Shown: positions 1 through 64,000 of the stretch, one piece after another
How the letters are laid out: each line of letters begins with the position of its first letter
Position numbering within the stretch: the stretch's first letter is position 1
Program-made: the position numbers and the translations under genes
Source of the DNA: Candidatus Micrarchaeota archaeon
Lineage (GTDB): Archaea; Micrarchaeota; Micrarchaeia; Micrarchaeales; Micrarchaeaceae
Length of the DNA: 64,000 nt
Direction of reading: 5' to 3'
Assembly: GCA_028866905.1 (NCBI GenBank)
Contig: JAGWHI010000002.1
Coordinates: 7,219 to 71,218, forward strand
The notes under the pieces: generated by a model
What the model was told of the DNA's origin: nothing
What the model saw: the letters and a program-made list of their open reading frames with translations, nothing else
Database searches by the model: none

Positions 1-302
1 TTGCCGCAGTGGCCGGCATGATAGCGGTCATTGGAACAGGGGTTGACGCGCAGATAATAATAACCGATGAGATCATCGGGGGCCAGGAGAGCCAGTCCTC
101 GGCGAAGATGCTGCTCGGGAAGTCCTTCTACATAGTCTGGATGGACGCGCTGCTGCTGATAGTGGCCATGCTGCCGCTCTTCTTCTCCACAGCGCTGTCG
201 ACAGTCATAGGCTTCTCGGAATCTACGATAATCGGGGCGCTGCTCGGCGTGCTCATAACCAGGCCGGCGTACGGCGCGATAGTGAGCAGGCGCTTCGCCT
301 GA
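1..302 (+). CDS. SecD/SecF-family protein-export membrane subunit, C-terminal fragment (5' end outside window)
   Basis: The frame is open from the window edge. GTGVDAQIIITDE is followed by hydrophobic helices and a terminal ITRPAYGAIV segment, typical of the end of SecD/SecF-type proteins. Confidence 0.55.
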   Translation, partial: AAVAGMIAVIGTGVDAQIIITDEIIGGQESQSSAKMLLGKSFYIVWMDALLLIVAMLPLFFSTALSTVIGFSESTIIGALLGVLITRPAYGAIVSRRFA

Positions 303-341
303 GAAGGCCACCCTTTTAATCCTTGAAGACAGAATGATATC

Positions 342-998
342 ATGGAGCCACAACAGGGCCTGAAGTACTGCCCCACATGCGAGAGGTCGAGCAACGACGC
401 CAGGTTCATAGGCGAGTTCTGCGAATTCTGCGTGCGCGCAAAGATAACGAAGCGCATGAAGGACTCGGTGGAGGTGATAGCCTGCAAGAACTGCGGCAAG
501 ATAAAGACCCCGCTCGGGTTCGAAAACGTCTCCAAGGCGGCTATGGGCGACGCGATTGCCCACGAGCTCGGCGCGAAGGGCTGCAAGGTTACAGTGGAGA
601 GGTTCGACGATAGGGGCGCGGACCTATGGATGGAGTGCGAGACCGAGGACGGGCCGATAGAGTTCGACTACCCGGTAAGGCTGAAGATAAGGAAGCAGAT
701 GTGCATGCAGTGCTACAGGCGCACCTCCGGGTACTACGAGGCGCTGGTGCAGCTCAGGGGCGACATGAACAAGTGCAGCGCGCTCGTCAAGAGGCTTACC
801 AGATATGCCGAGGGAAGGGGGGCTTTCATAGCGAAGGTGGAGGAGCTGGACAACGGGTACGACGTATACGTGAGCGACAAGCTGCTCGCCGGGGAGTTCT
901 TCACGTTCCACAAGCTCAAGCCCAAAAGGTCGTTCACGCTCTACGGGATGAAGAAGGGGAAGAGGCTGTACAGGAACATATACCTGCTCAGGGTGTAG
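342..998 (+). CDS. NMD3-family protein (archaeal short form; ribosomal large-subunit associated)
   Basis: Cys pairs CPTC...CEFC and CKNCG are followed by a CMQCYRR..YYEALVQLRG block, which is the zinc-binding N-domain signature of NMD3. Confidence 0.7.
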   Translation: MEPQQGLKYCPTCERSSNDARFIGEFCEFCVRAKITKRMKDSVEVIACKNCGKIKTPLGFENVSKAAMGDAIAHELGAKGCKVTVERFDDRGADLWMECETEDGPIEFDYPVRLKIRKQMCMQCYRRTSGYYEALVQLRGDMNKCSALVKRLTRYAEGRGAFIAKVEELDNGYDVYVSDKLLAGEFFTFHKLKPKRSFTLYGMKKGKRLYRNIYLLRV

Positions 999-1023
999 CT
1001 GCTCTCCAATCGTATACGGAAAG

Positions 1024-1209
1024 TCAGACAATAGCCTCTATGTGGATTATATCGGCTCTTGAAAACACAGGATAGTCTGGATCAGTCTGTTTGAGTTGCT
1101 CTAGGAAGGCAAAGGCTTCCTCTGGTGTCTCCCGGGGTATTTCCTTCATCTTCCCAAACGTCACACCCTGAACGTCATGCCTTTTGTACACTATCCTGTA
1201 TCTAGTCAT
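1024..1209 (-). CDS. hypothetical small protein (61 aa)
   Basis: The ORF's ATG overlaps the stop of the upstream 93-aa ORF in an ATGA arrangement, suggesting translational coupling. No recognisable domain. Confidence 0.35.
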   Translation of the reverse strand: MTRYRIVYKRHDVQGVTFGKMKEIPRETPEEAFAFLEQLKQTDPDYPVFSRADIIHIEAIV

Positions 1210-1487
1210 AAAACCCCCCTATTCTTCTTGTAGATGTACCGGCTGGTCAGCTCACCAAGATCCCTACCTACCGCCTTGGATAGAAGCTGTCGGATAGTTT
1301 CCCTGCCCTTGTCTGAGGAGAATCTCGCAACTGCAATGAATCCGTAGTCGCCCTCAGTCACGTGTACCTTATCTATGCCGCTCACCCCTACAATCCGTGT
1401 AGCGAGTTTGTCTGCGTCCGAGTTTTCCTTCGGCTTTATCAGGAAGAACCCATTTGTACTTGCGGTTTTCCGTACGATTGGAAACAC
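1206..1487 (-). CDS. stand-alone Lrp/AsnC ligand-binding (RAM-like) domain protein, tentative
   Basis: The 93-aa ORF has the pattern FFLIKPKE..KLATRIVGVSGIDKVHVTEGDYGFIAV, resembling the beta-alpha-beta-beta-alpha-beta effector domain of Lrp/AsnC regulators. No HTH is present. Confidence 0.4.
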   Translation of the reverse strand: MFPIVRKTASTNGFFLIKPKENSDADKLATRIVGVSGIDKVHVTEGDYGFIAVARFSSDKGRETIRQLLSKAVGRDLGELTSRYIYKKNRGVL

Positions 1488-1489
1488 CC

Positions 1490-1630
1490 CTACCGCGCTT
1501 TATCTTGAAAGGCTATATCGTCGGCCCATACGATCCTCCAGACATTCTCCCCATCCCTGACAACCTTTATCGGCCTCGTCTCGTCATGTGAAGGGGCCCT
1601 CTTCCATAGTCTTGCAAACCCTATTCTCAT
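1490..1630 (-). CDS. hypothetical small ORF (46 aa), below the ORF-track cutoff
   Basis: Manual translation gives MRIGFARLWKRAPSHDETRPIKVVRDGENVWRIVWADDIAFQDKAR. Its stop lies 2 nt before the start of the 1206..1487 ORF. It would be the first of three coupled small genes. Confidence 0.25.
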   Translation of the reverse strand: MRIGFARLWKRAPSHDETRPIKVVRDGENVWRIVWADDIAFQDKAR

Positions 1631-1909
1631 ATACCCACCTTATCGCAATGAGGTGAGTGGAAGGAAGATTGGCTGGACAGAGTGGTGGTTCTGCCTGTCG
1701 GGTGGAAACTCAAAGACAGGTAAAGCCGCCCTTCCTCAACCCACAACACCCGATATATGTTTATAGTTGAGGTTGTATAAATAGTTATTGTAATAAATTA
1801 TAAAATTATTAGATTTAAGTCTTAATTTTCTGACATAATTTTTAATAATTTATAGTTAAAAGCTAAATTTTTCAAAAAGTATATATATTTTTAGTTATAA
1901 AGGTATATT

Positions 1910-3301
1910 GTGGAGGGTGTCCCTAAGAAGGTAAACATTACCTTCGAGCGCATGAAGAAAGAATACAAGAATCTTGTCCTGATTTCCAAGAATGGCCATT
2001 ATTACGTTTACAGGAACAGATCCTACTGGGACAAAGCCGCAAAACGTCCCAGAGTAGAAACAAGCTATCTTGGCCTTATAGAGGAGAATGGCATATTCAA
2101 GGAGAAGAGGGCGATATCGTCAAACGCAATTGAAAGGGCCAAGCACATAATCGAGAGCATTGGTGGAAAGGTGACGTTGCCGGCGGCTACGGAGAGCGTT
2201 GTTCCTGTACCTGAAATAAAACCAGAGGACATAAATGAGGTTGATAGGAGAATATTGAAAGCACTGAGCATGAACGCACGGCTGCCTGCAGGCAAGATAG
2301 GAAAACTGGTCGGGCTATCGCCACAGGCTACGTACAGAAGGATAAAGTTTCTCGGGGAAAAGCTTGGGATAAAGTATATACTTGAGCTGAACACAAACAG
2401 GTTGGGTTATATAGATCTGTTAGCCTTTGTAAAATTTGATGGCAAGTTACCTTCGCCAAAAGAGATAAAAGACGCATTCGAAAAAGAGCCATATATCCAG
2501 TTTTGTGCGCTTCTTAAGGGAGATTACGACATAATGCTATACATTCTGGCAGATAAAGATCTTGAAGCAACAGATGTGATATTGGATAAAATTTTGAAGA
2601 ACACGCTTGTGGACTATACGTTATCATGGGACATAAAAATTGTTTTACTTCCCTATAATTTTATACCTATAAGAGAACAATTTTTCGATGTGTTAGAACG
2701 GAGAGTATGGAAAAAATCCAAAGAAAGCCCCAGACCTAAGCCAACCGATATTAGATTAAGGGAGTATCTACTGCTAAAAGGATTGAATTCTAATAGTGTA
2801 GAGAGGTTTAGACGTATAGATGTAAGATATAATCTCGAAAATGGCAATTCCAGATATTCCTATTTTGATTTATTAGATAGGAAGATTATAAGCAGACCTA
2901 CAATCACAATGACTAAATTGCCGATACAATATAATGCAATAATCGAGATGGCAGTATGGCAAAGGGGGGAGTATGAGCGAACTAAGAACTATTACAGATT
3001 AGATTTGATTAACGACACAAAATACCCAATAAACAAATATAGTTTAGCATATGGTATACGTGACCCTAATGGCGTTTTCTTAATAATGCCCATCATGGAG
3101 AATAATGATTTGGAGAATACAGTAGCTAATTTAGGAAATAATGTCAGAGGCGTGAAGTTTAAAACTTTTATGATTACTTCAGTTCTGATAGGTAATTTAT
3201 GTTATAGACTCTTTGACAACTTCTATTCTATGCAATATGTCGATTTAACAAATACAGGATACGAAAAGGTAGCAAAGCAACCTCCGAAATACTTCTTCTA
3301 A
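1910..3301 (+). CDS. 463-aa protein with an Lrp/AsnC-type HTH plus effector domain, followed by a second degenerate Lrp-like module
   Basis: GTG start. EVDRRILKALSMNARLPAGKIGKLVGLSPQATYRRIKFL is a classic HTH_AsnC motif and is followed by GYIDLLAFVKF...GDYDIMLYI. The gene sits in a strongly AT-rich island, and an AT-rich TATA-like stretch lies just upstream. Confidence 0.7.
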   Translation: MEGVPKKVNITFERMKKEYKNLVLISKNGHYYVYRNRSYWDKAAKRPRVETSYLGLIEENGIFKEKRAISSNAIERAKHIIESIGGKVTLPAATESVVPVPEIKPEDINEVDRRILKALSMNARLPAGKIGKLVGLSPQATYRRIKFLGEKLGIKYILELNTNRLGYIDLLAFVKFDGKLPSPKEIKDAFEKEPYIQFCALLKGDYDIMLYILADKDLEATDVILDKILKNTLVDYTLSWDIKIVLLPYNFIPIREQFFDVLERRVWKKSKESPRPKPTDIRLREYLLLKGLNSNSVERFRRIDVRYNLENGNSRYSYFDLLDRKIISRPTITMTKLPIQYNAIIEMAVWQRGEYERTKNYYRLDLINDTKYPINKYSLAYGIRDPNGVFLIMPIMENNDLENTVANLGNNVRGVKFKTFMITSVLIGNLCYRLFDNFYSMQYVDLTNTGYEKVAKQPPKYFF

Positions 3302-3470
3302 AATCCGCAAATAGCATAACTAAAATAGGCATTAATTACTGCTTTTAATGTTCTCCTTTCATTATTATCACCAACTCCATATTACATTCCACACTGGAAC
3401 GGCGCCTTTTAAATACCTTTTGTGCAGGTAGGGATAGTTCCATACATATGGGAAAATCGGGTTGGTACCG

Positions 3471-3938
3471 CTACGTAGACTTCATGTAGACGCAGGATAT
3501 CGCCACGTTGGTCGGGCACTGGTCCTGTGCGCTCACGTTGAGGAGGTATGTGCCTGTGGACGATATCGACTCGAGGTACCCGCTGACGTTGACCGGTGTG
3601 TACGCGCTGACATAGCTGTAGCCCGCGTTGGTGCTCACCACGAAGGTTATCTCGTGCCCAACCCCGTTCTGCAGCGTGCCCACGTAGATGTTCTGCACGT
3701 TTGGCGGCACGTCGACCACCACCAGCTGCTTGGCCGGGTACCCCTGCGCGCCCACCTCGACGGCCACGCTCGCCAGCTTGTTCGCCGCGGCCTGGGCCTC
3801 GGTGGTGGAAAGCGTGGACGAGGACTGGGATATCTGGATGAACGCCAGCACCACTATTGGCAGCAGGATTATGAGGCCGAAGGACAGGGTAATCAGTAGC
3901 TCAAGGCTTGACTGCGACCTCTTGTTCTGCTGAATCAT
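3471..3938 (-). CDS. pilin-like protein with archaeal class III (type IV prepilin-like) signal peptide
   Basis: The N-terminus MIQQNKRSQSSLELLITLSFGLIILLPIVVLAF has a basic stretch, then Q-S-S-L-E, then a hydrophobic helix. The rest is Ser/Thr/Val-rich and looks beta-rich. The start lies 1 nt after the stop of the CBS gene. Confidence 0.65.
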   Translation of the reverse strand: MIQQNKRSQSSLELLITLSFGLIILLPIVVLAFIQISQSSSTLSTTEAQAAANKLASVAVEVGAQGYPAKQLVVVDVPPNVQNIYVGTLQNGVGHEITFVVSTNAGYSYVSAYTPVNVSGYLESISSTGTYLLNVSAQDQCPTNVAISCVYMKST

Positions 3939-3939
3939 C

Positions 3940-5103
3940 TCATTCCTCTTCGTAGCTGCCAGCCACCTTCTTGACCAGTATGCGCTTCTCCTTGCCCTTG
4001 AGTATCTCCTCCCTCAGCACCTGGGTGAGCTTCGCCATCGCGCGCTCGAGGAGGAACTCGTTGACGTGCACCGTTATTATCGGCCTGCCGGCTATGGCGA
4101 GGCGCGCCCTGATCTCGTAGCTCTTCGTCTTTATGTGCTTCACGTTGAGCGTTATGTAGTCGATGTTCATCCTGTTGAGCTTCTCTATCTTGCCCATGAA
4201 CGAGTTGATCTCCTCGCGTATCTCGTCCTCGTACTCGTAGGTGTTCTGGTCGAGCCCGGATATGAATATGCGGTTCTGCCTCACCTGGCCCTTGGCCACA
4301 AGGCTCTCGAACACGTCGTGTATCGTCAGCATGCCTACTGGCTTGCCCTGCTTCACCACAACCAGCGACGATATCTCGTTCTCCACCATCTTCTTGACCG
4401 CCTCGGGCAGCGGCGCGCCCTGGTCTACGGTGTGCGGCGTCCTCTGCATCACGCTGTCGATTGTTATGTTGGACGGGTTGTACTGCTTCGTCTTCATCTC
4501 CGGGAGCCGCTCGCCGGGCTTGGCGAAGTTGATTATGTCGTGGTTTGTCAGGAGCCCGACGAACCTCCCGCCCTCCAGTACCGCAAGCCTGTTCACCTTG
4601 TTGTCCCTCATCGCGGCCCTCGCCTGCGTGAGAGTGGAGTTGATGTCTATGGCCATCACCGGGCTGGACATCGAGTCCGACACCGTGAATGCGCCGAGCT
4701 CGCCCATGGAGAGCATCGCCTTGAGCAGCGTCCACCTGGTGAGTATCCCCTTTATCTTCCTGGAGTTGTCCATGTACGGCAGCGCCTTTACGCGTGACTT
4801 GTAGAAGTAGTATATCACCGAGTCCATTGTGGTGCTGTTCGTTATCTTCGGCACCCTTGTGACTATCTTGCCGATAGTCTGCGCCTTCCCAAGGTTCAGG
4901 CTCAGCTTCGACCTGTATATGGACCTCGAGTCGACTATCCCCTCGTACTGCCTGTCCCTGTTGACTATGACGGCCCCGTACTGCCTTACCGCTGGCATGA
5001 CCTTGGATATCGGCATCTTGTGATCGAACGATACGGTCTTCGAAATCAGGCCTTCGGGTATGTGAATTTTCTCCATGAGCGCACCAAATAGACTTAAACG
5101 CAA
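3940..5103 (-). CDS. CBS-domain protein (multiple tandem CBS pairs)
   Basis: Repeated CBS-type segments are visible, e.g. GIVDSRSIY, LPYMDNSRKIKGILTRWTLL, NRLAVLEGGRFVGLLTNHDII and SSLVVVKQGKPVGMLTIHDVF. The true start may be the internal MEKIHIP. Confidence 0.75.
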   Translation of the reverse strand: MRLSLFGALMEKIHIPEGLISKTVSFDHKMPISKVMPAVRQYGAVIVNRDRQYEGIVDSRSIYRSKLSLNLGKAQTIGKIVTRVPKITNSTTMDSVIYYFYKSRVKALPYMDNSRKIKGILTRWTLLKAMLSMGELGAFTVSDSMSSPVMAIDINSTLTQARAAMRDNKVNRLAVLEGGRFVGLLTNHDIINFAKPGERLPEMKTKQYNPSNITIDSVMQRTPHTVDQGAPLPEAVKKMVENEISSLVVVKQGKPVGMLTIHDVFESLVAKGQVRQNRIFISGLDQNTYEYEDEIREEINSFMGKIEKLNRMNIDYITLNVKHIKTKSYEIRARLAIAGRPIITVHVNEFLLERAMAKLTQVLREEILKGKEKRILVKKVAGSYEEE

Positions 5104-5160
5104 TAAAGACGACGCTCATCTATTTAAGGCTATCGCAGTCTCCGAGCGAGAGAAGCCATA

Positions 5161-5182
5161 ATAATCTTCCAGAGAAGATTAT
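5161..5182. promoter_or_regulatory. perfect 9-bp inverted repeat ATAATCTTC-caga-GAAGATTAT immediately upstream of tRNA-Cys
   Basis: Read directly from the sequence. It lies in the divergent region between the CBS gene and the tRNA, and its AT-rich arms could double as a TATA element. Confidence 0.3.
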
Positions 5183-5187
5183 AGCGC

Positions 5188-5258
5188 GCCAGGATGGCAG
5201 ATCGGCTATGCGTCCGCCTGCAGAGCGGAGTAGGGGGATTCGACTTCCCCTCCTGGCT
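5188..5258 (+). tRNA. tRNA-Cys: tRNA-Cys (anticodon GCA)
   Basis: Hand-folded cloverleaf. Acceptor stem GCCAGGA/TCCTGGC (7 bp). D stem GCA(G)/(A)TGC. Anticodon stem TCCGC/GCGGA with loop CTGCAGA (U33, GCA, purine 37). Four-nt variable loop. T stem GGGGA/TCCCC with loop TTCGACT. Discriminator U. No encoded CCA. Confidence 0.85.
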
Positions 5259-5287
5259 CATCATTTGGTGGTCGCCTGATAATAGAC

Positions 5288-5626
5288 GTGGATGAGCGGG
5301 ATGCCAAGGGCAGGACCAGGCTGATGTGGGCGGCGCTGGGCGGCAGGGGGGAGGAGGTGGAGGCGCTGCTCGACGAGGGGTCCGACCCGAACCTGAAGGA
5401 CTACAGCGGGGAGACCGCGCTCGACCTCGCATTCAGGCAGGCGGAGGTTTCCGTGGTCGAGCAGGTCGACAGCGAAATGCGGTGGCGTGTGGTTGAGGGC
5501 TACCAGAACACGGTGAAGCTACTGCTGGACCACGGCGCGCGTGCCAACCACGGCGAGACCTACGAGGCGATATGCGAAAGGTTGAGGAAGTACAGGGCGG
5601 ACGGGTCGAAGTCGCCCTTCGGCTGA
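5288..5626 (+). CDS. ankyrin-repeat protein (about two repeats)
   Basis: GRTRLMWAALGGRGEEVEALLDEGSDPNLKDYSGETALDLA and VKLLLDHGARANHGE match the ANK consensus (G-x-T-x-L-H-x-A..., LL..GAD.N). Confidence 0.7.
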   Translation: MDERDAKGRTRLMWAALGGRGEEVEALLDEGSDPNLKDYSGETALDLAFRQAEVSVVEQVDSEMRWRVVEGYQNTVKLLLDHGARANHGETYEAICERLRKYRADGSKSPFG

Positions 5627-5644
5627 CTGCCCATTAATTTATAG

Positions 5645-6628
5645 ATGTCGCTCGCAATTACTCTAGCCGCTGGCGATCGCATGTTCTTGGACGACCTGGG
5701 CAAGGGGTGGATGCTCGGAGGCGCAGTCAGCAGGATGGTCTACAAGGACAAGAAGCTTCTCGTTTACCCGAGCATAGCGGTTTTGCTCAGCACCCTTCTT
5801 ACGCTGGTCGTGTTTGCACCGCTAGCCATCAGCCCGCAGGGGCCAGGAGCGCTCGGGGTCGTGCTCCTCCTCATAGTATGGTACGTGCTCATAGGCACGA
5901 TAACTTTCTACCTGGACATGGCGCTGCTCATAGAGTTCAGGGGCGACTACGGCGGCAAGAAGGTGGGGGTCAGGAGCGCTCTCGCGCAGGCGCTTGGGTA
6001 CATGCCTTACGTGGCCGCATGGGCGATAGTCTACGGCCTGATAATGATCGTGCTGGATTACGTTGAGTCGCTCGTCAGGGGATATGGCGGGGCCGGGGCG
6101 GGCGCCATCTTCGGTATATTTGCCGGGTTCTCAGTAAATGCCGCGCTGCTTTTCGTGTTCCCTGCCATATTCGAGGACAGGTTGGGGCCGATAGAAGCCA
6201 TAAAGAAGAGCGTGGACATAGTGAAGCGCAGGTTCGGGCAGACCTTCGCTGGCTTCGCCTTCACAGTCCTGTATGCCCTGGCGTTCAGGGTCATCGGTAT
6301 CCTCATCATAGTGTTCGCTTTCCTGTTCTTGAGCGGCTTCGGCGCCATAGAGCTCGTGGTGCTGATCATTGGGCTGGTCGTGTTCGGCCTTGGCTGGGTG
6401 TTCGCCAACACCTTCCGCATGGTGCTCAGCCTCATAGTGTACGATTACCTGAACGGAAAGCCGCTGCCCGATGGGATCGACAAGCAAATGCTAAACATGG
6501 CGCTGCTCAGGGAGGGCGATGAAGGGGGCGGGGCTGCCGGCGGAGGTTCAATTTTCCCGAAGGACATCTCCGAGGGGTACATGGAGGATGACATAAGCAA
6601 CATAGAGGAAGAGGAGGATTATGGCTAG
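5645..6628 (+). CDS. polytopic membrane protein with Gly-rich and acidic C-terminal tail, unknown function
   Basis: About six or seven hydrophobic helices, with a C-terminus of GGGAAGGGS...NIEEEEDYG. The start could be an internal Met because a TATA-like element abuts the first ATG. Confidence 0.55.
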   Translation: MSLAITLAAGDRMFLDDLGKGWMLGGAVSRMVYKDKKLLVYPSIAVLLSTLLTLVVFAPLAISPQGPGALGVVLLLIVWYVLIGTITFYLDMALLIEFRGDYGGKKVGVRSALAQALGYMPYVAAWAIVYGLIMIVLDYVESLVRGYGGAGAGAIFGIFAGFSVNAALLFVFPAIFEDRLGPIEAIKKSVDIVKRRFGQTFAGFAFTVLYALAFRVIGILIIVFAFLFLSGFGAIELVVLIIGLVVFGLGWVFANTFRMVLSLIVYDYLNGKPLPDGIDKQMLNMALLREGDEGGGAAGGGSIFPKDISEGYMEDDISNIEEEEDYG

Positions 6629-6887
6629 GCGCAAGCCGAGGAACTGGGTAGCTGGTATAACCACAGTCTCGACTTATCCACCGCCCGGCACGTTCACCAA
6701 ATCAGCCGGGGAAATAGCCAGGATCATGGCAAGGAGGGATGTGTCACCGAAGGGGATTGGGTCGGGAATCAGGATGATCCAATACTTTATCAATAGGTCG
6801 GGGAAGGGGCTTCCTGAGCGCAGGCGCACGGAGCTTGAAAAGGCGAAAAGGATACTCCAGAAGAGGCTTCGCGAATCGCGCAGCTAG
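6621..6887 (+). CDS. DUF3175-like small protein
   Basis: The pattern STYPPPGTFTKSAGEIARIMA..VSPKGIGSGIRMIQYFINRSGKGLPERRRTELEKAK matches my recollection of the DUF3175 family. It overlaps the upstream gene by 8 nt. Confidence 0.55.
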   Translation: MARRKPRNWVAGITTVSTYPPPGTFTKSAGEIARIMARRDVSPKGIGSGIRMIQYFINRSGKGLPERRRTELEKAKRILQKRLRESRS

Positions 6888-7711
6888 CGGTACCTGTATA
6901 CCTTGTTCCCCCAGATGTCAGGGTCGCCCCAAAGGCCCAGCCTCCATGCGTTGAACTCCACCACCTGGGTGTGGTCTATGAACAGGTTGGCGTCTCGGCC
7001 CACGTTCTTGTAGTACCACTTGAACACTTCGGGGTCTGCAGCCTCGAACATCCACCTGTTGTACCCGAATTCCTTTACCAGCTTCCTTATCACGTCAAGG
7101 CGCCACTTGTTAGGGGGAAGGTCCTCGGTAAGGCCTTCCGACTCGACCATTATTATCTCGGCACCCGATTTCAGGTACGCCTTGGCCTCATCGAAGAACT
7201 CGCCCATCGTCTTCATCCTTGTCTTGTACCCCACTATGTGGGTGCCGGCGCCAGCCCCGATCATCATGGATATCTCAGGCTTCGGCTTCATCCCCAGATC
7301 CCTCACCTTCTCGACCATGGCGAGCCTGTCCTCCATGCTCACCCTGACGAAACCGCTGGATATCTCGACGACGTCATAGCCCAACTCCCTGCACCCCTCG
7401 AAATACCTATCCACTGCCTTTTTCCCCTGCACAAGGACGCGCTCGACGAATCCGCCGGTAGAAACGTAGACGTCGTGATCGTGGCAGAGGTCTATTATCT
7501 TCTTGACCTTACCCCTGTCCATCAGCCTCATGGTGCCGCATGCGAATTTCATCCCGTCGAAGTAGTCGCCCCACGCGTCGAGCAGGTCGCTGATGTATGT
7601 TATCGTAGGGGTGGCCGCATAGTAGGGCACCCTTATCTCGGTAATCCCCTTCTTCCTCGGCTTCTTCGGCAGGTCGTATATCTCAACGAAATCGAAAGCT
7701 CTCTTTCCCAT
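6884..7711 (-). CDS. comA: (2R)-phospho-3-sulfolactate synthase (ComA) family protein
   Basis: The 275-aa ORF has LPKKPRKKGITEIRVP, DYFDGMKFACGT, VYVSTGGFVE and GYDVVEISSGFV blocks, characteristic of the ComA TIM-barrel family. Confidence 0.7.
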   Translation of the reverse strand: MGKRAFDFVEIYDLPKKPRKKGITEIRVPYYAATPTITYISDLLDAWGDYFDGMKFACGTMRLMDRGKVKKIIDLCHDHDVYVSTGGFVERVLVQGKKAVDRYFEGCRELGYDVVEISSGFVRVSMEDRLAMVEKVRDLGMKPKPEISMMIGAGAGTHIVGYKTRMKTMGEFFDEAKAYLKSGAEIIMVESEGLTEDLPPNKWRLDVIRKLVKEFGYNRWMFEAADPEVFKWYYKNVGRDANLFIDHTQVVEFNAWRLGLWGDPDIWGNKVYRYR

Positions 7712-7719
7712 TCTCTCGC

Positions 7720-9090
7720 CTAGCTAACCATGTACATCAACCTTCTTATGTCATTGAGGTGCTCAAGGTCCCATATCGTATCCAGGACCCTCCTTGCAGA
7801 GCCGCGTTCCAGGTTCCTACCAGCGACGGACTTGAACTTCGCTTCTATCTCAGCTGGGCTCATCGGGGTCCTGGGATGCCCCTTGGAGTAGATTACCTCC
7901 TTTGAAACCCTTTTGCCGTCGGCGGCTGTAATCACCACGTCTGCAGCGTTGACCGTGCCGCCCTTGTTGAACATGTCAGTGAACCTCTTGCGCTCTACGA
8001 CCTTGACCCGCTTCATGAATTGCAGGGTCTTTGCGTCCCTGTAGCGCTTCTCGGTAAATGATGCGAGGTCCACCTTCCCGTCCATCAGCGCGGCAGCGAC
8101 CATGTACGGTAGGCTGTGGTCCGCAGTCTCCTTGGTCTTCGGGTCCCATTTCTCTGCGCCGCTGCCGATTATCTTCAGCCCTCCCTCATTAGTCCCGATT
8201 TCCACGGATCTTATTTTCTCGGCCGGTACAACCTTTCTGAGTTCCAGGGCAGCCTCTATAGCGGTCTGGGCGCGGGTCTCTGCAGGGAAATGCTTTATGA
8301 GGGTCTGGCCTATCTTGAACCTGTTCCTCTTGCCGCCGAACTTGCGCGTGTCGATCTCGAACCTGCCTGTCACCTGCTTCCAGAATCCCATCTCGCCCTC
8401 GAAAACCGGCGCAGGGCCGGTGAACCCGTTCCTTGCGAGCATCGCCGAGAATATCGCGTTCCTTGCGGAGTTGGAGAAGGCGACCGCCTTCCACATCGAA
8501 AGCTCTCCGGCCCGCAGCTGCCTCATTGTAAGGTGGGAGTTGAGCGCGATGTTTATCGCCTGCTCGGTCTGCCCTACCGATAGGCCCATGAGCCTCGACG
8601 CTGCGGCGCTGACGGATACGAGGCCGTATATCACGTGGTCCCATCCGCGCTTCCAGAGCGTTGCTGCATCGCAGAGCCTGCACTGTATCTCGTATGCCAG
8701 GACTGTACCGAGGAGCACATCCCTCCCGCCGAGGCCCTCCGCCTCGGCCACAGCAACCATTGGAAATATGTTGTCGCTCGGATGGGAGAACTCCTTGGCG
8801 TCGTAAGTGTCCATGAAATCGAAGTACCTGGACATTCCCCCGTTGACGAAGGCTGCGATGTCGGGGCTCACCTTCCTGCCCGTGCCGAGTATGGTAGACC
8901 TGTACCTGCCATCGGTATCCTGCACCGATTTCGAGGCTATCTCGACCGGGGTTTCGTGCTGCGCGCCTATCGCGCACCCGAAGGTGTCTATGATCCTGGC
9001 CTTCGCCGCCTCTATCGTGGGCTTGTCGAAATCGGAATAGCGCAGAGAGCTCGCGTATTCCGCTATCCTACCTGATATGGTTATGGTCAT
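7720..9090 (-). CDS. MmgE/PrpD family protein (2-methylcitrate dehydratase-like)
   Basis: The 456-aa length and the N-terminal IAEYASSLRYSDFDKPTIEAAKARIIDTFGCAIGA are typical of PrpD/MmgE. Confidence 0.85.
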   Translation of the reverse strand: MTITISGRIAEYASSLRYSDFDKPTIEAAKARIIDTFGCAIGAQHETPVEIASKSVQDTDGRYRSTILGTGRKVSPDIAAFVNGGMSRYFDFMDTYDAKEFSHPSDNIFPMVAVAEAEGLGGRDVLLGTVLAYEIQCRLCDAATLWKRGWDHVIYGLVSVSAAASRLMGLSVGQTEQAINIALNSHLTMRQLRAGELSMWKAVAFSNSARNAIFSAMLARNGFTGPAPVFEGEMGFWKQVTGRFEIDTRKFGGKRNRFKIGQTLIKHFPAETRAQTAIEAALELRKVVPAEKIRSVEIGTNEGGLKIIGSGAEKWDPKTKETADHSLPYMVAAALMDGKVDLASFTEKRYRDAKTLQFMKRVKVVERKRFTDMFNKGGTVNAADVVITAADGKRVSKEVIYSKGHPRTPMSPAEIEAKFKSVAGRNLERGSARRVLDTIWDLEHLNDIRRLMYMVS

Positions 9091-10208
9091 CTGCCCGACC
9101 TGATCTTACGTATAACCGCATCCGCCATGTCAGTAGTCGTTGATGGATTCCTTGGCTTGAGGTCGTATGTGAGGACCCTGCCCTCCCTTATCACCTTGAG
9201 GATCGACCGCTCCAGCCCCTTTGCAGCCCTGGCCTCCCCTATGTGCCCGAGCATCATCGCTGCGCTAAGCATCGACGCCGTGGGATTAACCTCGTTCTTC
9301 CCCGCGTGCTTCGGCGCGCTCCCGTGGACCGGCTCGAACACTGCGCAACTGTCGCCTATGTTGGCGCTCGGCGCAAGGCCCAATCCGCCAACAAGCCCGG
9401 AGCAAAGATCGGATATTATGTCCCCGTAAAGGTTAGGGCAGACGAGCACGTCGTACATCTCGGGCTTGAGCACGAGCTGCATGCACATGCTGTCGACTAT
9501 CATGTCGTCGAAAATTACCCCGCGGTGCCTGGACGCGACCTGCCGCGCCACTTTGAGGAAAAGCCCGTCGGTGGATTTCATTATGTTCGCCTTGTGCACC
9601 GCAGTAACCCTCTTCCTCCTGTTGTCCTTGGCGTACCTGAAGGCAAACTCCACGATCCGCCTGCTGGCCGATATGGATATCGGCTTTATTGTTATTGCGC
9701 TGTCTGGGGCTATGCGCTCCCCTGATTTGGACGCGATGAGCCTTATTAGCTGCGACGTGGCCCGAGCACCCTCGTCGAACTCTATACCGGCATAAACGTC
9801 TTCGGTGTTCTCCCTCACCACAACGAGGTCGACATCGGAATACCTGGACTTCACGCCGGGGAACAAGCGGGCAGGCCTAAGGTTGGCGTATAGCCCCAGC
9901 GTCTTGCGCATCTGTACATTGACGCTCCTGAAACCCTCGCCTATGGGCGTTGTTATGGGTCCCTTGAGCGCGACCCTGTTCCTGGCAATCGAGTCTATGG
10001 TCCGCCTGGGCAGCACCGAGCCTTGCCTCCTCAGCGCCACCTCTCCGGCTTGCTGCTCGTCCCACGACACCTCGAAACCGTATTTCTCTGCAGCGGCGTC
10101 GACGCACCACCTCGCCGCGTTCGAAACCTCGGGGCCCACGCCGTCCCCCGCTATGAATGTTATTTCGTAGCTCCTCGTTTTCCCACTCCGTTTATCCCTG
10201 TGATGCAA
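9087..10208 (-). CDS. isocitrate/isopropylmalate dehydrogenase family enzyme (probably NAD(P)-isocitrate dehydrogenase)
   Basis: ITFIAGDGVGPEV, LKGPITTP, VVVRENTEDVYAGIE, NLYGDIISD and HGSAPKHAGKNEVNPTA motifs. I trimmed the start to a TTG just downstream of the mqo-like stop. The alternative ATG at 10256 would overlap the upstream gene by about 47 nt. Confidence 0.85.
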   Translation of the reverse strand: MHHRDKRSGKTRSYEITFIAGDGVGPEVSNAARWCVDAAAEKYGFEVSWDEQQAGEVALRRQGSVLPRRTIDSIARNRVALKGPITTPIGEGFRSVNVQMRKTLGLYANLRPARLFPGVKSRYSDVDLVVVRENTEDVYAGIEFDEGARATSQLIRLIASKSGERIAPDSAITIKPISISASRRIVEFAFRYAKDNRRKRVTAVHKANIMKSTDGLFLKVARQVASRHRGVIFDDMIVDSMCMQLVLKPEMYDVLVCPNLYGDIISDLCSGLVGGLGLAPSANIGDSCAVFEPVHGSAPKHAGKNEVNPTASMLSAAMMLGHIGEARAAKGLERSILKVIREGRVLTYDLKPRNPSTTTDMADAVIRKIRSGR

Positions 10209-10209
10209 C

Positions 10210-11580
10210 CTATTTATAGTTGATAGGGCCGAGCTCCTTCTCCGCCTTGGCATCGTCGAACCTGCATCCGAGATACTCGGAAAGGTAACGCGCGTCCTCC
10301 ACCGCGTTGGCGAGGCAGGATGTCGCACCCGGCGATGGCGTTATGTTGAATATCAGGCCCGACTCCTTCAGCTTCGCCTCGCCCAGCACCAGCGACCTCT
10401 TGTTCTCGTCTATTATCTGCGGCCTTATTCCGCCGATGTCCTTGGCGAAAGTGAGGTCTGACGGCTTGAGCGATGGCACGATTAGCGACGCCTCGCGCTT
10501 CAGGAATTCGCCCTTGCCAACAAGCGGAAGGTCATAGAGTATGTTCCTTGAGAGTATCGAGAGTATGTCCCTGTCGAGCATTATGCGCTTGAGGCTTGCG
10601 GCAGTGGGCATGTCGAAGTCGAACGTCCTTACGTAATCGAGCATCGTGCCGGGGTGGTGCCTTTCGAGCTCCATAGGCAGCGAGACCGTTGGCCCAAACC
10701 TTGTGACGTCCGGGTTCGTTATCTCGGGGTCGCCGTGGACCGCAGCGAATGGAATGTGGCCGCGCTGCACCCTGTAGACCTTGCCCCTCAGCACACGCGG
10801 CGTGTAATAGAAATTGCCGCCGACGGAGAGTATCGAAAGGTTCTTCTCGTACCCGAGCGACTTGGCGAAGTACAGGCTGTACGTGCCCGCAGCGAAGACC
10901 ACGGCTTTCCCGGTGAAGCTCCCGTTTGACGTGTGGAGGGTGTAGCCCTCCCCGCCCTCAGACACGTGCTTTGCGACTGTGTCGAACATAGCGTCTATCC
11001 TTACCCTCTTCCTGCGCTTAGCGGCCATCGCGAAATTCCTGGTCAGCAGCCCGAAGTCCATCATGTAGCCGTCGGGGGAATAGAGCGCGGCTATCTTCTG
11101 GCCCCTGTCGCGCCCTTTCACAACGTTCGGCTCGAGCTTTGCTATCTCTTTATGCTGCACCCTCCTCAGTTCCGGGAAGATGCCGCCTATGTTTTGGTAT
11201 ATCTTCTCTATCGACTCTATCTCGAAGTCGTCCACTGCCAGCACCATCTTCTGGCACTTCTGGATTATCCCGTTCCTCTGCGCGGCCGGGATCGTGGAAC
11301 AGTAGCGCAGCACCATCTTCGCCGCGGCCTTGGTGGATATCGCCTTCTCCTTGGAATAGTTGGTCTCGATGTCGCCGAAGTGCAGGGTCTGGGCGTTGTT
11401 CCTGCTGTTTGAATTGAGCTGCGCGTAGTCGGAGTACTTCTCTATCAGGAGGGCGCTCTTCACGTCAGTGTATGCGCTGAGCGCGTAGAGCAGCGATGTG
11501 CCGGTAATCCCCCCGCCGACTATTATAGCATCGTAGGACCTGTTCATCTGCTCGCCGGGGTTGGACGATGATACTGACAT
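10210..11580 (-). CDS. mqo: FAD-dependent oxidoreductase, malate:quinone oxidoreductase-like
   Basis: Dinucleotide fold YDAIIVGGGITGTS, followed by NSRNNAQTLHFGDIETNY, which resembles the Mqo NNAGTGH..ELNYT block. Start trimmed to MSVSSSNPG because the longer ORF crosses the divergent citrate synthase start. Confidence 0.65.
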   Translation of the reverse strand: MSVSSSNPGEQMNRSYDAIIVGGGITGTSLLYALSAYTDVKSALLIEKYSDYAQLNSNSRNNAQTLHFGDIETNYSKEKAISTKAAAKMVLRYCSTIPAAQRNGIIQKCQKMVLAVDDFEIESIEKIYQNIGGIFPELRRVQHKEIAKLEPNVVKGRDRGQKIAALYSPDGYMMDFGLLTRNFAMAAKRRKRVRIDAMFDTVAKHVSEGGEGYTLHTSNGSFTGKAVVFAAGTYSLYFAKSLGYEKNLSILSVGGNFYYTPRVLRGKVYRVQRGHIPFAAVHGDPEITNPDVTRFGPTVSLPMELERHHPGTMLDYVRTFDFDMPTAASLKRIMLDRDILSILSRNILYDLPLVGKGEFLKREASLIVPSLKPSDLTFAKDIGGIRPQIIDENKRSLVLGEAKLKESGLIFNITPSPGATSCLANAVEDARYLSEYLGCRFDDAKAEKELGPINYK

Positions 11581-11623
11581 CGGAATTCTTTTATTTGTTT
11601 TGTGAGAGATTGAATCGGTTGGG

Positions 11624-12775
11624 ATGGCCGAAGCTAAGCCGAACATAAACCTTGGGCTTGAGGGCGTATACTTCACGGAGAGCTCTGTGTGCAAGATAGA
11701 CGGCATTGCGGGCAGGCTTTGGTACAGGGGATACCCGATAGAGGAGCTGGCAGACCAGTCAACGTTCGAGGAGGTTTCCTACCTGCTGCTTTACGGCAGG
11801 CTCCCGAAGAGGAAGGAGCTCGACGATTTCTCATCGCAACTGGCTGAGGAGAGGGCGCTCCCGGAAAAGACCGCCAGGATAATAGCGGACATGTCCGGCA
11901 AGACCGACCCGATGCATGTGATGGCGACAGCCGCGTCTTCCCTTTCCGCCTACGACAGGGAGGCGGACGACACGACGAGGGACGCGAACCTCAGGAAGTC
12001 GGTGCGGCTTATATCGAAGCTCACGAGCATAGTCTCCTCGATCGGGAGGTATTCCGCAGGGATGGAGGCGATGCAGCCGGACGGGAATATGGGCCACATC
12101 GAGAACTTCCTGTACACGCTGACAGGCAGGAGGCCCTCGGCCGATGCTGTATCGAACACGCAGGCGATGTTCATACTCCAGGCGGAGCACAGTTCCAATG
12201 CGTCTACCTTCTCTGCGCTTGTTACCGCGTCGACGCTGTCGGACATATATTCCGCTGTGACTACCGGGATAAACACGCTCAAGGGACCGCTGCACGGGGA
12301 GGCGGATGAGGCGGCCCTCAGGATGCTGCGCGCCATAGGCACGCCAGACAACACCGAGAGGTACATAGAGGAGGCCCTGGCGGGCAAGCAGCGCATCATG
12401 GGGTTCGGGCACAGGATATACAAGACGTACGACCCGAGGGCCAGGATAATCAAGAGGCGCCTCGAGGCGCTCCAGGGCAGCGCGTCCGAGGAGATAGGGA
12501 GGCTGACCCAGATTGCGCTGAGGGCCGAGAAGCTGATGATAGACAGGCTGGGCCAGAGCCACGGGATATGGCCTAACATCGACTTCTTCGCAGGGCCTGT
12601 TTACCTGTCTGCCGGCATACCTGTCGAGCTGTTCACCCCGATATTCGCGGCCAGCAGGGTGTCAGGCTGGTGCGCGCACATACTGGAGTACTGGCAGAAC
12701 AACAGGCTGATAAGGCCGCTCGACTACTACACAGGAACCCTGGACCTGAAGTACGTGCCGATCGACGCTAGGTGA
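11624..12775 (+). CDS. citrate synthase (or 2-methylcitrate synthase)
   Basis: GLEGVYFTESSVCKIDG..G.LWYRGYPIEELA, HSSNASTF, GPLHGEA and GFGHRIYKTYDPRA are canonical citrate synthase motifs. Confidence 0.9.
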   Translation: MAEAKPNINLGLEGVYFTESSVCKIDGIAGRLWYRGYPIEELADQSTFEEVSYLLLYGRLPKRKELDDFSSQLAEERALPEKTARIIADMSGKTDPMHVMATAASSLSAYDREADDTTRDANLRKSVRLISKLTSIVSSIGRYSAGMEAMQPDGNMGHIENFLYTLTGRRPSADAVSNTQAMFILQAEHSSNASTFSALVTASTLSDIYSAVTTGINTLKGPLHGEADEAALRMLRAIGTPDNTERYIEEALAGKQRIMGFGHRIYKTYDPRARIIKRRLEALQGSASEEIGRLTQIALRAEKLMIDRLGQSHGIWPNIDFFAGPVYLSAGIPVELFTPIFAASRVSGWCAHILEYWQNNRLIRPLDYYTGTLDLKYVPIDAR

Positions 12776-12780
12776 GCCCT

Positions 12781-13536
12781 TCAGGAGAGCCTAAGGGCGA
12801 ATCTGCCGGCGAGCTCCGTTGTTCTTTGGTTGGATCCGCTCGGGACTCCGCTGGCGTTGGTATAGCTTATGTAGATGTACCCGCTCACCTTTGCGCCGGC
12901 CAATCCGGAGATGGATGTGCCGTTCGCCCAGTAGCACCGGAGATCGTAGACCGACGCGTTTTGTCCCGACGCTATTGAGAGAGGGTTGGCTATGAGGTTG
13001 CTGCCTTTTGCATAGACTCCGCTCGCTATGCCAGTTGCGTAGACAAGGAAAGTGCTGTTGGTCGTGTTCGTAGACGTTTGGAAGCCGGTGCACCCCAAGC
13101 CTATGTTGTAAATAGAACGCCCGCTCGATTGGCCGATCGACAGAGACATGTTGCCGGATTCCGTAAGGCTGGCAGGACCCTGGAAGTTGTATCCCGAAGC
13201 GCCAAGCACCCCAGCGGGGCAGAACTCCGAAGAGCTGTACACGCCTAGCGAACCCAGCAAAGAATAAGCTGCGAGAAAGAGGATGATGAATGGCAGTATC
13301 AGCTTTACTTCACCGCCCGTCTTTGCCACGGCGGTTGCCCCGGCTATGGCTATTACTGCAAGCGGGACAGCGTAATATTGGTAGAATGGGAACGCGCCGG
13401 GCAATTGTGGGAAGCAGGAAGGCGCAGTTTGGTACATGAATGAGGATATAAAACCGGAAAAGATACCCAAAATTGCGCCGAGCAGCGCAACAAATAGGTA
13501 CCGCCCTTTCTTGGAGCGCGCCTTCTTTTTGGGCAT
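12781..13536 (-). CDS. membrane-anchored protein with Ser/Gly/Asn-rich extracytoplasmic domain, unknown function
   Basis: Basic N-terminus MPKKKARSKKGR followed by three hydrophobic helices, then a sequon-rich, beta-looking domain. Confidence 0.5.
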   Translation of the reverse strand: MPKKKARSKKGRYLFVALLGAILGIFSGFISSFMYQTAPSCFPQLPGAFPFYQYYAVPLAVIAIAGATAVAKTGGEVKLILPFIILFLAAYSLLGSLGVYSSSEFCPAGVLGASGYNFQGPASLTESGNMSLSIGQSSGRSIYNIGLGCTGFQTSTNTTNSTFLVYATGIASGVYAKGSNLIANPLSIASGQNASVYDLRCYWANGTSISGLAGAKVSGYIYISYTNASGVPSGSNQRTTELAGRFALRLS

Positions 13537-13542
13537 GGAGGC

Positions 13543-14040
13543 TTATCGACCCTTCGCTTTATATCTTTTTCTGGCGGGATGTCCCCTCGTGACAGAGAAT
13601 AGGATAAGAAGAACGTTAAGCGCTATGAGGGCCGCCATTATATAACTGCCATAGGAACTTAAGAAATCCACAACTGCTATGGTTGTCGAGATGCTTGCGC
13701 CAAGCCCTCCGAGCGCCACCACCAATAGCGAGAAGCTGCATCCGCAGCCGACCACCACCCCGCCGAGCAGCGTCGAGGCTGTGCCGAGGACCCCTGTGCC
13801 CAGCGAGCGCCTTACGAGCATGTTGTTGGCTATTGAATTGATCGATACGGTAAGCAGTATGGACGAGACCGCGACCAGGGCGTATATCAGATATTGGGGG
13901 ACGTTTATTATCGGGATTCCCTTCTCCTGTATCAGGACGAGGTAGTTTATTACCAGGTAGTAAGCCACTGCGACCCCGATGTTGAGCGCGATGTACCTTG
14001 GCGTGTACACCCTCACGAAATTGTCGATTATCCTGCTCAT
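13543..14040 (-). CDS. small four-helix membrane protein with intramembrane GCGC motif, unknown function
   Basis: Four hydrophobic segments, VVVGCGCSFSLL inside helix 3, and a basic tail RKRYKAKGR. Confidence 0.45.
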   Translation of the reverse strand: MSRIIDNFVRVYTPRYIALNIGVAVAYYLVINYLVLIQEKGIPIINVPQYLIYALVAVSSILLTVSINSIANNMLVRRSLGTGVLGTASTLLGGVVVGCGCSFSLLVVALGGLGASISTTIAVVDFLSSYGSYIMAALIALNVLLILFSVTRGHPARKRYKAKGR

Positions 14041-14078
14041 GCGGCTCTGTAATAATCCCCATCCAAGATATAATAACC

Positions 14079-14522
14079 TTATACGTCTACCACTACGCTT
14101 ATCCTGAACCGGCCTGCGGGCTTTCTGACTGAGAGGTCGAACTTCGACACTCCCTTTATGTCCATCCTGGAGAATCTGGGGTTCCTCTTCTTTCCGTAAA
14201 GCTTGGCGCTGAACCGGTATGGGCCCTTCTTGCCGTCGCTGAACTTCAGGCGTGACGCCTTGTAGACAAAGAGGTCCTTGAAGTCCGCCACCGACAGGAT
14301 CTGCTGCAGCACCTCCCAGACCATGTCCTCGATCGTGACGGCCTTCTCCGAAACGGTGAACGTGTAGGATTTGCCTGCCGACCTTGCCACGGCCTTCACA
14401 TCCGCTGTCGTGTCTGCCATTGCCAGTATTGCGCTGTTGACCGCCGACTCGATCGTCCTCCCGCTCGCTATGAACTCTATGTCTGCGGTGTGGTCGACAT
14501 ACCTGTAGCTTGGCCTCTCCAT
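14079..14522 (-). CDS. archease (RtcB tRNA-ligase cofactor family)
   Basis: YRYVDHTADIEFIASG near the N-terminus and the roughly 147-aa size match archease. Start trimmed to MERPSYRY. Confidence 0.8.
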   Translation of the reverse strand: MERPSYRYVDHTADIEFIASGRTIESAVNSAILAMADTTADVKAVARSAGKSYTFTVSEKAVTIEDMVWEVLQQILSVADFKDLFVYKASRLKFSDGKKGPYRFSAKLYGKKRNPRFSRMDIKGVSKFDLSVRKPAGRFRISVVVDV

Positions 14523-14634
14523 CAGGAGTAATTCCCCCAGTAGCTTATTAACCTTAACCCTGCATAATATTCGTCCGATGAAGAGAAGAGTAACTGCTGA
14601 GATGTGATGAAGCCCATTTCGGCCGAGGACTTTT

Positions 14635-16176
14635 GTGATGTGGATGGCTGCTGGAAGGGACACGCTTTTGGGGCTGATCGTAGTAATCGTCGCGTTCGCC
14701 ATAGCAGCCTACAACTCCATCTCCCTGACGAACTTTGCGATACTGGACACAGACCCGTCGACCTACGTAGTCGTTGTAATGCTGATGATGTTCCTCTTCC
14801 TGGTATTCTACGCGAAGAGGGACATAGCGCTTGAGATAAGGGCAAGGAACCTGGCAATCGCGGCTGCGCTTTATGCGGTCTACATAGTAGCCCTGTCGGT
14901 CCTAAGGGTGGCGACATCGTTCCTGTTCCTCAGCTACAGGATCGACGCTCTCCTGTTTCCGCTGCTGCTCATGCCCATGCTCATAGCCGTGTTCGGGCCG
15001 AAGGCGGTGAAGGAGTTCAGGGCGGTGTTGATTTATTCCCTGTTCGCCTCTCCGATCATACTGATGCCCGTGCTTCTCGGCAACTCCGCATTCACGCAGC
15101 TGAACGCCGATTTCGTCTACTCTGTGATGAAGGCCGTGGGCGCCCCTGTCGTGCAGAACGGCGTGACTATAAGCGCGCCGGCATCGAGCATATCGATAGC
15201 GTCGACGTGCGCCGACATAGGCGCATTCGTGGCGTTCGTGATGTTCCTGATACCGATAGCATGGCTGTATGAGGGTAAGATCAGGGCAAAGGCCGGCTGG
15301 ATTGCCGGAGGGATTTTGCTTCTGCTTTTGCTCAACTTCCTGCGCATGACATCGATAGCCTTGGTCTGGGCGTACTCTGGCATCGGTAGCGCGGTATCGA
15401 CATTCCATCTCTTCGCCGGCCAGGTGATATTCTACGCCGCGATAATAATCATGCTCGTCCTGGCGGGAAGATTCGGCCTTGGCATAGCCAGGATACAGCG
15501 CGGGTTTGCCGAGGGGCTTGCGAAATCGTCGGAGATACTCCTGGAGAACCCTGTGGCTTCCGCAAGCGTTGCCGTAGTGATCGTGATGGGGCTGTTCGCG
15601 TTCTTCATGAGCATCCCCTACGCAAGCTCCGTATACAGGCCGGCTGTGCTTCTCGACCACAACTCCAGCGCCAACTGGCAGCAGTCGCTGTACGGCGATA
15701 TGGTATCCTCACTGAATGCCACCGGCGCAAACGTTCTGCACCTCCAGGACCTCAGCCAGGCGAGCGCTTTCGCGCTTACGGGCAATTCGTCCACTACTGC
15801 AGAGCAGGCGATATTCGTGCTCATAAACGACAGCGCGATGCCTTTCATCGGCGGCTTCCAGGCCAACCAGAGCGACATGGTGTCGAACGTCTACGCGTAC
15901 GTTCTTAACGACGGCGTCAGGCTCGACTCCGGCATATTGGCGTCGAAGAACGAAACGTTCCGGATAAACTACTTCTCGCTGCCGTACAACACCAGCAACG
16001 GGTGGAGGTCGCTCAACTACGAGGTATTCGCCAGGATCAACAGCACATACGCGAAGGACTGCCTATACAGCGCGTCCTTCGGGTTCCAGGACAGGCTGGA
16101 GAGCGCGATCTACAACATAATGAGCCCAGGGGGCTCAGCGGCTATGTGCACCAGCTACAAGATCGCAGGAGCCTAG
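14635..16176 (+). CDS. exosortase/archaeosortase-family membrane protein with about 200-aa C-terminal extracytoplasmic domain (tentative)
   Basis: Multi-TM protein with the ordered triad IASTCADIGAFVAF (Cys), LLNFLRMTSIALVW (N-x-L-R) and TFHLFAGQVIFY (His-x3-G). These resemble the Cys/Arg/His blocks of EpsH/ArtA-type sortases. Confidence 0.5.
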   Translation: MMWMAAGRDTLLGLIVVIVAFAIAAYNSISLTNFAILDTDPSTYVVVVMLMMFLFLVFYAKRDIALEIRARNLAIAAALYAVYIVALSVLRVATSFLFLSYRIDALLFPLLLMPMLIAVFGPKAVKEFRAVLIYSLFASPIILMPVLLGNSAFTQLNADFVYSVMKAVGAPVVQNGVTISAPASSISIASTCADIGAFVAFVMFLIPIAWLYEGKIRAKAGWIAGGILLLLLLNFLRMTSIALVWAYSGIGSAVSTFHLFAGQVIFYAAIIIMLVLAGRFGLGIARIQRGFAEGLAKSSEILLENPVASASVAVVIVMGLFAFFMSIPYASSVYRPAVLLDHNSSANWQQSLYGDMVSSLNATGANVLHLQDLSQASAFALTGNSSTTAEQAIFVLINDSAMPFIGGFQANQSDMVSNVYAYVLNDGVRLDSGILASKNETFRINYFSLPYNTSNGWRSLNYEVFARINSTYAKDCLYSASFGFQDRLESAIYNIMSPGGSAAMCTSYKIAGA

Positions 16177-17612
16177 TGGCCCTGCCTCCTCTCCATCGGG
16201 AAGAGTATTACCTCCTTTATAGACGCCTTGTCGGTCAGGAGCATGACAAGCCTGTCGATCCCCACGCCTACGCCGCCGGTCGGCGGCATCCCGTGCTCCA
16301 TCGCCTCAACGAAGTCCATGTCTAGCGGCTCCGCCTCCCTGTCGCCCTGCTCCGCCTTCTTTGTCTCGGCTTCGAAGTTCTCCTTCTGTATTATCGGGTT
16401 GTTGAGCTCGGAGTAGGCGTTGGCCAGCTCCATGCCGGCGATGAACAGCTCGAACCTCTCGACCAGCTTGGGCTTGCCCCTCTTCGGCCTTGTCAGCGGC
16501 GATGTCTCCCTTGGGAAGTCTATCACGAAGGTCGGCTGCTCTAGGCCGGGCTGCACTAGCACGTCGAACAGCTTGGCGTATGCGTGCGCCCTGTTCCTCT
16601 TGCCCTTGTCGAACCTTATCCCCTTGTTCTCGGCCAGTATGAAGAGCTGCTCGTCGTCAAGCTTCATTATGTCGGCGTTGTTGCCCAGCCTCTCGTTTAT
16701 CGAGTCGACAAAGCTTATCCTCCTGAATGGCGCCTTCAGGCTTATCTTCCTGCCCTGGTAGGTTATCTCATCGGTGCCGAGCAGCTTCCTGGAGATTTGG
16801 CTTATCATCGACTCGGTCAGGCGCATCATCTGCTTGTAGTCTGCATACGCCTGGTACCACTCTATCATTGTGAATTCTGGGCTGTGGGTAGAGTCTATGT
16901 CCTCGTTCCTGAAGTCCCTGCATATCTCATAGACCTTGTCGAACCCGCCTATGATCAGCCTCTTGAGATAGAGCTCGTCGGATATCCTGAGGTAGTGGCT
17001 CTCGTCGAGAGTGTTGACGTGCGTCCTGAACGGCTCCGCATCGGCGCCCCCGTAGAGCGGCTGTATTATGGGTGTCTCGAACTCTATGAACCCCTTCTTG
17101 TCGAGGAACGACTGGATCAGCCTTATCATCCTAGACTTCCTGACGAAGACCTCCCTTGCTTCCGGATTCATTATCAGGTCGAGGTGCCTCTTCCTGTACC
17201 TGGTCTCTACGTCCTGTATGCCGTGCCACTTGTCTGGAAGACCGCGCATCGCCTTGGAGAGCAGCGCGTACGATGAAACCTTTACGCTTATCTCACCGGG
17301 GTTGGTCTTGAAGACCACGCCCTTGACGCCGATTATGTCGCCGGGGTTAAGCCTCTTCGCCTCGTCGAAGGTGCTCTCCCCTAGGATTGCGTAGTCGAAG
17401 TACGCCTGTATCTTGCCCTTCGAGTCCATGACGTCGGCGAAAAGCAGCTTTCCGGCCTTCCTCACCGCAAGCACACGCCCGGCCACGGATACGTTCTTCC
17501 CCTCAAACCTTGCATAGTCCTCCTTTATCGGAATAGAATAGGCGCTCACCTTGTATGAGTAGGGAAGAGACGAAAGCAGCCTGCGCATATCCTCGTCCGG
17601 CATGGAAGTCAT
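16173..17612 (-). CDS. lysS: lysyl-tRNA synthetase, class II (bacterial/eukaryotic type)
   Basis: OB-fold N-domain. RYRKRHLDLIMNPE, FIEFETPIIQP and YLRISDELYLKRLIIGGFDKVYEICRDFRNED (motif 2), then GMPPTGGVGVGIDRLVMLL (motif 3). Start trimmed to MTSMPDED to avoid overlap with the RelE gene. Confidence 0.9.
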   Translation of the reverse strand: MTSMPDEDMRRLLSSLPYSYKVSAYSIPIKEDYARFEGKNVSVAGRVLAVRKAGKLLFADVMDSKGKIQAYFDYAILGESTFDEAKRLNPGDIIGVKGVVFKTNPGEISVKVSSYALLSKAMRGLPDKWHGIQDVETRYRKRHLDLIMNPEAREVFVRKSRMIRLIQSFLDKKGFIEFETPIIQPLYGGADAEPFRTHVNTLDESHYLRISDELYLKRLIIGGFDKVYEICRDFRNEDIDSTHSPEFTMIEWYQAYADYKQMMRLTESMISQISRKLLGTDEITYQGRKISLKAPFRRISFVDSINERLGNNADIMKLDDEQLFILAENKGIRFDKGKRNRAHAYAKLFDVLVQPGLEQPTFVIDFPRETSPLTRPKRGKPKLVERFELFIAGMELANAYSELNNPIIQKENFEAETKKAEQGDREAEPLDMDFVEAMEHGMPPTGGVGVGIDRLVMLLTDKASIKEVILFPMERRQGH

Positions 17613-17643
17613 ATCAATTGAGAATAAAGGTATTAAAACTCGA

Positions 17644-17901
17644 TTAATCGTATACGTCCTGTCTGTGTTCAAACCTCAGGAGTATCAGGTTAATGCCATC
17701 AACCTTGTAAATAAGCCTGTATGGTTTTATCCTAATCGTAAGCTCCCCTTTAAGCCCATACCTGAGAGGCTTACCTAGCTCTGGATTTTCTACTATAATC
17801 TGCACTTCTTTGTCTATCCTGTTTCGCAGATGCCTATCCTTTATCTTCTTAACATCATGTTCGAACTTCTCGGTAACGACTATTTGTGATATCTTTACCA
17901 T
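17644..17901 (-). CDS. RelE/ParE-family type II toxin
   Basis: 85-aa ORF with GKPLRYGLKGELTIRIKPYRLIYKVDGINLILLRFEHRQDVY, the typical RelE/ParE C-terminal pattern. It overlaps the antitoxin gene by 7 nt and sits in a low-GC islet. Confidence 0.7.
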   Translation of the reverse strand: MVKISQIVVTEKFEHDVKKIKDRHLRNRIDKEVQIIVENPELGKPLRYGLKGELTIRIKPYRLIYKVDGINLILLRFEHRQDVYD

Positions 17902-18170
17902 TTCGACAACTCCCTAGAAAAGGCCTTCTTGGAGTATACCTTGTAACGTCCCTCCTTTATGTCACTCCACGCCTCTTCTACCGCCTCTAGAGTTTTAAGG
18001 TCCTCCTTGCTTAGTTTAGCATTAAGCTTCTTCATTACAATCATCCCGTTCTTCGAAGTGACGACGAACATCGAACCGTTCATTATGCCCAACCTCTTTC
18101 TTATATTGGCGGGTATCACTACCTGTCCTTTTGAACTGGTCCGCGTTATCTGGACCGTTTCTGTTTCCAT
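17895..18170 (-). CDS. AbrB/SpoVT/MazE-fold antitoxin
   Basis: VQITRTSSKGQVVIPANIRKRLGIMNGSMFVV is a swapped-hairpin AbrB-type motif. The gene lies upstream of, and overlaps, the toxin gene. Confidence 0.75.
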   Translation of the reverse strand: METETVQITRTSSKGQVVIPANIRKRLGIMNGSMFVVTSKNGMIVMKKLNAKLSKEDLKTLEAVEEAWSDIKEGRYKVYSKKAFSRELSKW

Positions 18171-18174
18171 ATTA

Positions 18175-18202
18175 GTAAGATATTCTTACATATATAAAAA
18201 TC
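18175..18202 (-). promoter_or_regulatory. TATA-like element plus GTAAGA-tat-TCTTAC palindrome (candidate operator) upstream of the AbrB-antitoxin gene
   Basis: On the minus strand the order is TTTTTATATAT, then the perfect 6-bp inverted repeat, then the ATG at 18170. Confidence 0.4.
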
Positions 18203-18263
18203 TATGCTTTGGTTGGATCTATAGAAAGGCCTGGCAAGACACCCATCATAGATAAGCAGTAGA

Positions 18264-18280
18264 GCCCGGCATGGCCGGGC
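18264..18280 (-). terminator. GC hairpin GCCCGGC-atg-GCCGGGC just downstream of the 18288..18818 gene
   Basis: Perfect 7-bp stem read from the sequence, 8 nt after the stop codon. The following tract is only moderately T-rich. Confidence 0.3.
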
Positions 18281-18287
18281 CCCAGGT

Positions 18288-18818
18288 TCACTGTGGTGGT
18301 GATATAATGAGTGTATTGGTCGCCTTGCCAGCATCATACTTGTAATAGACCTTGTGGCCCAGCTGGTACCTCTCGATGAGGCCCTGCCTGTAAAGCTTGT
18401 TGAGCCGGGCAGAGGCAGCATTCCTGCCCCTGTAGCCCATCTTCTCCCTTATGTCGTCAGCGCACGCCATACCCTTGAGCTGGATGAACTGCACTATCTT
18501 CGCGTCCAGCCCGGATATGGCAAGCTCCCTTGCCTGCTGCTGAGTCTGCATTTCGGGCTCATCCTCTACGTAGTCCAGGTCGCCATGGATCTCGTCATTC
18601 AGCCTTGCCACATTCTCAGTCAAAGACTTGAGCACCATCGTAGTCTTGCGGTTCTCGTCTATGAGGTACTTCACAAGCGAGAATAGCCCGTTGCTAGTGT
18701 CGTCCGCCTTCTCCTTCTCAATCAGCAGCTCGCGCTCCTTCGTGGACTTCTGGTTGAGCACGGTAAGCTCCTGCTTTATGGACAGGAGTTCCTTCTCTAT
18801 GCCCTTTTTGGAGCGCAT
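18288..18818 (-). CDS. coiled-coil protein with C-terminal winged-helix DNA-binding domain (putative regulator)
   Basis: N-terminal heptad-like region KELLSIKQELTVLNQKSTKERELLIEKEK. The C-terminus LDAKIVQFIQLKGMACADDIREKMGYRGRNAASARLNKLYRQGLIERYQ looks like a MarR/TrmB-type wHTH. Start placed at MRSKKG. Confidence 0.5.
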   Translation of the reverse strand: MRSKKGIEKELLSIKQELTVLNQKSTKERELLIEKEKADDTSNGLFSLVKYLIDENRKTTMVLKSLTENVARLNDEIHGDLDYVEDEPEMQTQQQARELAISGLDAKIVQFIQLKGMACADDIREKMGYRGRNAASARLNKLYRQGLIERYQLGHKVYYKYDAGKATNTLIISPPQ

Positions 18819-19009
18819 GTTACCAACCACACACGATTCATTTGCGAAGCAGTCATGGAACAATCATGACTTAATCACGAGTTTTATTGTAAAGGGACAG
18901 ATATTTAAAGCTTTGCGTTTTGCGCATTAGCGGAAGCGGGATGTGGGAATGCAGAGCGCTTGTGTAAGGTATAAAGAATGGAGAGTAGAGGATATAGAAA
19001 ACCGAGGAC

Positions 19010-19687
19010 ATGGCGAACGATACCGTCGAGGAGGGCAAGAGGCTGCACGGCTGGGAGGACACAGTGACAGAGGTTCTCGAGGCCGGAGAGGCGAACAGGG
19101 CGTTCATAGTGCACGGCTGGAACGGCCGTACCGACGAGGGATGGTTCCCATGGCTCAAGGCCCAGCTGACTGCCAGGGGCTTCGCCGTATCCATACCGCC
19201 AATGCCGAACCCCGAGAGGCCTGCAATTACTGAATGGGTAAGGGCGCTCTCCGAGGCGGTCGGCGTACCCGACGAGAGCACCTACCTGGTCGGCCACAGC
19301 CTGGGCTGCCAGGCGATATTGAGGTACCTAGCTGAGCTCAGGGGGCCCGTGAAGATCGGAGGTGCCGTGCTCGTCGCGGGCTGGGCGTTCTCCAGGAAGG
19401 CGCCGTTCTCCGAAGACGAGGAGAAGGAGAGGGAGCTCATGAGCTCCTGGCTAAATACGCCGATTGACTGGCTTGCCGCGGTCTCGCACTGCAACGGCTT
19501 CGCTGGCATACTGTCCGACGACGACCCTTTCGTGCCTTTCGAGGAGACCAGGGACGTGCTCAGGAAGAACCTCGGCGCCGAGATAATAGTGGAGCAGGGC
19601 AGGGGCCACCTGAGCGAGGAGAACCGCGTCTTCGAGCTCCAGAGCGTCCTCGACACCGTGCTGAAGATGGCCGGCATGAGGATATAG
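19010..19687 (+). CDS. alpha/beta-fold serine hydrolase (YdeN/RBBP9-like)
   Basis: FIVHGWNGRTDEGWFPWLK and the nucleophile elbow VGHSLGC, with a later D and H (GRGHL). Confidence 0.7.
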   Translation: MANDTVEEGKRLHGWEDTVTEVLEAGEANRAFIVHGWNGRTDEGWFPWLKAQLTARGFAVSIPPMPNPERPAITEWVRALSEAVGVPDESTYLVGHSLGCQAILRYLAELRGPVKIGGAVLVAGWAFSRKAPFSEDEEKERELMSSWLNTPIDWLAAVSHCNGFAGILSDDDPFVPFEETRDVLRKNLGAEIIVEQGRGHLSEENRVFELQSVLDTVLKMAGMRI

Positions 19688-19760
19688 GGTGCCGGCAGCC
19701 AAAAACAGGGCAAGCTATTTAATAGTGAAAGCCAGATAATTATCGGCGACAAGGATTCCT

Positions 19761-20282
19761 ATGCTGCAACTCTACATACCTGCGGAGCGCATCAAGAGGC
19801 TGAAGGACGACTCCGAATCCATGAGGAAGGTCGAGCGCACCACCAAGTGCAAGCTCTCGATAAGCCCCGACATAATCGACATCGATGGCGAGGCTTACGG
19901 CGAGTTCATCGCGAAGAACGTGCTCTACGCCTACGGCCGCGGCTTCGACATGGACAAGGCCATGCTGCTCTGCAGCGACGACTACTACTTCTCCGTCATA
20001 GACCTGGGCCTGCTCTTCGGCAACGACAAGCGGATACAGCAGGTCAAGGCCAGGGTGATAGGCAAGGAGGGCAGGGCGAAGCGCTACATAGAGAGCGTGA
20101 GCTCCGCGCACATAAGCGTCTACGGCGACACCATCGCGATAATAGGCAAGATCGGCGAGGTCACGGAGGCCGAGACAGCGATAAACTCGATACTGGCAGG
20201 CGGCACGCACAGGGTCGCCTACAGGAGGATGGAATCGGCGCACAGGAAGAACAGCGACAGCGTGAAGGACGCGAGCTTCTGA
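19761..20282 (+). CDS. KH-domain RNA-binding protein (archaeal Dim2/Pno1-like)
   Basis: Two KH-like modules with VIGKEGRAKRYIES (a GXXG loop), plus the size and its position next to informational genes. Confidence 0.65.
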   Translation: MLQLYIPAERIKRLKDDSESMRKVERTTKCKLSISPDIIDIDGEAYGEFIAKNVLYAYGRGFDMDKAMLLCSDDYYFSVIDLGLLFGNDKRIQQVKARVIGKEGRAKRYIESVSSAHISVYGDTIAIIGKIGEVTEAETAINSILAGGTHRVAYRRMESAHRKNSDSVKDASF

Positions 20283-20291
20283 AGTGATTTT

Positions 20292-21914
20292 ATGGCGACC
20301 AGCAAGGCAGACACGATGTTCAAGGAGTTCAAGGAGCACTCCGTGGCGGAGTTCTTCAAGAAGAACAGGCAGATGCTCGGCTACTCCAGCCTGGGAAGGT
20401 CCCTGGTGACAGTGGTGCACGAGTACGTTACCAACTCGCTGGACGCATGCGAGGAGGCGGAGATACTGCCGGACATAACAGTGGCGATAACCAAGGTCGA
20501 CGAGAAGCGCTACAAGGTCAGGGTGCAGGACAACGGGCCAGGCATACCCAAGGCCTACATAGGCAAGGCGCTCGCTACGATACTGGCCGGCACTAAGTTC
20601 CACAGGTACATACAGCAGAGGGGTCAGCAGGGCATAGGCGCGGGCGGATGCGCGTTGTTCTCGCGCGTCACAACGGGCAAGCCCATACACGCGATATCGT
20701 CGACAGGCAACTCCGCGTTCTCGTGCGACGTCTCCATAGAGACCGTGCACAACAAGCCGATAGTGACGAACCAGGAGCAGATAGAGAAGCCGGGCTTCAA
20801 GGGCCTCTCGGTGGAGGGCGAGTTCGCAGACACCAAGTACGAGATGGGGGAGCACAGCGTCTACGAGTACCTCAGGCGAACTGCGCTGACCAACCCCCAC
20901 GCCCAGATCAAGCTCATAGACCCTGATGGCAAGGAGTACCTGTTCGCAAGGGCGGCGGAGAACCTTCCGCCCAAGCCGCAGGCGACGAAGCCGCACCCGC
21001 TGGGGCTTACGGTCAACGACCTCCTGGAGTTCGCGCACCACAGCGAGAGCAGGAAGATATCCAGCTTCCTGATAGAGACGTTCGCCAGGACCACGCAGGG
21101 CAAGGTGGCGGAGCTGAAGGAGGTGCTCAGGGACGTGGACCTCGACAAGGACCCGAAGGAGATGAGCTGGTCCGACGCGGAGAAGATGATAGAGGCGTTC
21201 AAGCAGATAAAGTGGATAGCGCCCGAGGCCATCGCGATAATACCCGTAGGGGAGAAGCAGATAGAGGTTGCGCTGAGGAACATACTCAACCCGGAGCACA
21301 TGAGCGTTGTGGAGAGGAAGCCGAAGGTGTTCAGGGGCGGGGTGCCGTTCGTGGTCGAGGCCGCTGTCGCGTTCGGGGGCAACTCCGGAAGGAAGGACGA
21401 GAACGGGGAAACTGGATACGCCGGCAATATACTCAGGTTCGCGAACAAGGTTCCGCTGCTTTTCGACAGCGGCAACTGCGCGATAACCGCTGCTGTGCGC
21501 GACATACAGTGGAGGAGGTACAACATAGACCTCGATTCCCAGCCGATAAGCATAATGGTGAACGTGTCGTCGGTGCACATACCCTATTCCGGCGTAGGCA
21601 AGGAGTCCATAGCCCAGGAGGCCGAGATAATCGAGGAGGTGAAGCTTGCCGTCATGGACGCGGCCAGGGGAATACAGCGCTACATAGCGAACAAGGAGAG
21701 GATACACCACGAGGCGAACAGGTACAACACGATAATGAGGTACACGAAGCAGCTATCATCCGACATAGCCGACCTCACCGGTGAGAGCGAGGAGAAGGTT
21801 GAGAAGAAGCTGACGAAGCTCGTCGCTGAGCACTTCCCTAAGGCGACCGAGGAGGAGGAGGCGGAAGAGGGCCCAGGCGAAACCAAAGAGGATGCGGAGG
21901 AAGAGGAGGAATAG
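20292..21914 (+). CDS. top6B: DNA topoisomerase VI subunit B
   Basis: FKEHSVAEFFKKNRQMLGY, VHEYVTNSLDACEE (Bergerat N-box), DNGPGIP and GQQGIGAGG motifs. Acidic C-terminal tail. Confidence 0.92.
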   Translation: MATSKADTMFKEFKEHSVAEFFKKNRQMLGYSSLGRSLVTVVHEYVTNSLDACEEAEILPDITVAITKVDEKRYKVRVQDNGPGIPKAYIGKALATILAGTKFHRYIQQRGQQGIGAGGCALFSRVTTGKPIHAISSTGNSAFSCDVSIETVHNKPIVTNQEQIEKPGFKGLSVEGEFADTKYEMGEHSVYEYLRRTALTNPHAQIKLIDPDGKEYLFARAAENLPPKPQATKPHPLGLTVNDLLEFAHHSESRKISSFLIETFARTTQGKVAELKEVLRDVDLDKDPKEMSWSDAEKMIEAFKQIKWIAPEAIAIIPVGEKQIEVALRNILNPEHMSVVERKPKVFRGGVPFVVEAAVAFGGNSGRKDENGETGYAGNILRFANKVPLLFDSGNCAITAAVRDIQWRRYNIDLDSQPISIMVNVSSVHIPYSGVGKESIAQEAEIIEEVKLAVMDAARGIQRYIANKERIHHEANRYNTIMRYTKQLSSDIADLTGESEEKVEKKLTKLVAEHFPKATEEEEAEEGPGETKEDAEEEEE

Positions 21915-22568
21915 CTATACGAGCAGACGGCCCCTGTCTTCGCCGTTGAAGTACCTGTCGGCCAGAATGAACATCTTCAGGTAGTAATTGTCAGCGGTCT
22001 TGATGAAGTCGCCCGTCGTGAAGGTTTTTGTTACCCTTTTCCTTTCTCCGTTCTCCACTATTACGCCATCGGCGCGTATATCGCTGGCCTTGCCGGTCAG
22101 CAGCGCTATGCCGTCGTTGAGATACACCTTGAACACCCCCGACACCTCTTCCACCTGGAAGTCGTAATCCTCTATCGGCTTGCTCAGCTCGAGCAGGTAG
22201 ACCATGCAGAACTCCCTGTTGATAAGGTTGCCGCTTATCGTGGGCTCCACCCTTACGCCGAGCGGAACGAGGTCGCTGAGCTTCGCCTTCACACCCATCT
22301 CCTCGTCGAGCTCCCTTGTGCTTTCCTCGTCCGTCTCCCCGGCAAGTATGTGCCCTCCGGCGGTTATGTCGAGCATGTTGGGGAACCACTCCTTTTCTGG
22401 ACCGCGCAGCTGCAGCACTAGATACCGCTTATCGCCTTCCCTGCCGGCTATCCAGCAATGGAAGGTCTTGTGCCACAGGCCCTTCCTGTGGGCCTCGGAC
22501 CTCGGGGCTACGCCTATGCTCTCGAAATTGTCGTTGAATATCTCAAGCGGCTCTTCCGCGTCAGCCAT
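21915..22568 (-). CDS. NUDIX hydrolase
   Basis: Nudix box GGHILAGETDEESTRELDEEMGV. Start trimmed to MADAEEPL, since the longer ORF overlaps the idi gene. Confidence 0.7.
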   Translation of the reverse strand: MADAEEPLEIFNDNFESIGVAPRSEAHRKGLWHKTFHCWIAGREGDKRYLVLQLRGPEKEWFPNMLDITAGGHILAGETDEESTRELDEEMGVKAKLSDLVPLGVRVEPTISGNLINREFCMVYLLELSKPIEDYDFQVEEVSGVFKVYLNDGIALLTGKASDIRADGVIVENGERKRVTKTFTTGDFIKTADNYYLKMFILADRYFNGEDRGRLLV

Positions 22569-22579
22569 GGGATCGCCGA

Positions 22580-23122
22580 TCAGTAATGCGACTTCCTCTG
22601 CTCCGCGATTATCCTGTCTATCGCGATCCTCAGCCAGCCCGTGTACCTGTCCGGGTGCGCCTTTATGTCGTCCCTTAGGTCCTCTGACTTCATCCACTTG
22701 TAGTCCATGACCTCCTCCGGGTTGGGCTTCGGGAGGCCGTCGAACCTGCCGAACACCACGTGGTCGTACTCGTGCTCCGTCAGGCCGTCGCCAACGTCGA
22801 CCCGGTATATGAAGCTGAAGATATCCTCCAGCTTCGGGACGTCTATCCCCAGCTCCTCCCTCAGCCTCCTGTGCGAGGCCTCTATGATCGATTCGCTCGG
22901 CGTCGGGTGCGAGCAGCACGTGTTGCTCCACTTGCCCTTCGAGTGGTACTTGGTCATGGTGCGCTGCTGCAGCAGCATCTCCCCCTTCGAGTTGAAAAGG
23001 CAGACGGAGAAGGCGCGGTGCAGCCTTGCGCCGTTCTGGTGCGCGGCAAGCTTGCCAGCTACGCCGACCTGGCGGTCGTTCTCGTCGACAAGCACGACCT
23101 CCGAATCGTCGAATGATGGCAT
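22580..23122 (-). CDS. idi: isopentenyl-diphosphate delta-isomerase, type 1
   Basis: LHRAFSVCLFN, WSNTCCSHP, RRLREELGI and TEHEYDHVV blocks of type 1 IDI (Nudix superfamily). Confidence 0.85.
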   Translation of the reverse strand: MPSFDDSEVVLVDENDRQVGVAGKLAAHQNGARLHRAFSVCLFNSKGEMLLQQRTMTKYHSKGKWSNTCCSHPTPSESIIEASHRRLREELGIDVPKLEDIFSFIYRVDVGDGLTEHEYDHVVFGRFDGLPKPNPEEVMDYKWMKSEDLRDDIKAHPDRYTGWLRIAIDRIIAEQRKSHY

Positions 23123-23169
23123 GCTCTTACACCTAATTATGCACGCAAAACATTATAAACAGCAGAGCC

Positions 23170-23829
23170 CTACTTCGTCAGGCTTTTGTACATGTCCTCC
23201 ATGCTCCTGAATATGTGCGTTGGCTTCGAGGCCCTGAGCTTAGCGAACGAATCGAACCCGTCGGCGATTGCGCACGAGTCTATCTTCGCTAGGTCTGCCG
23301 TGATTATGTCGGTGACCATATCGCCGACGTACACGGTCTTCCGCTTGTCCGCCTTTATCGCGGCCATCAGCGAGATAAGCCCGCGCGGGTCCGGCTTGAG
23401 GACCTTGACGTCCCTGGAGCTCATTACGAAGTCGAAGTATTCGTATATGCCGAGTATCTTTAGCTCCCGTATCACGCGCCACCGGCTGCCGTTGGTGAAG
23501 AGGCAGACCCTCTTTCCCCTCTTCTTCAGAAGCTTCAGGATTGCCAGGGCGTCGTTGTGCATCTTTGGCTTGCTGATCAGGAAGAACAGCGCGTCTGCGA
23601 CAACGGTAGGGATGGCCTCAGCGCTCTCCGTGGCGAACACCATGCGCCTGAGGCTGGCGCTCTTCGCAGAAGGCAGCCCGTCGTAATGGTTAGGGCGCCC
23701 CACGAGCCTGTATTTTATCTGCTTCGCCACCTCGCCAAGGGACATCAGCCATCGCATGCTGTTGAGCGTGCCGTCCCAGTCGAAGATGAAGGTGTCGTAG
23801 CCGGATATTCCCCTGTCCATCAGCCCCAC
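23170..23829 (-). CDS. HAD-superfamily hydrolase
   Basis: FIFDWDGTLN (DxDxT motif I), LFTNGS (motif II) and VYVGDMVTDI (motif IV). Confidence 0.75.
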   Translation of the reverse strand: MGLMDRGISGYDTFIFDWDGTLNSMRWLMSLGEVAKQIKYRLVGRPNHYDGLPSAKSASLRRMVFATESAEAIPTVVADALFFLISKPKMHNDALAILKLLKKRGKRVCLFTNGSRWRVIRELKILGIYEYFDFVMSSRDVKVLKPDPRGLISLMAAIKADKRKTVYVGDMVTDIITADLAKIDSCAIADGFDSFAKLRASKPTHIFRSMEDMYKSLTK

Positions 23830-26696
23830 TCTATGTCTATGCTCGGCTTGTCCGGCATCGCCCTGCCAGCCCTCGCGGACTTGGAGGCGCTCTCTATCTC
23901 GATCGCTACGGGGAACCCCACGCGCTTCTCAATGTAACCCCTCATTTCGCCCAGCATGTTCACCGCGGACTCGGTGCCGATGTCTGGTATCTGGACTATA
24001 GAGTTGATCCTCTTAGCGAACGGGGCCAGGAACTTTGAGAGCGACTGCTGGTCCACGCCGTCGAACTTCATCTGCATGACGTCGGATATCTTCCTCTTGT
24101 CGGCCAGCGCCCTGTAGGCCTTGTGCTTCCAGTCGTTGGCTACTATCACCTTGACGAGCTTCGGCTTCCTGCCCCTGTTGGCGTCTATCTTGGAGGAGAG
24201 CTCTACGATGTTGGCAGTGTCCGACACGAGACCCGACGCCATGTCCACCATGAACTCTATCGCCGGGTTGACCATATCCCTGTCGAAGGCCGGCCACTGC
24301 TCCTTGGCTATGAAGCGCTGCTTGCCGAGCATCTCCCAGAATTCCTCGGCCATGTGGGGCATGACCGGGGCCACCATGAGCGACACCGCCTCCATGAAAT
24401 CCCTGACCGCGATCTGGTTCGTTCCGCCCATCTCGGAATACTGCTTTAGCTCCGATACCGTGTTGTAGAACGCCTCCTTGTAGGCGGTCTTGAGGCTGAG
24501 CGCCTCCATGGCCTGGGACACCATCTCGATCTTTGAGTTGAGCTTGGAGTACAGCCAGTAATCCACGCTCTTCAGCGCGTTTCCGCCCATCGAGTCGAGC
24601 GACGCCACTGTCTTGTATAGGAAGTCTATCCTCGAGATTATCCCGTTTATCGCGTCGTTGCTGAACTCGGTTTCCGTGTCCAGGTCGACGCCGGATATCT
24701 CTAGCATGCGCATCGGGTCTGCGCCGAACCTGTCCAGCCCGTCCATCAGGGGTATTATGTTGCCCAGGCTCTTGCTCATCTTCTGGCCCTCGTAGTTTAC
24801 GAACCCGTTGGTGACTATCTGCTTGGGCCACACGTCGGGCTCGAGCAGGGCTACGTGGTTGAATATGTACATAATCAGGTGGTTGGTGACAAGGTCGGGC
24901 CCCGAATGGTTCGAGTTCTCGCCGTACCAGTAGAGCAGCGAATCCCTGCATCTCTTCACGACCATGGAGCTTATGCCCGTGGCCTTCTCGACCGTGTCCG
25001 GAGTGCCCTTGCCGATGTATACGTAATCGAAGAACTCGCGCTTCAGCGAATCCGGCTGCACCCCGTTAGACCTGAGTATGTGTATGAAAGAGTACAGGCT
25101 CATGTATATCGTGGAATCCGACAGCGGCTCTATTATGTGGTCCCTGTTGAACGGGAACCTCGTGCCAAGCCCCTGTGCCCTCTCGGCTGCGCGCATCTCT
25201 ATCCAGTCCATCGCGTTCTCGTAGGTCTTGCGCAGCTTCTCAGGGTATATCTTCATGGACTTGAGGTGCGCCTTCGCCTTCTCCTTCCACCCCTTGTCGC
25301 CGTAGTTGATGAACCACTGGTTGTCTACTATGCGCACCACGGCGCGTGTGCCGCACCTGCATATCACAGGGGCCGGGTTCGCCAGGACATACAGGGCGAT
25401 GGCGTCGCCCGATGAGATCAGGTCTGCCTTTATCAGGTCCCTGGCCTCGGGCTCGCCCTTCCCCTTGTACTTGCCTACAAGCATGACGCCCCATCTCGAT
25501 TCCTCCCTGTACGCCGCCTTGGTCGCGAACTCTATCGCGTCGTCGGTCGACTCGGCGTTCGTCCCGAAGAGCTCCAGGTATGCGAGCGCCGGCACTTCCG
25601 GGTGGGCCACGCTGCCCTTCCTGGCGGACTCGTCAACGGAAAGCCCAACGCCCTTGCCGCCCGCCTTCTCTATCTCTATGAGCTTCCTGAACTCCATCTT
25701 TGGGAGCGGATAGCCAGAATTCTCAAGCCTCTTCAGCGCCACGTAGTCGAACGGCGCGTGCGACGGCACGCTCATCACCACGCCGGTGCCAACGTCCGGC
25801 TTCACGAAGTATCCGGGCAGCACAGGTATCTCGCTGCCGTCTATCGGGCTCTTGGCGGACTTGCTCAGGAGCTCCTTCGCGGTTATGCTGCCCTCTATCG
25901 TGAGCTCGAACTGGTATTTCATCAGTTCGGCAGATTGCTTCGCGAGGTACAGCCGCCTGTCCCCGATCTTCGCGACAACGTAATCGGCGCTCTCGTTGAC
26001 GAATATGTTTGTGACCCCGTAGATGGTCTCCGGCCTGTATGTCGAGCAGCCGAAGTATGAGTCCGATGCGGTGTCCTTGAACAGCACCATGGTCAGCTGC
26101 TCTATCTCTGGCTGGACGTCGCCCTTCGTGTCGTGCTGGCCCACTGCGTTGTTCTCGTTGGGGCACCACCCCACGGGGTGCCTTCCCTGAACGAGGTAAC
26201 CCAGCTCCTTGAGCCTCTCGAACTGCCACTCCACCATCTTGCTGTAGAGCGGCTCTGTTGAAACGAACTTCCTGCGCCAGTCCACGCTGAGGCCGGACCT
26301 CTTCATCCCCACCTCTATCTCGTTGGTGAAGTAGTCCGCAATGAACGAAGGCTCGGTCATCTTCGCCATGTCAGACTCCGGTATGTGGAATGTCCTCAGT
26401 TCCTCGATCAGGCTCCTGTCCTTGTTGGCTATCCTCTTGGCGATCCCTATTATCGGGGTGCCCGTAGCGTGGAAGCCCATCGCGAACAGCGCGTTCTTCC
26501 CCCGCATCCTGAGGTATCTAGCGTACGCGTCGGCTATGCCGTACGTGCGCAGGTGGCCTATGTGCTGCGGGGTGTTCACGTACGGGAACGCTGCGGTCAC
26601 AAGTACGCCCGGCTTGTCGCTGGGCTCGAGCTCGAAGATCTTCGCTTCGGCCCAGGCCTTCTGCCATTTAGACTCTATCTTTTTGCTGTCTACCAA
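23820..26696 (-). CDS. leuS: leucyl-tRNA synthetase (archaeal/eukaryotic type)
   Basis: 958-aa ORF with PYVNTPQHIGHLRTY (HIGH), a CP1 editing insertion and KMSKSLGN (KMSKS). Confidence 0.93.
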   Translation of the reverse strand: MVDSKKIESKWQKAWAEAKIFELEPSDKPGVLVTAAFPYVNTPQHIGHLRTYGIADAYARYLRMRGKNALFAMGFHATGTPIIGIAKRIANKDRSLIEELRTFHIPESDMAKMTEPSFIADYFTNEIEVGMKRSGLSVDWRRKFVSTEPLYSKMVEWQFERLKELGYLVQGRHPVGWCPNENNAVGQHDTKGDVQPEIEQLTMVLFKDTASDSYFGCSTYRPETIYGVTNIFVNESADYVVAKIGDRRLYLAKQSAELMKYQFELTIEGSITAKELLSKSAKSPIDGSEIPVLPGYFVKPDVGTGVVMSVPSHAPFDYVALKRLENSGYPLPKMEFRKLIEIEKAGGKGVGLSVDESARKGSVAHPEVPALAYLELFGTNAESTDDAIEFATKAAYREESRWGVMLVGKYKGKGEPEARDLIKADLISSGDAIALYVLANPAPVICRCGTRAVVRIVDNQWFINYGDKGWKEKAKAHLKSMKIYPEKLRKTYENAMDWIEMRAAERAQGLGTRFPFNRDHIIEPLSDSTIYMSLYSFIHILRSNGVQPDSLKREFFDYVYIGKGTPDTVEKATGISSMVVKRCRDSLLYWYGENSNHSGPDLVTNHLIMYIFNHVALLEPDVWPKQIVTNGFVNYEGQKMSKSLGNIIPLMDGLDRFGADPMRMLEISGVDLDTETEFSNDAINGIISRIDFLYKTVASLDSMGGNALKSVDYWLYSKLNSKIEMVSQAMEALSLKTAYKEAFYNTVSELKQYSEMGGTNQIAVRDFMEAVSLMVAPVMPHMAEEFWEMLGKQRFIAKEQWPAFDRDMVNPAIEFMVDMASGLVSDTANIVELSSKIDANRGRKPKLVKVIVANDWKHKAYRALADKRKISDVMQMKFDGVDQQSLSKFLAPFAKRINSIVQIPDIGTESAVNMLGEMRGYIEKRVGFPVAIEIESASKSARAGRAMPDKPSIDIEWG

Positions 26697-26788
26697 GGAA
26701 CCATCCGTCGCTAGGCTGTGGACACTTCTATAACATAGCCATAGAATGGTTTTATAGCTTTTGTATGGGATTTTCCATTGGTGATGTA

Positions 26789-27406
26789 ATGAGCAACTCC
26801 GAGGGAAAGCACGCTGTAAAGGCCATGCCGGTTTCGTACGACAAGGTAAAGGAGGTAATGGACGAGGAGACGTACAAGTGGCACCACGACACGCACTACG
26901 CAGGGTACGTCAACAAGAGGAACGAGGTCGAGGTCGCGCTACAGACCGTGGACAGGACAAAGGCGAACATGAACTACAGCGCGTTCAGGTCGCTGAAGAG
27001 CGAGGAGACGTGGAACGCCAACGGCCAGATACTCCACGAGGCCTACTGGGACACCATGGGCGGGGACGGCAAGTACGAGGATGGCATGGAGATAATCAGG
27101 AAGATAAACGAGGACTTCGGATCGGTGCAGGCATGGATCGACGACTTCGTGGCAACGGGCAAGACGGGCAAGGGATGGGCGGTGCTGTCGCTGGACCTGC
27201 TGTCGGACGGGAAGCTCAGGAATTTCCAGTATGACGCGCACAACCAGGGCGGCGTCGTGGGGTCCGCACCGATAATAGCGGTGGACAGCTTCGAGCACGC
27301 GTACTACCACAAGTACGGGCCGGACAGGGCAGGCTACCTCAAGGCGCTCGTCTCCAACATAGACTGGAAGAAGGCAAACGAAAGGTTCAGGAGGCTCAGC
27401 AGGTAG
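26789..27406 (+). CDS. sod: Fe/Mn superoxide dismutase
   Basis: WHHDTHYAGYVNK and DSFEHAYYHKYG metal-ligand motifs. Start placed at the second ATG (MSNSEG), which is about 35 nt from a TTTTATAG element. The first ATG at 26765 remains possible. Confidence 0.88.
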   Translation: MSNSEGKHAVKAMPVSYDKVKEVMDEETYKWHHDTHYAGYVNKRNEVEVALQTVDRTKANMNYSAFRSLKSEETWNANGQILHEAYWDTMGGDGKYEDGMEIIRKINEDFGSVQAWIDDFVATGKTGKGWAVLSLDLLSDGKLRNFQYDAHNQGGVVGSAPIIAVDSFEHAYYHKYGPDRAGYLKALVSNIDWKKANERFRRLSR

Positions 27407-27416
27407 TCGCCATAGG

Positions 27417-27441
27417 TTATAAATACTTATAAGTACTTATA
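27417..27441 (+). promoter_or_regulatory. TATA-like element overlapping the 12-bp palindrome TACTTATAAGTA and a TACTTATA direct repeat, upstream of the second TA module
   Basis: Read directly as GTTATAAATACTTATAAGTACTTATAGC, ending 8 nt before the ATG at 27449. This suggests a leaderless or short-leader mRNA with an operator. Confidence 0.4.
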
Positions 27442-27448
27442 GCATATT

Positions 27449-27688
27449 ATGGAAACTCGGGAAACAACTATCCAGATACGGAAGGGCGTGAAGAGGGCAT
27501 TGGATGCAAGGAAACTCTACCCTAGGGAGAGCTATAATGCGATAATAGAGCGGTTGTTATCTGAGGATCATAGGAATGGTAGGCTCTCAAGAAGTACGAT
27601 AAAGAACATAAACCAGTCGCTGGGTGAGATTAGGGCGGGAAAGTATGTGACTTTTGAGGAGGTAAAGAGGAAGGCAGGGCTTAGATGA
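27449..27688 (+). CDS. putative antitoxin (ribbon-helix-helix-like)
   Basis: 79-aa ORF. The N-terminal TTIQIRKGVKRALDARK...YNAIIERLL fits a strand-helix-helix layout. It overlaps the toxin gene by 4 nt. Confidence 0.5.
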   Translation: METRETTIQIRKGVKRALDARKLYPRESYNAIIERLLSEDHRNGRLSRSTIKNINQSLGEIRAGKYVTFEEVKRKAGLR

Positions 27689-27942
27689 GCTATCAAATAA
27701 TCTTCTCGGAATTGGCGGAGAGGAGATTTTATGACCTTAGCAGAGATGCCCAAATCCAGATAGCAAAACGTCTCTCTAAAGCCAAAGAGGATCCAAGACC
27801 ATTCACAAAAGGGCTTACAGGGGTCAGGCATCTTGTTCTTAGGGCAGGAGATTACAGAGTTATAATAGACTTGGATGATAAGAACAAAGTGATAATGGTG
27901 CTCGACATGGGACATAGAAGGGAGATATACGCGGGCCTTTGA
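27685..27942 (+). CDS. RelE/ParE-family type II toxin
   Basis: 85-aa ORF with PFTKGLTGVRHLVLRAGDYRVIIDLDDKNKVIMVLDMGHRREIY, a RelE/ParE-like C-terminal pattern. Low-GC islet. Confidence 0.65.
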   Translation: MSYQIIFSELAERRFYDLSRDAQIQIAKRLSKAKEDPRPFTKGLTGVRHLVLRAGDYRVIIDLDDKNKVIMVLDMGHRREIYAGL

Positions 27943-27944
27943 GT

Positions 27945-28832
27945 TCAGAGCGGCAGTATGTAGAGCAGCACGTTGCCGAAGAGCAGCGATGCCACCGCCC
28001 CTATGAATATCGGGAGCGCGAGCGGCATCGCCTGCTTGTAGACCGGCAGCTTGGCGCGCACGTTCTTGCTTCTCATCTCGCTTATCAGCTCGGGAGTGAC
28101 CAGCCTGTCGAATATCCTGACCTTCCGCTTTATCTGGTCTATAGCCTTCTGCTCCATAAGGTTGAAGGCTATTATGTCGCCCTCGTCGAACTTGTCTACG
28201 TTGACGTAGTCGACCATCACCCTTGTTATCGGCTTCTCGAAGAGCACCGTGGTGACCGACCCTATTAGCATCAGCGCCAGCAGCACCACGGCATACGGGT
28301 TGGCGCCGACGAAGGTCATTAGGAACGCCATCAGCGCGAGGTATGCCGTAGTTATTAGCAGCGCCTTGAAGGCGGTGGGAGCGCCTATCGACTTCATCAT
28401 TGCGCGCCTTGACTGCATTGCTGCCTTCGGGAGGTAATATATCGGGAGTATCACGAGCGCGGCTATGCCGGTCCCTATCAGGACCGACACCACGAACGGC
28501 ATGCCGAACTGGCTGAACGTACCGCCAAGGATGGGCTGTATCTGTATCGGGAGCATCAGCGAAAGCGCCCCTAGCTCTATTATGTCGCCCTCGCCTATCT
28601 GGCCTATCTTGTACACGACGTACCCCAACGACAGCACTACCACGGCTATGAGCAGGCTTACGGCTATCTGCATCACGTCGAGGTATGCCACGGTGAGGAG
28701 AAGTCCGTACGCCAACGTGGCGTAAGCGAACAACGATGGCACGTTCCTCTTGTTGAAGATGTCGAAGAGCATGTAGATTAGCGCCACGACGACTACGCTC
28801 GCTATCCTGATCGTGAACAGGTCCATCTGCAT
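27945..28832 (-). CDS. archaeal class III signal peptidase (PibD/FlaK/EppA-type A24 prepilin peptidase)
   Basis: Polytopic protein with the first catalytic Asp in MLFDIFNKRNVP and the second in IGEGDIIELGAL (GxGD-like). Confidence 0.7.
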   Translation of the reverse strand: MQMDLFTIRIASVVVVALIYMLFDIFNKRNVPSLFAYATLAYGLLLTVAYLDVMQIAVSLLIAVVVLSLGYVVYKIGQIGEGDIIELGALSLMLPIQIQPILGGTFSQFGMPFVVSVLIGTGIAALVILPIYYLPKAAMQSRRAMMKSIGAPTAFKALLITTAYLALMAFLMTFVGANPYAVVLLALMLIGSVTTVLFEKPITRVMVDYVNVDKFDEGDIIAFNLMEQKAIDQIKRKVRIFDRLVTPELISEMRSKNVRAKLPVYKQAMPLALPIFIGAVASLLFGNVLLYILPL

Positions 28833-28860
28833 CAGTTACTGATTCTGAACGTTCGGGTTA

Positions 28861-30342
28861 TTATTCCTTGTGAGGGTCCCCGTTCATGCCATAGCGGACG
28901 GAGCAAAATTCTTTGAATTCCGCCGCGGTGGAGTTGAGGCCGAATCTGTTTATGTAGGATATGAATTGGGATTTGTCCGGCTTCATAGCAAGCCTCTTGA
29001 TCGAATAGATGCTCAGTCTCGAATGGGCCATTACGTCCTTGTTGTTGCGGAAATCGGGACTGTAGAACCTGGCTTTGATGCCCGCATCTTTTGCCATTCT
29101 GTCTATGAATTCGAGTGCGGCAAGCAGCATCTTCGGCCTTCCCAGCAGGTATGGGTGGGCGATTATCTCCTGCCTGCCGAATCCGAGCTTGTCCTCCAAA
29201 TGCAGAAGGAGCGCCTTTACCATTCCGGGATCAGAGAGCAACGTGTATAGGGATATGGGCTTTTTGGTTTGGGGCTCTCCAGGATCCGACATCAGCGTTA
29301 TAAGGCCGTACTCGCTGAACAGCCTTACTGCGCTGACGAACCTCTTGAAAGAGAAGTCGTATGCTGCGCATCCGTCGGTGCCCTTCACCACGGACTCCAA
29401 AAGGCGCAATTTCATCTCTGTCTCCTCGGTGGTGGATATGAACTCCCCTCTTGTCGTTTTGACATGGGATAGGAGGCCTTCGAGATCTGCAGCTGACCGC
29501 TCCGCCTCATCCCACTTTTTTTCAAGGATCAGGCCGGTCAGCTCCTTTGCCTTTGCGTTCACGCCGACTATGATCTCGCCGACCCTTTGCTCGTCGGAGA
29601 TATCTTCCTGCTTTACCCTTTTTGGGACTATAGACCTGACGATTGTCTCCAGCTCCGCCCTGCTAGGCTTTATGCCGTGCCCCCTGAGGAAGCTTTCGAT
29701 CTTATTTGCATCCTGCGATTCGAGCGTGGCCCTGAGCTTCTGCAGGGACACCCCACCCCCAGGGTTGGCGAGTCTCTCCCTGTTATCTACGAAGTTTATC
29801 TTAACGCCCTGCCGATCCATGACGGGCTTTATGGCCCTAAGGCCGTCCGCAAGCCTTTTGGTATTGTTGACAAAGAATGAAGGGTTATCCGCAAGCAGCT
29901 GGTTTGGGATGCCTAGCTCCTTGAACGCTGCCGCAAGCTCGAACTTTTCATCCGGGGACTTGGCTAGCATCGACATGGTTATCCTCGCCACATTTCCGCT
30001 GACGGTGCCGCCGGTGAAACTGATCACCCCCATCTTCTGCAGCGCGAAGATGTTTTCTACGGCCAACGACAGGGAGATGGTGCTGTCAGATAGGCTGGTA
30101 ACGTTCTCGGACAGCACTGCCGATATCACACCGTCCTTTATCTCTGACTTTAATTCATGGTCCCTGAACAGCTTTGACATCCCCTTTAGGCCCCACATCA
30201 TTTCGTCCAGCTCCCTAGCCAGGGAGAGCGATGATTTCTCGTCGTTAGAGAGTATCGATTTGACCAGGGAATCGGCCTTCCGCTTGACGCTGTTGATGTA
30301 TGCCTCTTCGTCCTGGGATTTCTGCGGTGCGTTCTTCTGCAT
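28861..30342 (-). CDS. hypothetical soluble helical protein, internally duplicated; paralogue of 30346..31815
   Basis: 493 aa. It shares module order and blocks with its neighbour, e.g. LGFGRQEIIAHPYLLGRPKMLLAALEFIDRMAKDAGIKARFY versus GMGRDDFRANPGALGNPTPLLCALLFIEEKARQQGKPLRFY. Confidence 0.6.
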   Translation of the reverse strand: MQKNAPQKSQDEEAYINSVKRKADSLVKSILSNDEKSSLSLARELDEMMWGLKGMSKLFRDHELKSEIKDGVISAVLSENVTSLSDSTISLSLAVENIFALQKMGVISFTGGTVSGNVARITMSMLAKSPDEKFELAAAFKELGIPNQLLADNPSFFVNNTKRLADGLRAIKPVMDRQGVKINFVDNRERLANPGGGVSLQKLRATLESQDANKIESFLRGHGIKPSRAELETIVRSIVPKRVKQEDISDEQRVGEIIVGVNAKAKELTGLILEKKWDEAERSAADLEGLLSHVKTTRGEFISTTEETEMKLRLLESVVKGTDGCAAYDFSFKRFVSAVRLFSEYGLITLMSDPGEPQTKKPISLYTLLSDPGMVKALLLHLEDKLGFGRQEIIAHPYLLGRPKMLLAALEFIDRMAKDAGIKARFYSPDFRNNKDVMAHSRLSIYSIKRLAMKPDKSQFISYINRFGLNSTAAEFKEFCSVRYGMNGDPHKE

Positions 30343-30345
30343 TGG

Positions 30346-31815
30346 CTATCCCTCCCTCTTCTTCACCAGCTTCGACTTTATCCCCATCCTCGCGAGGAGA
30401 TCCCGCTTGAAAGCCTCGTACTCCTGTTCTGAGCACTTTATCCCGTAGCCCTGCAGGTAGTCCACAAGCCCGATGCTCTTCGTCTGCGCCGAGTTGGAAT
30501 GTATGGTGCTCAGGCTCAGCTTTACGTGCTGGTCAACCCTTAGGTTCATGCCTAACACCTTGCTGTCGTAGAACCTTAGCGGTTTGCCCTGCTGCCTGGC
30601 CTTTTCCTCTATGAACAGCAGGGCGCAGAGGAGCGGTGTCGGGTTGCCAAGGGCGCCGGGATTCGCCCTGAAATCGTCGCGGCCCATGCCTGCGACCCTG
30701 CCCAGGCACTCCACGAGGAGGCGCTTGGAAACCGGGTTGTCGGAAAGGTGCACGCTGGATATCCTCTTCGCAGCGTCGCCGTTCTTCGGCTCCGACCTGA
30801 GGTCGACTATGCCGTAGGACACCAGCAGCTCCATATTGGAGACTATGATCCCCAGGCTTGTACCCTTTGGCGACACTTCTACGTTGCTTGCTGCTGAGCT
30901 TATGATATGCTCCCTTATGCGGTCCCATTCCATAGTGTGCTCGGAACGGCGGTGGTGCAGCATAAGCGTGTCGAGCTCCTCGGCCAGCTTTGCTGCCTTG
31001 GGCCATTCCCTCTTCAGCAGGTGGCCTATGACGGCCTCGGATTTCTCCCTCAGTTGGAGGTTGAGGTTTTCGGCATACGAGCGGCTGTTCCGGTCGATAT
31101 CCGCGGTCCTTGGCTTTCTCTGGATGTAAACGGAATCGATCTCGTCCCTTGTTAGCTTTATCCCGAAAGAGCCGGCATACCTTATGATCGCCGCGTGGTC
31201 CCTTTCGTGGTACATCGTGTGCAGCTTCGATAGGCTCATCCTGCTGCCTGGGTTGTTCCTCAGCTCCTCTTGCGCAGCGGAATAGAACCGCAGCTTTACC
31301 CCTGCGCTGTCCGCCTTCCTCTTCACCAGCCCTAGGAAATCGGGTGCGTTTCCGGGCCAGCATATCGCAGTCGGCCTGTCCCGTATGTAGTCCATGCCTA
31401 AGCCCAGGCCCGTGATCGCCGAGCGCAGCCTCTCCTTCCTATCGGGATCCCCGACCAGCATGTAGACCTTTATCTTATCAGGGACATCCAGCCCATCGCG
31501 GGAGATGCCTATTAGGCCCATGTCATTGAAATAGAAGATGTTCGAGACCACAGTGCCTATTGTGAATATCTTGGTAGAAAGGTCGTCTGCGAGGCGGGAT
31601 CCAAGGAGCCGGTCCGCTATCTGCACCCGCAGCTCGTAGTTCTTTTTTTCGTCGCGTTTTGCGGTATTTCCGGACAGGCCATAGGCACCGTCAAGCTCAG
31701 CCGCAAGGCTCGTCGCCTTGCCGCGCTCGTTGTTGAAAATAAGCCCGCACAGCGCCTGTACCTTTTCGGCCTGCCTGCCTGCGGAGTCTGCAATGGTGGA
31801 CTTCTGCCTGCCCAT
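30346..31815 (-). CDS. hypothetical soluble helical protein, internally duplicated; paralogue of 28861..30342
   Basis: 489 aa. Each half carries a ...NP....G.P..L....F......G.KLRFY....L..N......LS block followed by G-I-K-x-[ST]-x-x-E. There is a 3-nt gap to the downstream paralogue. Confidence 0.6.
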   Translation of the reverse strand: MGRQKSTIADSAGRQAEKVQALCGLIFNNERGKATSLAAELDGAYGLSGNTAKRDEKKNYELRVQIADRLLGSRLADDLSTKIFTIGTVVSNIFYFNDMGLIGISRDGLDVPDKIKVYMLVGDPDRKERLRSAITGLGLGMDYIRDRPTAICWPGNAPDFLGLVKRKADSAGVKLRFYSAAQEELRNNPGSRMSLSKLHTMYHERDHAAIIRYAGSFGIKLTRDEIDSVYIQRKPRTADIDRNSRSYAENLNLQLREKSEAVIGHLLKREWPKAAKLAEELDTLMLHHRRSEHTMEWDRIREHIISSAASNVEVSPKGTSLGIIVSNMELLVSYGIVDLRSEPKNGDAAKRISSVHLSDNPVSKRLLVECLGRVAGMGRDDFRANPGALGNPTPLLCALLFIEEKARQQGKPLRFYDSKVLGMNLRVDQHVKLSLSTIHSNSAQTKSIGLVDYLQGYGIKCSEQEYEAFKRDLLARMGIKSKLVKKREG

Positions 31816-31872
31816 TGGTAATGGGTTATCGCTTCAAGGAATTTAAGGCTATCGCTCTACCGCATAAGATTG

Positions 31873-31922
31873 GAAGGAAAAGAAAGGTAAAGAAAAAGAA
31901 AAAGGAAAGACGCTATGCGTCT
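31873..31922 (-). terminator. hairpin AGACGC-tat-GCGTCT overlapping the stop codon, followed on the minus strand by a long pyrimidine/T-rich tract
   Basis: The minus strand reads GACGCATAGCGTC then TTTCCTTTTTCTTTTTCTTTACCTTTCTTTTCCTTCC. Oligo-T tracts are the usual archaeal termination signal. Confidence 0.45.
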
Positions 31923-32304
31923 ATTCCATGTTCGCGCCGATTATCGACAGGATGAAGCCGATCACGACTATTCCGAAAGCCGTCGATCCTCCGCCTATGC
32001 CGAGAGCGAGCAGCGTTACCGCTCCGCCCATCGTAGCCTTCCTCTTCATCATGTTCATCTTCTCTCCGCCCATGTTTATTCCGGCGAAGCTCATTATGAA
32101 GAGTCCTATCGCTGCGATCGTGGCCAGTCCGAACAGCAACGGCGCTACAGCAGCGCCAGCGGTTCCGCTGACCGGTCCGGTGCTCCACCATAACGACCCC
32201 CAGTGGGAGTACGCCCAGTAGACTGCGTACAGGTAGAAGAGGCTTCCTATGAATGTCAGAAGGAAGGTCCCCCAATTTGCTGATTTCTTTGCCATGTAAA
32301 TCAC
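31921..32304 (-). CDS. small four-helix membrane protein, unknown function
   Basis: 127 aa with four hydrophobic segments separated by short Gly-rich loops. Confidence 0.5.
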   Translation of the reverse strand: MIYMAKKSANWGTFLLTFIGSLFYLYAVYWAYSHWGSLWWSTGPVSGTAGAAVAPLLFGLATIAAIGLFIMSFAGINMGGEKMNMMKRKATMGGAVTLLALGIGGGSTAFGIVVIGFILSIIGANME

Positions 32305-32504
32305 GATATTAAGAAGGGCAGGTAGCTTTTAAAAGGAGATATCCACCTTTGGCTACTGTCGGAGTCGCGGTTGTTTTTGTCGTCGGAGGGCACAGCCGGC
32401 CGGCTTAAATAAGCATATAATTTATTTTATAATGCGCGGGTTTCTCCTCGCCAAAAACGCATTTAGCGGAAGGGAGAGGGCAACGAAAGAGATATTAACC
32501 CTCT

Positions 32505-33218
32505 GTGAACAGATTGTGCAGTGGTTCGGTGAAATACGCCAGGGAGCACGTAAAGAGGTACTGGGCGTTCTCGTACCGGCGCGCCCTGGGCGTAGCTATG
32601 GTCACGTTCGCGCTCGCGCTCGCGATAGGTATAACCTTCAGCTCCATGCTCCAGGCGTTCAACATAGTGAACTACCCGGTCCAGGCGATATTCTGGGTTG
32701 TGCTCACCGCGCTCACCATACTGGTGCTCATAGTCAACTTCGTGCAGGCGCACATCTCGTCTGTCAGGTACATGGACGAGGAGGAGCACAGGCACCACTA
32801 CAGGCACATGGGCGCGTGGGTCGCAGTCCTGGCTTTCAGCGCGCTGGCCTTCATGGTCCCGGCTTTCTACTTCTCGAGCTACCTGGAGCCGCTTACCCTT
32901 ATGTTCAGCTTCGGCGGCATACTGTGGATATCGTACATATCCGTGGCCGCCATATTCAAGCACTACTACCATGAGATAGCCGTCGGCGCTGCAGTGCTCT
33001 GGGCGGTATTCGGGATAAGCCTGTTCAGCACCTACAACAGCAGCCCGTACGCCGACCTCGGCGCATTCAGCCTGTTCATCAGCATACTGACGCTCATAGT
33101 GACGTTCGGCGCAGTTGGGATAACGATGCTGTCCAACTCCACAAAGGCCTTCATGGAGGAGTTCGAGGCGAGCATACCCAGGGGGCGGCCGGGCAGGGCG
33201 GCGCGCAGGAGGCGCTGA
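32505..33218 (+). CDS. polytopic membrane protein, unknown function
   Basis: GTG start, six hydrophobic helices, His-rich loop EEEHRHHYRH and basic tail RGRPGRAARRRR. An AT-rich TATA-like region lies at about 32408-32435. Confidence 0.5.
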   Translation: MNRLCSGSVKYAREHVKRYWAFSYRRALGVAMVTFALALAIGITFSSMLQAFNIVNYPVQAIFWVVLTALTILVLIVNFVQAHISSVRYMDEEEHRHHYRHMGAWVAVLAFSALAFMVPAFYFSSYLEPLTLMFSFGGILWISYISVAAIFKHYYHEIAVGAAVLWAVFGISLFSTYNSSPYADLGAFSLFISILTLIVTFGAVGITMLSNSTKAFMEEFEASIPRGRPGRAARRRR

Positions 33219-35621
33219 TCAGCCTATTCCCTTGCCGGCGTCGTCCGCGTCGATGAGCTTCAGCGAGCCTGACGAGAGGTTGAGCTTCAGCTCCTCGGCT
33301 ACCTTGCTGTGCCTCCTGTAAAGGGACTCGCGGAACTCGTCCATCTCCTCTGCGTTGAGGAACGCGAGGTAGGTGGTTGCGTCCTGATAGACCGGCATGC
33401 GCTTGAACTTGCTGGTCTTCGAGTGTATGACTATGTATGCGCGCTCGCCGTGGAAGGTAGCCACTATGTCTGCAAGGCTGCTCGAGTCCAGCTCTGTGAA
33501 GACGTACGCGTGTGTAACGAAATAGACCCTGAGCTTCTTGAATGTCGCGAGGTACGCGGCGTCGTGACCGCTCTGCTGCTCCCACGACTTCGGCGCGTAC
33601 AGCCCGTCAACCATGAGCAGATGGCCCGCGCCGGCCATCTGGTCCAGCATCATCTCGACGTTGTTCAGTGTCAGGCTGACCGGCATGCTGTTGTACCTTA
33701 TGTTGTTGGCTATAGCAACGCGGACCTCGTCGCTGGTCAGGGGCATGTACTTCCAGTGGAAGTATAGGTTCTGCTTGTCGAAGACGCCGAGGACGGTGTC
33801 GAGCTTCATCTTTATCGGTATGCTCTTCTGCTCCGGCAGGTTCGGCACGTCTATGTAGAACTCGTCGCGGGTCGGGCTCTTGACAAGGGTGACCAGCATT
33901 ATCACCACCGCAAGCACTATCGCTATCTCTATGTACTCCTTGTCTATGTGTATCACTGTGGGCGGGTTCGAGGCTATGTACCTGTAGTCGTTGGACAGCA
34001 TCAGGATCTCGAAGGTCGCGTTGCCGTACACTACCGGCGCGCCCTTCGGCAGCGTGTAGTTTATCGTGCCGTTGTAGAAAGTGCCCGACTGCCCGTAGAG
34101 GCCGTTGAGCTTTATGGTGTAGTTTATCCCGTTGAGCTGCTGGCCCGCAGAGCTGATTCCGAACAGGAAGCTGCCGGACGAGTAGTTGGCGTACTTTAGG
34201 TAGACGCTGACGTTCGGCACCGTGAAGGTCGAGGCGGCGAACTCGGAGTTGTTGAACGCCTGGAGCTTGACTATGTACCTGCCCTGGCCGAGGGCGAACT
34301 GGACGTTCTTGAAGAAAGTGAAGTTGCCGGACGCGTTGAAGTTCGAGACGTATATCGACTGCTTCGGGCTCATGTTCTGGTCGTATACAGTCAGGTGCGG
34401 CGCCACCTCGACGAGCCCCTTAGACCCGGTGAACACCTCCATGGACAGCTGCGCCGGCACGTTTGGCGTTACGTTGGACTGCATGGCCATCGTGCCGTTC
34501 GGCGCTGCGGCTGGCGTGTACCGGATGTCCTTGTAGTCGTAGTACAGCGTCCTGCCCACCTGGCTCTTTGTCGAGACTACTATGCGGCCGTAGTAGCCGT
34601 TAAGCGCAAGCTCGTTGGAATAGTTGTACGCCAGTGGTATGCCGTCCATTATCACGCCGTATGGCGCGCCCCCGCTCGCGTAGCCCTTGGTCTGCACGGT
34701 AGAGGATCCGCTCGCCGCCCTTGGCAGCCAGACAAGCCCGGAAACCGCCCTGGCTATGTCAGCGCCGGCCTCTGCCGGGGACTTCCAGCTCCCAAGGTAG
34801 TTGGAGAACGAGGCGATGTAGCCGTTGCCAGCCTTTATGTACGCTATCGGGCCGTATGTGCTGCCGTTGACGAACTGGAACGTGGCCTGGTTGTTGTAGT
34901 ACACAGGGCTCTGGTTATAGAGCAGGGGCACCGTAGCCAGGTATCCCGGTATGCCGCCCGCCGGTATCACTATCGAGCCAGGAAGCAGCACCCTGGAGAA
35001 GTTCTGGCCTACGTAGAATACGCTTGTGGACTTGGAGAGGAGGTATGCGAGCATCGTCTGGTTGCCGTGGTATCCGCTGAGCTCCGTGGAGTTTACGGGA
35101 TTGAGCATGTACCTCGGCAGCACGCCGTTGAGCACTATGAGCACCGAGTCGTTCGTTATCCTGGTGAGATTGCCCGGGTCCACAGTGACAACGTCGTACG
35201 TTGAGTTCACGAAGCCGTAGGCGTTGAGGTACGTCGTAAGGTTCGACACCACCTCGTTTATCTGGCCGCACGAGTAGCACTGGTTGCCGTAATAGAGCAG
35301 GTATACCTTGCCGGGCGGCCGCACCTTGAAGATGGTGCCGTTGAAGCCTATGCTGCTCGCGTTCTTGTAGGTGTAGTCCACCAGAGCGTACGGCGCCATG
35401 TCCGCGCCGTTGTTGTACGAGAGCAGGTCCTGGCCAGCCATTATCGCGCCTATCGATGGCGGCCCTCCTGCCTGCGGGGTCTGGTTCTGGGCCTGCGCGC
35501 CGATAACGGATATCTCGTGCGCCACGTAGGCGAACAGCCCGACGCAGACTATGACGACCGCAGCGATTATCGCTATGAAGAGCTCCTGCCTGCCGCTCAG
35601 CCTGAACCTGCCGACCTTCAT
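33219..35621 (-). CDS. 800-aa bitopic envelope protein: N-terminal anchor, sequon-rich ectodomain of about 550 aa, second TM, cytoplasmic domain of about 190 aa
   Basis: Helices ELFIAIIAAVVIVCVGLFAYV and IEIAIVLAVVIMLVTLV. Many N-x-S/T sequons in the ectodomain. It is the last gene of the minus-strand operon, and its ATG overlaps the stop of a 54-aa ORF. Confidence 0.7.
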   Translation of the reverse strand: MKVGRFRLSGRQELFIAIIAAVVIVCVGLFAYVAHEISVIGAQAQNQTPQAGGPPSIGAIMAGQDLLSYNNGADMAPYALVDYTYKNASSIGFNGTIFKVRPPGKVYLLYYGNQCYSCGQINEVVSNLTTYLNAYGFVNSTYDVVTVDPGNLTRITNDSVLIVLNGVLPRYMLNPVNSTELSGYHGNQTMLAYLLSKSTSVFYVGQNFSRVLLPGSIVIPAGGIPGYLATVPLLYNQSPVYYNNQATFQFVNGSTYGPIAYIKAGNGYIASFSNYLGSWKSPAEAGADIARAVSGLVWLPRAASGSSTVQTKGYASGGAPYGVIMDGIPLAYNYSNELALNGYYGRIVVSTKSQVGRTLYYDYKDIRYTPAAAPNGTMAMQSNVTPNVPAQLSMEVFTGSKGLVEVAPHLTVYDQNMSPKQSIYVSNFNASGNFTFFKNVQFALGQGRYIVKLQAFNNSEFAASTFTVPNVSVYLKYANYSSGSFLFGISSAGQQLNGINYTIKLNGLYGQSGTFYNGTINYTLPKGAPVVYGNATFEILMLSNDYRYIASNPPTVIHIDKEYIEIAIVLAVVIMLVTLVKSPTRDEFYIDVPNLPEQKSIPIKMKLDTVLGVFDKQNLYFHWKYMPLTSDEVRVAIANNIRYNSMPVSLTLNNVEMMLDQMAGAGHLLMVDGLYAPKSWEQQSGHDAAYLATFKKLRVYFVTHAYVFTELDSSSLADIVATFHGERAYIVIHSKTSKFKRMPVYQDATTYLAFLNAEEMDEFRESLYRRHSKVAEELKLNLSSGSLKLIDADDAGKGIG

Positions 35622-35782
35622 GCCGCTCCACCACCAACCTGCGGCTCCGAGGGCCCTGATGGCTTGGTGAGCAGCTTCACGAACAGCCTTGTTAGCAGGT
35701 TCTCCCTCTGGCCTACCCTCTTCGTTATCGCGTAGACCTTCACGTACTTGATCCTCTTGTTGATCCTCGCGGTGTAGCGCAT
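35618..35782 (-). CDS. unlisted 54-aa basic ORF translationally coupled (ATGA) to the 800-aa gene
   Basis: Manual translation gives MRYTARINKRIKYVKVYAITKRVGQRENLLTRLFVKLLTKPSGPSEPQVGGGAA. It fills the otherwise empty gap between 35621 and 35790. Confidence 0.35.
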   Translation of the reverse strand: MRYTARINKRIKYVKVYAITKRVGQRENLLTRLFVKLLTKPSGPSEPQVGGGAA

Positions 35783-35789
35783 GCGAACA

Positions 35790-36518
35790 CTAGCTCTTGA
35801 GCTCGATGTAGCCGAGCGCGGTCATCTTGTTGAGCATCTGCTCCACCCTTGGGGCGTTGAGCTTGTACGCCTTGGCGAACTCTATCACGTCTATCGAGCT
35901 GTCGTGCGACTCCAGCCATTCCTGTATCATCACCATCAGCGACTCGTCGGAGTAGGTCTCGAGCTCCTTCAGGCGCTCGTTCAGCTCCTTGTTCTCGGTG
36001 TTCAGCTGCTCCGCCTGCACCGAGAGGTTCTTGTTCGATGCGGAGAGCTCCAGGTTCATGCGCTTTATCTCGCGGTACTCGTTGAACAGCGAGTCGTAGT
36101 TGTTGAACAGCGTGCTGTAGCTCTGTGATATCGAGCCGAGCAGGTCGTCGATTACGGAATCCGCGGTCTGGAATATGTTCGTGTCGTCAACCTTGTAGAG
36201 GTCGCTGAGCAGCGATAGGATCCCGAACAGGTTCTTCAGCACGAACAGGCGGCGCATCCTCACGCTCGTGTCCGGGCCTATCGAATACTTCACTGTCACG
36301 CCGTCCTTTGCGAACTCGTATATGAAGAAGAGGAAGGGCCTGTTCTGTATGTCGTGGCTCTCTATCCTTGCCACGACTGTACGGTCCGGCTCAGCCTTCA
36401 CCCTGAACATCTGAAGGTCGGAGAGCCTCGTGGCTATCTCGTCAAAAGGTGCTAGCGCAGAGCCGCCGATCTTTATCTCCTCAACCTTCGGCTCTATCTG
36501 CGGTACCTCCTCTGCCAC
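35790..36518 (-). CDS. cytoplasmic coiled-coil protein with C-terminal winged-helix-like domain
   Basis: Heptad region NEYREIKRMNLELSASNKNLSVQAEQLNTENKELNERLKELE. The C-terminus IDVIEFAKAYKLNAPRVEQMLNKMTALGYIELK is wHTH-like. A TATA-like GGTATATATTAG lies about 40 nt upstream. Confidence 0.55.
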   Translation of the reverse strand: MAEEVPQIEPKVEEIKIGGSALAPFDEIATRLSDLQMFRVKAEPDRTVVARIESHDIQNRPFLFFIYEFAKDGVTVKYSIGPDTSVRMRRLFVLKNLFGILSLLSDLYKVDDTNIFQTADSVIDDLLGSISQSYSTLFNNYDSLFNEYREIKRMNLELSASNKNLSVQAEQLNTENKELNERLKELETYSDESLMVMIQEWLESHDSSIDVIEFAKAYKLNAPRVEQMLNKMTALGYIELKS

Positions 36519-36589
36519 TACACCTCACCGATGAAATCAGATGTATTCCAACTAATATATACCTTTCTGATAGCAATCTCTCGATTTCG

Positions 36590-36970
36590 TCAGCGTTTCT
36601 GGCCCTCGGGCTGCGCAGCCGCGCGCGGCGTCTCCACGGCCGGCATGTACCTGCCGGCGAGCAGGAGGGCGTACAGGAAAAGCGTTAGCGCTATGCCGAA
36701 CGGTATGGTCACGACGTTCAGGCCGGACGCGAAGAATAGCACAGCGGTGAATATGACGCCGAGGGCTATGTAGGCCATCTGCCTCCGCTCGAAGACCGCA
36801 CGGCTCTTGTGGTACTCCTTGTAGCAGTCCTTGCACACCACCAGCCTGTAGCCCCTCTCGTTCCTGGTAACGTTCCTCTTGAACCAGCGTATCGCGCCTA
36901 TCACGAAGTCCTCCTTCACAGGAAGGCCGTTGCGCTTCTCCCCGCATATTATGCATCGATTCTCATTCAT
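36590..36970 (-). CDS. zinc-ribbon protein with two C-terminal TM helices
   Basis: CIICGEKRNG...VCKDCYKEY (CxxC...CxxC), followed by two hydrophobic helices. Confidence 0.55.
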   Translation of the reverse strand: MNENRCIICGEKRNGLPVKEDFVIGAIRWFKRNVTRNERGYRLVVCKDCYKEYHKSRAVFERRQMAYIALGVIFTAVLFFASGLNVVTIPFGIALTLFLYALLLAGRYMPAVETPRAAAQPEGQKR

Positions 36971-36974
36971 AGCA

Positions 36975-37292
36975 TCACTCCATCTCCACAGTGGCCTTGT
37001 AAAGCCTGCCGGTCTCGGCGACTATGCGCTGCTCGTCCAGCATGTTGATCACGCTCGCGATGGTGACGTCGTCCATGCCGAGCCTCCTGAAGACGTTGGA
37101 GAGCTTGTCCCTCCTCAGCCCGCCCTTCTCCAGCATGGCGGCGAAGCTTATCACGTTCATGTGCCTGTGCACCTTCTCCATGTTCCCGAGCACTGCGCTT
37201 ATGCTCTTCTCGCTCACGCCGAACGCGGTGAGCAGGCGGCGCAGCTCTATCCTGCTTATCGTATAGGTACCAAGGTTAGACAGTCTCGACAC
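36975..37292 (-). CDS. small cytoplasmic helical protein (105 aa)
   Basis: Overlaps the 3' end of the ATPase gene by 17 nt. It contains short G-[VLM]-x3-4-[IL]-x2-V-x3-L units (GVSEKSISAVLGNM, GLRRDKLSNVFRRLG, MDDVTIASVINML) that also occur in the ATPase C-terminal tail. Confidence 0.5.
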   Translation of the reverse strand: MSRLSNLGTYTISRIELRRLLTAFGVSEKSISAVLGNMEKVHRHMNVISFAAMLEKGGLRRDKLSNVFRRLGMDDVTIASVINMLDEQRIVAETGRLYKATVEME

Positions 37293-38793
37293 CCGTTGAG
37301 GATATTATCCTGGTTATCAGCTGGTCCTCTATGCTCAGGCCCTTCAGGAAGCCGACTATGTTGTTCACCTGCACGCCGTTCGCCTTTATCAGCTGTATGA
37401 AGTCCAGCATCTTTATGCTCCTGTTCCTGCCGTCGAGCTCCGCGAACACCTGGTTGATGGAATCGGCGCCGACGTTGTACTCTATCAGCCGGTTCTTCAG
37501 CTCGTCCTTCTCGAACTGGTAGTCGCGCTGGATTATGTTCGCGGACAGCTCGCTCTGGGTGAGCACGTCCGACAGCTCTATCGTGTACACGTAGAGCGGC
37601 TCCTCTCCGTGGATCTTCTCAAGGAGGAAGGTCTCCGGGAACCTCAGCGCGGTCTGGAACGCCATCTCCACAGCGGCTTGGCCCACGCCGAACTTGCCTA
37701 TCTCCATCCTTATGAAGTTAGAGAAGTTGAGCGATCCCTGCAGGTAGTTCAGGAACTTCTCGAACTTTATCCTGAGCATGAACGTGGTGCCCACGTTGGA
37801 GAATATCGCCTCGTTTATGTCCGTCGGGTTCTGGGATGCGACTATAAGGCCGAAGTTGTACTTCCTGCCCTCTCGCACGATCATTATAGCGTCGCTCTTC
37901 TCGTCGCTCGCGACCTTCCACGCCTCGTCCAGTACTACCATCACCTTCAGCCCTTTCGTCTCGCTCCACCCCTCGCTCCTCATCCGCTCCTTGAGCGTCT
38001 GGAGTATGACAAGCGCCGCGAGCCCCCTGAACCTCTCGTCAGGCAGGCCTGACAGGTCGACATCCACGAGCCCCGACTCCGTCAGCTTTGCCAGGTCCAG
38101 GGTGCTCCTCCTTGCGAAGTAGTCCTCCCCCTCCCGCGCGAACTGCCTGAGCCTGTATATGGTGTTCTCGAGCTCTGCCGGGTACTCGTATGTCCCCTCC
38201 TGCAGCTTCTCCTCAAGCAGGGATATCACGTCGGCCAGTGTGGGCGCCTGCTTCTCCGTAGGATAGCGCTCTGCGAGCTCGAAGCCGGAGTTGACGTACG
38301 ACTGCTCCATCGCCTCCTCTGTCAGGCGCCTCTGCTCTGGGTATAGCGCTATGTCAGTCAGTATGTCGAACGAGTTCATTATCTGCTTGACGCGGTCGAG
38401 CGGCTTCATGCCAGACAGGTCCATTATGTTGATGTAGTCGCCCTTCGCGAGCGATACTATGGTGCCGCCGCTCTGCTTCACCCAGGCCTTGTACTCCCCG
38501 GCCCAGTCTATTATCACGGCGTTGGTGCCCCAGACGTAGCTCGCCCTTATTATCAGCGACTTCACGAAGAAGCTCTTGCCGGAACCCGTTATACCGACAA
38601 CGGCTATGTGGGGGTTGGTCAGGTTCAGGAAGGACCATGTGAACGGAACGTGGAATATCTTGGTGGTGCCGACGTAGAGCGACTGGAACGGGTCCGACAG
38701 CAGCACCTCGGCCGGGGGCTCAGGAGGCCTTGATATGAACGACCTCCTGGCTATCTCGTCGCTCATTATGTGCTGGAACCTTACTAGCGTCAT
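37276..38793 (-). CDS. VirB4/TrbE/TraC-like (HerA-FtsK superfamily) P-loop ATPase lacking the VirB4 N-domain
   Basis: Walker A AVVGITGSGKSFFVKS at about aa 75, then AVIIDWAGEY, Walker B VMVVLDEAWKVAS and REGRKYNFGLIVASQNPTDI. The DEAW and RK-x-N...(A/T)SQ blocks are VirB4-like rather than FlaI/PilB-like. Confidence 0.75.
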   Translation of the reverse strand: MTLVRFQHIMSDEIARRSFISRPPEPPAEVLLSDPFQSLYVGTTKIFHVPFTWSFLNLTNPHIAVVGITGSGKSFFVKSLIIRASYVWGTNAVIIDWAGEYKAWVKQSGGTIVSLAKGDYINIMDLSGMKPLDRVKQIMNSFDILTDIALYPEQRRLTEEAMEQSYVNSGFELAERYPTEKQAPTLADVISLLEEKLQEGTYEYPAELENTIYRLRQFAREGEDYFARRSTLDLAKLTESGLVDVDLSGLPDERFRGLAALVILQTLKERMRSEGWSETKGLKVMVVLDEAWKVASDEKSDAIMIVREGRKYNFGLIVASQNPTDINEAIFSNVGTTFMLRIKFEKFLNYLQGSLNFSNFIRMEIGKFGVGQAAVEMAFQTALRFPETFLLEKIHGEEPLYVYTIELSDVLTQSELSANIIQRDYQFEKDELKNRLIEYNVGADSINQVFAELDGRNRSIKMLDFIQLIKANGVQVNNIVGFLKGLSIEDQLITRIISSTGVETV

Positions 38794-38823
38794 CCCATCC
38801 CCATATCATATTTCGCGCTCATC

Positions 38824-38835
38824 ATTTAATAAATG
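38824..38835 (-). promoter_or_regulatory. TATA-like ATTTATTAAA about 35 nt upstream of the ATPase start (possible internal promoter)
   Basis: AT-rich element in the 42-nt gap between genes. Recognised by position and composition only. Confidence 0.25.
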
Positions 38836-39651
38836 CTACGACTGTATGTCGAAGTTGGTTGCGGCCTCCTCGTACGTCGTGGGGAGCGAGAAGTTGAACT
38901 GGAAGAGCGTGTAGAGCTCCCTGCCGACTATGCGCGCGAGCTGCACGTCCATGCCCGACATCGCCACCTCGAGCTGCTTTATCTGCGCGCTCAGCAGGTC
39001 TAGCGCCGCCTTCTCGCTCACGCCGACAGCGGTTGTCTCGAAGTACATTATCGTGGCTATCGGCTTCTCGCCCTCGCCTATGCGCGCTATCTTCGTCTGG
39101 AGCACGTTTATCTTCCTCTGTATCTCTGTGACCGTCATCTCGTTCACGTTCTGCGCCTGCATCGCCCTGGACAGCTGGAACTCCTGGAAGGAGCGCTTGC
39201 CCTCCAGCTCGTCGCGCACCTTCTGGACGTCGAGGCCTGCGGACAGCACATGATACTTGAACGGGAAGCCGATGTTCATCACGGCGCGTTCCCACGTCTC
39301 GGGGGCCTGCACAGCCTTGAGCTCCTGGTCCTGCTGCTGTTGCTCCGCCTTGAACGTGTACGCGAACACGTTGGCCGTTACGTATCCGGTCGCGTAGAAC
39401 AGCCCGTTGACGTTCTTCACTACAGCGTCCTGGGTCTTGACTATCCTGTAGTCCTTCGCCGGCTGGAAGCTCACCCCCAGCAGGTTGGTGACGAGCGGGA
39501 ATATCACGAAGTCCGCCCAGTTCATCACGAGAAGGACGCCGAGCGCCACCAGTATGAAGACCGCGCCGATGAGGCTGTATGCGCCGCCGCCCATCGATCC
39601 CAGCGACGACAGCGCCACCACTATCACGAGCCCGCAGAACGCCAGATACAC
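38836..39651 (-). CDS. 2-TM protein with cytoplasmic domain of about 200 aa; paralogue of 39669..40502
   Basis: Start trimmed to the GTG after a GAGGGA purine patch, since the longer ORF overlaps the upstream gene. Two N-terminal helices are followed by KTQDAVVKNVNGLFYATGYVTANVF... and a coiled-coil-like C-terminus. Confidence 0.5.
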   Translation of the reverse strand: MYLAFCGLVIVVALSSLGSMGGGAYSLIGAVFILVALGVLLVMNWADFVIFPLVTNLLGVSFQPAKDYRIVKTQDAVVKNVNGLFYATGYVTANVFAYTFKAEQQQQDQELKAVQAPETWERAVMNIGFPFKYHVLSAGLDVQKVRDELEGKRSFQEFQLSRAMQAQNVNEMTVTEIQRKINVLQTKIARIGEGEKPIATIMYFETTAVGVSEKAALDLLSAQIKQLEVAMSGMDVQLARIVGRELYTLFQFNFSLPTTYEEAATNFDIQS

Positions 39652-39668
39652 TATTCCCTCTTCGTCCG

Positions 39669-40502
39669 TTATATCACCTCCTCCTGGACGTTCTTGCTTA
39701 TCTGCTCGCTTATAGTCGAGAACGGAATCAGGTATTCCGGCTCTATGTAGTTGAGCAGCTCCTTGCCCGTTACTATGCTCGGCGTAACGCCGAAGGTCGA
39801 GCCTATGCCCGAAAGCAGCTCCCTGGCGTCCTGCTGCGCTATGCTCACGGCCTCGTACTCCTTGGCGCCCCGCGCAGACACTGTGGCGTAGTGCGTCAGC
39901 TCGAACGACTGGACTCCGCCTATGTGGTCGAGTATGTTGTGCCACATCGCCAGCTTGCCGCGCACCCTCTCTATGTCGCCCGGCGACCCGTTGTTCTGCA
40001 CGAGCTGGACCTCCTCGTTCTCGACCTTGCTTATCGTGTCGCGCAGCTGCTGGATGTAGTAGTCCTTGTTCATCATGTGGAGCTCAGCGGTGTACCTGGC
40101 CGGCGACTTGCTTATGCCCACAAGCCTGCTCACACGCCTGGAGAAGTCGAGCTTCTCATCGTCGCTCATCTCTGTCGCGGACCTGTATACGGGTATGCGT
40201 ATGTAGACCGTAGCTATGTAGTCCTCGCCGTCCTTCCTGATCACAGAGTCTGATGCGGTGGACAGCCAGTATGCGTCCTCGTTGCTAAGCACTATGTTGC
40301 TGCTCCTCTGCTGCATGAACGGCAGCAGCAGGTAGGTGTAGTATCTTGATGAGAACGCCAGGATGTCAAGCGCCATCGAAACTAGCAGCAGAAGCAGCTT
40401 TGCCGGTGCCGGTAATATGGTCAGAGGCGCTGATCCGGCTATTATCAGGACGACGACAGAGGATATGAAAAATCCCAGGAAGACGAATATCTTCTTGTCC
40501 AT
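39669..40502 (-). CDS. 2-TM protein with cytoplasmic domain of about 200 aa (VirB3 plus VirB4-N-domain-like, tentative)
   Basis: Two N-terminal helices, then SDSVIRKDGEDYIATVYIRIPVYRSATEMSDDEKLDFSRRVSRLV....YTAELHMM. This has the same order of elements as the start of the VirB4/TrbE N-domain. A TATA-like GGTATAAATAGG lies about 38 nt upstream. Confidence 0.55.
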   Translation of the reverse strand: MDKKIFVFLGFFISSVVVLIIAGSAPLTILPAPAKLLLLLVSMALDILAFSSRYYTYLLLPFMQQRSSNIVLSNEDAYWLSTASDSVIRKDGEDYIATVYIRIPVYRSATEMSDDEKLDFSRRVSRLVGISKSPARYTAELHMMNKDYYIQQLRDTISKVENEEVQLVQNNGSPGDIERVRGKLAMWHNILDHIGGVQSFELTHYATVSARGAKEYEAVSIAQQDARELLSGIGSTFGVTPSIVTGKELLNYIEPEYLIPFSTISEQISKNVQEEVI

Positions 40503-40580
40503 TACAACCAGCGCCGATTACGCTTCAGATTTAACCTATTTATACCTAACCTTGGGCATGCCTGTCCATCGATGTCGGCG

Positions 40581-41465
40581 CTACGGGACAGTATATCCGC
40601 TGGTCCACGTGCTGATGAATATCACGTTCTGCGTCAGGCCGCTGTAGATGTTGCCGCTGTAGTCCTGGGGGCCCCCGTTCAACTGCCACCAGCCCACAGT
40701 GGCCTGCGCGTTTATCGGCGCTCCGCCTATGCCCTCGAAGTAGAGCGCGCTGACGTCGTTGGACGAGAGTGCGGTGTTGTAGAGCTGTATGTTGGAGACA
40801 TATCCCTTGAAGTAGCTACCAGATGGGACGTATCCGGCCCCTATCGAAGCCGATCCGGAGAACGTCACGCTCGGCCGGACGTTGAGCGTCTCGGAGTAGG
40901 ACGCCCCGTCGACATATACTGTCGCTGTTGTTCCGCTCCCCGGGTACGTGAAACCTATGAAGTGCCACTTGCCGTCGTTAACGACGTTCGCAGATGACGT
41001 GGTTGTGCCGCATACCTCTGCAGTCGGATGCCCGCTATAGATCCCAAGGGCCCATATCGTTCCGGCGGTGCAGGCGCTGGAACTGCCGGGATTATTGCCG
41101 TAAGAGAACACCCACGGATAGTTCGTGCTTTGCGTGGTCTGCACCCATGCGAATACGCTTATAGCGTTGTCGCCCATGGGGAAGGAGTTCTGTGGTATGC
41201 TGGTTATGTTGCTCGTCTTCACGCCAGTAAAAGACGCTACGAACTGCGGCTCCTCGTTGTTGCAAAGGCCGCTGGTCTGGGCGAACTGGCTGGTGCCCGG
41301 CCCTTCCGGCCTGACTATGCTGCATGCGCCCCCCTGCGTCTTAGGCGCGCTGCCGTTGAACACGCCTATGCTGTACAGCGCAGTAAGGGCGACCGCGATT
41401 ATTATTATGGCCCAGCCATAGGTCATCAGGTATTCCATTGCGGATTGGGCCCTTAACATGCGCAT
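40581..41465 (-). CDS. class III signal peptide (prepilin-like) protein with LamG/concanavalin-A-like domain
   Basis: MRMLRAQSAMEYLMTYGWAIIIIAVALTALY is a textbook archaeal prepilin N-terminus. AISVFAWVQT...DGKWHFIGFTY...VYVDG...GYVSNIQLYNTALS is the LamG jelly-roll pattern. Confidence 0.75.
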   Translation of the reverse strand: MRMLRAQSAMEYLMTYGWAIIIIAVALTALYSIGVFNGSAPKTQGGACSIVRPEGPGTSQFAQTSGLCNNEEPQFVASFTGVKTSNITSIPQNSFPMGDNAISVFAWVQTTQSTNYPWVFSYGNNPGSSSACTAGTIWALGIYSGHPTAEVCGTTTSSANVVNDGKWHFIGFTYPGSGTTATVYVDGASYSETLNVRPSVTFSGSASIGAGYVPSGSYFKGYVSNIQLYNTALSSNDVSALYFEGIGGAPINAQATVGWWQLNGGPQDYSGNIYSGLTQNVIFISTWTSGYTVP

Positions 41466-41499
41466 CCCTTATCTAACATCTGGCAAGCATTAAATAGTT

Positions 41500-42633
41500 T
41501 CATATGAACGACCTGATCCTGCCGCCCATCTGGCTCGCGCCCCCTATGACGTTGGCCAGCTGGGTTATGAAGGCGTACGAGACGGTCGTTATCAGAGCAG
41601 GCCAGAACAGTATGAGAAGCCAGAAAGCGCTGAGGGAGTGCTGGGCGGAAGCGAGCGTGGTCACAAGCGGCGAGGTTGGGCTCAACGCGTTTACCTCTGC
41701 CCCTGTGCCTGCGCCGTACTTGTTGAGGGAAGCCGAGTACGCGGCCAGGTTGCTCTGCATGCTCGGCAGGGTGAAGTAGTATGCAATCGCGAAAAGCGAT
41801 GGCGTCACTAGGTAGAAGGCTATCGCTATAGCTACCATCATTCCGCCGAGCGCCCTGGTCGGGAAGAACGCCCGGAGCACTATGCCGGGCACTAGGAAGA
41901 CGGGTATCGCCGAGATGGCGAAGAACACTATGAGATAGTACTGCGCGTGGAGCGCCAGGATGCCGTCAGTCATGAGCCCGGCCAGTGTCACCGCAGGGTC
42001 TATGAAAAGCACTTGGAGTAGCAGCTTGAGCCTTCCGACGCTTGTGGCCCCTCCCTCCTCGCCCACTATTGGGAGCACCTGCCCATTGACATACAGGCTC
42101 TTCACCTCAAGGTTGTTGTAGAATTGGTCTGTTATGTAGACGTTGGTGAGCGAAGTGTACATCGTCTCAGTCCCGTTGATTGTGGATTGCAGCTGGTGGA
42201 GTATGTAGGGATATGGGCTGACGGGCCCGACAAAGACAGCAGGCAGTATGCCGAACAGCACTGCCGACAGGTAGAGGAAGAGCAGAACTATTATTCCGCT
42301 CGCCGTTGCCTCGTATATCTCGCCTATGCCGAAGTTTCGTATCCTGTCGCTCTTGAGTGCCGTGCCGATCATGAAGATTGCCGCTGCGACCAGGAAAGCG
42401 AGCATCACAGCGGTGAACGCGAGCGGAAGGTCACCGCACCATGTCTGCGCTATTTGCGAATTTATCGGCAGGTACCATGGCTCGTTCTGCGATATCTGCT
42501 GCTGGACCGACTGCGGGAGCTGGCTGCAGGACTGCTGCTGCGCTTGGCTCTGCTGAGCTGCGCCAGCCGATGCGGAAAGCGTCGCGATTATCGCAAGCGA
42601 TAGCAGCAAAAATGTTTTCTTGGACAACATCAT
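41500..42633 (-). CDS. polytopic membrane protein, paralogue family member 1 (VirB6/TrbL/CedA-like role proposed)
   Basis: Start trimmed to MMLSKKTF (ATGA overlap with the upstream stop). Signal/anchor helix, Gln-rich segment, motif GIVLRAFFPTRALGGMMVAIAIAFYLVTP. Confidence 0.65.
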   Translation of the reverse strand: MMLSKKTFLLLSLAIIATLSASAGAAQQSQAQQQSCSQLPQSVQQQISQNEPWYLPINSQIAQTWCGDLPLAFTAVMLAFLVAAAIFMIGTALKSDRIRNFGIGEIYEATASGIIVLLFLYLSAVLFGILPAVFVGPVSPYPYILHQLQSTINGTETMYTSLTNVYITDQFYNNLEVKSLYVNGQVLPIVGEEGGATSVGRLKLLLQVLFIDPAVTLAGLMTDGILALHAQYYLIVFFAISAIPVFLVPGIVLRAFFPTRALGGMMVAIAIAFYLVTPSLFAIAYYFTLPSMQSNLAAYSASLNKYGAGTGAEVNALSPTSPLVTTLASAQHSLSAFWLLILFWPALITTVSYAFITQLANVIGGASQMGGRIRSFI

Positions 42634-43817
42634 ATCACGCTTGTCAGGAGGGACATAAAGTCTATGCGTTCGCCGAAGGCCCTGGAGAAGTCCACTATGA
42701 ACGCATCCAGTATTATGAAGTTTATGAAGGGTATGAAGGTGAAGCCTGCGGCTATGAACAGCAGGGATGTCAGCAGGTTGGGATCCACGAAGTTTATGAG
42801 CGAGCACTGCGCGGCCGACTGCGTGATGGGCGCGACCACTTCAGACTGCAAAAGGCAGCCGGCCGTATTCAACAGTATGGTGAATCCAGCTTGCGTGCCG
42901 AACTGGACTATCGATAGCGCGTTCTGGGGGATCAGCGTAATTGTGGTTATGTTGGAATCTATGAAGCCATACGTTATGCTGACCAGTAGCGGGTAGATTA
43001 TCCCAAGGCCCAGGCCGAGCGCGATAAGAGTTCCGCCGAAAGACCTGGTCAGGCCGAAGGTCCTCGCCAGCAGGCCGAGGATTATGAAAAGCGCGAATAG
43101 GAACACGCTTGACGAGAGTATGAGCAATTGCACCTGGCTCAGCATTGTCAGGGTTATTATCGCCGAGTAGGATATGGAGGTCACCTGCTCCATGGACTGC
43201 GGATACAGGCTCGCGAGCCCGAAGCTGACGTTGAGTATAGAGTCGCCAGGTGGCGGGCCGAAGCCTGCAAGTGGCGACTTGGAGCCAACCTGGCTCGCGG
43301 TTGATGGTGCGGACTTGCCCACCGGCAGGTAGACGTTGAACCATATGCCAGGGGTAAGTCCAGTAACTATGGATGTGATGTACACCAGCGCAAACGACGT
43401 GTATGCGCCGCTGTTGAAGTTGCTTAGGTCGCACACCGCCAGGGTGTTGAGGCTACCTGCGGACGCGCATTGTGGCGGGATGAGCCCGACCTTCGAGAAG
43501 CCAGGCTGCGGGCTTAGCATCGTTATGTATGCTACGGAGCCGAACGCTACGAGCAGCAGCACGGACAGCAGCCCCTCGTATATCTGCGTACGCGACCAGT
43601 TCCTGGCGGCGCCGCTACCCGTTATGCCCGAGAGCATGTACACTATGGACGCTATAGCTATGACCAGGAGGACTATCGCGGTGGCCAGCGGTATCCAAGA
43701 GGTTGTGTCTATCGACGGCGTCTGCACAGGGCCCGCAGCGTAAATGACCGGCATAAGCAGCGACACCATTACGAACGCGGCCGGCAATGCCTTTGCGAGT
43801 TTAGACTGCAGCATCAT
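42630..43817 (-). CDS. polytopic membrane protein, paralogue family member 2
   Basis: Motif GLLARTFGLTRSFGGTLIALGLGLGIIYP. ATGA overlaps at both ends. Confidence 0.65.
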   Translation of the reverse strand: MMLQSKLAKALPAAFVMVSLLMPVIYAAGPVQTPSIDTTSWIPLATAIVLLVIAIASIVYMLSGITGSGAARNWSRTQIYEGLLSVLLLVAFGSVAYITMLSPQPGFSKVGLIPPQCASAGSLNTLAVCDLSNFNSGAYTSFALVYITSIVTGLTPGIWFNVYLPVGKSAPSTASQVGSKSPLAGFGPPPGDSILNVSFGLASLYPQSMEQVTSISYSAIITLTMLSQVQLLILSSSVFLFALFIILGLLARTFGLTRSFGGTLIALGLGLGIIYPLLVSITYGFIDSNITTITLIPQNALSIVQFGTQAGFTILLNTAGCLLQSEVVAPITQSAAQCSLINFVDPNLLTSLLFIAAGFTFIPFINFIILDAFIVDFSRAFGERIDFMSLLTSVI

Positions 43818-45013
43818 ATCACGTTCCTCAGCACATGTTTGGACTGCATGCTTGGCGCGCCGAGCAGCTGGCTCAGGTATTGGACGAAGTCAAGCGCGGT
43901 CAACAGCGAGAGCACCACCGCTATTATGGCGTATACCGACGGGACTATCACGTTCAGTACGAATGAGCACACGGTGTACTGGTAACCCTTGAAAAGATCT
44001 ACCATGGTCGGCAGATAGCTGGACGGGCTTGCGAATGTTATGCTGCTGCCTATGCTCTGCAGGGTGACCTGCTGCGGTGGAACGGGCGCAGCCGAGCCGA
44101 AGCATATGGTTGGCACGGCTGTTGAGAGCCCTGTTATGTCGGGCAGTGTCAGCATATAATACAGAAGCAACGGGAAGACTATATAGAAGCTGGCGAAGAG
44201 CGCTATGAACGCGCCGCCTGCGGCCCTGGTGAACGGCGTAGACCTTAAGACCACCCCGGCGAACAGGAAGAACGGGAAGACGTAGTAGAATACTGCAGGC
44301 AGCATGGATAGCGCGAGCATTGCCGCGAGAATCCCCCAGCTCACGTTGATCATTGTCGACAGCACCTGCGCTATAGCCGAAAGGCCGCTGAGCGGGGCGA
44401 CTATGAACCCGACACCGCCAGGCTTAAACGTTATGTATATTGAGCTTAGTATGTTGAGCGAGTTCTGCTCTGTAATCAGGGATATTATGCTTGAGAAAGG
44501 GTTGAGGGCGACCCCGGACAGTATATTGCAGTCTGATTGGAATACCGTAACGTTGAGCGAGGAGCCGCCGAGCGCGAACAGGCCAGATGGACCAGATATG
44601 ATATTTATTGCTGAAAATGTGCCAAGGAATACGTACACTACCGCTGCCGTTATCACTATCTCCCCCATCTCGACCTTTGCGAATCGCGTCAGCTTGTCTA
44701 TATGGAATGCGCTCCCTATGGCCCAGGCCAGCGCCATTATGCCGAGCATTACCCCGATCAGCGCAGTGGCAAGCGCTATAAGGCTGTTGAGCGCGAAAAG
44801 GTTCGACACGTCGGCGAAGCCCCTGTTGGAGGTGAAGAGCGCGTTGCATAGGGATGCCGAGCCGCCAGTCTGGCTCTGCGATTGCGTTGTGGCAGAGAAG
44901 ACTGTTGGGGAGGTCTGTGAGTACGAGCTTTGCGGCAGGGCGACCACCGCAAGCGCAGCTATCGCGATGACCGCAGCCGCGAAGCCAATGATCCCGTTTG
45001 CCACATCATTCAC
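43814..45013 (-). CDS. polytopic membrane protein, paralogue family member 3
   Basis: Motif GVVLRSTPFTRAAGGAFIALFASFYIVFP. Abuts its neighbours with a 0-4 nt gap or overlap. Confidence 0.65.
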   Translation of the reverse strand: MNDVANGIIGFAAAVIAIAALAVVALPQSSYSQTSPTVFSATTQSQSQTGGSASLCNALFTSNRGFADVSNLFALNSLIALATALIGVMLGIMALAWAIGSAFHIDKLTRFAKVEMGEIVITAAVVYVFLGTFSAINIISGPSGLFALGGSSLNVTVFQSDCNILSGVALNPFSSIISLITEQNSLNILSSIYITFKPGGVGFIVAPLSGLSAIAQVLSTMINVSWGILAAMLALSMLPAVFYYVFPFFLFAGVVLRSTPFTRAAGGAFIALFASFYIVFPLLLYYMLTLPDITGLSTAVPTICFGSAAPVPPQQVTLQSIGSSITFASPSSYLPTMVDLFKGYQYTVCSFVLNVIVPSVYAIIAVVLSLLTALDFVQYLSQLLGAPSMQSKHVLRNVI

Positions 45014-46552
45014 CTATATAAGGCGCGATAGCCCTGCCAGGGAGGTGTCGCCACCCAGCAGCCCGGAGAGGCCCAGTATCGCAGCTATCACTATCAGTAT
45101 ATTTATTATCGGCAGGAAATACGTCGATACGCCTATCATGCCATAGGCGCTCATGAATCCGTAGAACATGCCCAGCATGCCGTCGGCCGGACAGTTGTAA
45201 GGCAGCGGGAAATTTGGCGCACCCTTCTGGAACCCGAGCGCACCCACGTTCAACGATATGAAGGATATCACGTCGGGAGCCGGCACCATGGTCCACAGTA
45301 TGTCCTCCGACTCTGCCTCAACGAGGTTGCCGTCGCTTATTGTCTGCGGAAGCAATTTGTTCCCGAAGGCTGGGCCGCCAGGCCAGCAGGCGTAGTACTT
45401 CCCTATCGCCTTCATGCTCGGCTGCACGAAAAAGTTCGGCACGTATGCCGAGATGGACCTATTGGGGAAGACCGCAGTGTTGTTTGCTGCCGGGATGGCG
45501 AGCGTTGAGTTGGTGCTGGCGTTAAGCAGGCCTCCGAATCCGTACACTGATGCCGTGCTATTAGGCGAACTCGAGAACGCCGCAGCTGAACCATGGCCGA
45601 GCGCGAGATACTCTATCCCGAACACCGTGGGGTAAAATATCACCATGCCTATCGCTACAGCTATCAGGAGCCCTCCTATCTTCCGCGTCAGGAACACCGC
45701 CCTCAGCAGCAGGCCGCCGAAGATGAGGTACGGCCAGATGTATATGGACGACACTATTATGAGGAGCTGCGCCACGCTGGCCTGGAACGACAGGTCCATG
45801 AGGTAGGATATCACCTTCATCGAACTGTATATCATGTCGTAGCCGTAATAGGGCCTGAAGTCGAACTTGAGGTAGAACAAAGACTGCCCTGCATTCACGG
45901 TGGGGAAACAGCTCACCACGTTGGACCCTGGCACGCAGATTTGTATCGCCGGCCTCAGCCTTGACAGGAATCCCACGAACGAGTCCTCGACCATATAGCT
46001 GTTTAGGTTTGCCACTGACTGGTTTGTCAGGTTGGCGACCACGACACCAGTGGCGGCGAGCGGATACTCTATCTCTGCGGTGAGGCTGCTCTGCGGATAC
46101 CCGACTATGCCACACAGGCCAGGGAACGGCTGCTGCGGCGTCTGGGTCGTGCTGGGCGGCGCTGCGGCGTTTAGTACAGAATCCGCTTTGCCGAGCAGCT
46201 GCAGGTAGGTGGTATTGCTTATCTGGCTGCACAGTGACATTATTGACGACTGCGACAGCAGGCTGCCCTTGTTAAGCGACCCTTGCGCCTGGAATATCGA
46301 TGCGTACGACACAAGCGCGCCGATTATAATCATAGTAAGTATCACAGTTCCTATCAGCTGGTAGAACTCGTTCAGCGCGCCCTGCTTCGCCCCCTGGTTC
46401 CGCAGCAGCGTAGCAGCGAAGTACCATACTGCCACTATCATGGCGTCGAGCAGGAGAGCCGCTATAATCAGGGGCATTATGTCGGTCTGCACTGGCGAGA
46501 CCACAGGCAGCGCGGAGGAGGTGGCCGCCAGTAATATCTGCGATGGTGTCAT
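45014..46552 (-). CDS. polytopic membrane protein, paralogue family member 4 (longer external loop)
   Basis: Motif GLLLRAVFLTRKIGGLLIAVAIGMVIFYP. It has an extra C-terminal loop and helices. Confidence 0.65.
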   Translation of the reverse strand: MTPSQILLAATSSALPVVSPVQTDIMPLIIAALLLDAMIVAVWYFAATLLRNQGAKQGALNEFYQLIGTVILTMIIIGALVSYASIFQAQGSLNKGSLLSQSSIMSLCSQISNTTYLQLLGKADSVLNAAAPPSTTQTPQQPFPGLCGIVGYPQSSLTAEIEYPLAATGVVVANLTNQSVANLNSYMVEDSFVGFLSRLRPAIQICVPGSNVVSCFPTVNAGQSLFYLKFDFRPYYGYDMIYSSMKVISYLMDLSFQASVAQLLIIVSSIYIWPYLIFGGLLLRAVFLTRKIGGLLIAVAIGMVIFYPTVFGIEYLALGHGSAAAFSSSPNSTASVYGFGGLLNASTNSTLAIPAANNTAVFPNRSISAYVPNFFVQPSMKAIGKYYACWPGGPAFGNKLLPQTISDGNLVEAESEDILWTMVPAPDVISFISLNVGALGFQKGAPNFPLPYNCPADGMLGMFYGFMSAYGMIGVSTYFLPIINILIVIAAILGLSGLLGGDTSLAGLSRLI

Positions 46553-46561
46553 ACGTATAAC

Positions 46562-47764
46562 CTATATTCCGCTCCACAGCGGGGTTGCTCCTTCTATGCC
46601 GGCATTGAGCGCTTTCGAGAGATTTACTGCGAACGCTATCGTTATTCCGAGGTTCAACGCGAACAGCACGATCGCCTGAAATATGAATGTCGCCATTTTA
46701 GCGGTAAGGTCGTCTAGCCCGACCCACGGAGTAAGGAAGTTGCTGATGAAGTAGTTTCCCGTGAGGATGTTGCCAAGGAATCCAATGGCGTACGGGCTTA
46801 TGCTGAATCCCGGTATCGTAACTGTTGTCGCGCTGGTGGATGACACCGCCTGCTGGAAGAAGGTTGGCGGCAGATTCGATATCGAGAAGTTGAATGTGTG
46901 CAGGTACTGGTACGACGGGTTGGAGCTGCTGAACATCCATGTCATTATGTACGCGTCCATCGAGATGGTCAGCGGATAGACTATGTAGAACGCCACGGCT
47001 ATTGCTATCATTGAGTTGGCCGCGCTCCTCAATCCGCCGCCTGCGCCAGCGAACGCTATGGACCTCAGCGCAATGGCTATCGGAAGTATGATTACGAATG
47101 CGGTATATTGGGCCAGCGGTACTAATATGTATTGCAGCAACATGGCCCCAGTTGTCACTATCAGTATGGGGGAGAAGATGTCCAGATACAGCTTGCTCAG
47201 TATCGCGAAGGTGACGCCTATGTTGGTGCCTATGTACGGGGTAACGTAGACCGCGGTTCCTGCCGGCGCGCCGGACTTCAGCTTGAAAAGCGGCGTCCCT
47301 ACGTTGAACTTATTGAGGTACCCGCCAAGGGCGATGTTGAGCAACGCCTGCGCGCTGGCGTAGTAGAGCTGGCCCGTCAGCGCTGAGCTCATCGCATCCG
47401 TGTAGACCTGCGAGAGCATGCCCATTCCCGTGTTGAACGTGAGGTTGCCTATATAGTAGTCAGCGAACTGGAACGGTGACATCTGCTGGCCAGTGATCCC
47501 CTGGCTCAACGACGACGATACGCCGCACACTGTCGAGGCCGTAAGCGCGAGCACCATGATGATGACGCCGCTTATGACCATCTGGATTATCTCTCCGCGC
47601 ACCATTGAGGTAAACCTGGTCCTGATGTTTGTCGGAAGGTACCTGCTGAACATGTAGACTGCAGCGATGGTGAGCAGCCCGACCAGTATAACTGTGAAGT
47701 TGACCCCGAGCCAGCCGCTTGCGTAGGTTGAGCCACCGTACAGTGCACATGTGTCTACAGCCAT
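46562..47764 (-). CDS. polytopic membrane protein, paralogue family member 5 (divergent motif)
   Basis: Motif variant IAIALRSIAFAGAGGGLRSAANSMIAIAVAFYIVYP. Confidence 0.6.
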   Translation of the reverse strand: MAVDTCALYGGSTYASGWLGVNFTVILVGLLTIAAVYMFSRYLPTNIRTRFTSMVRGEIIQMVISGVIIMVLALTASTVCGVSSSLSQGITGQQMSPFQFADYYIGNLTFNTGMGMLSQVYTDAMSSALTGQLYYASAQALLNIALGGYLNKFNVGTPLFKLKSGAPAGTAVYVTPYIGTNIGVTFAILSKLYLDIFSPILIVTTGAMLLQYILVPLAQYTAFVIILPIAIALRSIAFAGAGGGLRSAANSMIAIAVAFYIVYPLTISMDAYIMTWMFSSSNPSYQYLHTFNFSISNLPPTFFQQAVSSTSATTVTIPGFSISPYAIGFLGNILTGNYFISNFLTPWVGLDDLTAKMATFIFQAIVLFALNLGITIAFAVNLSKALNAGIEGATPLWSGI

Positions 47765-47768
47765 TGTT

Positions 47769-50504
47769 TCACGCGAGCTTGAACTTGCCTAGCGACAGCT
47801 TGTTCCTTATCGTGCCGCCCAGCACATTTGCAATCGATTCTATAATAACGACCATTATCACCAGGTCGAAGATGAAGAGGATGAACTGAAGCAGCATCCC
47901 GAACGAGTATCTGGTCAGTGCGTTGATCGGGGGATACACGCTGGCGGCCTGCGGCAGCAGGTAATAGCCGTTGGTCTGCTCGGAGTACCCGCAGAACGAC
48001 CCGAATATGGTCGATATGCCGTCCTGCCATCCCGGCCCTGACGACGGGGAGCCCGCATAACTGTACACCGCCTGCGCGCCGGATACGAAGGGCCAGAGCA
48101 CGGGTATGTTTCCGCAAGGCAGCGGAGGGTTCGGTGGGTTCTGCAGCATCAGGAACGAAGTTGCGTAGTTTGTCAGCGGGATATTGAAGAGCAGCATCAG
48201 CGTCGGGTATATTATCGATATCCCTATGCCTAGCGCTATCATCGTGCCGCCCACTGGCCTGAGGAACGGGAATGCCCTTAGCACTATGCCGATAGGCAGC
48301 AGTATTCCGAGCCCTATGAACGCCATGAGCGGGAGCAGGCTGAGCTGTATCGAGGCGAGCAGCATCACAGGCACTATGATAAGCGAGAGCATCGATGTCA
48401 GGAATGATATGCCGCCAGTATCGCCGCTGTCAAGCACAGTGTTTTGGTAGATGTATTGCTTGTAGACCCCGAAAGTCACGTCCACGAGATTGGGGTACGG
48501 GGGCGGCAATATCGGATAGTCCGCATACACATCTATCTGCAGCGACTTGATCGCCGAGTAGGCGAGCGATATGCCTAGCGATTCGCTGAATGCCGACTGC
48601 GCGGCCAGGGACTGGGGCAGCAGGTACTGGTTTGCGACAGCCGCATAGAGGTTGCCAAGATTCGTTGCAAGGGAAGCGGACTGGGCGACCGTGCTGTTGG
48701 AATACAGGCCTGACGGCTGCTGCGGAGTTATGCCGACCAGGCTGACAGCGACACTGCCAAGTATCACTATGACGGAAAACACTATCGCTATCACGAAGAG
48801 GCTCTTCGTCGCCTCCCAGAGCTCGGTCTTGTACCAGTTCTTGAGCCCCTCGACCCTCAGCACCTCTCCCACCATGTAGGCTATAGCGACGAACAGTAGC
48901 GACAGCATAAGGCCTATGAATGCGAATGGCAGCGCGCTTGTCACGCATTGGCCGAAGAATTGCGGGAATATCTGGAATGTTCCGCCGACCGCCCTGCCGA
49001 AACTGCTGAAGCTACACGCCTGTGTTATGCCCGCGCCAGTAACGTTGACGGGCATACCCTGTATCACTGTGAGGGTCGCCGATTCCGTATTTACGCCGTC
49101 GCTTGCCGTGATCGTGTGCGTGCCTGGCGTGGTGTTTACGCCCTTCGTGGTGTTCGCGACGGCCAGGGAATAGTTGAAGGAGCTCTGGAATGCTGAGCTT
49201 ACCGGTATCTTGGCGATTAGCTTGCCGTCGTACTTAAGGGTTATGTTTGTCGCAAGCGCGGAAAATCCGCTGCCGGAGATCGTAACGCTGCCGCCCCAAT
49301 ACGATGACGTGGGACTGATGGTTAACGATGGCGTGACATTGAAGTACGCTACCGCAAAAGGCGGAGGCGCTGATGGGGTGGGCCCTTGGGTCGGTGTTGC
49401 TGTAGCGGATTGCGTTGTCGGCGTAGCGTTCGATGTCCCGACTTGGGCCACTATCTCGTGCTTCCCTGAGCCTGACTGGGGAATAGGGAACACAGCCACG
49501 AACGAGCCAGGCAAAGGATCAGAAGTGGAGTTGGTTACCACCTTCTGCGGTATTGTTGCTGCCTCAACGCCATCGTATGTTATGTTAACAATCGCAGACG
49601 CAGGGAACCATACCCCAGATATTACTGCCACAGTTCCTACATGGCCCTTCGACGGCGTTACGGTTATGTACGGCGTCGGTATTGGGCCTACGGGCTGCTT
49701 CTGTGTCGTGTATAGGCCAGACCAGACCGGCTCCCCCTGCTGCGTAAATGTGAGGTTGGATCCGACAACGAACCCGTTCGTCCTGTTGCCTATCTCTCCG
49801 ACACCGAACGGATAGCTCTGCTGCACCGATTGCGCGGTTGTGTAGACGCTTCCGTTGCTTACGGGAACGAAGGCCGTACCGTTGTAATAGCTTACGTTAG
49901 TGAACTCGACGACCTTGAGCAGTTCCCCTGTGGCGTTCGTGCCATTGTACTCCACTGAAGCGACCGGCTGGCCGCCTGAGGATTTGGTAGCGTTGATCGT
50001 TGCGCTGCCTATCTGCGCGCCGTTGAAGTACACGCTCCAGCGGTTTCCGTTCGCCTTTATCGCGTAGCTGTTAATCGTGCCGTCCGGGCCTGCGGATCCG
50101 TCTGGCCCGTAATTCGTATAAACCTGCTGGCCGGACCCAGGCTGGTAGCTCCAGAACCAGGCAGCCTGTCCGTGGGTTAGGTGCACAGTCCCGGTGCATC
50201 CGAGCGCGCTGCAGCCGGTCGGGAACTGGCCGGTCTGGTTTGGGAAAAGGTAACCCGCCTTTATAGAGGCGCCGTTTGATAGCGATTCGCCGATCCATGC
50301 GCTGGTCGTGTTGCCCTGCTGGCCCAGGTTCTGCACCACAGTGACTATGTTGGTGCTCGCGCCGTAGTTCGGTGAGCTCCCGTTCGCGAATATGCCAGTC
50401 TGCACATCCTGGGGGGATGATGAATTCGCGTATGCGCTGTTCGAGAGGAGCGCGAGCAGCACGACTGCCGCTAAAAGTAGCGAGGCTCCCTCCCTGACAG
50501 GCAT
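47769..50504 (-). CDS. 911-aa fusion of a signal peptide plus ectodomain of about 500 aa (lectin-like N-domain and two IPT/Ig-like modules) with a C-terminal membrane domain, paralogue family member 6
   Basis: Signal LLLAAVVLLALLSNSAYA. Ig-like modules TVTPSKGHVGTVAVISGVWFPASAIVNITYDG and LTISPTSSYWGGSVTISGSGFSALATNITLKYDG. Membrane part carries GIVLRAFPFLRPVGGTMIALGIGISIIYP. Confidence 0.7.
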   Translation of the reverse strand: MPVREGASLLLAAVVLLALLSNSAYANSSSPQDVQTGIFANGSSPNYGASTNIVTVVQNLGQQGNTTSAWIGESLSNGASIKAGYLFPNQTGQFPTGCSALGCTGTVHLTHGQAAWFWSYQPGSGQQVYTNYGPDGSAGPDGTINSYAIKANGNRWSVYFNGAQIGSATINATKSSGGQPVASVEYNGTNATGELLKVVEFTNVSYYNGTAFVPVSNGSVYTTAQSVQQSYPFGVGEIGNRTNGFVVGSNLTFTQQGEPVWSGLYTTQKQPVGPIPTPYITVTPSKGHVGTVAVISGVWFPASAIVNITYDGVEAATIPQKVVTNSTSDPLPGSFVAVFPIPQSGSGKHEIVAQVGTSNATPTTQSATATPTQGPTPSAPPPFAVAYFNVTPSLTISPTSSYWGGSVTISGSGFSALATNITLKYDGKLIAKIPVSSAFQSSFNYSLAVANTTKGVNTTPGTHTITASDGVNTESATLTVIQGMPVNVTGAGITQACSFSSFGRAVGGTFQIFPQFFGQCVTSALPFAFIGLMLSLLFVAIAYMVGEVLRVEGLKNWYKTELWEATKSLFVIAIVFSVIVILGSVAVSLVGITPQQPSGLYSNSTVAQSASLATNLGNLYAAVANQYLLPQSLAAQSAFSESLGISLAYSAIKSLQIDVYADYPILPPPYPNLVDVTFGVYKQYIYQNTVLDSGDTGGISFLTSMLSLIIVPVMLLASIQLSLLPLMAFIGLGILLPIGIVLRAFPFLRPVGGTMIALGIGISIIYPTLMLLFNIPLTNYATSFLMLQNPPNPPLPCGNIPVLWPFVSGAQAVYSYAGSPSSGPGWQDGISTIFGSFCGYSEQTNGYYLLPQAASVYPPINALTRYSFGMLLQFILFIFDLVIMVVIIESIANVLGGTIRNKLSLGKFKLA

Positions 50505-50538
50505 GCTAGAGTTTCCAAGACAAGGTATTTATCCCTGA

Positions 50539-51273
50539 TTATCGCTTGAGCAGGGGGAATTTCTTCATGTACATCTGGCTCTGCAGCACCACTATGAACG
50601 GCAGTATGAAGAGCCCGTTGAACACCAGGAGCGCATACCTTGAGGCCGCTGTCCCGCCGAACGCAATGAAGAGCAGGTCGAACACGCTCACGAGCAGTAT
50701 GACCACTACAATCCAGAGCAGAGTGTAGTCGAGGCGCTTCGCGAAGAAGTTGGCGCTCGCCTGCATGGCGTGCACCAGGCGCTTCTCGTCTATCACAATG
50801 GAAGACGGCGCGTAGAGGAAGAACGGGAAGGCGATCAGCGCTATTATTGAGGTGACCACCCCAGTCAGCGACGGGACAACCGCATAGGAGGCCATGGCGG
50901 CGAGAACTATTATTATAGTGTAGAGCAGGAGGGCCAGGAAGACCTTGCCCGTGTACTTCTCGAGGCTCCTTATCACGTCGCTCTTTATCTTGGTGCTCGT
51001 CCTCGTGTGCTTGACCACCACGTTTATCATCACCATGGCGAAGCTGAAGAAGAGCAGCGAGAAGAGAGTTGCGGCCACTATGACGGCAGTGTCTGCCAGG
51101 CTCAGGCTTCCCAGGCTAGCCAGCCTGACGAAGGTTCCGCCGACGTCGTTGTACGTCGGGAAGGCCGCGAAGAGCGGTATGAGGAGCGCTATCACGAACG
51201 ACAGCGAGAAGAGCAGCAGGAGCTTTATGTTGCCGAGGTAGGTGTTGACCGCGTGCATGACTACGTTCGCCAT
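50539..51273 (-). CDS. polytopic membrane protein (244 aa), first gene of the minus-strand operon
   Basis: Six hydrophobic helices with no family motif. A TATA-like TTTTATACC lies about 30 nt upstream on the minus strand. Confidence 0.55.
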   Translation of the reverse strand: MANVVMHAVNTYLGNIKLLLLFSLSFVIALLIPLFAAFPTYNDVGGTFVRLASLGSLSLADTAVIVAATLFSLLFFSFAMVMINVVVKHTRTSTKIKSDVIRSLEKYTGKVFLALLLYTIIIVLAAMASYAVVPSLTGVVTSIIALIAFPFFLYAPSSIVIDEKRLVHAMQASANFFAKRLDYTLLWIVVVILLVSVFDLLFIAFGGTAASRYALLVFNGLFILPFIVVLQSQMYMKKFPLLKR

Positions 51274-51361
51274 GGTATCTGACTACTATTGCATCAAAAG
51301 GTATAAAATACGGCGGTCATAATGGTTGCGCCTGCGCGCACATACGACGAAAAATACAGCA

Positions 51362-51375
51362 ATATATAAATATTA
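51362..51375 (+). promoter_or_regulatory. TATA box ATATATAAATATTA about 27 nt upstream of the ATG at 51395
   Basis: The position and composition fit an archaeal promoter driving a leaderless or near-leaderless mRNA for the repeat protein. Confidence 0.4.
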
Positions 51376-51394
51376 TCTATGCGGCTATTTTATC

Positions 51395-54300
51395 ATGGGA
51401 AACGGGATGGCGCCCGTCAGGAGAGCGTTGCTGTTGGCCATTGCAATGGTGGTCTCTCTAGCGCTCAGCGCGACTGTCGTTTACGCCCAGGGCACGCTCG
51501 GGGGGCAGATGACGATAACCCCGCAGAACCCGGTAATAACAATAGGGCAGCAGGACACCATATCGCTCAGCGGCCAGGTCACAAACGGCACGCAGCCCTT
51601 CTCTTTCGAATGGTTTGTCCAGAATCCCGGGGCAAACAGCTATGTTCCGCTCTCTTCTCAGAACGGGGCCGTATCCATAGCGGCCACCCAGGCATCCCAG
51701 CTCGGCACTTACAGCTTCAAGTTCGTGGTAACAGACGCTAACGGCAACCAGCTGACATCCAATATCGCAACCGTGCAAATCGTCAGTTCGGTGGCCTCCT
51801 CGGCCAATGTGACGGTCAGCCCGCCGTCTGGGACGCTTAAGCTCGGCAGCAGCATCACGCTCGCAGCGAGCGGAGCGCCGATAACCGCAGGGTCTTCCAA
51901 CGGATGGAATTTCCAGTGGTACGTGCAGCCGCCCGGATCTTCGACTTACCAGCTGATCGGCGGCGCGACCTCTTCGTCCTTCATAGTTATAGCGTCAAGC
52001 ACCTTTGTCGGAACTGGAGTCAACTACTATTCGCAGACGGGCACGTACAACTTCGAGATAATAGCCTCGAAGGGCTCGACTAGCGTTACCTCAGCGCCTG
52101 CTACGATCACGATCGTTCCGACAATCCAGACGCCGCTGGTTGGCTCTATAGTGGCGAGTCCGCAGCTGTCATCGATAATACAGGGAAACAGCGACACGAT
52201 AAACATACAGGGCACTGTCACAGGGGGGCAGCCGCCTTACACCACGTCATGGTACGTCGAGAACCCCGGCAGCACGACATGGCAATTCCTTTCAAACTTG
52301 AACAACAACCTGCCATTCACGACCTCGACCAGCACTAAGCCAGGAATCTACAACTTCAAGTTCATAGTGAGCGACAGCACAGGAGCCAACGACAGCTCCA
52401 ACATAGCCTCTGTCGATGTGACGCCCTCTAACGGGGGGCCGGGAGTGAACAGGACAGCGCCGTTCCAGGGTTCGGTAAGCGTCACGCCCATCGGCACTTC
52501 GGTGGGCCAGGGTTCATCCGTGGTCCTCAACGGCTACGAGTTCGTAAGCGGCGGGAACAAGCCCTACACCTTCGCGTGGTACTACCAGCCGCCGGGATCT
52601 GGATCGTTCGAGGTTGCGCCAGGACAGAACGGCGGAAGCTCGTACACTTTCACGACTTCGTCTTTCACACCTACAGGAAGCTACATATTCGAATACAGGG
52701 CGTACGACGCGAACCTTGCAGAGGTCGATTCCAACGAGGCGTTCGTGACTGTTACGACCCCGACGACAGGACCAGGCACATCGCCCTCTGTGCAGATAAC
52801 GCCCCAGAGCTCGATAATAACTTCAGGGCAGCCGGTGTACTTCAGCGCCCAGCTCATAAACGACAATTCCGGTGCTACGCACTACCAGTGGTACGAGAAC
52901 GGCCAGTCGCTGGCGGGGGAGACGGACGGTTCCTATACCTTCTGGTCCACGTCCCAGGCCCCGGGAACATACACGTTCTATGCGGCTGTGACCGACGGTT
53001 CGGGAAGGGTGTTCAACTCCACAAACGTGACAGTGGTAGTGCAGCAGAGCGCAGGAGTCAACGGGCAGGGGCTCACCGGCACGATCAACGTTTACACAGG
53101 CAAGATGACGGACACAAACGGAAACATAGAGTACCTGTCGTACGTCACGCTTGGCCAGGGCGGCACGCAGACTATAACCGCCAACGACACCATATCGGGC
53201 GGCACTCCGCCGATTAGCTTCCAGTGGTACATTGAGGGGCCGAACGACTACGCTTTCAGGCCGATATCCGGCGCGAACAACGCGTACAGCTATCAGTTCG
53301 CGACCTCCAGCGCAACGCAGTCTGGGACCTACAAGTTCCAGCTCATAGCTACAGACCAGAACGACAACCAGGTCACGTCCACGGTCGCGTTCGTCAACGT
53401 CATTGGCGGCTCCACGTCAGGCGGTTCCACTACGACCATACCGTCTACATCAGGCTCGTCCAACCTTGCTGGCCAGATAACCATATCGTCCACCTCCTCG
53501 AGCGTGCAGTACGGCGGCAGCGCCACATTCACTGTGAGCGGCCAGCTGAGCGGAGGCGTATCGCCATACACTTACGAGTGGTACATACAGAACCCCAACT
53601 CAGGGACATGGCAGACGTACGCCTCTGGCAACGGCAACCTCACATTCACGCCGACCAGCACGCAGCAGGGGCTGTACAGCTTCGAGTTCGTGGTAACCGA
53701 TGCGACAGGGAAGACGGTGGCATCCAACATAGAGTCCATAAACGTGCTCGCGGGCCCGGGAAGCAGCCAGAGTACGACCACAATGCCGCAGCAGGGCGGA
53801 GGATCGCAGTCGCTGCAGGGCGCGATAACGATAACGCCTGCGAGCGGAACGCTCGTGATTGGCGGGCCTACCGACACCATATCTGTGAGCGGAAGCCTGA
53901 GCGGCGGCAAGGCGCCATATACCTTCCAATGGTACGAACAGCTCCCGGGTAGCAGCAACTGGCAGCCGCTCTCGTCCCTCAACGGAGCGATCACTGTAGG
54001 TGCTACGTCAGGCAGCACCACGCCAGGCGCCTATGGTTTCCAGTTCGTTGTCACTGACAGCTCGGGCCAGACCATAGTTTCCAACCAGGCGACTGTGCAG
54101 ATAGTGAGCGCTGGCAGCACGACTACTATAACTGGTGGCGGCGGCAACACTGGCGGCACCGTAAGCCCAGCGGAACGCTGCAGCGGAGGATCGATAACGG
54201 CCAGCTCGACAGCTTCATCGCTCAGCGTGGGCCAGAGCGCGACGCTCTCGGAATACACCACAATAAACATCAACAACTGCACCACTGAGGGGTGGTATGT

Positions 54301-54802
54301 CCAAAACCCGTACACCAGCTCGTACCAGCAGATCTCCCCTGGCGTAGGGCCGTACACTTTCTATGCTACCGGCGGGACTGGAATCGGAACCTTCAACTTC
54401 GAGTACATAATCTACAACGCCAGCGGCCAGGTCGCGGCGTCTAACCCAGTAGCCATAACGGTCGTGGGTCCGCAGGGGTCCGGCAGTGGCAGTGGCTCTG
54501 GCAGCGGATCAGGTAGCGGTTCAGGACAGGCCAGCATATCGGCTTCGGCATCGGAGGTCGCCGCAGGGAGTTCGGTGACAGTGTCTGCCAGCGGATACTC
54601 CTCAAGCTCCACCTACCAGTGGCAGGTGATGGCGCCTGGCGGAAGCTGGGAGAACATCCCAGGAGCGACATCGCAATCGTACACCTTCCTTGCAGGCTAT
54701 GGCCCGTTCTCCACATACGGGACCTACCAGTTCCAGCTGGTTGTCACGCCAAGCACAGGAGGCAGCTACACCACTTCCTCGGTTTCCGTTTCTGTTCAGT
54801 GA
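51395..54802 (+). CDS. secreted 1135-aa protein with about ten tandem Ig-like repeats and a (GS)8 linker; putative adhesin or surface fibre
   Basis: Signal peptide MGNGMAPVRRALLLAIAMVVSLALSATVVYAQG. About ten units of 95-105 aa share P-[YF]-[TS]-F-[QE]-W-Y-x-Q-x-PG...W/Y-Q...G-x-Y-x-F-x-[FL]-[VI]-[VA]-[TS]-D. No C-terminal TM or sorting signal. Confidence 0.8.
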   Translation: MGNGMAPVRRALLLAIAMVVSLALSATVVYAQGTLGGQMTITPQNPVITIGQQDTISLSGQVTNGTQPFSFEWFVQNPGANSYVPLSSQNGAVSIAATQASQLGTYSFKFVVTDANGNQLTSNIATVQIVSSVASSANVTVSPPSGTLKLGSSITLAASGAPITAGSSNGWNFQWYVQPPGSSTYQLIGGATSSSFIVIASSTFVGTGVNYYSQTGTYNFEIIASKGSTSVTSAPATITIVPTIQTPLVGSIVASPQLSSIIQGNSDTINIQGTVTGGQPPYTTSWYVENPGSTTWQFLSNLNNNLPFTTSTSTKPGIYNFKFIVSDSTGANDSSNIASVDVTPSNGGPGVNRTAPFQGSVSVTPIGTSVGQGSSVVLNGYEFVSGGNKPYTFAWYYQPPGSGSFEVAPGQNGGSSYTFTTSSFTPTGSYIFEYRAYDANLAEVDSNEAFVTVTTPTTGPGTSPSVQITPQSSIITSGQPVYFSAQLINDNSGATHYQWYENGQSLAGETDGSYTFWSTSQAPGTYTFYAAVTDGSGRVFNSTNVTVVVQQSAGVNGQGLTGTINVYTGKMTDTNGNIEYLSYVTLGQGGTQTITANDTISGGTPPISFQWYIEGPNDYAFRPISGANNAYSYQFATSSATQSGTYKFQLIATDQNDNQVTSTVAFVNVIGGSTSGGSTTTIPSTSGSSNLAGQITISSTSSSVQYGGSATFTVSGQLSGGVSPYTYEWYIQNPNSGTWQTYASGNGNLTFTPTSTQQGLYSFEFVVTDATGKTVASNIESINVLAGPGSSQSTTTMPQQGGGSQSLQGAITITPASGTLVIGGPTDTISVSGSLSGGKAPYTFQWYEQLPGSSNWQPLSSLNGAITVGATSGSTTPGAYGFQFVVTDSSGQTIVSNQATVQIVSAGSTTTITGGGGNTGGTVSPAERCSGGSITASSTASSLSVGQSATLSEYTTININNCTTEGWYVQNPYTSSYQQISPGVGPYTFYATGGTGIGTFNFEYIIYNASGQVAASNPVAITVVGPQGSGSGSGSGSGSGSGSGQASISASASEVAAGSSVTVSASGYSSSSTYQWQVMAPGGSWENIPGATSQSYTFLAGYGPFSTYGTYQFQLVVTPSTGGSYTTSSVSVSVQ
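54476..54526 (+). repeat. imperfect GGY-AGY/TCN hexanucleotide tract encoding (Gly-Ser)8-Gly
   Basis: Read directly as GGGTCCGGCAGTGGCAGTGGCTCTGGCAGCGGATCAGGTAGCGGTTCAGGA. It sits between repeat 9 and repeat 10 of the large protein. Confidence 0.9.
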
Positions 54803-54870
54803 CGGGCACTACCCCTATCCCTTCCCGTGGCCCATCGGCAATACCGACCGCGCTGGCGCTACCTGCCATG

Positions 54871-54894
54871 GAGAATAAATGAAGGAAAAGAAAC
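54871..54894 (-). terminator. T/pyrimidine-rich tract directly after the stop of the 143-aa gene
   Basis: The minus strand reads GTTTCTTTTCCTTCATTTATTCTC, starting 3 nt after the TGA. Confidence 0.3.
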
Positions 54895-54896
54895 GC

Positions 54897-55328
54897 TCAG
54901 CAGCTGCCCTGCGGGAGCGTGCCGTTGTTCGCTATCTGCTGGAGGATGTATGGCGCAGCAACAGCGATTATCACTCCGACTATTCCACCCATGATCATAC
55001 CCATGCCGTATCCGGTCACGGTTCCCTTCGTCTGCGCCGGAAGCACGTGCGCGCTTGCGTAAAGCGCAGCGCCGAGGATCATGAGCACCAGTCCGAGTAT
55101 GAATATGACGCTCTTGACCGTTGTGCATATAGTGGTTATGGTGTTCTGGACGTTTGTTATTCCGCCCTGGCCCACCGTAGAGCCGCCGGTGCCGACGGTC
55201 GAGCTGCCCGAAACCGTGACCTGTCCGTAAACGGCCAGCGTTCCGAACATCGTGGCGAACATCGTAAGCAGAAATGCGTATCTCGTGAATAGGTCGTATC
55301 CTTGTGCCAGAATGTTGGATATCTTCAT
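54897..55328 (-). CDS. small protein with signal/anchor helix plus two-helix hairpin; VirB2/TrbC/CedA1-like pilin candidate
   Basis: 143 aa. N-terminal hydrophobic YAFLLTMFATMFGTLAVYGQ, Gly/Thr/Ser linker, helix KSVIFILGLVLMILGAALYA, short polar loop with K, then helix GMGMIMGGIVGVIIAVAAPYIL. This is the architecture of conjugative pilins. Confidence 0.5.
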   Translation of the reverse strand: MKISNILAQGYDLFTRYAFLLTMFATMFGTLAVYGQVTVSGSSTVGTGGSTVGQGGITNVQNTITTICTTVKSVIFILGLVLMILGAALYASAHVLPAQTKGTVTGYGMGMIMGGIVGVIIAVAAPYILQQIANNGTLPQGSC

Positions 55329-55484
55329 CTCATCACAGGAGGGGTTCCCTCGTTAGGTCTATATGCACCGACTAGATTTAAATATGTTAGTGTTTTTAGG
55401 AACTGCGTTGGCCGGCGATAACCAGCGATTGCCGTCCTCACTATTTATTAAAGCTTAATCCTGCAATCTATACTGCTTAGGTCG

Positions 55485-57215
55485 GTGTTTCCTTTGAGGA
55501 TCCTGCAGCTTGACGTAGACGAGATAAGGTACGAGCTGATCAAGCCGGAGGCTGAGCTCTACGACGAGGCGAAGAAGAGATCCTCATCGGTCAAGGACGC
55601 CGTGGCGCTGCTGGTCAGCGCCGAGGATGGCGACGATGAGTCTGTCGCGAAGAGGGCAATGGCGGACACGGCGGCGTTCATGGAGAGGATGGGGCGCAAG
55701 AACCTTGTGATCTTCCCGTTCGCGCACCTTAGCAGCGAGCTATCCAGGCCGAAGGAGGCCATGGAGGTCATAGACATGCTTTACAAGGATGCCGGCTCGA
55801 GGGGCATAGTGGTGGAGAAGGCGCCCTTCGGGTGGAACAAGAGCCTGGGCCTTTCGGTCAAGGGCCACCCGCTCGCGGAGCAGGGGCGCACCTACAGGAA
55901 GGGAGACGAGGGAAAAAACACGCCCAAGAAGCCGAAGGTAAAGCCCCAGCAGATAGACCTTTCGATAGTCAGGAAGAGCGACTTCGCAGGCCTGCCGGAA
56001 ACGGACCACAGGGTGATAGGCGAGAGGCTGGACCTGTTCAGCCTGCAGGAGGTTTCGCCCGGCATGGTGTACTGGCACAGGAAAGGGCACATGTTGTACA
56101 GGACGCTGCTCGAGTTCCTCAGGGATAAGCTAGGCGATGCAGGCTACGAGGAGACTAGCACTCCAGCCCTGGCGAACATAGCGCTCTGGCACGTAAGCGG
56201 CCACATAGACCACTACAAGGACAACATGTTCATGATGGATTCCGATGGCGAGAGCATGGGCATGAAGCCCATGAACTGCCCGTCGACCATGCTGATATAC
56301 AAGGCAAGGAAGTGGAGCTACAGGGACCTTCCCTGGAGGGCGTCCACTTTCGACCACATCTACAGGAACGAGCTGAGCGGCGCGCTCTCCGGGCTCTTCA
56401 GGGTCCGCGAGGTGACCATGGACGATGCGCACATATTCATAAGGGAGGACCAGCTGCAGGAGGAGATGCACGCGCTGCTCGGGCTTGTGAAGGACATATA
56501 CTCGGTCTTCGGGTTCGAGGGGGAGGCCGGGCTTTCCACCATGCCTGACGACCACATGGGCGATGAGGCACTATGGGAGAAAGCAGAGGCGGCGCTCAAG
56601 GGCGCGCTCGAGAAGAACGGCATCAAGTACAAGATCAACCCGAAGGAGGGCGCGTTCTACGGCCCGAAGATAGACTTCCACGCTACGGACTCCATAGGCA
56701 GGAAATGGCAGCTGACCACGATACAGCTGGACTACCAGTTGCCGAACAGGTTTGGTCTGAGCTATACCGGGGAGGACGGGAAGCAGCACACGCCCGTAGT
56801 CATACACAGGGCGATACTGGGCTCGCTGGAGAGGTTCATGGGCATACTGCTGGAGCACTACAACGGCAAGCTGCCCACGTGGCTGTCTCCGGTACAGGCG
56901 ATAGTAGTGACGATATCGGAGCCCGCCAACAAGTACGCGCTCAATGTAGTCCAGAGGCTGAGGGAGAGAGGCATGCGCGCCGAAGCCGACATATCGGACA
57001 AGACGCTGCAGTACAAGATACGTGACGCGCAGCTCCAGAAGATACCCTACATAGTTGTGGTCGGCAAGAAGGAGGAGGAGGCCAATACAATAACCATAAG
57101 GGCCAGGTCTGGCAAGCAGAAGATGGGAGTCATGGTCGATGACTTCGTAAACGATGTGGAGGTCGAGATACTGGAGAGGAAGCAGGGCCAGTTCATCGAC
57201 GGGCAAGAAGGGTAG
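55485..57215 (+). CDS. thrS: threonyl-tRNA synthetase (archaeal type with N-terminal editing domain)
   Basis: GTG start. HRVIGERLDLF, PGMVYWHRKGHMLYRTL, FRVREVTMDDAHIF (motif 2) and the C-terminal anticodon-binding domain IPYIVVVGKKE. Confidence 0.92.
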   Translation: MFPLRILQLDVDEIRYELIKPEAELYDEAKKRSSSVKDAVALLVSAEDGDDESVAKRAMADTAAFMERMGRKNLVIFPFAHLSSELSRPKEAMEVIDMLYKDAGSRGIVVEKAPFGWNKSLGLSVKGHPLAEQGRTYRKGDEGKNTPKKPKVKPQQIDLSIVRKSDFAGLPETDHRVIGERLDLFSLQEVSPGMVYWHRKGHMLYRTLLEFLRDKLGDAGYEETSTPALANIALWHVSGHIDHYKDNMFMMDSDGESMGMKPMNCPSTMLIYKARKWSYRDLPWRASTFDHIYRNELSGALSGLFRVREVTMDDAHIFIREDQLQEEMHALLGLVKDIYSVFGFEGEAGLSTMPDDHMGDEALWEKAEAALKGALEKNGIKYKINPKEGAFYGPKIDFHATDSIGRKWQLTTIQLDYQLPNRFGLSYTGEDGKQHTPVVIHRAILGSLERFMGILLEHYNGKLPTWLSPVQAIVVTISEPANKYALNVVQRLRERGMRAEADISDKTLQYKIRDAQLQKIPYIVVVGKKEEEANTITIRARSGKQKMGVMVDDFVNDVEVEILERKQGQFIDGQEG

Positions 57216-57218
57216 CGC

Positions 57219-58934
57219 ATGTACATACTCGGGGTTTGGGACGGACACGACTCAGGCGCGGCGCTGATAAACGAGAATGAAATAGTCTACGCCGCGAACG
57301 AGGAGAGGTTCACCAAGCGAAAGCTGGAGATAGACTTCCCGTACCACTCTATAGCCGCGGCGCTCAAGTACGCCGGGATAAAGCCCAGCGACGTCGGGCA
57401 CGTCGCGTTCACCACAACCGAGTTCACGAAGACCCTCGAGAGGGTCTTCCCGTACATGAAGGAGAGCTACTACATGTTCAGGCGCAGGAAGATGCTGAAG
57501 CCGAGGCTGGAGGGCTTCAGGCACCACCTCAAGTACAACATGACGCGCATCGGCGTGCTGCCGCTGTGCAACCAGATAAGCTCCGCTTCGGTATCGGGGC
57601 ACCTCGCGCACATGGGCTTCTCCAATTACAGGCTCCATGTCGTCGACCACCACACCGCGCACGCAGCCACTGCGGCTTTCACAGCGCCGTTCAGGAAGTC
57701 GCTTGTCGTAACCGTCGACGGGCTTGGCGACGGCCTATCCGGGAGCGTCAGCACTTTCGACGGGAAGGAGATGGAGCGGCGCGTTGCCGTTCCCGCGACC
57801 CACTCGCTAGGGATATTCTACGAGCAGGTCACCAACATACTCGGGTTCAGGGAGCTCGAGGACGAGGGGAAGGTTATGGCTATGGCCGACTACTCATACC
57901 CGTTCGACTACGAGAAGGAGAACCTGCTCAGGGACTTCTTCAAGGTGGAGGGCACCACCATACAGGCGAGGTATTCGCCGTCCGCGCAGTACACGATGCT
58001 CCAGAGGATCGCATGGATGATGCCAAGGGAGCAGTTCGCCTACATGGCGCAGCAGGTCGTGGAGAACATGCTCGGCAAGTTCACAAGCAACTCGATAGAC
58101 AGGTTCAACATAAAGGACGTGGCGTTCGCTGGCGGGATCTTCTCCAACATAAAGGCGAACAAGGTGATACGCGAGCTGGAGGCGCTGGGCCACTGGTACG
58201 TCTTCCCGCACATGGGCGACGGCGGCATAGCGCTGGGGGCCGCGCTCTACACAAGCTACCTTCTCAACGGCGCAAGGAGCTACAATTACAGCGCATACCT
58301 TGGCGACGAGTTCTCCCACGAGGAGACCGAGAAGGTGCTGTCATCGGACAGGAGCCTTGCGCACAGGGCTGAGAGCCCGCAGGAGCTCGCATCGCACGCG
58401 GCGGAGCTGATAAGCTCGGGCAACTACATATTCTGGTTCAACGGGCGCATGGAGTACGGCCCGAGGGCCCTGGGCGACAGGAGCATACTCGCGCCGATAG
58501 ATTCGGAGGACGTGAAGGAGCGGCTCAACATCAGGGTGAAGAAGAGGGAGTGGTTCCAGCCCTTCGCGCCGTCGATGCTGGAGGAGGAGGCGCACCACAT
58601 ACTGGAGTACGACAGCAGGGGGCCTGACCGCTACATGACTATGGCGTACATGGTGCGCCCGGAATTCAGGGCCAGGACAAAGGCGGTCACACACATAGAC
58701 GGCTCAGCAAGGGCGCAGATGGTCGGCGAGGACGAGAACAGGCAGTACAGGGAGCTGCTCAAGGGCATGAAGAAGCACTCGGGGCTCGGCATAGTGCTCA
58801 ACACCAGCTTCAACATCCACGGCCAGCCGATAGTCAGGAGCGTCGAGGATGCTATAGACACGATGAAGAGGACGAAGACCAAGTACATGTTCATCAACGG
58901 CTTCTTCGTGACAAACAGGGCCGCGGGGGTATGA
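57219..58934 (+). CDS. carbamoyltransferase (NodU/CmcH family)
   Basis: MYILGVWDGHDSGAALI..ANEERFTKRK, HHTAHAA and NTSFNIHGQPIV motifs. Confidence 0.88.
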   Translation: MYILGVWDGHDSGAALINENEIVYAANEERFTKRKLEIDFPYHSIAAALKYAGIKPSDVGHVAFTTTEFTKTLERVFPYMKESYYMFRRRKMLKPRLEGFRHHLKYNMTRIGVLPLCNQISSASVSGHLAHMGFSNYRLHVVDHHTAHAATAAFTAPFRKSLVVTVDGLGDGLSGSVSTFDGKEMERRVAVPATHSLGIFYEQVTNILGFRELEDEGKVMAMADYSYPFDYEKENLLRDFFKVEGTTIQARYSPSAQYTMLQRIAWMMPREQFAYMAQQVVENMLGKFTSNSIDRFNIKDVAFAGGIFSNIKANKVIRELEALGHWYVFPHMGDGGIALGAALYTSYLLNGARSYNYSAYLGDEFSHEETEKVLSSDRSLAHRAESPQELASHAAELISSGNYIFWFNGRMEYGPRALGDRSILAPIDSEDVKERLNIRVKKREWFQPFAPSMLEEEAHHILEYDSRGPDRYMTMAYMVRPEFRARTKAVTHIDGSARAQMVGEDENRQYRELLKGMKKHSGLGIVLNTSFNIHGQPIVRSVEDAIDTMKRTKTKYMFINGFFVTNRAAGV

Positions 58935-60658
58935 TGGCGTTCGGCACAGACCTTTACCTTCTGACAATCGGGATACTGATAGCGTTCGTGGGCACCATAG
59001 CCTCGTTCGCGCTCGCACGGAAGAGCGTGTCGCACGCCATCAGGGAGTCCAACCTCATGCGCAGGCACATCCTGTGGCTCGCGGTCGCACTGCTTGTTTT
59101 CTTCGTGGTCGAGGGATTCGTTGTGCAGCCGGCGCAGCAGCTGTTCTTCGACGACGCGATATACCAGGGAGGGGCGCAGAGCATGCTCAACAGCGGCCAG
59201 GCTTGGATGTGCGACTTCGGGAGCCCTGCCCAGTGCTTTGTCGGCGAGATATTCCACGAGCCCATCGGCACGTCGTTCAACCTCGCCATCGCTTTCCTGG
59301 TTGCAGGGGTGAAGCTGGCGGCGACGTACAACACGATGTTCGTGCTCGGTGGCGTTTCGGTGCTCTTCACCTTCCTGGCTGTTGCTGTGCTGTTCAGGAA
59401 CCCGAAGGTCGCGTTCCTGTCGGCGCTGATGCTCGCGCTCTCGCCGATGGTGCTGATATGGGCCAGGCCGACGACGTCCGACATACCGACGCTGGCGTAC
59501 TCGATGGTTGCGCTGTTCGCCATGGCGGTGTTCATAAGGAGGAAGAGCGTGTTCACGCTGTCTGCGTTCGCGTTCTCGCTGGCGCTAGTCTCGTACATGA
59601 AGGTGTTCGCGCTCATCTACATACCGATAATACTGGTGATGTACCTCATACTCGACGACAAGAGCGTGAGGGGTTCCATAAGGGAGAACCTCAGGCTGCT
59701 CAGGAAGCACGCGCTTGACACGAACGTGCTGATCGTGCTCCTCCTTTTCGTAGTGGCGATAGCGCCAGAGATATCATACGCTTACACCCAGGCTACGACG
59801 GGCAATTACGGCGGGGCCGGGACCTCGCTGCAGAACACCTGCGCGGGCAACACGCTAGTCCCTGTCGCGCAGAACATAGGCCTGTCGAACCTGGCGGACA
59901 ACATATGCTCCAGCACGCTCTTCTGGTTCGACTACTACGCAGGCGCGCAGGTGGTGCAGCCGCTGCTGTACACCGGGCTTGCCGTGGCCGGCGCGGCGTG
60001 CATGTTCGTGTTCAGGTTCAGGAGGGAGCTCCTGGCGATTGGGCTGTGGTTCCTCGCCTTCTTCATATTCTACGCCTCGTTCTATGCCGGCTCGCCGACG
60101 TACGGGGTGGACTGGAGGTTCCAGCTTAGCATGGCAGCGCAGGCGAGCATCCTTGCCGGGTTCGCGCTGTTCATAATCTTCGACGCGCTGTCGACGGCGC
60201 TGCTGGCAGTGGCAAAGAAGGCGAAGTTCACAGCAGCGGTATCCGGGATAGTCGTCTTCCTCCTGATCGCGTATCCGGTATACGCTTACCTGCCCGTGGT
60301 GGGCGTCAGCCCTGCGGGCATCAACCAGGCGCCTGACGCCAGGTTCTACGAGGGGTTCGTGTACAACTACAGCAGCATGATACCTGCCAACTGCCTGGTC
60401 TACACGTACGACCCTACGCTCTTCAACATAAACAACAGGAGCGCGGAGCAGATGGGCGACCTGTTCAACTCTCAGGTGTACGAGAACAGGTCGACGCAGT
60501 ACAGCTGCGCTGTGCTCGATTGGGGGTACTGGTGCTACACCCCGAACAACTACTGCGCATACGCGAAGCAGAACTACGTGCTGCAGCCGATAAAGAACGC
60601 GACATTCCAGCCAGGCGACAAGCTGTTCGGATTCTACAGGATAGTCGGAAGGAAGTAG
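58931..60658 (+). CDS. polytopic glycosyltransferase-like membrane protein (GT39/ArnT/PMT-like, tentative)
   Basis: 575 aa with at least 11 TM helices. The first external loop has FFDDAIYQGG (a DD/DE acidic motif as in GT-C enzymes). It overlaps the carbamoyltransferase stop by 4 nt. Confidence 0.55.
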   Translation: MMAFGTDLYLLTIGILIAFVGTIASFALARKSVSHAIRESNLMRRHILWLAVALLVFFVVEGFVVQPAQQLFFDDAIYQGGAQSMLNSGQAWMCDFGSPAQCFVGEIFHEPIGTSFNLAIAFLVAGVKLAATYNTMFVLGGVSVLFTFLAVAVLFRNPKVAFLSALMLALSPMVLIWARPTTSDIPTLAYSMVALFAMAVFIRRKSVFTLSAFAFSLALVSYMKVFALIYIPIILVMYLILDDKSVRGSIRENLRLLRKHALDTNVLIVLLLFVVAIAPEISYAYTQATTGNYGGAGTSLQNTCAGNTLVPVAQNIGLSNLADNICSSTLFWFDYYAGAQVVQPLLYTGLAVAGAACMFVFRFRRELLAIGLWFLAFFIFYASFYAGSPTYGVDWRFQLSMAAQASILAGFALFIIFDALSTALLAVAKKAKFTAAVSGIVVFLLIAYPVYAYLPVVGVSPAGINQAPDARFYEGFVYNYSSMIPANCLVYTYDPTLFNINNRSAEQMGDLFNSQVYENRSTQYSCAVLDWGYWCYTPNNYCAYAKQNYVLQPIKNATFQPGDKLFGFYRIVGRK

Positions 60659-60661
60659 CGG

Positions 60662-61330
60662 CTAGAGGTTCTTCAGTATCGTCCTGAGGATGTTCCATCC
60701 GTCCTGGAATGTCCTGAGCTTTCCAACGCCGCCCACGCGCCTCTTCTCGTAGCTCGGGACCTCGAGCACCTTGAGCCCGGCCTTCTGCGACTTGATGCTT
60801 ATCTCCGTCTCTATGCCGAAGCCCTGCTCGACCAGGCTCAGCTTCTGGAACACGCCGCTTGCGAAGCTCCTGTAGCCGTAGCACATGTCGGTGTAGTGGG
60901 ACCTGTAAAGGGCGTTCACCAGCCAGACGAAGAACTTGTTGCCTATCCTTCTGGTGAAAGTCATGTCCTCGGATCCGCCGCCGGCCATGAACCTGGAGCC
61001 CATGCATATGTCGTAGCCCGCCTCGATGCCCGATATAAGCAGCAGGAGCTCCTTGGGCTTGTTCGACAGGTCGGCGTCCATCGAGATTACGATATCGCCG
61101 CGGGCCTTTGTGAATCCGGTTATGAGCGCCGCTCCCTTCCCCAGCTCCTCCCTTATCACTGTTGCGCCCATCGACTTCGCTATCTGCGGGGTCCTGTCGT
61201 GCGACGAATCGACGATTATTATCTCGCTCCTGTAGCCCTTGAGTATCTGCCTTATCCCGGTTATCACCCGCCTGACGTTCTTCTCCTCGTCGCGGGTTGG
61301 TATGACTACGCTGATGTACGGCCTGGGCAT
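60662..61330 (-). CDS. family 2 glycosyltransferase (dolichyl-phosphate hexose synthase-like)
   Basis: ISVVIPTRDEEKNV, IIVDSSHDRT and ISMDADLSN (DxD) motifs. Start trimmed to MPRPYIS. Confidence 0.85.
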   Translation of the reverse strand: MPRPYISVVIPTRDEEKNVRRVITGIRQILKGYRSEIIIVDSSHDRTPQIAKSMGATVIREELGKGAALITGFTKARGDIVISMDADLSNKPKELLLLISGIEAGYDICMGSRFMAGGGSEDMTFTRRIGNKFFVWLVNALYRSHYTDMCYGYRSFASGVFQKLSLVEQGFGIETEISIKSQKAGLKVLEVPSYEKRRVGGVGKLRTFQDGWNILRTILKNL

Positions 61331-61331
61331 G

Positions 61332-62207
61332 CTAATCGTTCCTGTGTTCCTCGGCGTGCGCATGGTGGTGATGCTCAGCCTCGCTGTGCGCATGGTGCTC
61401 GTTGTCCGCGTGGCGCGGTTTCCTTCCCCTGATTATTGACAGGGCTATCAGCACAAGTATCACCGCGGCTATCGCTGCCATGAAATAGAGGAGCGTGCTG
61501 CCGCCGGACTGCGCAGGTGTGGCCTGGGACGCGAGGCTGACGACGTACGTGTGCATAGAGGAGTAGTGGGTCCCGCCGGAGACGTAGGACGTCACCACCG
61601 CAGTGGAGAAGCCAGAGCCGGAAACCAGTGGGTTGGATATATTGAAGTAGACCTTTGTCGGGGTTTCGGGCTGCACTGTCACGTTGACATGCTTTGGCGA
61701 TACCGTGAATTCCGGAGGGGACACGATAGACACGTTCACATCGACCGGGTTGCTTGACAGGCTGACAAGCGTAGCCTGCAGCGTGTCCCCGGTCCTGTTT
61801 ATGCTGGCCACGCTTACAAGCGACGTGGCCCTCGAGGACATGTAGACAAGGCAGGGGAATACCGCGTAGAACGTGCTCGACCCCTGCGAGTACTGGAGGT
61901 TGAAGTAGTCGATGTAGCTGCCCGGCATCGTGAAATTGTAGAGCTTGAGCCTGGTCGTTGTGGAATTGCCAGGGAATATGTGGTCGAGCGAAACTGTTGC
62001 GTTCTGCACCGCAGCGCCATAGACCGTGGGGAGCAGCACCAGGTTAGTGGCTATGCCGTCGCCAGAATTGGAGAGGTTGAAAACCAGCACGTTGTCGGTC
62101 GCGTTTATCAGCGTGCTGGGGCACGTCCCGGTCAGCGTGACTGTGTCTGCGCCGGCTATCCCGGCCAGAAGCACAACCATGGCTAGGAGCCCAATTTTTG
62201 GCAGCAT
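61332..62207 (-). CDS. surface protein with signal peptide, beta-rich ectodomain, C-terminal TM anchor and His-rich cytoplasmic tail
   Basis: Signal MLPKIGLLAMVVLLAGIAGA, anchor LLYFMAAIAAVILVLIALSII, tail RGRKPRHADNEHHAHSEAEHHHHAHAEEHRND. Confidence 0.55.
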   Translation of the reverse strand: MLPKIGLLAMVVLLAGIAGADTVTLTGTCPSTLINATDNVLVFNLSNSGDGIATNLVLLPTVYGAAVQNATVSLDHIFPGNSTTTRLKLYNFTMPGSYIDYFNLQYSQGSSTFYAVFPCLVYMSSRATSLVSVASINRTGDTLQATLVSLSSNPVDVNVSIVSPPEFTVSPKHVNVTVQPETPTKVYFNISNPLVSGSGFSTAVVTSYVSGGTHYSSMHTYVVSLASQATPAQSGGSTLLYFMAAIAAVILVLIALSIIRGRKPRHADNEHHAHSEAEHHHHAHAEEHRND

Positions 62208-62295
62208 TCGAACACTCAGAATAGCGGTATATTAGTTCGAGACAAATCTATAAATATCTGCGAAAACCCATCATATCAGACGGGGATTTTAGCCG

Positions 62296-63375
62296 ATGGC
62301 CGTTGAAAAAATGCTGGGGTTGGGCCTGACAGCAGTCAAATCTAATTTCGTAAGGCTTAGAAGGCCCTACAAGCTCAACTTCTGCGTGACCTACAGGTGC
62401 CAGTCAAGGTGCCTGACCTGCGACATATGGAAGATGAAGCCGACAGGGGAGCTCACCCTGGACGAGATAAGGACTTTCGCCCAGAGGAACCCGTACTTCC
62501 AGTGGATCGAGCTTACCGGGGGGGAGGTCTTCCTGAGGGGCGACATAGTGGAGATAGCAAGGGCCTTCAAGGAGAACTCCAAGGGGCTATACATACTCAC
62601 AATGCCCACCAACTCGCTGTGCAACCAGCAGATGGTGATGGAGAAGCTGACAGAGATACTCAAGCTCGGCATACCGAGGGTCGCGATAACAGTGAGCCTT
62701 GACGGCTACAGGGAGCTCCACGACAGGATAAGGGGCATACCAGGCAACTTCGACAAGGCAATGTCCATGTTCAAGAGCCTGAAGAGGCTCAAGGAGACAT
62801 ACCCGGGGCTGTATTTCGTTTTCGGATACACACTCAGCAAGCTGAACCAGGGGCAGTTCGAGCGCACCTACCAGGCGGTGAAGGCTGAGATACCGGACAT
62901 AAGGCACAGCGACTTCCACATAAACCTGGCGCAGATATCGGAGAACTACTACAACAACCAGGGGTTGGACATAAGGCCTAACGACGCAGCGGTCGTGGAG
63001 GAGCTCAACAGTATAATAGGGAGCAGGGAGGCCCAGATAGGGGTCATACCCGCTATCGAGAACACCTTCCTGAAGAACCTTGTATACTACGCAAAGACGG
63101 GCAGGGCGCCCATGAGGAGCAAGAGCCTAGAGGCGTCGCTCTTCCTTGACAGCTACGGAAACATATTCCCGTCGATAATGTGGAACAGGAAGATAGGCAA
63201 CATACGCGAGCTCGACTACGCGCTTGACAGCATATGGGAGGGCGATGCGGCGAAGGAGATAAGGAGGATGATTGCTGAAGGCAGCGAGCCGCAGCAGTGG
63301 ACCGCCTGCGAGGCGTACCAGTCGATAATAGGCGACATGCTCAGCCTTGTTTCGCCGTCAGGGAAAAGGGCCTAA
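62296..63375 (+). CDS. radical SAM enzyme
   Basis: CxxxCxxC cluster motif in NFCVTYRCQSRCLTCDIW, followed by ELTGGEVFL (a GGE SAM-binding motif). Confidence 0.8.
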   Translation: MAVEKMLGLGLTAVKSNFVRLRRPYKLNFCVTYRCQSRCLTCDIWKMKPTGELTLDEIRTFAQRNPYFQWIELTGGEVFLRGDIVEIARAFKENSKGLYILTMPTNSLCNQQMVMEKLTEILKLGIPRVAITVSLDGYRELHDRIRGIPGNFDKAMSMFKSLKRLKETYPGLYFVFGYTLSKLNQGQFERTYQAVKAEIPDIRHSDFHINLAQISENYYNNQGLDIRPNDAAVVEELNSIIGSREAQIGVIPAIENTFLKNLVYYAKTGRAPMRSKSLEASLFLDSYGNIFPSIMWNRKIGNIRELDYALDSIWEGDAAKEIRRMIAEGSEPQQWTACEAYQSIIGDMLSLVSPSGKRA

Positions 63376-64000
63376 TCCTCAAGCATGTACTTGTCTAGAT
63401 TCCTCTCCACGTCCTGCCGCCTCTTCGCATGGCCCTTCAGGTAGGAATTGATCTTCGCTATAAGGTATTCCTTCAGCTCGCCGGTGAGGAGGCTGCCGCT
63501 CTTGTACGATTCCTCCATCCCCTTAAGCTTCTTGTCGTCATCCTCGAAGAAGTACTTCAGGTACTGGAACGAGACGTCTATGTCGGGGTTTCCGCCCATC
63601 TTCCTGTGCTCCTCTATGGAGGCCCTCCCTCCCGAGAAGGCATACTTCCTTATCTTCTGGGAGACCGCCTTCTCGTCGTCAGCCAGCCAGATTACGGTGG
63701 TGTCGCTGTCCTTGGCGCTGCTGCTCATCTTCGACCCGCTTAGGCTCGGCAGGAATATAGGGTAGACCGTTGACGGCTTGATGAACTTGAATCGGTCTGT
63801 CAGGTCCCGGGTAAGCCTGAGGAACGGGTCCTGGTCTATGCCGATTGGGACCAGCACGTTGTGCGCGCCCTCCATGAACTGCGGGAACATGACGTGCGCA
63901 GACTGCATCGCAGGGTAGAACGACCACCCGACATTCTGCTCGGGCTTCAGGCCGAACGTCGCCTTGGCCATCGAGTAAGTCATGTGCTTCGCCACCTCTG
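63372..64000 (-). CDS. trpS: tryptophanyl-tRNA synthetase, C-terminal two-thirds (5' end outside window)
   Basis: IGIDQDPFLRLTRD, KMSSS and YAFSGGRASIEEHRKMGGNPDIDVSFQYL are blocks of archaeal/eukaryotic TrpRS. The frame is open to the window edge. Confidence 0.85.
   Translation of the reverse strand, partial: EVAKHMTYSMAKATFGLKPEQNVGWSFYPAMQSAHVMFPQFMEGAHNVLVPIGIDQDPFLRLTRDLTDRFKFIKPSTVYPIFLPSLSGSKMSSSAKDSDTTVIWLADDEKAVSQKIRKYAFSGGRASIEEHRKMGGNPDIDVSFQYLKYFFEDDDKKLKGMEESYKSGSLLTGELKEYLIAKINSYLKGHAKRRQDVERNLDKYMLED

Follow-up and report, generated by a model that had tools for sequence, protein, structure and literature searches.

A LamG-headed protein with a class III signal, encoded inside a VirB4/HerA-like gene cluster, as a probable member of a dispersed pilin-like family of Micrarchaeota

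The gene found at 40581..41465 (minus strand) of the window, meaning the whole stretch of 64,000 nucleotides that was analysed, encodes a LamG-headed, pilin-like protein of 294 aa with a class III signal. We put at about 75% the probability that this gene is a stand-alone member of a large and dispersed family of Micrarchaeota, made of LamG-headed pilin-like proteins and variable in copy number, that its product is a lectin-type adhesin, and that it has its own promoter and is served in trans. The window is from contig C18 of a genome of 886 kb in 31 contigs, which is ~90% complete.

Architecture and promoter of the LamG gene

The protein starts MRMLRAQSAMEYLMTYGWAIIIIAVAL, and the original prediction had described it as a canonical archaeal class III signal peptide followed by a globular part with a LamG/ConA-like pattern. 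Both descriptions held. The four strings on which the LamG assignment relied (FAWVQT, DGKWHFIGFTY, VYVDG and YNTALS) were all present in the ORF translation, and the Pfam profile Laminin_G_3 (PF13385) matched residues 89-239 with an E-value of 5.5e-16 and 59.5 bits, for a cut-off of 27.6. The AlphaFold2 model of the 294-aa protein, built with 68 homologues, had a pLDDT of 87.8 and a pTM of 0.83, and consisted of a beta sandwich preceded by a helix (residues 9-32). When this model was compared with the PDB by Foldseek, 312 matches were obtained at E<=0.001, the top ones being LamG/pentraxin domains (PAPP-A, perlecan LG3 and neurexin LNS) at E ~1e-8, and the fold was a jelly roll of two sheets. 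PF04021 gave no match to the protein in the Pfam profile search.

To define the N-terminus, we used a regular expression of the FlaFind type. A short charged leader, MRMLRA (residues 1-6, 41448..41465, minus strand), was followed by a hydrophobic stretch at the extreme N-terminus, QSAMEYLMTYGWAIIIIAVAL, and the pattern [KRDE][GA][ALIFQMVED][ILMVTAS]x3 was fitted at RA-QSAM, with a predicted cut after Ala6 and before Gln7 and a Glu at +5. In the alignment of the 68 homologues, which are 40-51% identical overall, position -2 was K or R in 55, position -1 was A, S, L or G, and position +1 was Q in 61. The predicted cut precedes a near-invariant hydrophobic helix, QSAMEYLMTYGWAIIIIAVALTALYSIGVF (residues 7-36, 41358..41447, minus strand), whose column conservation reaches 92% and in which E11, L13, T15, Y16, G17, W18, A19 and I20 are invariant. 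Since these residues are conserved at 92% despite an overall identity of only 40-51%, the class III N-terminus goes far beyond a chance resemblance. The same helix motif also heads pilin-like genes devoid of LamG on contigs C8, C19 and C24.

The helix is followed by a conserved neck (residues 37-88, 41202..41357, minus strand) containing Cys48 and Cys68, both invariant among the 68 homologues, which probably form a disulfide. Then comes the LamG/ConA-like jelly-roll head (residues 89-239, 40749..41201, minus strand), the variable part of the family according to the alignment, and the protein ends with a conserved segment (residues 240-294, 40584..40748, minus strand) bearing the motifs EGIGGAPI, VGWWQLNG and DYSGN. 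In this last segment, G245, G247, G248, P250, W259, L262, D268, Y269 and S270 are invariant, and it was modelled with a pLDDT of 86-93. Measured along the alignment, column conservation was 74% for the neck (residues 37-75), 26-47% for the LamG core (residues 76-225) and 75-81% for the C-terminus (residues 226-294). Such a constant scaffold with a variable LamG head would suit a diversifying binding head carried on a fixed presentation module, and the head may bind host or surface glycans as an adhesin of the lectin type.

The gene was also predicted to possess its own TATA-like element, and one was indeed found: TATTTAAT, at 41489..41496 (minus strand), lies directly after the stop codon of the upstream gene memA, at -31..-24 from the ATG of the LamG gene. 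This is within the zone, -37..-27, in which TATA-like hexamers are enriched genome-wide (707 long ORFs), and such a pile-up is consistent with leaderless or short-leader transcripts. Downstream, another box, TATAAATA (40537..40544, minus strand), is located at -42..-35 before g39669 and marks the start of the ATPase operon. The arrangement of these putative promoter elements suggests that the LamG gene is a transcription unit of its own, and that its transcription would be driven by the TATA box of the gene itself, giving an mRNA with a short leader or none.

The GC content of the gene (58.3%) and its GC3 (75.6%) are like those of its neighbours, and a recent foreign acquisition of the gene is thus without compositional sign. 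We also considered that the gene could be a decaying or non-functional stray copy devoid of any role, as could be thought of a lineage-specific gene having no positional orthologue. We scarcely credit this idea, since the reading frame is intact, all family-invariant residues are kept (the N-terminal block, C48, C68 and the C-terminal motif), the TATA-like element is well placed and the codon composition is native.

The family and the genes for processing and assembly

More than 2070 homologues of the LamG protein were found, and the named sources were Micrarchaeota/Marsarchaeota, including Ca. Mancarchaeum acidiphilum. In a search of 5.8 billion proteins, the best match was only 48-50% identical, and the best homologues found in all searches were 48-54% identical. 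LamG-prepilin genes were present in at least one copy in 99 of the 100 other genomes of the order (100/101 overall), dispersed and in numbers ranging from 0 to 29 per genome (one count gave 0 to at least 24 and another up to 29), with for instance 18 LamG-family matches in genome G015. In a maximum-likelihood tree, the LamG protein belonged to a clade of 14 supported at 98%, together with dispersed copies; the comparison set of this tree consisted of the best matches to the LamG protein, which makes the placement of more distant, cluster-adjacent copies weak. For three members of the clade (P0006, P0008 and P0012), the contexts were read, and the genes were located among ribosomal, replication and topoisomerase genes. 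An invariant pilin helix, a variable lectin head, a conserved C-terminus and 0-29 copies per genome fit a fast-turnover adhesin repertoire.

We then looked for the enzyme that could process these proteins. The original prediction had named the gene at 27945..28832 (minus strand) as encoding the PibD/FlaK-type peptidase. The whole genome contains no A24-like (prepilin peptidase) candidate other than this 295-aa polytopic protein, and the assignment is plausible; the Pfam match itself, to Peptidase_A24 (PF01478), stayed below threshold, with 18.7-21.7 bits for a cut-off of 26.5. No PDB sequence and no NCBIfam family matched the candidate. Both aspartate motifs are kept, Asp24 in LFDIFNKRNVP (LFD[IVL]FNKRNVP) and Asp82 in G-x-[AG]-D being invariant in 12 orthologues, and the A24-like candidate is single-copy in 97 of the 101 genomes. 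From these features, it is likely that this protein is the processing enzyme for the LamG protein, and the class III signal would be cut after Ala6 by this single A24-type peptidase.

To localize the assembly machinery, the contigs were searched with profiles. Neither T2SSE nor T2SSF was matched on the window's contig C18, in agreement with the earlier statement that FlaI/PilB and FlaJ/PilC are absent from the window. Elsewhere, three PilB/FlaI-type T2SSE ATPases were detected, on contigs C4, C14 and C19, and PilC/FlaJ (T2SSF) on C4. On C4, the ATPase and a two-gene PilC/FlaJ are flanked by three giant pilin-like proteins with seven LamG domains in all (Pfam); on C14, the second ATPase is accompanied by small class III pilin genes; on C19, four pilin-like genes flank the third ATPase (452 aa); all are of the QSA[MIV]E[YM]L type, and one of them has an identical QSAMEYLMTYGWAIL helix. 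In total, class III-type genes number at least 15 and are spread over C4, C8, C14, C18, C19 and C24. These data favour the second option of the original prediction, in which a pilin-like adhesin depends on an assembly ATPase whose gene is located elsewhere, and the LamG protein would be assembled in trans by the PilB/FlaI-PilC machinery of other contigs. Among these systems, that of C19 is the most likely assembler, since the pilin-like genes flanking its ATPase share the QSAMEYLMTYGWAIL N-terminus with the LamG protein.

It had also been envisaged, as a refutation, that the LamG pilin would be conserved with a conventional type IV pilus locus rather than with the VirB4-type operon. Type IV pilus genes do exist elsewhere in the genome; the close homologues of the LamG protein, however, are conserved with neither locus and are scattered among housekeeping genes. 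A linkage to the pilus loci was only partly true. In five near-complete genomes out of five, and also in the present genome, multi-LamG giants flank a T4P ATPase of ~511 aa, and these giants alone are consistently linked. Some single-LamG copies adjoin the ~450-aa T4P ATPase in two of the five near-complete genomes (G011 and G020), and 7 of the 45 copies of these five genomes were at <=20 kb from a T2SSE ATPase, versus ~6 expected. Since single-LamG copies are not linked statistically to T4P ATPases, the ATPase was chosen from the N-terminus that it has in common with the neighbours of this ATPase and from a few cases of adjacency.

Cleaved after Ala6, the mature protein would have 288 aa, which is large for a filament subunit, and it could be merely membrane-anchored. 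The LamG protein would then be a surface-anchored lectin located outside any pilus, and the class III signal would serve only for export, cleavage and anchoring or for a pseudopilus-like presentation. The size of the mature protein and its bulky head speak for this, as do the tens of paralogues per genome in relatives, a number that seems to exceed the needs of a tip complex. Moreover, PibD processes substrate-binding proteins as well as pilins (PMC4858521), and the PibD-processed class III sugar-binding proteins of Sulfolobus, those of the bindosome, offer a precedent. On the other hand, the 30-residue helix is near-invariant, including Glu+5, and common to the pilin-like genes beside a T4P ATPase, indicating a constraint beyond anchoring, for instance filament-core packing, and bacteria offer proven cases of modular lectin pilins located at the pilus tip. 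We hold a purely anchored lectin to be unlikely. In the preferred reading, that of a stand-alone pilin-like adhesin, the near-invariant helix would let the protein be built into a type IV pilus-like filament, where it would form a bulky subunit, either minor or at the tip, or would at least retain it at the surface.

The cluster neighbourhood of the LamG gene

As the original prediction stated, the LamG gene sits inside a cluster with a VirB4-like ATPase and membrane paralogues, between memA on one side and g39669, g38836 and the ATPase on the other. The upstream neighbour, memA (41500..42633, minus strand), closes the tandem series of polytopic membrane paralogues; its start is probably the ATG at ~42633, and tblastn alignments to relatives start at residues ~57-94 of the long ORF. 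The downstream neighbour, g39669 (39669..40502, minus strand), encodes a 277-aa protein with two TM segments and is the first gene of the ATPase sub-operon. The VirB4/HerA-like (DUF87) ATPase of the conserved cluster (37276..38793, minus strand; PF01935, E 2.8e-17) is given here as context only and not as a partner of the LamG protein. Its NCBIfam matches to VirB4-like, CedB, CedD and TraC families were all far below the cut-offs. It was matched once in each of the 101 genomes of the order, with a full-length, single-copy orthologue that is 62-80% identical in 99 of them and weak matches only in G088 and G089; this ATPase is therefore a core gene and not part of a mobile element. Also in the window, a 143-aa ORF (54897-55328), a VirB2-like candidate, begins with a signal-like N-terminus and carries two hydrophobic helices in its C-terminal part; searches of it against Pfam and NCBIfam gave nothing significant.

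To determine whether the LamG gene is conserved with the cluster, up to 20 kb around the DUF87 ATPase were taken from 98 relatives, and the cluster proteins were mapped on them by tblastn. The gene order was near-invariant in the ~98 relatives: g50539 - g47769 - g46562 - g45014 - memC - memB - memA - g39669 - g38836 - ATPase - g36975 - (g36552) - g35790 - g33219. The junction between memA and g39669 was readable in 73 relatives, and a LamG gene was present there in none of the 73. In 59 of them, the junction consisted of a spacer only, of 36-292 bp, A/T-rich and with TATA-like boxes (the median length over all 73 junctions was 98 bp). In 13 others, it held an insert of 1.3-3.2 kb with a different gene, and in the remaining one it was rearranged. 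At the tblastn threshold used (E 1e-5), extremely divergent LamG genes may escape in the larger inserts, the ORFs of which differ in N-terminus and architecture. The co-occurrence of the LamG-prepilin with the VirB4-like cluster is thus not conserved. Among the compared genomes, the genus of the present genome is represented by this one species.

LamG genes were found in or near the cluster in a few relatives, at other positions. In G032 and G026, which belong to one genus, a LamG gene is inside the cluster, between g36552 and g35790. In G020 and G090, it is just upstream of the ATPase; the upstream cluster genes were not seen there, and the G090 contig ends 1.5 kb further. In G068, two LamG copies are located 3 to 5 kb beyond the surveyed stretch that ends in g33219. 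On the tree, these cluster-adjacent copies have at least four independent origins. Considering at least ~980 LamG matches in ~85 Mb, at least ~14 would be expected in the 1.24 Mb of cluster, a figure based on rounded genome sizes and on relatives that are non-independent samples, and LamG genes were inside in two genomes. No enrichment of LamG in the 1.24 Mb of cluster over the genome-wide density was detected.

A LamG gene absent from all 73 junctions, not enriched over the background density and with at least four origins beside the cluster is not a cluster component. From these comparisons, we read its placement as the result of an insertion specific to this lineage, at an operon boundary that bears a promoter, and not as a functional link. 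A loose functional association of LamG genes with the cluster may still exist, since LamG genes are found beside it in four other lineages (G020, G090, G068 and G026/G032).

A stronger link can be imagined, in which the LamG protein would be this lineage's functional accessory of the VirB4/HerA-like machine, co-regulated with it or docked on it, and holding the host at the transfer site. The location of the gene inside the cluster agrees with this, as do the paralogues in or beside the cluster in G026/G032, G020, G090 and G068 and the peptidase gene at 8.4 kb from the cluster ATPase. Nevertheless, none of the 73 relatives with a readable junction has a LamG gene there, the positions elsewhere are different, there is no enrichment, and the cluster-adjacent copies are polyphyletic. 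Moreover, the LamG gene has its own TATA box, and the operon boundary in which it lies holds an unrelated insert in 13 other genomes. As for the peptidase, its gene and the DUF87 cluster are separated by tens to hundreds of kb in relatives (for example 130 kb in G025, 436 kb in G063 and 167 kb in G015), so its closeness to the cluster in the present genome is a lineage-specific local accident. Altogether, such an accessory role appears very improbable to us.

This accessory role is the hybrid machine that the original prediction offered as its first option, and it is not supported, given the 73 junctions devoid of LamG, the lack of enrichment, and the other adjacent copies, which are independent insertions elsewhere. 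That a LamG pilin-like protein was recruited as the host-grasping element of a VirB4/VirB6-like cell-to-cell apparatus, giving a hybrid between a type IV pilin system and a type IV secretion system, is if anything a little less credible than an accessory role. If it were true, the sporadic LamG genes beside the cluster in G020, G026/G032, G068 and G090 would be repeated independent recruitments. Because neither a class III pilin nor a prepilin peptidase belongs to the conserved cluster, models of the VirB4/HerA-like machine should omit both. The memA/g39669 junction is an insertion-tolerant operon boundary and helps to define the transcription units of the cluster.

Comparison with known systems

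The closest comparison is with Ca. Mancarchaeum acidiphilum Mia14. In the paper of Golyshina et al. 2017 (PMC5498576), LamG-like jelly-roll proteins are described as expanded in Mia14 and other DPANN, a role in host interaction is proposed for them, and some of the LamG copies are linked to type IV pilus loci. The same paper reports a single FlaK-like peptidase in Mia14 and assigns one of its T4P systems to the Epd/clade 1 group of archaeal T4P, and no description of a pilin-type N-terminus of the LamG proteins was found in the passages searched. No mention of LamG or pili was found in the Micrarchaeota cryo-tomography paper (10.1101/2024.05.20.594898) or in the Micrarchaeota evolution paper (PMC12892359), nor of LamG or DPANN in Makarova 2016. 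The expansion of LamG is thus already published (Golyshina 2017), and what is particular to the present gene is its position only, which the evidence says is incidental. Taken alone, the LamG gene matters little: it is another copy of a family known as expanded in Micrarchaeota and proposed for host-cell attachment. The LamG proteins of Mia14 are of the same family as the one studied here, P0041 of Mancarchaeum being 42% identical to it over 99% of its length. The present copy differs from those of Mia14 by its placement in the cluster between memA and g39669, which is unique among the sampled genomes.

In Epd pilins, the cleavage site is followed by a Gln at +1 and a Glu at +5 (DUF361/QxSxExxxL motif). 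These EppA-dependent type IV pilins of Methanococcus maripaludis are part of clade 1 of the archaeal T4P (Szabo 2007; Ng 2011; both cited in PMC4858521), and stand-alone pilin genes outside the main ATPase/TadC locus are usual in archaea (PMC4858521). The LamG protein resembles Epd pilins by its Gln at +1, its Glu at +5 and a stand-alone gene outside the main locus. Its motif, however, is QSAMEYL and not the QxSxExxxL of Epd, and Epd pilins are without a LamG head.

An archaeal protein that does carry a LamG domain is TafC (NF052521; PMC11821415), the tip protein of the haloarchaeal Tat-fimbriae and a presumed adhesin. The NF052521 profile matched the LamG protein with an E-value of 1.2e-7 and 31.2 bits, versus a cut-off of 410, and the LamG part alone was aligned; with such a score, the LamG protein is not a member of the TafC family. 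TafC differs by its Tat signal and donor-strand assembly and has no class III signal, and no twin-arginine motif is present in the N-terminus of the LamG protein.

The VirB4/CedB-type systems Ced and Ted use VirB2-like pilins and are not known to use class III pilins. The likeness to these conjugation-like systems (PMC9905601) is in the neighbourhood only, that is, a DUF87 ATPase and polytopic membrane paralogues, and the LamG gene is not conserved with the VirB4/CedB-like cluster.

In its design, the LamG protein resembles PilC of Streptococcus sanguinis, a modular type IV minor pilin that binds glycans through a ConA-like module and has been placed at the pilus tip by modelling (PMC9934059). 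In both cases, a class III signal and a pilin helix are followed by a lectin module of the ConA/LamG superfamily. This likeness concerns the design only and homology is not claimed, and PilC was absent among the top Foldseek matches listed for the LamG protein. PilC is bacterial, is encoded by the pil locus, needs PilA and also comprises a globular pilin moiety and an Ig-like module, whereas in the LamG protein a short neck with a putative Cys bridge separates the helix from the head.

Insertions at the memA|g39669 junction

We looked at the site that the LamG gene (40581-41465, reverse strand) occupies in the window, that is, the junction between memA and g39669, in the relatives in which an insert is present. 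In 11 of the 13 insert-bearing relatives (L058, L114, L119, L120, L123, L124, L127, L128, L130, L132, and L135, all regions from family f3 genomes), this site encodes a protein of 370-810 aa whose N-terminus is conserved and contains LSLGAINALIPILIILILLVAAAGLNRGYSLFNFFG. The own genome carries, at the end of the pilus locus on contig C4 (C4:41043-42422), an ORF whose N-terminus shows weak similarity to that of the junction proteins. The alignments reach E values down to 8e-10 and are limited to the first ~55-75 residues. The memA|g39669 junction behaves like an operon boundary that tolerates insertions. Inside the cluster of the relative G026, a LamG gene (L120 2424-3307) was detected as two separate tblastn pieces covering residues 2-81 and 166-294. 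The ORF recovered there is without a signal peptide, so this gene is possibly a disrupted copy.

LamG proteins and other class III-type genes

The LamG protein of the window ends with a conserved C-terminal motif, VGWW(P/Q)LNG...DYSGN...G (window 40584-40748, residues 240-294), which resembles strands commonly found ahead of a Laminin_G_3 domain. Therefore, the LamG head may be circularly permuted, or the protein may finish with the opening strands of a second LamG repeat that has been lost. The window encodes a second class III-type protein, of 155 aa (3471-3938, reverse strand), in which NKRS is followed by the predicted cleavage site and then by QSSLELLITLSFGLIILLPIVVLAF, and which gave a weak match to DUF4249 (E 1e-4). 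Directly after its gene comes a 394-aa ORF (3935-5119, reverse strand), for which a Pfam search returned no match. Neither of these two genes is linked to the VirB4-like cluster.

In another genome of the order, G015, at least 11 single-LamG prepilin genes form a tandem array (C1:581304-604463). Four copies are spaced by exactly 1974 bp and have near-identical scores, which points to a recent tandem amplification. The array probably corresponds to what Golyshina 2017 (PMC5498576) describes as a 'laminin G locus on a genomic island'.

Limits and conservation of the DUF87/VirB4-like cluster

In the own genome (window 27945-38793), the A24-like peptidase and two tandem paralogues of ~490 aa (28861-31815) lie just downstream of the cluster. 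In relatives, the peptidase and the DUF87 ATPase are separated by tens to hundreds of kb, and the arrangement of the window is therefore ruled out as a conserved extension of the cluster operon. The cluster itself consists of 14 genes (33219-51273, with the ATPase at 37276-38793). The DUF87/VirB4-like ATPase and its cluster belong to the core gene set of this taxonomic order (101/101 genomes sampled), with orthologues 62-80% identical in 99 of them, and the gene order is nearly fixed. Such core status, together with a near-fixed order, is unusual among conjugation-type genes.

Follow-up and report, generated by a model that had tools for sequence, protein, structure and literature searches.

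Six tandem paralogues of a five-TM membrane protein family in a conserved gene cluster of Micrarchaeota that resembles a type IV secretion machine

Micrarchaeota are tiny, host-dependent archaea. In a 64,000-nt stretch of one of their genomes (contig JAGWHI010000002.1; the whole stretch analysed is called the window), six tightly packed, intact genes for polytopic membrane proteins follow one another on the minus strand between positions 41500 and 50504. We asked whether these proteins, G1 to G6, form one family and in what kind of machinery they might work. The genes and their parts are as follows.

47769-50504, minus strand: G1, paralogue 1, 911 aa
49005-50504, minus strand: G1 extension, a genome-specific, outward N-terminal extension of ~500 aa after the signal peptide
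47769-49004, minus strand: G1 family domain, the last ~410 aa of the protein
46562-47764, minus strand: G2, paralogue 2, 400 aa, the most divergent
45014-46552, minus strand: G3, paralogue 3, 512 aa, whose outer loops are the longest (about 165 and 150 aa)
43814-45013, minus strand: G4, paralogue 4, 399 aa; its GTG start directly follows the stop of G3 (0-nt gap)
42630-43817, minus strand: G5, paralogue 5, 395 aa; its start and the stop of G4 share a 4-nt overlap
41500-42630, minus strand: G6, paralogue 6, 376 aa, the best conserved, identical to NCBI KGH98_00850

The junctions within the array are, in order, +4, +9, 0, -4 and -1 nt. For G6, a longer ORF with a GTG start in the mechanical listing (41500-42807) was rejected, since NCBI protein KGH98_00850 begins at the ATG.

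Pairwise BLASTP linked all six proteins, with scores of 30-50 bits. HMMs built only from orthologues of G6, G3, G5 or G1, with the window sequences left out, were run over the full set of 325 stop-to-stop ORFs in the window. These four single-group HMMs matched only other paralogues, mostly at E values of 1e-9 to 1e-18, and no other membrane protein among the 325 ORFs. Their weakest matches were to G4 (E 1e-13 to 0.025), and G2 was missed altogether. When profiles of 60-75 orthologues each were compared by HHalign, 15 of the 15 paralogue pairs aligned with a probability of 96.9-99.5% (E 1e-10 to 1e-22, 206-285 columns), including G2 with the other five (96.9-98.7%), and controls with three neighbouring proteins described below (W244, W277 and W369) gave at most 3%. 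The placement of G2 and G4 among the paralogues was thus settled by the profile-profile comparison, in which every pair reached at least 96.9%. The sequence-only reading had claimed paralogy, and the three methods agree with it; the possibility of mere low-complexity TM similarity was checked, and HHalign separates G1-G6, as the HMMs do the paralogues they detect, from the other membrane proteins. Judged by these sequence comparisons, G1-G6 are true paralogues that diverged long ago within a five-TM protein family without annotation, and their similarity is not hydrophobic noise.

The motif strings quoted in the earlier reading were all found in the translations, and the shared motifs hold over the 414 sequences of the six orthologue groups in which we counted conservation. 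E104 is conserved in 81% of these sequences (Gln in the G5 group), G249 in 85%, R253 in 98%, R259 in 96%, G262 and G263 in 85 and 84% (Ala/Asn in the G2 group, whose motif loop has a 6-residue insertion), A267 in 82%, P277 in 100% and G363 in 86%. The conserved signature consists of one Glu following TM1 and, at the turn from TM3 to TM4, R-x5-R-xx-GG...P. Hydropathy and the distribution of charge and Cys indicated five TM helices with an N-out/C-in topology, each paralogue consisting of two TM hairpins with short basic loops and one further TM. The three short loops have net charges of +1.1, +2.1 and +1.0 and the two long loops of -3.3 and -1.6; Cys is restricted to outer segments, and the conserved residues are located in cytoplasmic turns, outside the helices. 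G6 has a signal peptide and an outer N-terminus with Cys. The AlphaFold model of G6, the sole paralogue modelled (pLDDT 87, pTM 0.78), is all-helical, with six long helices of 34-63 residues; helix 191-253 stops at R253 and the next helix runs from 256. Hydropathy, charge and Cys distribution and the model all agree with the layout first read from the translations, that of an anchor, a TM, a basic loop, a TM, a variable outer loop and a late R..R..GG block at a helix boundary.

Relatives of G6 were found in 134 GTDB species representatives, essentially all of them Micrarchaeota, including the cultivated Ca. Micrarchaeum A_DKE. Across 80 related loci from different species the order W244-G1..G6-W277-W369-ATPase was unchanged in all 80, and all six paralogues were present in 61; the four genes after the ATPase also occur in conserved order. 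We collected 80 orthologues of G6 (median identity 48%) and 64 of G2 (37%). Orthologues of the paralogues matched their own window counterpart at 157-316 bits and no second window protein at E 1e-8, so that, by sequence matching, each paralogue has its own 1:1 orthologue in a fixed order. The conserved cluster comprises 14 genes, namely W244, G1-G6, W277, W369, the ATPase, d105, d126, d242 and d800. Besides the array, the following features were found.

50539-51273, minus strand: W244, a polytopic membrane protein of 244 aa, with which the conserved cluster begins
40581-41465, minus strand: pilin-like protein with an archaeal class-III-type signal (QSAMEYLMTYGWAI) and a LamG/ConA-like domain
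39669-40502, minus strand: W277, 277 aa, an N-terminal two-helix membrane hairpin and an alpha/beta domain
38836-39651, minus strand: W369, a W277 paralogue of ~271 aa according to NCBI KGH98_00835 (P0362 = 271 aa)
37276-38793, minus strand: P-loop ATPase of the VirB4/CedB/CedD/HerA clade, 505 aa, without an N-terminal VirB4 domain of its own
36975-37292, minus strand: d105, small and conserved, with a 17-nt overlap at the ATPase stop
36590-36970, minus strand: d126, with a Cys4 zinc-ribbon-like N-terminus and a two-helix membrane hairpin, conserved in position
35790-36518, minus strand: d242, a coiled-coil protein, conserved in position
33219-35621, minus strand: d800, a bitopic giant, conserved in position, last gene of the conserved cluster

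In 57 related loci the gene immediately upstream of G1 is an orthologue of W244 (median identity 49%); W244 has no Pfam family, and HHalign showed no relation to G1-G6. The LamG-like domain of the pilin-like protein matched Laminin_G_3 at E 5.5e-16. In other loci this gene does not lie between G6 and W277, and in a few it is located elsewhere; it has been inserted into the operon and is not one of its conserved genes. The ATPase (median identity 74% across species) matched the NCBIfam models conju_CD1110 VirB4-like (7.5e-20), CedD (1.5e-19), CedB (7.7e-18) and TraC (1.1e-17), with CedD and CedB E-values far below the model cut-offs, and DUF87, AAA_10 and P-loop_TraG in Pfam; its domain aligns over its whole length with VirB4 of PDB 4ag5. 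W277 gave no match at the sequence level. Its AlphaFold model (pLDDT 79.7) found only R388 TrwK/VirB4 chains in its top 14 PDB matches (E 3.5e-3 to 6e-2), with no ATPase-only structures among them, and the counterpart of the modelled alpha/beta domain is probably the VirB4 N-terminal domain. W277 and W369 align over their full length by HHalign (97.7%, E 2e-12); the mechanical ORF for W369, 38836-39945, was set aside in favour of the about 271 aa given by NCBI KGH98_00835. Of the downstream genes, d105 gave no family match and is kept after the ATPase in most full-length loci. The d242 protein matched a ZapB-like coiled coil (8.9e-5), with a faint hint of a C-terminal winged helix (MarR_2 and FeoC at E 0.2), and d800 has one TM at its N-terminus and another behind an outer domain of about 560 aa, the remaining 200 aa or so forming a cytoplasmic tail. 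In a 1.2-Mb Micrarchaeota chromosome the cluster ends at d800 and is followed by TopoVI-B.

We recognised neither a VirB2-like pilin nor VirB8, and no coupling protein or relaxase; for the last two the scan covered ORFs on both flanks of the cluster (about 14.6-60.7 kb). We regard the cluster as core rather than mobile, given its flanking housekeeping genes, its unchanged GC content and the lack of a relaxase and a coupling protein among those ORFs. The 14-gene cluster, which is conserved throughout the Micrarchaeota sampled, resembles a type IV secretion machine pared down to fewer parts.

The sequence-only reading had proposed from context a VirB6/TrbL/CedA role for the six proteins. At the level of the system this is supported by the VirB4/CedB/CedD-like ATPase and by the match of the W277 model to R388 VirB4. 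At the level of sequence it is not: the profile check suggested at the time, with PF04610 (TrbL/VirB6), gave no match at E<=10 in 94 family members, a family profile had no match among PDB sequences, and HHalign against an 11-sequence MPF_T VirB6 profile gave a probability of at most 0.5% for every paralogue. Neither Pfam nor NCBIfam returned a family for G1-G6, in line with the earlier failure to name one. At the level of fold the support is weak. A Foldseek search of the G6 model against 350,542 PDB chains gave no match at E<=1e-3, and the best match, R388 TrwI/VirB6 (7o3v_J, rank 1), had E 0.04, probability 0.98, rmsd 11.7 and a TM-score of 0.27-0.35, long-helix membrane proteins being prone to spurious matches. 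Further VirB6 chains appeared at rank 3 (7o3v_G) and rank 42 (8rtd_H); the identity of the matched R388 chains was checked, and the other top matches were designed repeats and alpha-toxins (rmsd 26-39). G1-G6 are therefore VirB6-like in position and look, but cannot be assigned to TrbL/VirB6. Agrobacterium VirB6 has a published N-out/C-in topology with five TM, as have G1-G6. Similarly, VirB6 of R388 (TrwI; PDB 7O3V) is polytopic with seven long helices, five of them hydrophobic (PMC9259494), and its gene adjoins those of VirB4-type components. The differences are that VirB6 is encoded by one gene rather than six distinct paralogues, that the profiles do not align and the TM-score is low, that the envelope here is an archaeal single membrane with an S-layer, and that bacterial VirB6 forms a homo-pentamer in the stalk, not a hexamer (PMC9259494).

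We consider it probable, at about 0.6, that G1-G6 are membrane-channel or stalk-base subunits, in the position of VirB6, of a chromosomal, relaxase-less type-IV-secretion-like machine, probably as a hetero-oligomer. A hetero-oligomeric platform rather than redundant transporters had been suggested before; the 1:1 orthologues, the constant order of G1-G6 in 80 loci and the tight or overlapping junctions fit this suggestion, and the hetero-oligomer itself we infer, as we do its stoichiometry, the part played by the motif in docking, which way transport runs and what is carried. The six proteins would be co-translated from one tightly coupled operon, inserted N-out/C-in and assembled into one hetero-oligomeric ring, most simply with one copy of each. 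The short positive cytoplasmic turns, which carry the only near-invariant residues of the family (Glu after TM1 and Arg-x5-Arg-xx-Gly-Gly between TM3 and TM4), may be the surface on which W277 and W369 dock with their membrane hairpins; each of these two proteins would combine a VirB3-like hairpin with a VirB4-N-domain-like fold and tether a hexameric VirB4-like ATPase. The long helices beyond the membrane and the variable, acidic, Cys-bearing outer loops could make up a stalk outside the cell that crosses the S-layer in the direction of the host, with occasional lectin- or Ig-like N-terminal add-ons, such as that of G1 here, lengthening it. By analogy with Ced/Ted DNA import or the Patescibacteria T4SS, ATP hydrolysis would power the passage of macromolecules (DNA, protein or other).

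The same VirB4-ATPase-driven machine might instead use G1-G6 outside the membrane base, as a lineage-specific invention or as two fused VirB2-like hairpins forming an extracellular filament or sheath, without homology to VirB6. We think this unlikely. It would agree with the lack of VirB6 sequence similarity at any level tested, the weak fold match and the absence of a separate recognisable VirB2-like pilin from the cluster; two TM hairpins with short basic loops plus one TM recall the conjugative-pilin hairpin design, and Beltran et al. describe homology between the pilin CedA1 and the CedA N-terminus (PMC9905601). However, five TM and a cytoplasmic C-tail would be hard to extract into a filament, proteins of 360-510 aa are far above pilin size, and the best structural match was VirB6, not VirB2. 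It is more doubtful still that G1-G6 belong to a transporter for solutes, ions or lipids, or to a complex that remodels membranes, and are functionally independent of the ATPase genes beside them. Polytopic proteins with conserved charged residues close to the membrane boundary would suit such a role, and a few JGI orthologue records are named 'ABC-type ... transport', but Pfam and NCBIfam give no transporter family, the conserved residues lie in cytoplasmic turns and not within helices, the long helices extend out of the membrane with large, variable outer loops, and the order with W277, W369 and the ATPase is constant in 80 species, with short or overlapping junctions. A role as platform proteins (PilC/FlaJ) of an archaeal type IV pilus, serving the class-III-signal LamG protein between G6 and W277 and a prepilin-peptidase-like gene (27945-28832; weak Peptidase_A24 match, E 0.0024, below the Pfam cut-off) ~5 kb past the cluster end, is very improbable, as the scanned ORFs of the cluster and its surroundings include neither T2SSF (PilC/FlaJ) nor T2SSE (PilB/FlaI), the ATPase belongs to the VirB4/HerA clade, other loci have no pilin-like gene at this position and the peptidase-like gene lies outside the conserved cluster.

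The preferred reading, of channel or stalk-base subunits, has parallels in other systems. Rickettsiales carry four to five VirB6 paralogues, compared with six here. These organisms are likewise host-dependent with reduced genomes, and in their rvh T4SS duplicated, tandem VirB6-family genes, some with large extensions, adjoin virB3-virB4 (PMC2653234, PMC7648143); unlike G1-G6, they are recognisable as VirB6/TrbL, and the system is a double-membrane one with VirB7-11. The Ced and Ted systems of Crenarchaeota (TedA/TedB in the latter) likewise derive from T4SS, are archaeal and chromosomal and do without a relaxase. In Ced, CedA and CedE (5 TM) are two VirB6-like paralogues, and the VirB4 N-domain function is split between CedB and CedD (PMC11868833, PMC9905601). 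More than one VirB6-like paralogue, a five-TM design and a VirB4 N-domain function spread over two membrane-anchored proteins are shared, the likeness to CedA/CedE/TedA being drawn from descriptions, and the ATPase here matches the CedD and CedB models. The two VirB6-like genes of Ced are dispersed, whereas six form a fixed array here; the VirB4-N-like parts here are separate proteins without an ATPase domain, beside a single ATPase; no CedA1/TedC-like pilin was recognised in the Micrarchaeota cluster, which comes from a different phylum (DPANN) and lifestyle. The chromosomal T4SS of Patescibacteria has recognisable VirB6/PrgH, PrgI and VirB2, in the Nanohaloarchaeota VirB4-domain SPEARE-type proteins the ATPase is fused to a giant adhesin, and neither has a six-paralogue array. 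Both are, like the cluster here, relaxase-less T4SS derivatives of ultrasmall episymbionts, and a host-interaction role has been proposed or shown for them (PMC12102498, PMC10266531).

The N-terminal extension of G1 gave only faint ConA/LamG-like hints in Pfam (E 0.055-0.094), and G1 orthologues elsewhere, mostly of 405-450 aa, are without it. Extensions of 400-500 aa are found on G1 and on some orthologues of the other paralogues.

Six paralogous five-TM membrane proteins, G1 to G6, are encoded by consecutive genes:

47769-50504, minus strand: G1, 911 aa, intact
46562-47764, minus strand: G2, 400 aa, intact
45014-46552, minus strand: G3, 512 aa, intact
43814-45013, minus strand: G4, 399 aa, intact
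42630-43817, minus strand: G5, 395 aa, intact
41500-42630, minus strand: G6, 376 aa, intact, ATG start

Since the successive intergenic gaps from G1 to G6 are only +4, +9, 0, -4 and -1 nt, the six genes form one operon; stop and start codons overlap at G4/G5 and G5/G6. A 435-aa GTG ORF for G6 was rejected as over-long, since NCBI KGH98_00850, from a Candidatus Micrarchaeota MAG, has exactly the sequence of the 376-aa ATG form. Spurious long ORFs on the opposite strand or in other frames, arising from high-GC coding regions, were frequent in the whole window and are unfit for annotation; examples overlapping real genes are found at 44304-45146 (plus strand), 45561-46232 (minus strand) and 49174-49815 (plus strand). 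No RNA family was detected in the window with Rfam.

The sequence-only reading had described the six proteins as paralogues sharing two conserved blocks. Pairwise BLASTP linked all six, with modest scores of 30-50 bits. HMMs built from the orthologues of one paralogue only, with the window sequences left out, were searched against 325 stop-to-stop ORFs of at least 80 aa from the whole window. Their matches were limited to other paralogues and included no other membrane protein of the window; the weakest were those to G4, and G2 was not detected among these 325 ORFs. This gap for G2 and G4 was closed by HHalign comparison of profiles containing 60-75 orthologues per paralogue, since all 15 of the 15 pairs gave probabilities of 96.9-99.5% (E 1e-10 to 1e-22, 206-285 columns). 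Three other membrane proteins from the same operon, used as controls, gave 3% at most, which rules out low-complexity TM similarity as the source of the relationship. It is virtually certain that G1-G6 constitute a real, conserved paralogous family. When 414 sequences are aligned together, the two shared blocks boil down to a few near-invariant residues, numbered here as in G6: E104 (81%; Gln in the G5 group), R253 (98%), R259 (96%), the pair G262-G263 (about 85%; replaced in the G2 group), P277 (100%), and also G249, A267 and G363.

Hydropathy analysis revealed a common core of five TM helices, which may be preceded by a signal peptide or anchor. A short basic loop joins TM1 to TM2, and 60-165 aa of long loop separate TM2 from TM3. 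TM3 and TM4 are connected by a basic turn that is very short and contains L-R-x5-R-xx-GG; another long loop (45-150 aa) leads to TM5, after which the protein ends in a short basic tail. Over the 414 sequences the three short segments showed net charges of +1.1, +2.1 and +1.0 and the two long loops -3.3 and -1.6, while Cys was confined to the N-terminal segment and the two long loops. The proteins therefore have five TM helices, with the N-terminus outside and the C-terminus inside. The charged residues conserved throughout the family all fall on the cytoplasmic face. The AlphaFold2 model of G6, obtained with a 94-sequence alignment, was confident (pLDDT 87, pTM 0.78) and entirely helical, with six long helices at residues 53-91, 95-133, 139-172, 191-253, 256-306 and 321-363. 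In this model the TM3 and TM4 helices extend far past the membrane, and they are joined by the R253...G263 block, which forms a tight turn. Hydropathy, the charge and Cys pattern and the model thus agree in placing the RxxGG block, previously assigned to a helix boundary, at the cytoplasmic turn between TM3 and TM4.

At E<=1e-3 an exhaustive profile search detected 2,645 representative proteins, and at E<=1e-10 it detected 1,627. No Pfam domain was found on any family match in direct Pfam and NCBIfam scans of the six proteins and 94 relatives, up to E<=10. Named database relatives are nearly all 'hypothetical protein' from Micrarchaeota, and the few in bins labelled Marsarchaeota, Methanothrix or bacterial look misassigned. 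We also scanned one genome per GTDB species with G6 orthologues as the only query, a search that detects the Micrarchaeota-type G6. Relatives were present in 134 stretches, and 80 loci were examined, among them one from a Ca. Mancarchaeum and one from the cultivated Ca. Micrarchaeum sp. A_DKE, whose genome is complete. Every one of these 80 loci showed the order W244-G1-G2-G3-G4-G5-G6-W277-W369-ATPase, where W244 is a 244-aa membrane protein, W277 and W369 are paralogous proteins and the ATPase is VirB4/CedB/CedD-like. There was no locus without an internal member or with an altered order; all six paralogues were observed in 61 loci, the remainder being ended by contig or flank limits. Each locus ORF matched its own window counterpart at 157-316 bits and no second window protein at E 1e-8, with median identities of 34, 37, 37, 32, 36 and 48% for G1 to G6, respectively. 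Because each copy has its own orthologue in other loci, the duplications are older than the radiation of these Micrarchaeota, and each copy has been individually indispensable since then. The order is also conserved downstream of the ATPase:

33219-37292, minus strand: four post-ATPase genes, d105, d126, d242 and d800, without family assignment

Of these, d105 encodes a 105-aa protein, d126 a 126-aa protein that combines a zinc ribbon with two TM helices, and d242 a 242-aa coiled-coil protein faintly suggestive of a winged helix. The product of d800 is bitopic and 800 aa long, has a large outer domain as well as a cytoplasmic tail, and gave no exact database record in an identity look-up. In a 1.2-Mb Micrarchaeota chromosome the cluster ends right after the d800 homologue.

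The kind of machine to which the six proteins belong is indicated by the three genes that precede these four:

39669-40502, minus strand: W277, about 275 aa, membrane hairpin and alpha/beta domain
38836-39651, minus strand: W369, about 275 aa, paralogue of W277 (HHalign 97.7%)
37276-38793, minus strand: ATPase, matching in NCBIfam the VirB4-like conjugal ATPase CD1110 (E 7.5e-20), CedD (E 1.5e-19), CedB (E 7.7e-18) and TraC (E 1.1e-17), all four far below equivalog cut-offs

The ATPase matched DUF87, AAA_10 and P-loop_TraG in Pfam. Among PDB sequences, HerA matches were limited to its C-terminal half, whereas VirB4 4AG5 aligned over the whole ATPase domain. The protein is without the VirB4 N-terminal domain, has a median identity of 74% across loci and is encoded in the same operon as G1-G6 in all loci reaching far enough. 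For W277 and W369 no sequence-level match was obtained in a Pfam scan, with a W277/W369 profile against PDB sequences or with HHalign against TrwK/VirB4, and the VirB4 link of W277 was seen by fold search alone. In the AlphaFold model of W277 (pLDDT 79.7) a membrane hairpin at the N-terminus precedes an alpha/beta domain. Chains of TrwK/VirB4 from the R388 T4SS took all of the first 14 places among its PDB matches (E 3.5e-3 to 6e-2, probability 0.91-1.00, 171-211 columns). Since ATPase-only structures (4AG5, HerA) were not among the fold matches and W277 has no P-loop, the region matched by the model is most plausibly the VirB4 N-terminal domain. VirB4 thus looks split into three genes, two for membrane-anchored N-domain-like proteins (W277 and W369) and one for the ATPase. 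A comparable arrangement is known from Ced, where the CedB and CedD N-domains carry TM helices and each resemble part of the VirB4 N-domain, which is so shared over two proteins (PMC11868833). A VirB4-clade ATPase (NCBIfam 1e-17 to 1e-20) and, judging from the W277 fold matches, a VirB4 N-terminal-domain fold in the Ced/Ted sense are both present, and it is very probable that G1-G6 belong to a VirB4-based machine.

VirB6 proteins have an outer N-terminus, a large outer loop, about five TM helices and a cytoplasmic C-terminus. G1-G6 share this topology, as judged from hydropathy, positive-inside charge and Cys pattern in 414 sequences, and like VirB6 they are linked to a VirB4 ATPase in the same operon. 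In contrast, profile comparisons did not connect them with VirB6. PF04610 (TrbL/VirB6) matched none of the six proteins at E<=1 and none of 94 family members at E<=10, NCBIfam gave no match for the six, and the family profile had 0 matches among PDB sequences at E<=10. HHalign of each paralogue profile (60-75 sequences) resulted in probabilities of 0.1-0.5% against an MPF_T VirB6 alignment, a narrow profile of 11 sequences (TrwI, TraD-like and others) from plasmid records compared without secondary-structure scoring; the family profile against TrwI alone gave 0.1%. When the G6 model was compared with 350,542 PDB chains using Foldseek, rank 1 was 7o3v_J, TrwI/VirB6 of the R388 stalk, a weak match (E 0.04, probability 0.98, TM 0.27/0.35, rmsd 11.7); G6 was the one paralogue modelled. 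Further TrwI/VirB6 chains, whose identity was checked, appeared at rank 3 (7o3v chain G) and rank 42 (8rtd_H). The remaining top matches, at rmsd 26-39, were alpha-pore-forming toxins and designed helical repeats, and nothing reached E<=1e-3 in this fold search. Viral structures (BFVD) yielded nothing significant, a phage 'TrbL' being at rank 6 with E 0.32. The G6 model resembles R388 VirB6, which has seven long helices, five of them hydrophobic (PMC9259494). In our view the strongest argument for VirB6 likeness is that two independent models from the operon, those of G6 and W277, both find their best matches in R388 T4SS subunits. The VirB6/TrbL/CedA role proposed earlier from context therefore agrees with position, topology, architecture and VirB4 linkage and disagrees with the PF04610 and HHalign results. 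G1-G6 take the place of VirB6 in the operon and are similar to it in topology and architecture, and the profile results do not place them in the TrbL/VirB6 family. We estimate the probability that they are VirB6-like in origin or role at about 0.6.

A mobile conjugative element was also considered. A sub-threshold TrwB_AAD_bind hint was present on the VirB4-like ATPase itself, and a scan of ORFs within and beside the cluster, from about 14.6 to 60.7 kb, found no domain of a relaxase or of a VirD4-type coupling protein (T4CP). Genes for ThrRS, LeuRS, SOD and TopoVI lie on the flanks of the cluster, whose GC content is that of its surroundings, which indicates core chromosome, and its chromosomal neighbourhood is alike in many species. 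On these grounds a mobile element was rejected. A type IV pilus platform (PilC/FlaJ with PilB/FlaI) was rejected since neither a T2SSF (PilC/FlaJ) platform nor a T2SSE (PilB-type) ATPase occurs in the ORFs scanned over the same region, and an ABC or other transporter since Pfam and NCBIfam scans gave no transporter family.

Micrarchaeota have reduced genomes and need to be in physical contact with a host. For the VirB6-like reading we propose that the six subunits, none of them interchangeable with another, would be translated together and form a single hetero-oligomeric ring or the base of a stalk. The hairpins of W277 and W369 would dock onto the conserved turns on the cytoplasmic side (the Glu after TM1 and Arg-x5-Arg-xx-Gly-Gly), and through these hairpins a hexameric ATPase would be attached to the ring. 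Protruding helices and variable outer loops, with sporadic large N-terminal additions, would build the extracellular part. We consider a one-of-each hexamer of G1-G6 rather unlikely. Less likely still is the full combination in which an obligate 1:1:1:1:1:1 pseudo-hexameric VirB6-like channel or stalk matches the six-fold symmetry of the VirB4-like ATPase, in contrast to the C5/C6 mismatch of bacterial T4SSs, the 14-gene cluster from W244 to d800 is a long-sought conduit for the uptake of DNA, lipids or proteins from wall-less Thermoplasmatales hosts, and the whole is a phylum-wide essential symbiosis organelle of DPANN archaea. Ced/Ted import DNA, and by analogy with them, with the T4SS of Patescibacteria and with the giant VirB4-bearing proteins of Nanohaloarchaeota, the machine most likely serves exchange with the host (PMC9905601, PMC12102498, PMC10266531).

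T4SS-derived archaeal systems and multi-copy VirB6 (Rickettsiales; CedA/CedE) were already known. New are a protein family without a Pfam or NCBIfam model, the fixed six-member array, what looks like a three-gene VirB4 split, and conservation in every Micrarchaeota locus recovered via G6, a cultivable strain included. Within the library searched, we came across no paper tying Micrarchaeota to VirB4/VirB6-type machinery, and the A_DKE co-culture paper does not mention such machinery. If the VirB6-like reading is true, T4SS-derived machines extend to DPANN archaea, in parallel to Patescibacteria, and a new family with more than 2,600 representative sequences and no Pfam entry is defined. It would also offer a natural case in which a VirB6-type component is divided among six fixed subunits that cannot replace one another, with a bearing on VirB6 ring assembly and coupling to VirB4. 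The presence of the cluster in a cultivated strain makes pull-downs, cryo-ET and expression studies feasible.

Two features of this locus are additions to the conserved arrangement:

49005-50504, minus strand: N-terminal extension of G1, about 500 aa, outward, after a signal peptide, absent from most orthologues
40581-41465, minus strand: protein combining a LamG/ConA-like domain with an archaeal class-III (prepilin-type) signal; its gene is an insertion at the G6/W277 junction

The G1 extension shows faint ConA/LamG-like and trans-sialidase-like hints and, by eye, two repeated Ig-like stretches; comparable extensions on other paralogues in other genomes result in proteins of 650-1,300 aa. The LamG protein occupies the G6/W277 junction in this genome only and lies near the cluster elsewhere in a few other Micrarchaeota loci. 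A polytopic protein (27945-28832, minus strand) matches Peptidase_A24 (prepilin peptidase) weakly, at E 0.0024 and below the Pfam cut-off, and may be the processing enzyme for class-III-signal proteins. Outside the conserved cluster, two soluble paralogues of about 490 aa are encoded in tandem (28861-30342 and 30346-31815, minus strand; 27% identity, E 3e-38); both are apparently internally duplicated and without a Pfam family. Two insertions were seen in L094, the cluster-bearing locus on the 1.2-Mb Micrarchaeota chromosome: one places a 214-aa gene between W369 and the ATPase (12079-12723), and the other places a toxin-antitoxin pair, VapBC (PIN/VapB), between the homologues of d126 and d242 (15163-15746). 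Divergent from W244, a gene at 51326-54802 (plus strand) encodes a 1,158-aa secreted protein with about ten Ig/PKD-like repeats and a (GS)n run near the C-terminus, and a 1,409-aa protein is found at the corresponding place in L001, a locus from another Micrarchaeota genome. An exosortase/archaeosortase-type membrane protein (14635-16176, plus strand; Exosortase_EpsH, E 2.7e-19) is also encoded in this small genome.

Follow-up and report, generated by a model that had tools for sequence, protein, structure and literature searches.

The question by what means DPANN archaea adhere to their hosts and draw material from them is still open. One Micrarchaeota locus raises it in a concrete form: does a 143-aa protein with a hydrophobic leader and two further hydrophobic helices represent a pilin of the VirB2/TrbC or CedA1 type, as a sequence-only reading had proposed, and does its gene belong to the cluster beside it? 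Here, the gene was analysed together with its surroundings in the window (the whole stretch of DNA, 64 kb long), its relatives and 42 Micrarchaeota loci. Our results favour, with a probability of roughly 0.6, a pilin-like precursor of the VirB2/TrbC superfamily, which would serve a chromosomal apparatus derived from type IV secretion and conserved in Micrarchaeota (DPANN).

Results

The gene and its immediate surroundings

The gene for the VirB2/TrbC-like pilin precursor (P0001; 54897..55328, minus strand), named for a Pfam TrbC match at the family level, starts with ATG and encodes 143 aa. The translation in the list of open reading frames contains all three segments quoted by the sequence-only reading, KSVIFILGLVLMILGAALYA, SAHVLPAQTKGTVTGY and GMGMIMGGIVGVIIAVAAPYIL, and the described anatomy of a leader, a Gly/Ser/Thr-rich spacer and two helices separated by a short Lys-containing loop is present. 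The ORF is a real, conserved gene of Micrarchaeota, which are tiny symbiotic archaea; open reading frames overlapping it in opposite frames are the usual by-product of a G+C content of 57 %. It converges, as had been noted, with the gene for a giant repeat protein (51326..54802, plus strand), the two stop codons lying 94 bp apart. The T-rich tract that had been read as its terminator, GCGTTTCTTTTCCTTCATTTATTCTCC (54868..54896, minus strand), lies directly 3' of the stop codon and is a candidate archaeal terminator as judged from the sequence; T-rich tracts are the type of signal that archaeal terminators use. On the other side, a divergent intergenic region (55329..55484) separates the pilin gene from that of threonyl-tRNA synthetase (ThrRS), and A/T-rich, TATA-like boxes (TTTAAATA) can be read there for both genes. 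This adjacency is kept in 12 of the 42 loci, and also in the relative locus L001. A search of the window for a second pilin copy found none.

Anatomy of the protein

The precursor begins with a leader (residues 1-35; 55224..55328, minus strand), in which a basic n-region with K2 and R16 is followed by an h-region, a hydrophobic stretch at about residues 17-35 that ends where signal peptidase I is predicted to cut, AVYG↓Q. The leader sequence is poorly conserved across the family, yet it is always hydrophobic. In a crude scan, 176 of the 192 full-length members had an N-terminal h-region and 174 had a (-3,-1) site, in agreement with the Sec-type cleavage site predicted for the window protein and with the leader postulated for it. 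The spacer (residues 36-56; 55161..55223, minus strand) is predicted from the AlphaFold2 model and the alignment to be disordered and extracellular, pLDDT being below 50 over residues 39-55; its length varies among relatives.

AlphaFold2 places helices at residues 3-40, 57-92 and 98-133 of the precursor, at a whole-precursor pLDDT of 66. Helix alpha1 (residues 57-92; 55053..55160, minus strand; pLDDT about 70-83) contains the predicted transmembrane core VIFILGLVLMILGAALYA and, in the translation, Cys68 (55125..55127, minus strand). The inter-helix loop (residues 93-101, SAHVLPAQTK; 55026..55052, minus strand) is predicted from the alignment to be cytoplasmic while the protein is in the membrane. 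In the family alignment, P97 does not vary and K101 hardly does; the two loop columns (P in 95 %, K/R in 98 %) form the strongly conserved core of the family together with a G (99 %) and a Y (98 %). Helix alpha2 (residues 98-133; 54930..55037, minus strand) carries a putative Gly-rich packing motif, QGYGMGMIxGGIVGVIIA..AP, visible in both model and alignment. It is followed by a C-terminal tail, NNGTLPQGSC (54900..54929, minus strand), which the alignment suggests to be extracellular and which holds an N-G-T sequon and the terminal Cys143. Two conserved Cys flank the helical hairpin: the N-terminal one occupies the same column in 85 % of family domains, with that of the window protein 3 residues later, and the C-terminal one is found in about 91 % of the domains reaching that column.

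Relationship to TrbC/VirB2

Against Pfam and NCBIfam the window protein gave noise only, with no family matched, and the Pfam scan for PF04956 (TrbC/VirB2) returned no match to it even at E ≤ 10. Its relatives, taken together, behave differently. PF04956 was weakly matched by 15 of 32 relatives (best E 2e-4, under the gathering cut-off). The consensus of 32 sequences matched it at 27.3 bits (E 4.4e-6) and that of 211 domain instances at 31.2 bits (E 2.7e-7), over profile positions 8-98 of 98, for a gathering cut-off of 27.9 bits and a noise level of about 13-16 bits. In sequence comparison, TrbC/VirB2 is the only family that stands out.

Two-helix proteins do give spurious profile matches, as in a shuffled control that matched TraL_transposon at E 0.017, and a likeness to VirB2 could come simply from two hydrophobic helices in an unrelated small membrane protein, be it holin-like, a transporter accessory or a stress protein. 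The negative hhalign and Foldseek comparisons are in keeping with this. Alignment of the family with hhalign to a single VirB2 sequence was not significant, and to 24 Agrobacterium-type VirB2 sequences, a narrow subfamily, it reached a probability of 0.9 % with helix 2 alone aligned. Neither the protein nor the family profile nor the consensus matched any PDB sequence, and the NCBIfam scan gave no Ced-type match to the pilin protein. When the model of the whole precursor (pLDDT 66) was searched against the PDB with Foldseek, nothing reached E ≤ 0.001 and the first 50 matches included no pilin; DgkA and alpha-pore-forming toxins ranked highest, a result that any generic query of three helices would be expected to give. 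We nevertheless regard an unrelated protein as improbable. The consensus TrbC match is full-length, lies above the curated cut-off and is absent in reversed and shuffled controls, and no holin or transporter-accessory family, the competing identities named beforehand, reaches even E 0.01 in Pfam, NCBIfam or PHROGs. Moreover, a random membrane protein would not be expected to take the same leading place, in dozens of genomes, in a cluster that includes a VirB4-like ATPase.

A holin or phage origin was rejected as a separate candidate: Pfam Holin_SPP1 matched at E of about 2 only, no holin was found in PHROGs, and NCBIfam held nothing relevant.

The conserved cluster

The pilin had been described as lying next to the cluster, and its position proves to be closer than that: the gene is a conserved part of the cluster, placed first in a co-directional series whose end is a VirB4/CedB-like ATPase. 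In 31 of the 42 loci it lies directly 5' of the same co-directional block, formed by W02, the six polytopic paralogs and the 2-TM proteins W10 and W11, in this order, and the ATPase closes the block wherever the flanking sequence reaches that far. At another locus, L036, the pilin stands directly ahead of W10, W11, the ATPase and W13 to W16.

W02, recognised by synteny as the second cluster gene (50539..51273, minus strand), encodes a 244-aa polytopic membrane protein that is 56-58 % identical to its orthologs in L001 and L004 and comes after the pilin gene in those same 31 loci. W10 (39669..40502) and W11 (38836..~39672, start uncertain), also recognised by synteny (38836..40502 together, minus strand), each have 2 TM helices and a soluble domain of ~200 aa, and always precede the ATPase; their orthologs are 53-57 % identical, and a weak paralogy links the two (E 0.002). 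Searches of Pfam, NCBIfam and the PDB, even with consensus sequences, found no family for W02, W10 or W11.

Between W02 and W10 are the six tandem paralogs (41500..50504, minus strand), at 47769..50504, 46562..47764, 45014..46552, 43814..45013, 42630..43817 and 41500..42633, which are candidates for VirB6-like proteins. All six share the motif LR..FTR..GG..IA, and each has a one-to-one ortholog, with the gene order kept, in L001 and in many of the 42 loci. They too gave no sequence matches in Pfam, NCBIfam or the PDB, even with consensus sequences. When the last of them was modelled (pLDDT 84.8), its best natural Foldseek matches were chains of the R388 stalk (TrwI/VirB6; prob 0.90-0.98), weak matches with non-significant E-values of 0.045-0.12 and TM scores of 0.26-0.39. 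A relationship between VirB2 and VirB6 has been reported for Ced and Vir; the hhalign comparison of the pilin family with the polytopic paralogs was not significant.

The ATPase (505 aa; 37276..38793, minus strand) belongs to the VirB4/CedB/HerA superfamily according to Pfam, NCBIfam and PDB searches. It matches DUF87, AAA_10 and the TraG P-loop in Pfam; its best NCBIfam matches are VirB4-like CD1110 (7.5e-20), CedD (1.5e-19), CedB (7.7e-18) and TraC, with HerA slightly weaker; and in the PDB it matches HerA (partial) and VirB4 (4ag5, over residues 59-327). Its score against CedB is 64 bits for a cut-off of 700, and that against CedD is likewise far under the cut-off, so that its likeness to CedB and CedD is at the superfamily level only. 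Four genes conserved 3' of the ATPase (33219..37292, minus strand) lie at 36975..37292, 36590..36970, 35790..36518, encoding a coiled coil, and 33219..35621, encoding an 800-aa membrane protein; all have orthologs in the same order in L036, and Pfam yields weak coiled-coil matches only.

The setting is chromosomal, among housekeeping genes, and neither a relaxase nor an integrase was seen around the locus. An origin from a mobile element was considered and is thought unlikely in view of these observations and of the conserved synteny with ThrRS.

Lineage-specific neighbours

Two genes of the window stand apart from this conserved order. The giant gene that converges with the pilin, and lies between it and the remainder of the cluster, encodes a secreted PKD/Ig-repeat protein of 1158 aa (Pfam PKD/Ig). 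It has no ortholog at the same place in L001 or L004, and none was detected in the 42 loci; its repeat motif GG..PYT..WY recurs in the N-terminal domain of a pilin fusion in L001. The other gene (40581..41465, minus strand) encodes a 294-aa LamG protein (Pfam LamG); its signal, MRMLRA↓QSAMEYL..., is of class III and resembles those of type IV pilins. The gene looks like an insertion, because it has no ortholog in the L001 and L004 clusters and the 42 loci showed no LamG match within the cluster. From sequence comparison, both genes look like lineage-specific insertions. The claim that the locus encodes two filament-subunit types holds for the window, whereas the clusters of L001, L004 and the 42 loci showed no counterpart of the class III LamG gene. 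A weak match to an A24 peptidase was observed at 27945..28832.

The LamG gene also bears on whether the pilin might play an accessory part in a type IV pilus system, together with the class III protein and an A24-like peptidase. Its place inside the cluster and the peptidase match could be taken in that sense, and type IV pili and expanded LamG genes have been reported in Micrarchaeota (PMC5498576). This explanation is nonetheless highly improbable, given that the LamG gene is without ortholog in the L001 and L004 clusters and was not detected in those of the 42 loci, and that no FlaI/PilB-type ATPase or FlaJ/PilC platform occurs among the cluster genes scanned. The pilin protein itself has no class III signal; instead it combines a 35-residue Sec-type leader with a two-helix hairpin.

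Family size and architectures

A search of 90 % clusters found 55 relatives at E ≤ 0.01, and a 50 % library yielded 382 representative relatives at E ≤ 1e-3 (222 at E ≤ 1e-10), of which those with a name are nearly all Micrarchaeota. The simple pilin form accounts for 138 of 199 family representatives. Large exported N-terminal domains, at the position of the spacer ahead of a C-terminal hairpin, occur in 41; nine have long C-terminal extensions, and three are tandem multi-hairpin proteins. Large extra domains or tandem units, present in about 30 % of representatives, are unusual for polymerising VirB2 pilins and speak against a pilin. The loci of some relatives contain arrays of 3-6 pilin genes, and in L004 an Ig-repeat::hairpin fusion occupies a slot beside a simple pilin.

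Such architectures, together with the failure of Foldseek to retrieve a pilin with the precursor model, suit a different role, in which a VirB2-derived hairpin would remain membrane-bound, with a structural or docking function within the translocon and no polymerisation into an extracellular filament, and in the fused relatives would anchor Ig/PKD-like adhesin domains at the machine. We consider this role unlikely, if less so than the two alternatives above. The simple form is dominant, and its size and layout are like those of processed conjugative pilins. The Gly-rich helix and the loop are conserved to an extreme degree, which suggests defined contacts between subunits, or between subunit and machine, instead of a mere anchor. 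In addition, the arrays of divergent copies parallel the pilin arrays of Patescibacteria (PMC12102498).

Discussion

Taken together, the consensus match to PF04956, the hairpin and the ATPase cluster support the proposed VirB2/TrbC-type identity at the level of family and context. That the ATPase resembles HerA as well is an observation against the pilin reading. The function of the protein and the formation of a filament are inferred. In the pilin reading, the Sec-type leader would insert the precursor into the membrane and would presumably be cut after AVYG35, leaving a mature protein of ~108 aa. This would form a helical hairpin in the membrane with both ends outside, a topology suggested by the large exported domains that relatives carry on either end, and with the P..K/R loop in the cytoplasm. 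The two conserved Cys at the outer ends might, speculatively, staple the termini together. By analogy with Ced/Ted and bacterial type IV secretion systems (T4SS), the downstream machine, composed of the VirB4/CedB-like ATPase, its two 2-TM partners and the six VirB6-like polytopic paralogs, could extract and assemble the subunits into a conjugative-type pilus or a channel lining. The lifestyle of these archaea, and the analogy with Patescibacteria, suggest that the structure may serve contact and the exchange of DNA or other macromolecules with a Thermoplasmatales host or with other cells.

A broader version of this reading is possible but, on balance, doubtful: a lineage-wide Micrarchaeota machine, fixed in the chromosome and derived from type IV secretion, would build a VirB2-type pilus or conduit of Cys-stapled hairpin subunits that links the DPANN cell to its Thermoplasmatales host and takes up DNA, nucleotides or other macromolecules. 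It would come with adhesin-fused and tandem-polyprotein variants of the subunit, would use a VirB4-like ATPase separate from two 2-TM partner proteins besides six VirB6-like paralogs, and would correspond in archaea to the essential T4SS of Patescibacteria. The idea of a host link is testable, since co-cultures of Micrarchaeota with hosts exist (PMC5498576, PMC8975820). A literature search found no description of a VirB2- or T4SS-like system in Micrarchaeota or DPANN, and the sole related DPANN report concerns nanohaloarchaeal giant proteins with VirB4-like domains (PMC10266531). If the reading is true, VirB2-type pilins and Ced/Ted-like systems extend beyond Crenarchaeota, and the terminal Cys pair, adhesin fusions and tandem polyproteins are new pilin architectures.

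The protein shares with TrbC/VirB2 pilins, such as the A. tumefaciens T-pilin and RP4 TrbC, a long leader, two hydrophobic helices, a short basic loop, both termini outside and a gene accompanied by a VirB4-type ATPase; both also have a Cys just ahead of helix 1 in the same N-x-I-C motif (invariant C64 in VirB2). The Micrarchaeota system differs in being archaeal and chromosomal, with no relaxase or coupling protein seen. Its helix 1 is about 9 residues longer, and its mature protein (~108 aa) is longer as well and contains a G/S/T spacer; a second conserved Cys stands at the C-terminus, where VirB2 and TrbC cyclise head-to-tail, and its relatives include adhesin fusions and tandem polyproteins.

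Closer in domain of life are the archaeal Ted and Ced DNA-import systems, whose pilins are TedC (Pyrobaculum) and CedA1 (Aeropyrum/Sulfolobales) (PMC9905601). They have a chromosomally 'domesticated' trio of VirB2-like pilin, VirB6-like protein(s) and VirB4-like ATPase (PMC9905601), to which the pilin, the VirB6-like candidates and the ATPase of Micrarchaeota would correspond, and the predicted signal peptidase I leader of TedC likewise ends ahead of Gln (AVA↓QA in TedC, AVYG↓Q in Micrarchaeota). However, the Micrarchaeota components have no demonstrable sequence similarity to theirs, the CedB/CedD matches of the ATPase being far under the cut-offs. Micrarchaeota have six VirB6-like paralogs where Ced and Ted have a single protein, W02, W10, W11 and W13-W16 are additional conserved genes, and the lineage is DPANN, which PMC9905601 does not mention. 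Rickettsiales offer another parallel in the Rvh T4SS of an obligate symbiont, with its tandem expansion of large VirB6-like polytopic proteins (PMC2653234), although lineage and envelope are unrelated and the VirB6 homology in Micrarchaeota consists of weak fold matches only.

The T4SS of Patescibacteria (CPR) belongs to another domain of life and has recognisable monoderm MPF-FATA components (VirB1/3/6/8 and VirD4), whereas in Micrarchaeota sequence identifies no component beyond the pilin and the ATPase. Both lineages are episymbionts of ultrasmall size, and in both the T4SS-like locus is chromosomal and relaxase-free (PMC12102498, PMC12857230), and VirB2-like pilin genes lie near virB4 in Patescibacteria, often as divergent arrays (PMC12102498), comparable to the 3-6 copies in Micrarchaeota relatives. 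In Patescibacteria, the relaxase-free T4SS with its pilin arrays has recently been found essential for the epibiotic lifestyle (PMC12857230). The locus analysed here, a previously undescribed secretion-type cluster that may connect Micrarchaeota cells to their hosts, is a concrete and conserved candidate for its Micrarchaeota equivalent.

Gene context

Genomic context provides the strongest evidence on the candidate pilin. Its gene, listed among the ORFs of the window at 54897..55328 (-), has an ATG start and encodes 143 aa, exactly as the sequence-only reading described it, with the segments KSVIFILGLVLMILGAALYA, SAHVLPAQTKGTVTGY and GMGMIMGGIVGVIIAVAAPYIL all found in the translation. The gene is divergent from an upstream archaeal-type threonyl-tRNA synthetase (ThrRS) with the archaea-specific editing domain and, as that reading also held, it faces a convergent 1158-aa PKD/Ig-repeat gene (51326..54802, +); the T-rich tract proposed as its own terminator, GCGTTTCTTTTCCTTCATTTATTCTCC, does lie 3' of it on the same strand. 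The surroundings are those of a chromosomal archaeal stretch, with housekeeping genes that include AspRS/LysRS-type and LeuRS-type synthetases, topoisomerase VI B, isocitrate dehydrogenase and one tRNA-Cys. Elsewhere in the window, an exosortase/archaeosortase-family membrane protein (14635..16176, +; PF09721, E 2.7e-19) implies that the source genome has sorted surface proteins. A weak A24 prepilin-peptidase-like gene (27945..28832) adjoins a pair of adjacent ORFs of ~490 aa and similar composition, without Pfam match (28861..30342 and 30346..31815, -).

Scanning a single genome for each GTDB species recovered 42 pilin loci. In the relative L001, ThrRS (-) is followed by an unrelated 140-aa ORF and then by the pilin gene; behind it lie genes for one protein of 213 aa, six of 355-465 aa and two of 278 and 277 aa, and last a DUF87 ATPase of 505 aa, with every gene except that of ThrRS on one strand. 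BLAST identified one-to-one orthologs there, in the same order, for the window genes at 50539..51273 (W02, a 244-aa membrane protein), the six ORFs between 41500 and 50504, and those at 39669..40502 (W10) and 38836..~39672 (W11). W02 immediately follows the pilin gene in 31 of the 42 loci, and downstream come the six paralogs wherever the contig allows, W10, W11 and, where the 10-kb flank reaches, the ATPase. In L036 (L036:9923-18253) and the truncated L033 the cluster takes a minimal form: the pilin leads directly to W10, W11 and the ATPase, and both W02 and the six polytopic paralogs are lacking; in L036 the ATPase is followed by orthologs of 36975..37292, 36590..36970, 35790..36518 and 33219..35621 (W13-W16). 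Given this conserved order across loci, the cluster, which extends over ~33219..55328 in the window, has the pilin gene as its conserved first member. Arrays of 3-6 pilin-family genes stand upstream of the cluster in L014, L015, L027 and L048.

Two genes look like insertions, since neither has a counterpart in the directly compared relatives L001 and L004, and the 42 loci showed neither of them inside the cluster. One, inside the cluster at 40581..41465 (-), encodes a LamG protein with a class III (type IV pilin-like) signal; a LamG expansion has been noted in Micrarchaeota (PMC5498576). The other is the PKD/Ig-repeat gene, which runs in the opposite direction and separates the pilin gene from the remaining cluster; its secreted product contains some ten repeats bearing a GG..PYT..WY motif, together with a (GS)n linker, and lacks a membrane anchor. 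Despite its inserted appearance, the association of the pilin with Ig/PKD adhesins recurs: the same motif is found in the N-terminal domain of an L001 pilin fusion, and L004 carries an Ig-repeat::hairpin fusion in the slot that this gene occupies in the window.

The associated machinery

The ATPase (37276..38793, -) matches DUF87, AAA_10 and the TraG P-loop domain in Pfam. Its best NCBIfam matches, all far under the equivalog cut-offs, are VirB4-like CD1110 (7.5e-20), CedD (1.5e-19), CedB (7.7e-18) and TraC (1.1e-17), with the HerA models behind; among PDB sequences the matches are to HerA, covering part of the domain, and to 4ag5, the C-terminal domain of VirB4, covering residues 59-327. These matches place it among the motors of the VirB4/CedB/HerA superfamily, slightly nearer to VirB4. 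The six polytopic paralogs share an invariant R...R/GG hairpin motif, and searches of Pfam, NCBIfam and PDB and with consensus sequences detected no family for them. An AlphaFold2 model of the last paralog (pLDDT 84.8, pTM 0.79) returned as top natural Foldseek matches the R388 T4SS stalk chains 8rtd_L, 7o3v_F/G/J and 8rtd_H (probability 0.90-0.98 for the first four and 0.75 for 8rtd_H; E 0.045-0.39; TM 0.26-0.39), which were taken to be TrwI/VirB6 from entry titles and chain lengths. The VirB6 likeness of the modelled paralog is no more than suggestive. W10 and W11 (38836..40502, -), which always immediately precede the ATPase, are weakly paralogous to each other (E 0.002), and both combine two TM helices with a soluble domain of ~200 aa, the start codon of W11 being uncertain; they may substitute for VirB3 or for the N-terminal domain of VirB4. 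Neither a relaxase nor a VirD4-type coupling protein nor an integrase turned up among the scanned cluster and window genes.

The candidate pilin family

Fifty-five pilin relatives were found in the 90 % clustered protein collection, none with a recorded Pfam domain, and every named one belongs to a MAG of Micrarchaeota, Micrarchaeia or 'Marsarchaeota'. Searched exhaustively with an HMM, 1.84 billion representatives yielded 382 proteins at E<=1e-3, 222 of them at E<=1e-10. Forty of the 42 loci are labelled Micrarchaeota or a subgroup, one 'Marsarchaeota' and one (L009, DATLRT010000039.1) 'Candidatus Acidiferrales bacterium'; this last is probably mis-binned, because the contig carries an archaeal ThrRS and the entire Micrarchaeota cluster. 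An annotated ortholog of a polytopic neighbour is present in the cultured Ca. Mancarchaeum acidiphilum. The window thus almost certainly derives from a Micrarchaeon.

The proposed anatomy of leader, spacer, two helices and Lys loop was borne out by the sequence, by an alignment of 32 relatives and by an AlphaFold2 model (mean pLDDT 66; helices 3-40, 57-92 and 98-133, spacer 39-55 disordered). The N-terminus is variable in the alignment, yet always basic then hydrophobic, and precedes the conserved core (N)xIC..Y..V..VIFILGL.LMILGAALYAGAHVMPGQ.KG..QGYGMGMI.GGIVGVIIA..AP.IL......C. In 211 domain instances, conservation is 95 % for the loop Pro, 98 % for the loop K/R, and 99 % and 98 % for a Gly and a Tyr of helix 1. 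A Cys stands ahead of helix 1 in 85 % of them (three residues later in the window protein, C68), and a domain-terminal Cys occurs in ~91 % of those extending to that column (the C-terminal residue C143). A deliberately crude scan of 192 full-length members found an N-terminal h-region in 176, K/R ahead of it in 155 and a (-3,-1)-rule site in 174, the site predicted in the window pilin being AVYG|Q (residues 35/36). An out-in-out hairpin would fit the mature sequence, because neither tail has a basic residue and the single conserved Lys lies in the loop.

This topology finds independent support in fused and tandem relatives. In 41 of 199 representatives, a large exported domain, Cys/Ser/Thr-rich or Ig/PKD-like and often joined to the hairpin by a GS-rich linker, is placed between a canonical signal peptide and the C-terminal hairpin (for example P0060, P0085, P0157, P0184, L004:10649-12439 and L001:1145-1990). 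Nine of the 199 have long C-terminal extensions, and three (P0056, P0057, P0058) are tandem 'polyproteins' in which 4-7 hairpin units follow one another, conserved Cys bounding every unit, P0057 having an exported N-terminal domain in addition. We know of no conjugative pilins with a tandem-hairpin architecture. The many adhesin fusions and the tandem forms favour the main rival to a pilus subunit, namely that the hairpin module remains in the membrane for docking or anchoring.

Assignment to TrbC/VirB2 is a matter of the family rather than of one protein. Searched by itself, the window pilin had no informative match in Pfam, NCBIfam, PHROGs or PDB sequences; 15 of 32 members match TrbC/VirB2 (PF04956; best E 2e-4) and nine match T4SS_pilin (PF18895). 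Against PF04956, the consensus of the 32-sequence HMM scored 27.3 bits (E 4.4e-6) and that of the 211 instances 31.2 bits (E 2.7e-7); the latter score exceeds the curated cut-off, 27.9 bits, and its alignment takes in profile positions 8-98 of 98. The reversed and shuffled consensus gave no TrbC match, their best spurious matches reaching ~13-15 bits. Another small-membrane-protein family, such as a holin or transporter, had been raised as the alternative; no holin or transporter family came near in the Pfam and PHROGs profile searches. The invariant Cys64 of VirB2, in NNIC just ahead of helix 1, occupies the same place as the N-x-I-C motif of the pilin family. An hhalign comparison with 24 Agrobacterium-type VirB2 proteins was not significant (0.9 % probability), with helix 2 aligned in register, and Foldseek with the full three-helix precursor, leader helix included, returned no pilin; Foldseek is poorly suited to queries as simple as a helical hairpin. 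Homology to the TrbC/VirB2 superfamily is likely, not proven. The VirB2/TrbC-type pilin proposed in the sequence-only reading is a candidate supported at the level of the family consensus and the cluster, not by the window protein alone, and its membership is provisional.

Proposed function and comparison with known systems

The pilin, conserved and exported, is a TrbC/VirB2-type protein with a two-helix hairpin, and it heads a conserved cluster with a VirB4-like ATPase. As a pilus or channel subunit, its leader would be cut by signal peptidase I. T-pilin and TrbC are cyclised head to tail, which a disulfide between the two terminal Cys might, speculatively, mimic. The hairpins would pool in the membrane with the loop cytoplasmic, and the ATPase module and VirB6-like proteins would extract them into a pilus or channel, by analogy with bacterial T4SS and archaeal Ced/Ted (PMC9905601). 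More speculatively, the apparatus could serve contact and exchange with a Thermoplasmatales host, by analogy with Patescibacteria, which have an essential, relaxase-free T4SS with VirB2-like pilin arrays (PMC12102498, PMC12857230) of which the arrays of relatives described here are reminiscent.

The system appears to be undescribed within the literature searched. DPANN and Micrarchaeota are not mentioned in the Ced/Ted paper (PMC9905601), the paper on the Mancarchaeum genome goes no further than type IV pili, LamG expansion and Sec (PMC5498576), and no such system is described in the Micrarchaeum co-culture paper, the ARM-1 paper or the 2025 T4SS review. Full-text searches for VirB2, VirB4, VirB6, Ced or Ted in Micrarchaeota or DPANN brought up, as the one relevant report, giant proteins of nanohaloarchaea with VirB4-like domains. 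Nearest to the Micrarchaeota system among known kinds are TrbC/VirB2 pilins, TedC/CedA1 from the DNA-import systems of archaea, and the pilin arrays of CPR bacteria. In contrast to these three, the Micrarchaeota system belongs to a DPANN lineage and has six tandem, putatively VirB6-like paralogs and the extra conserved genes W02, W10/W11 and W13-W16, and its pilin is distinguished by a terminal Cys pair, by greater mature length with a G/S/T spacer, and by relatives that are fusions or polyproteins.
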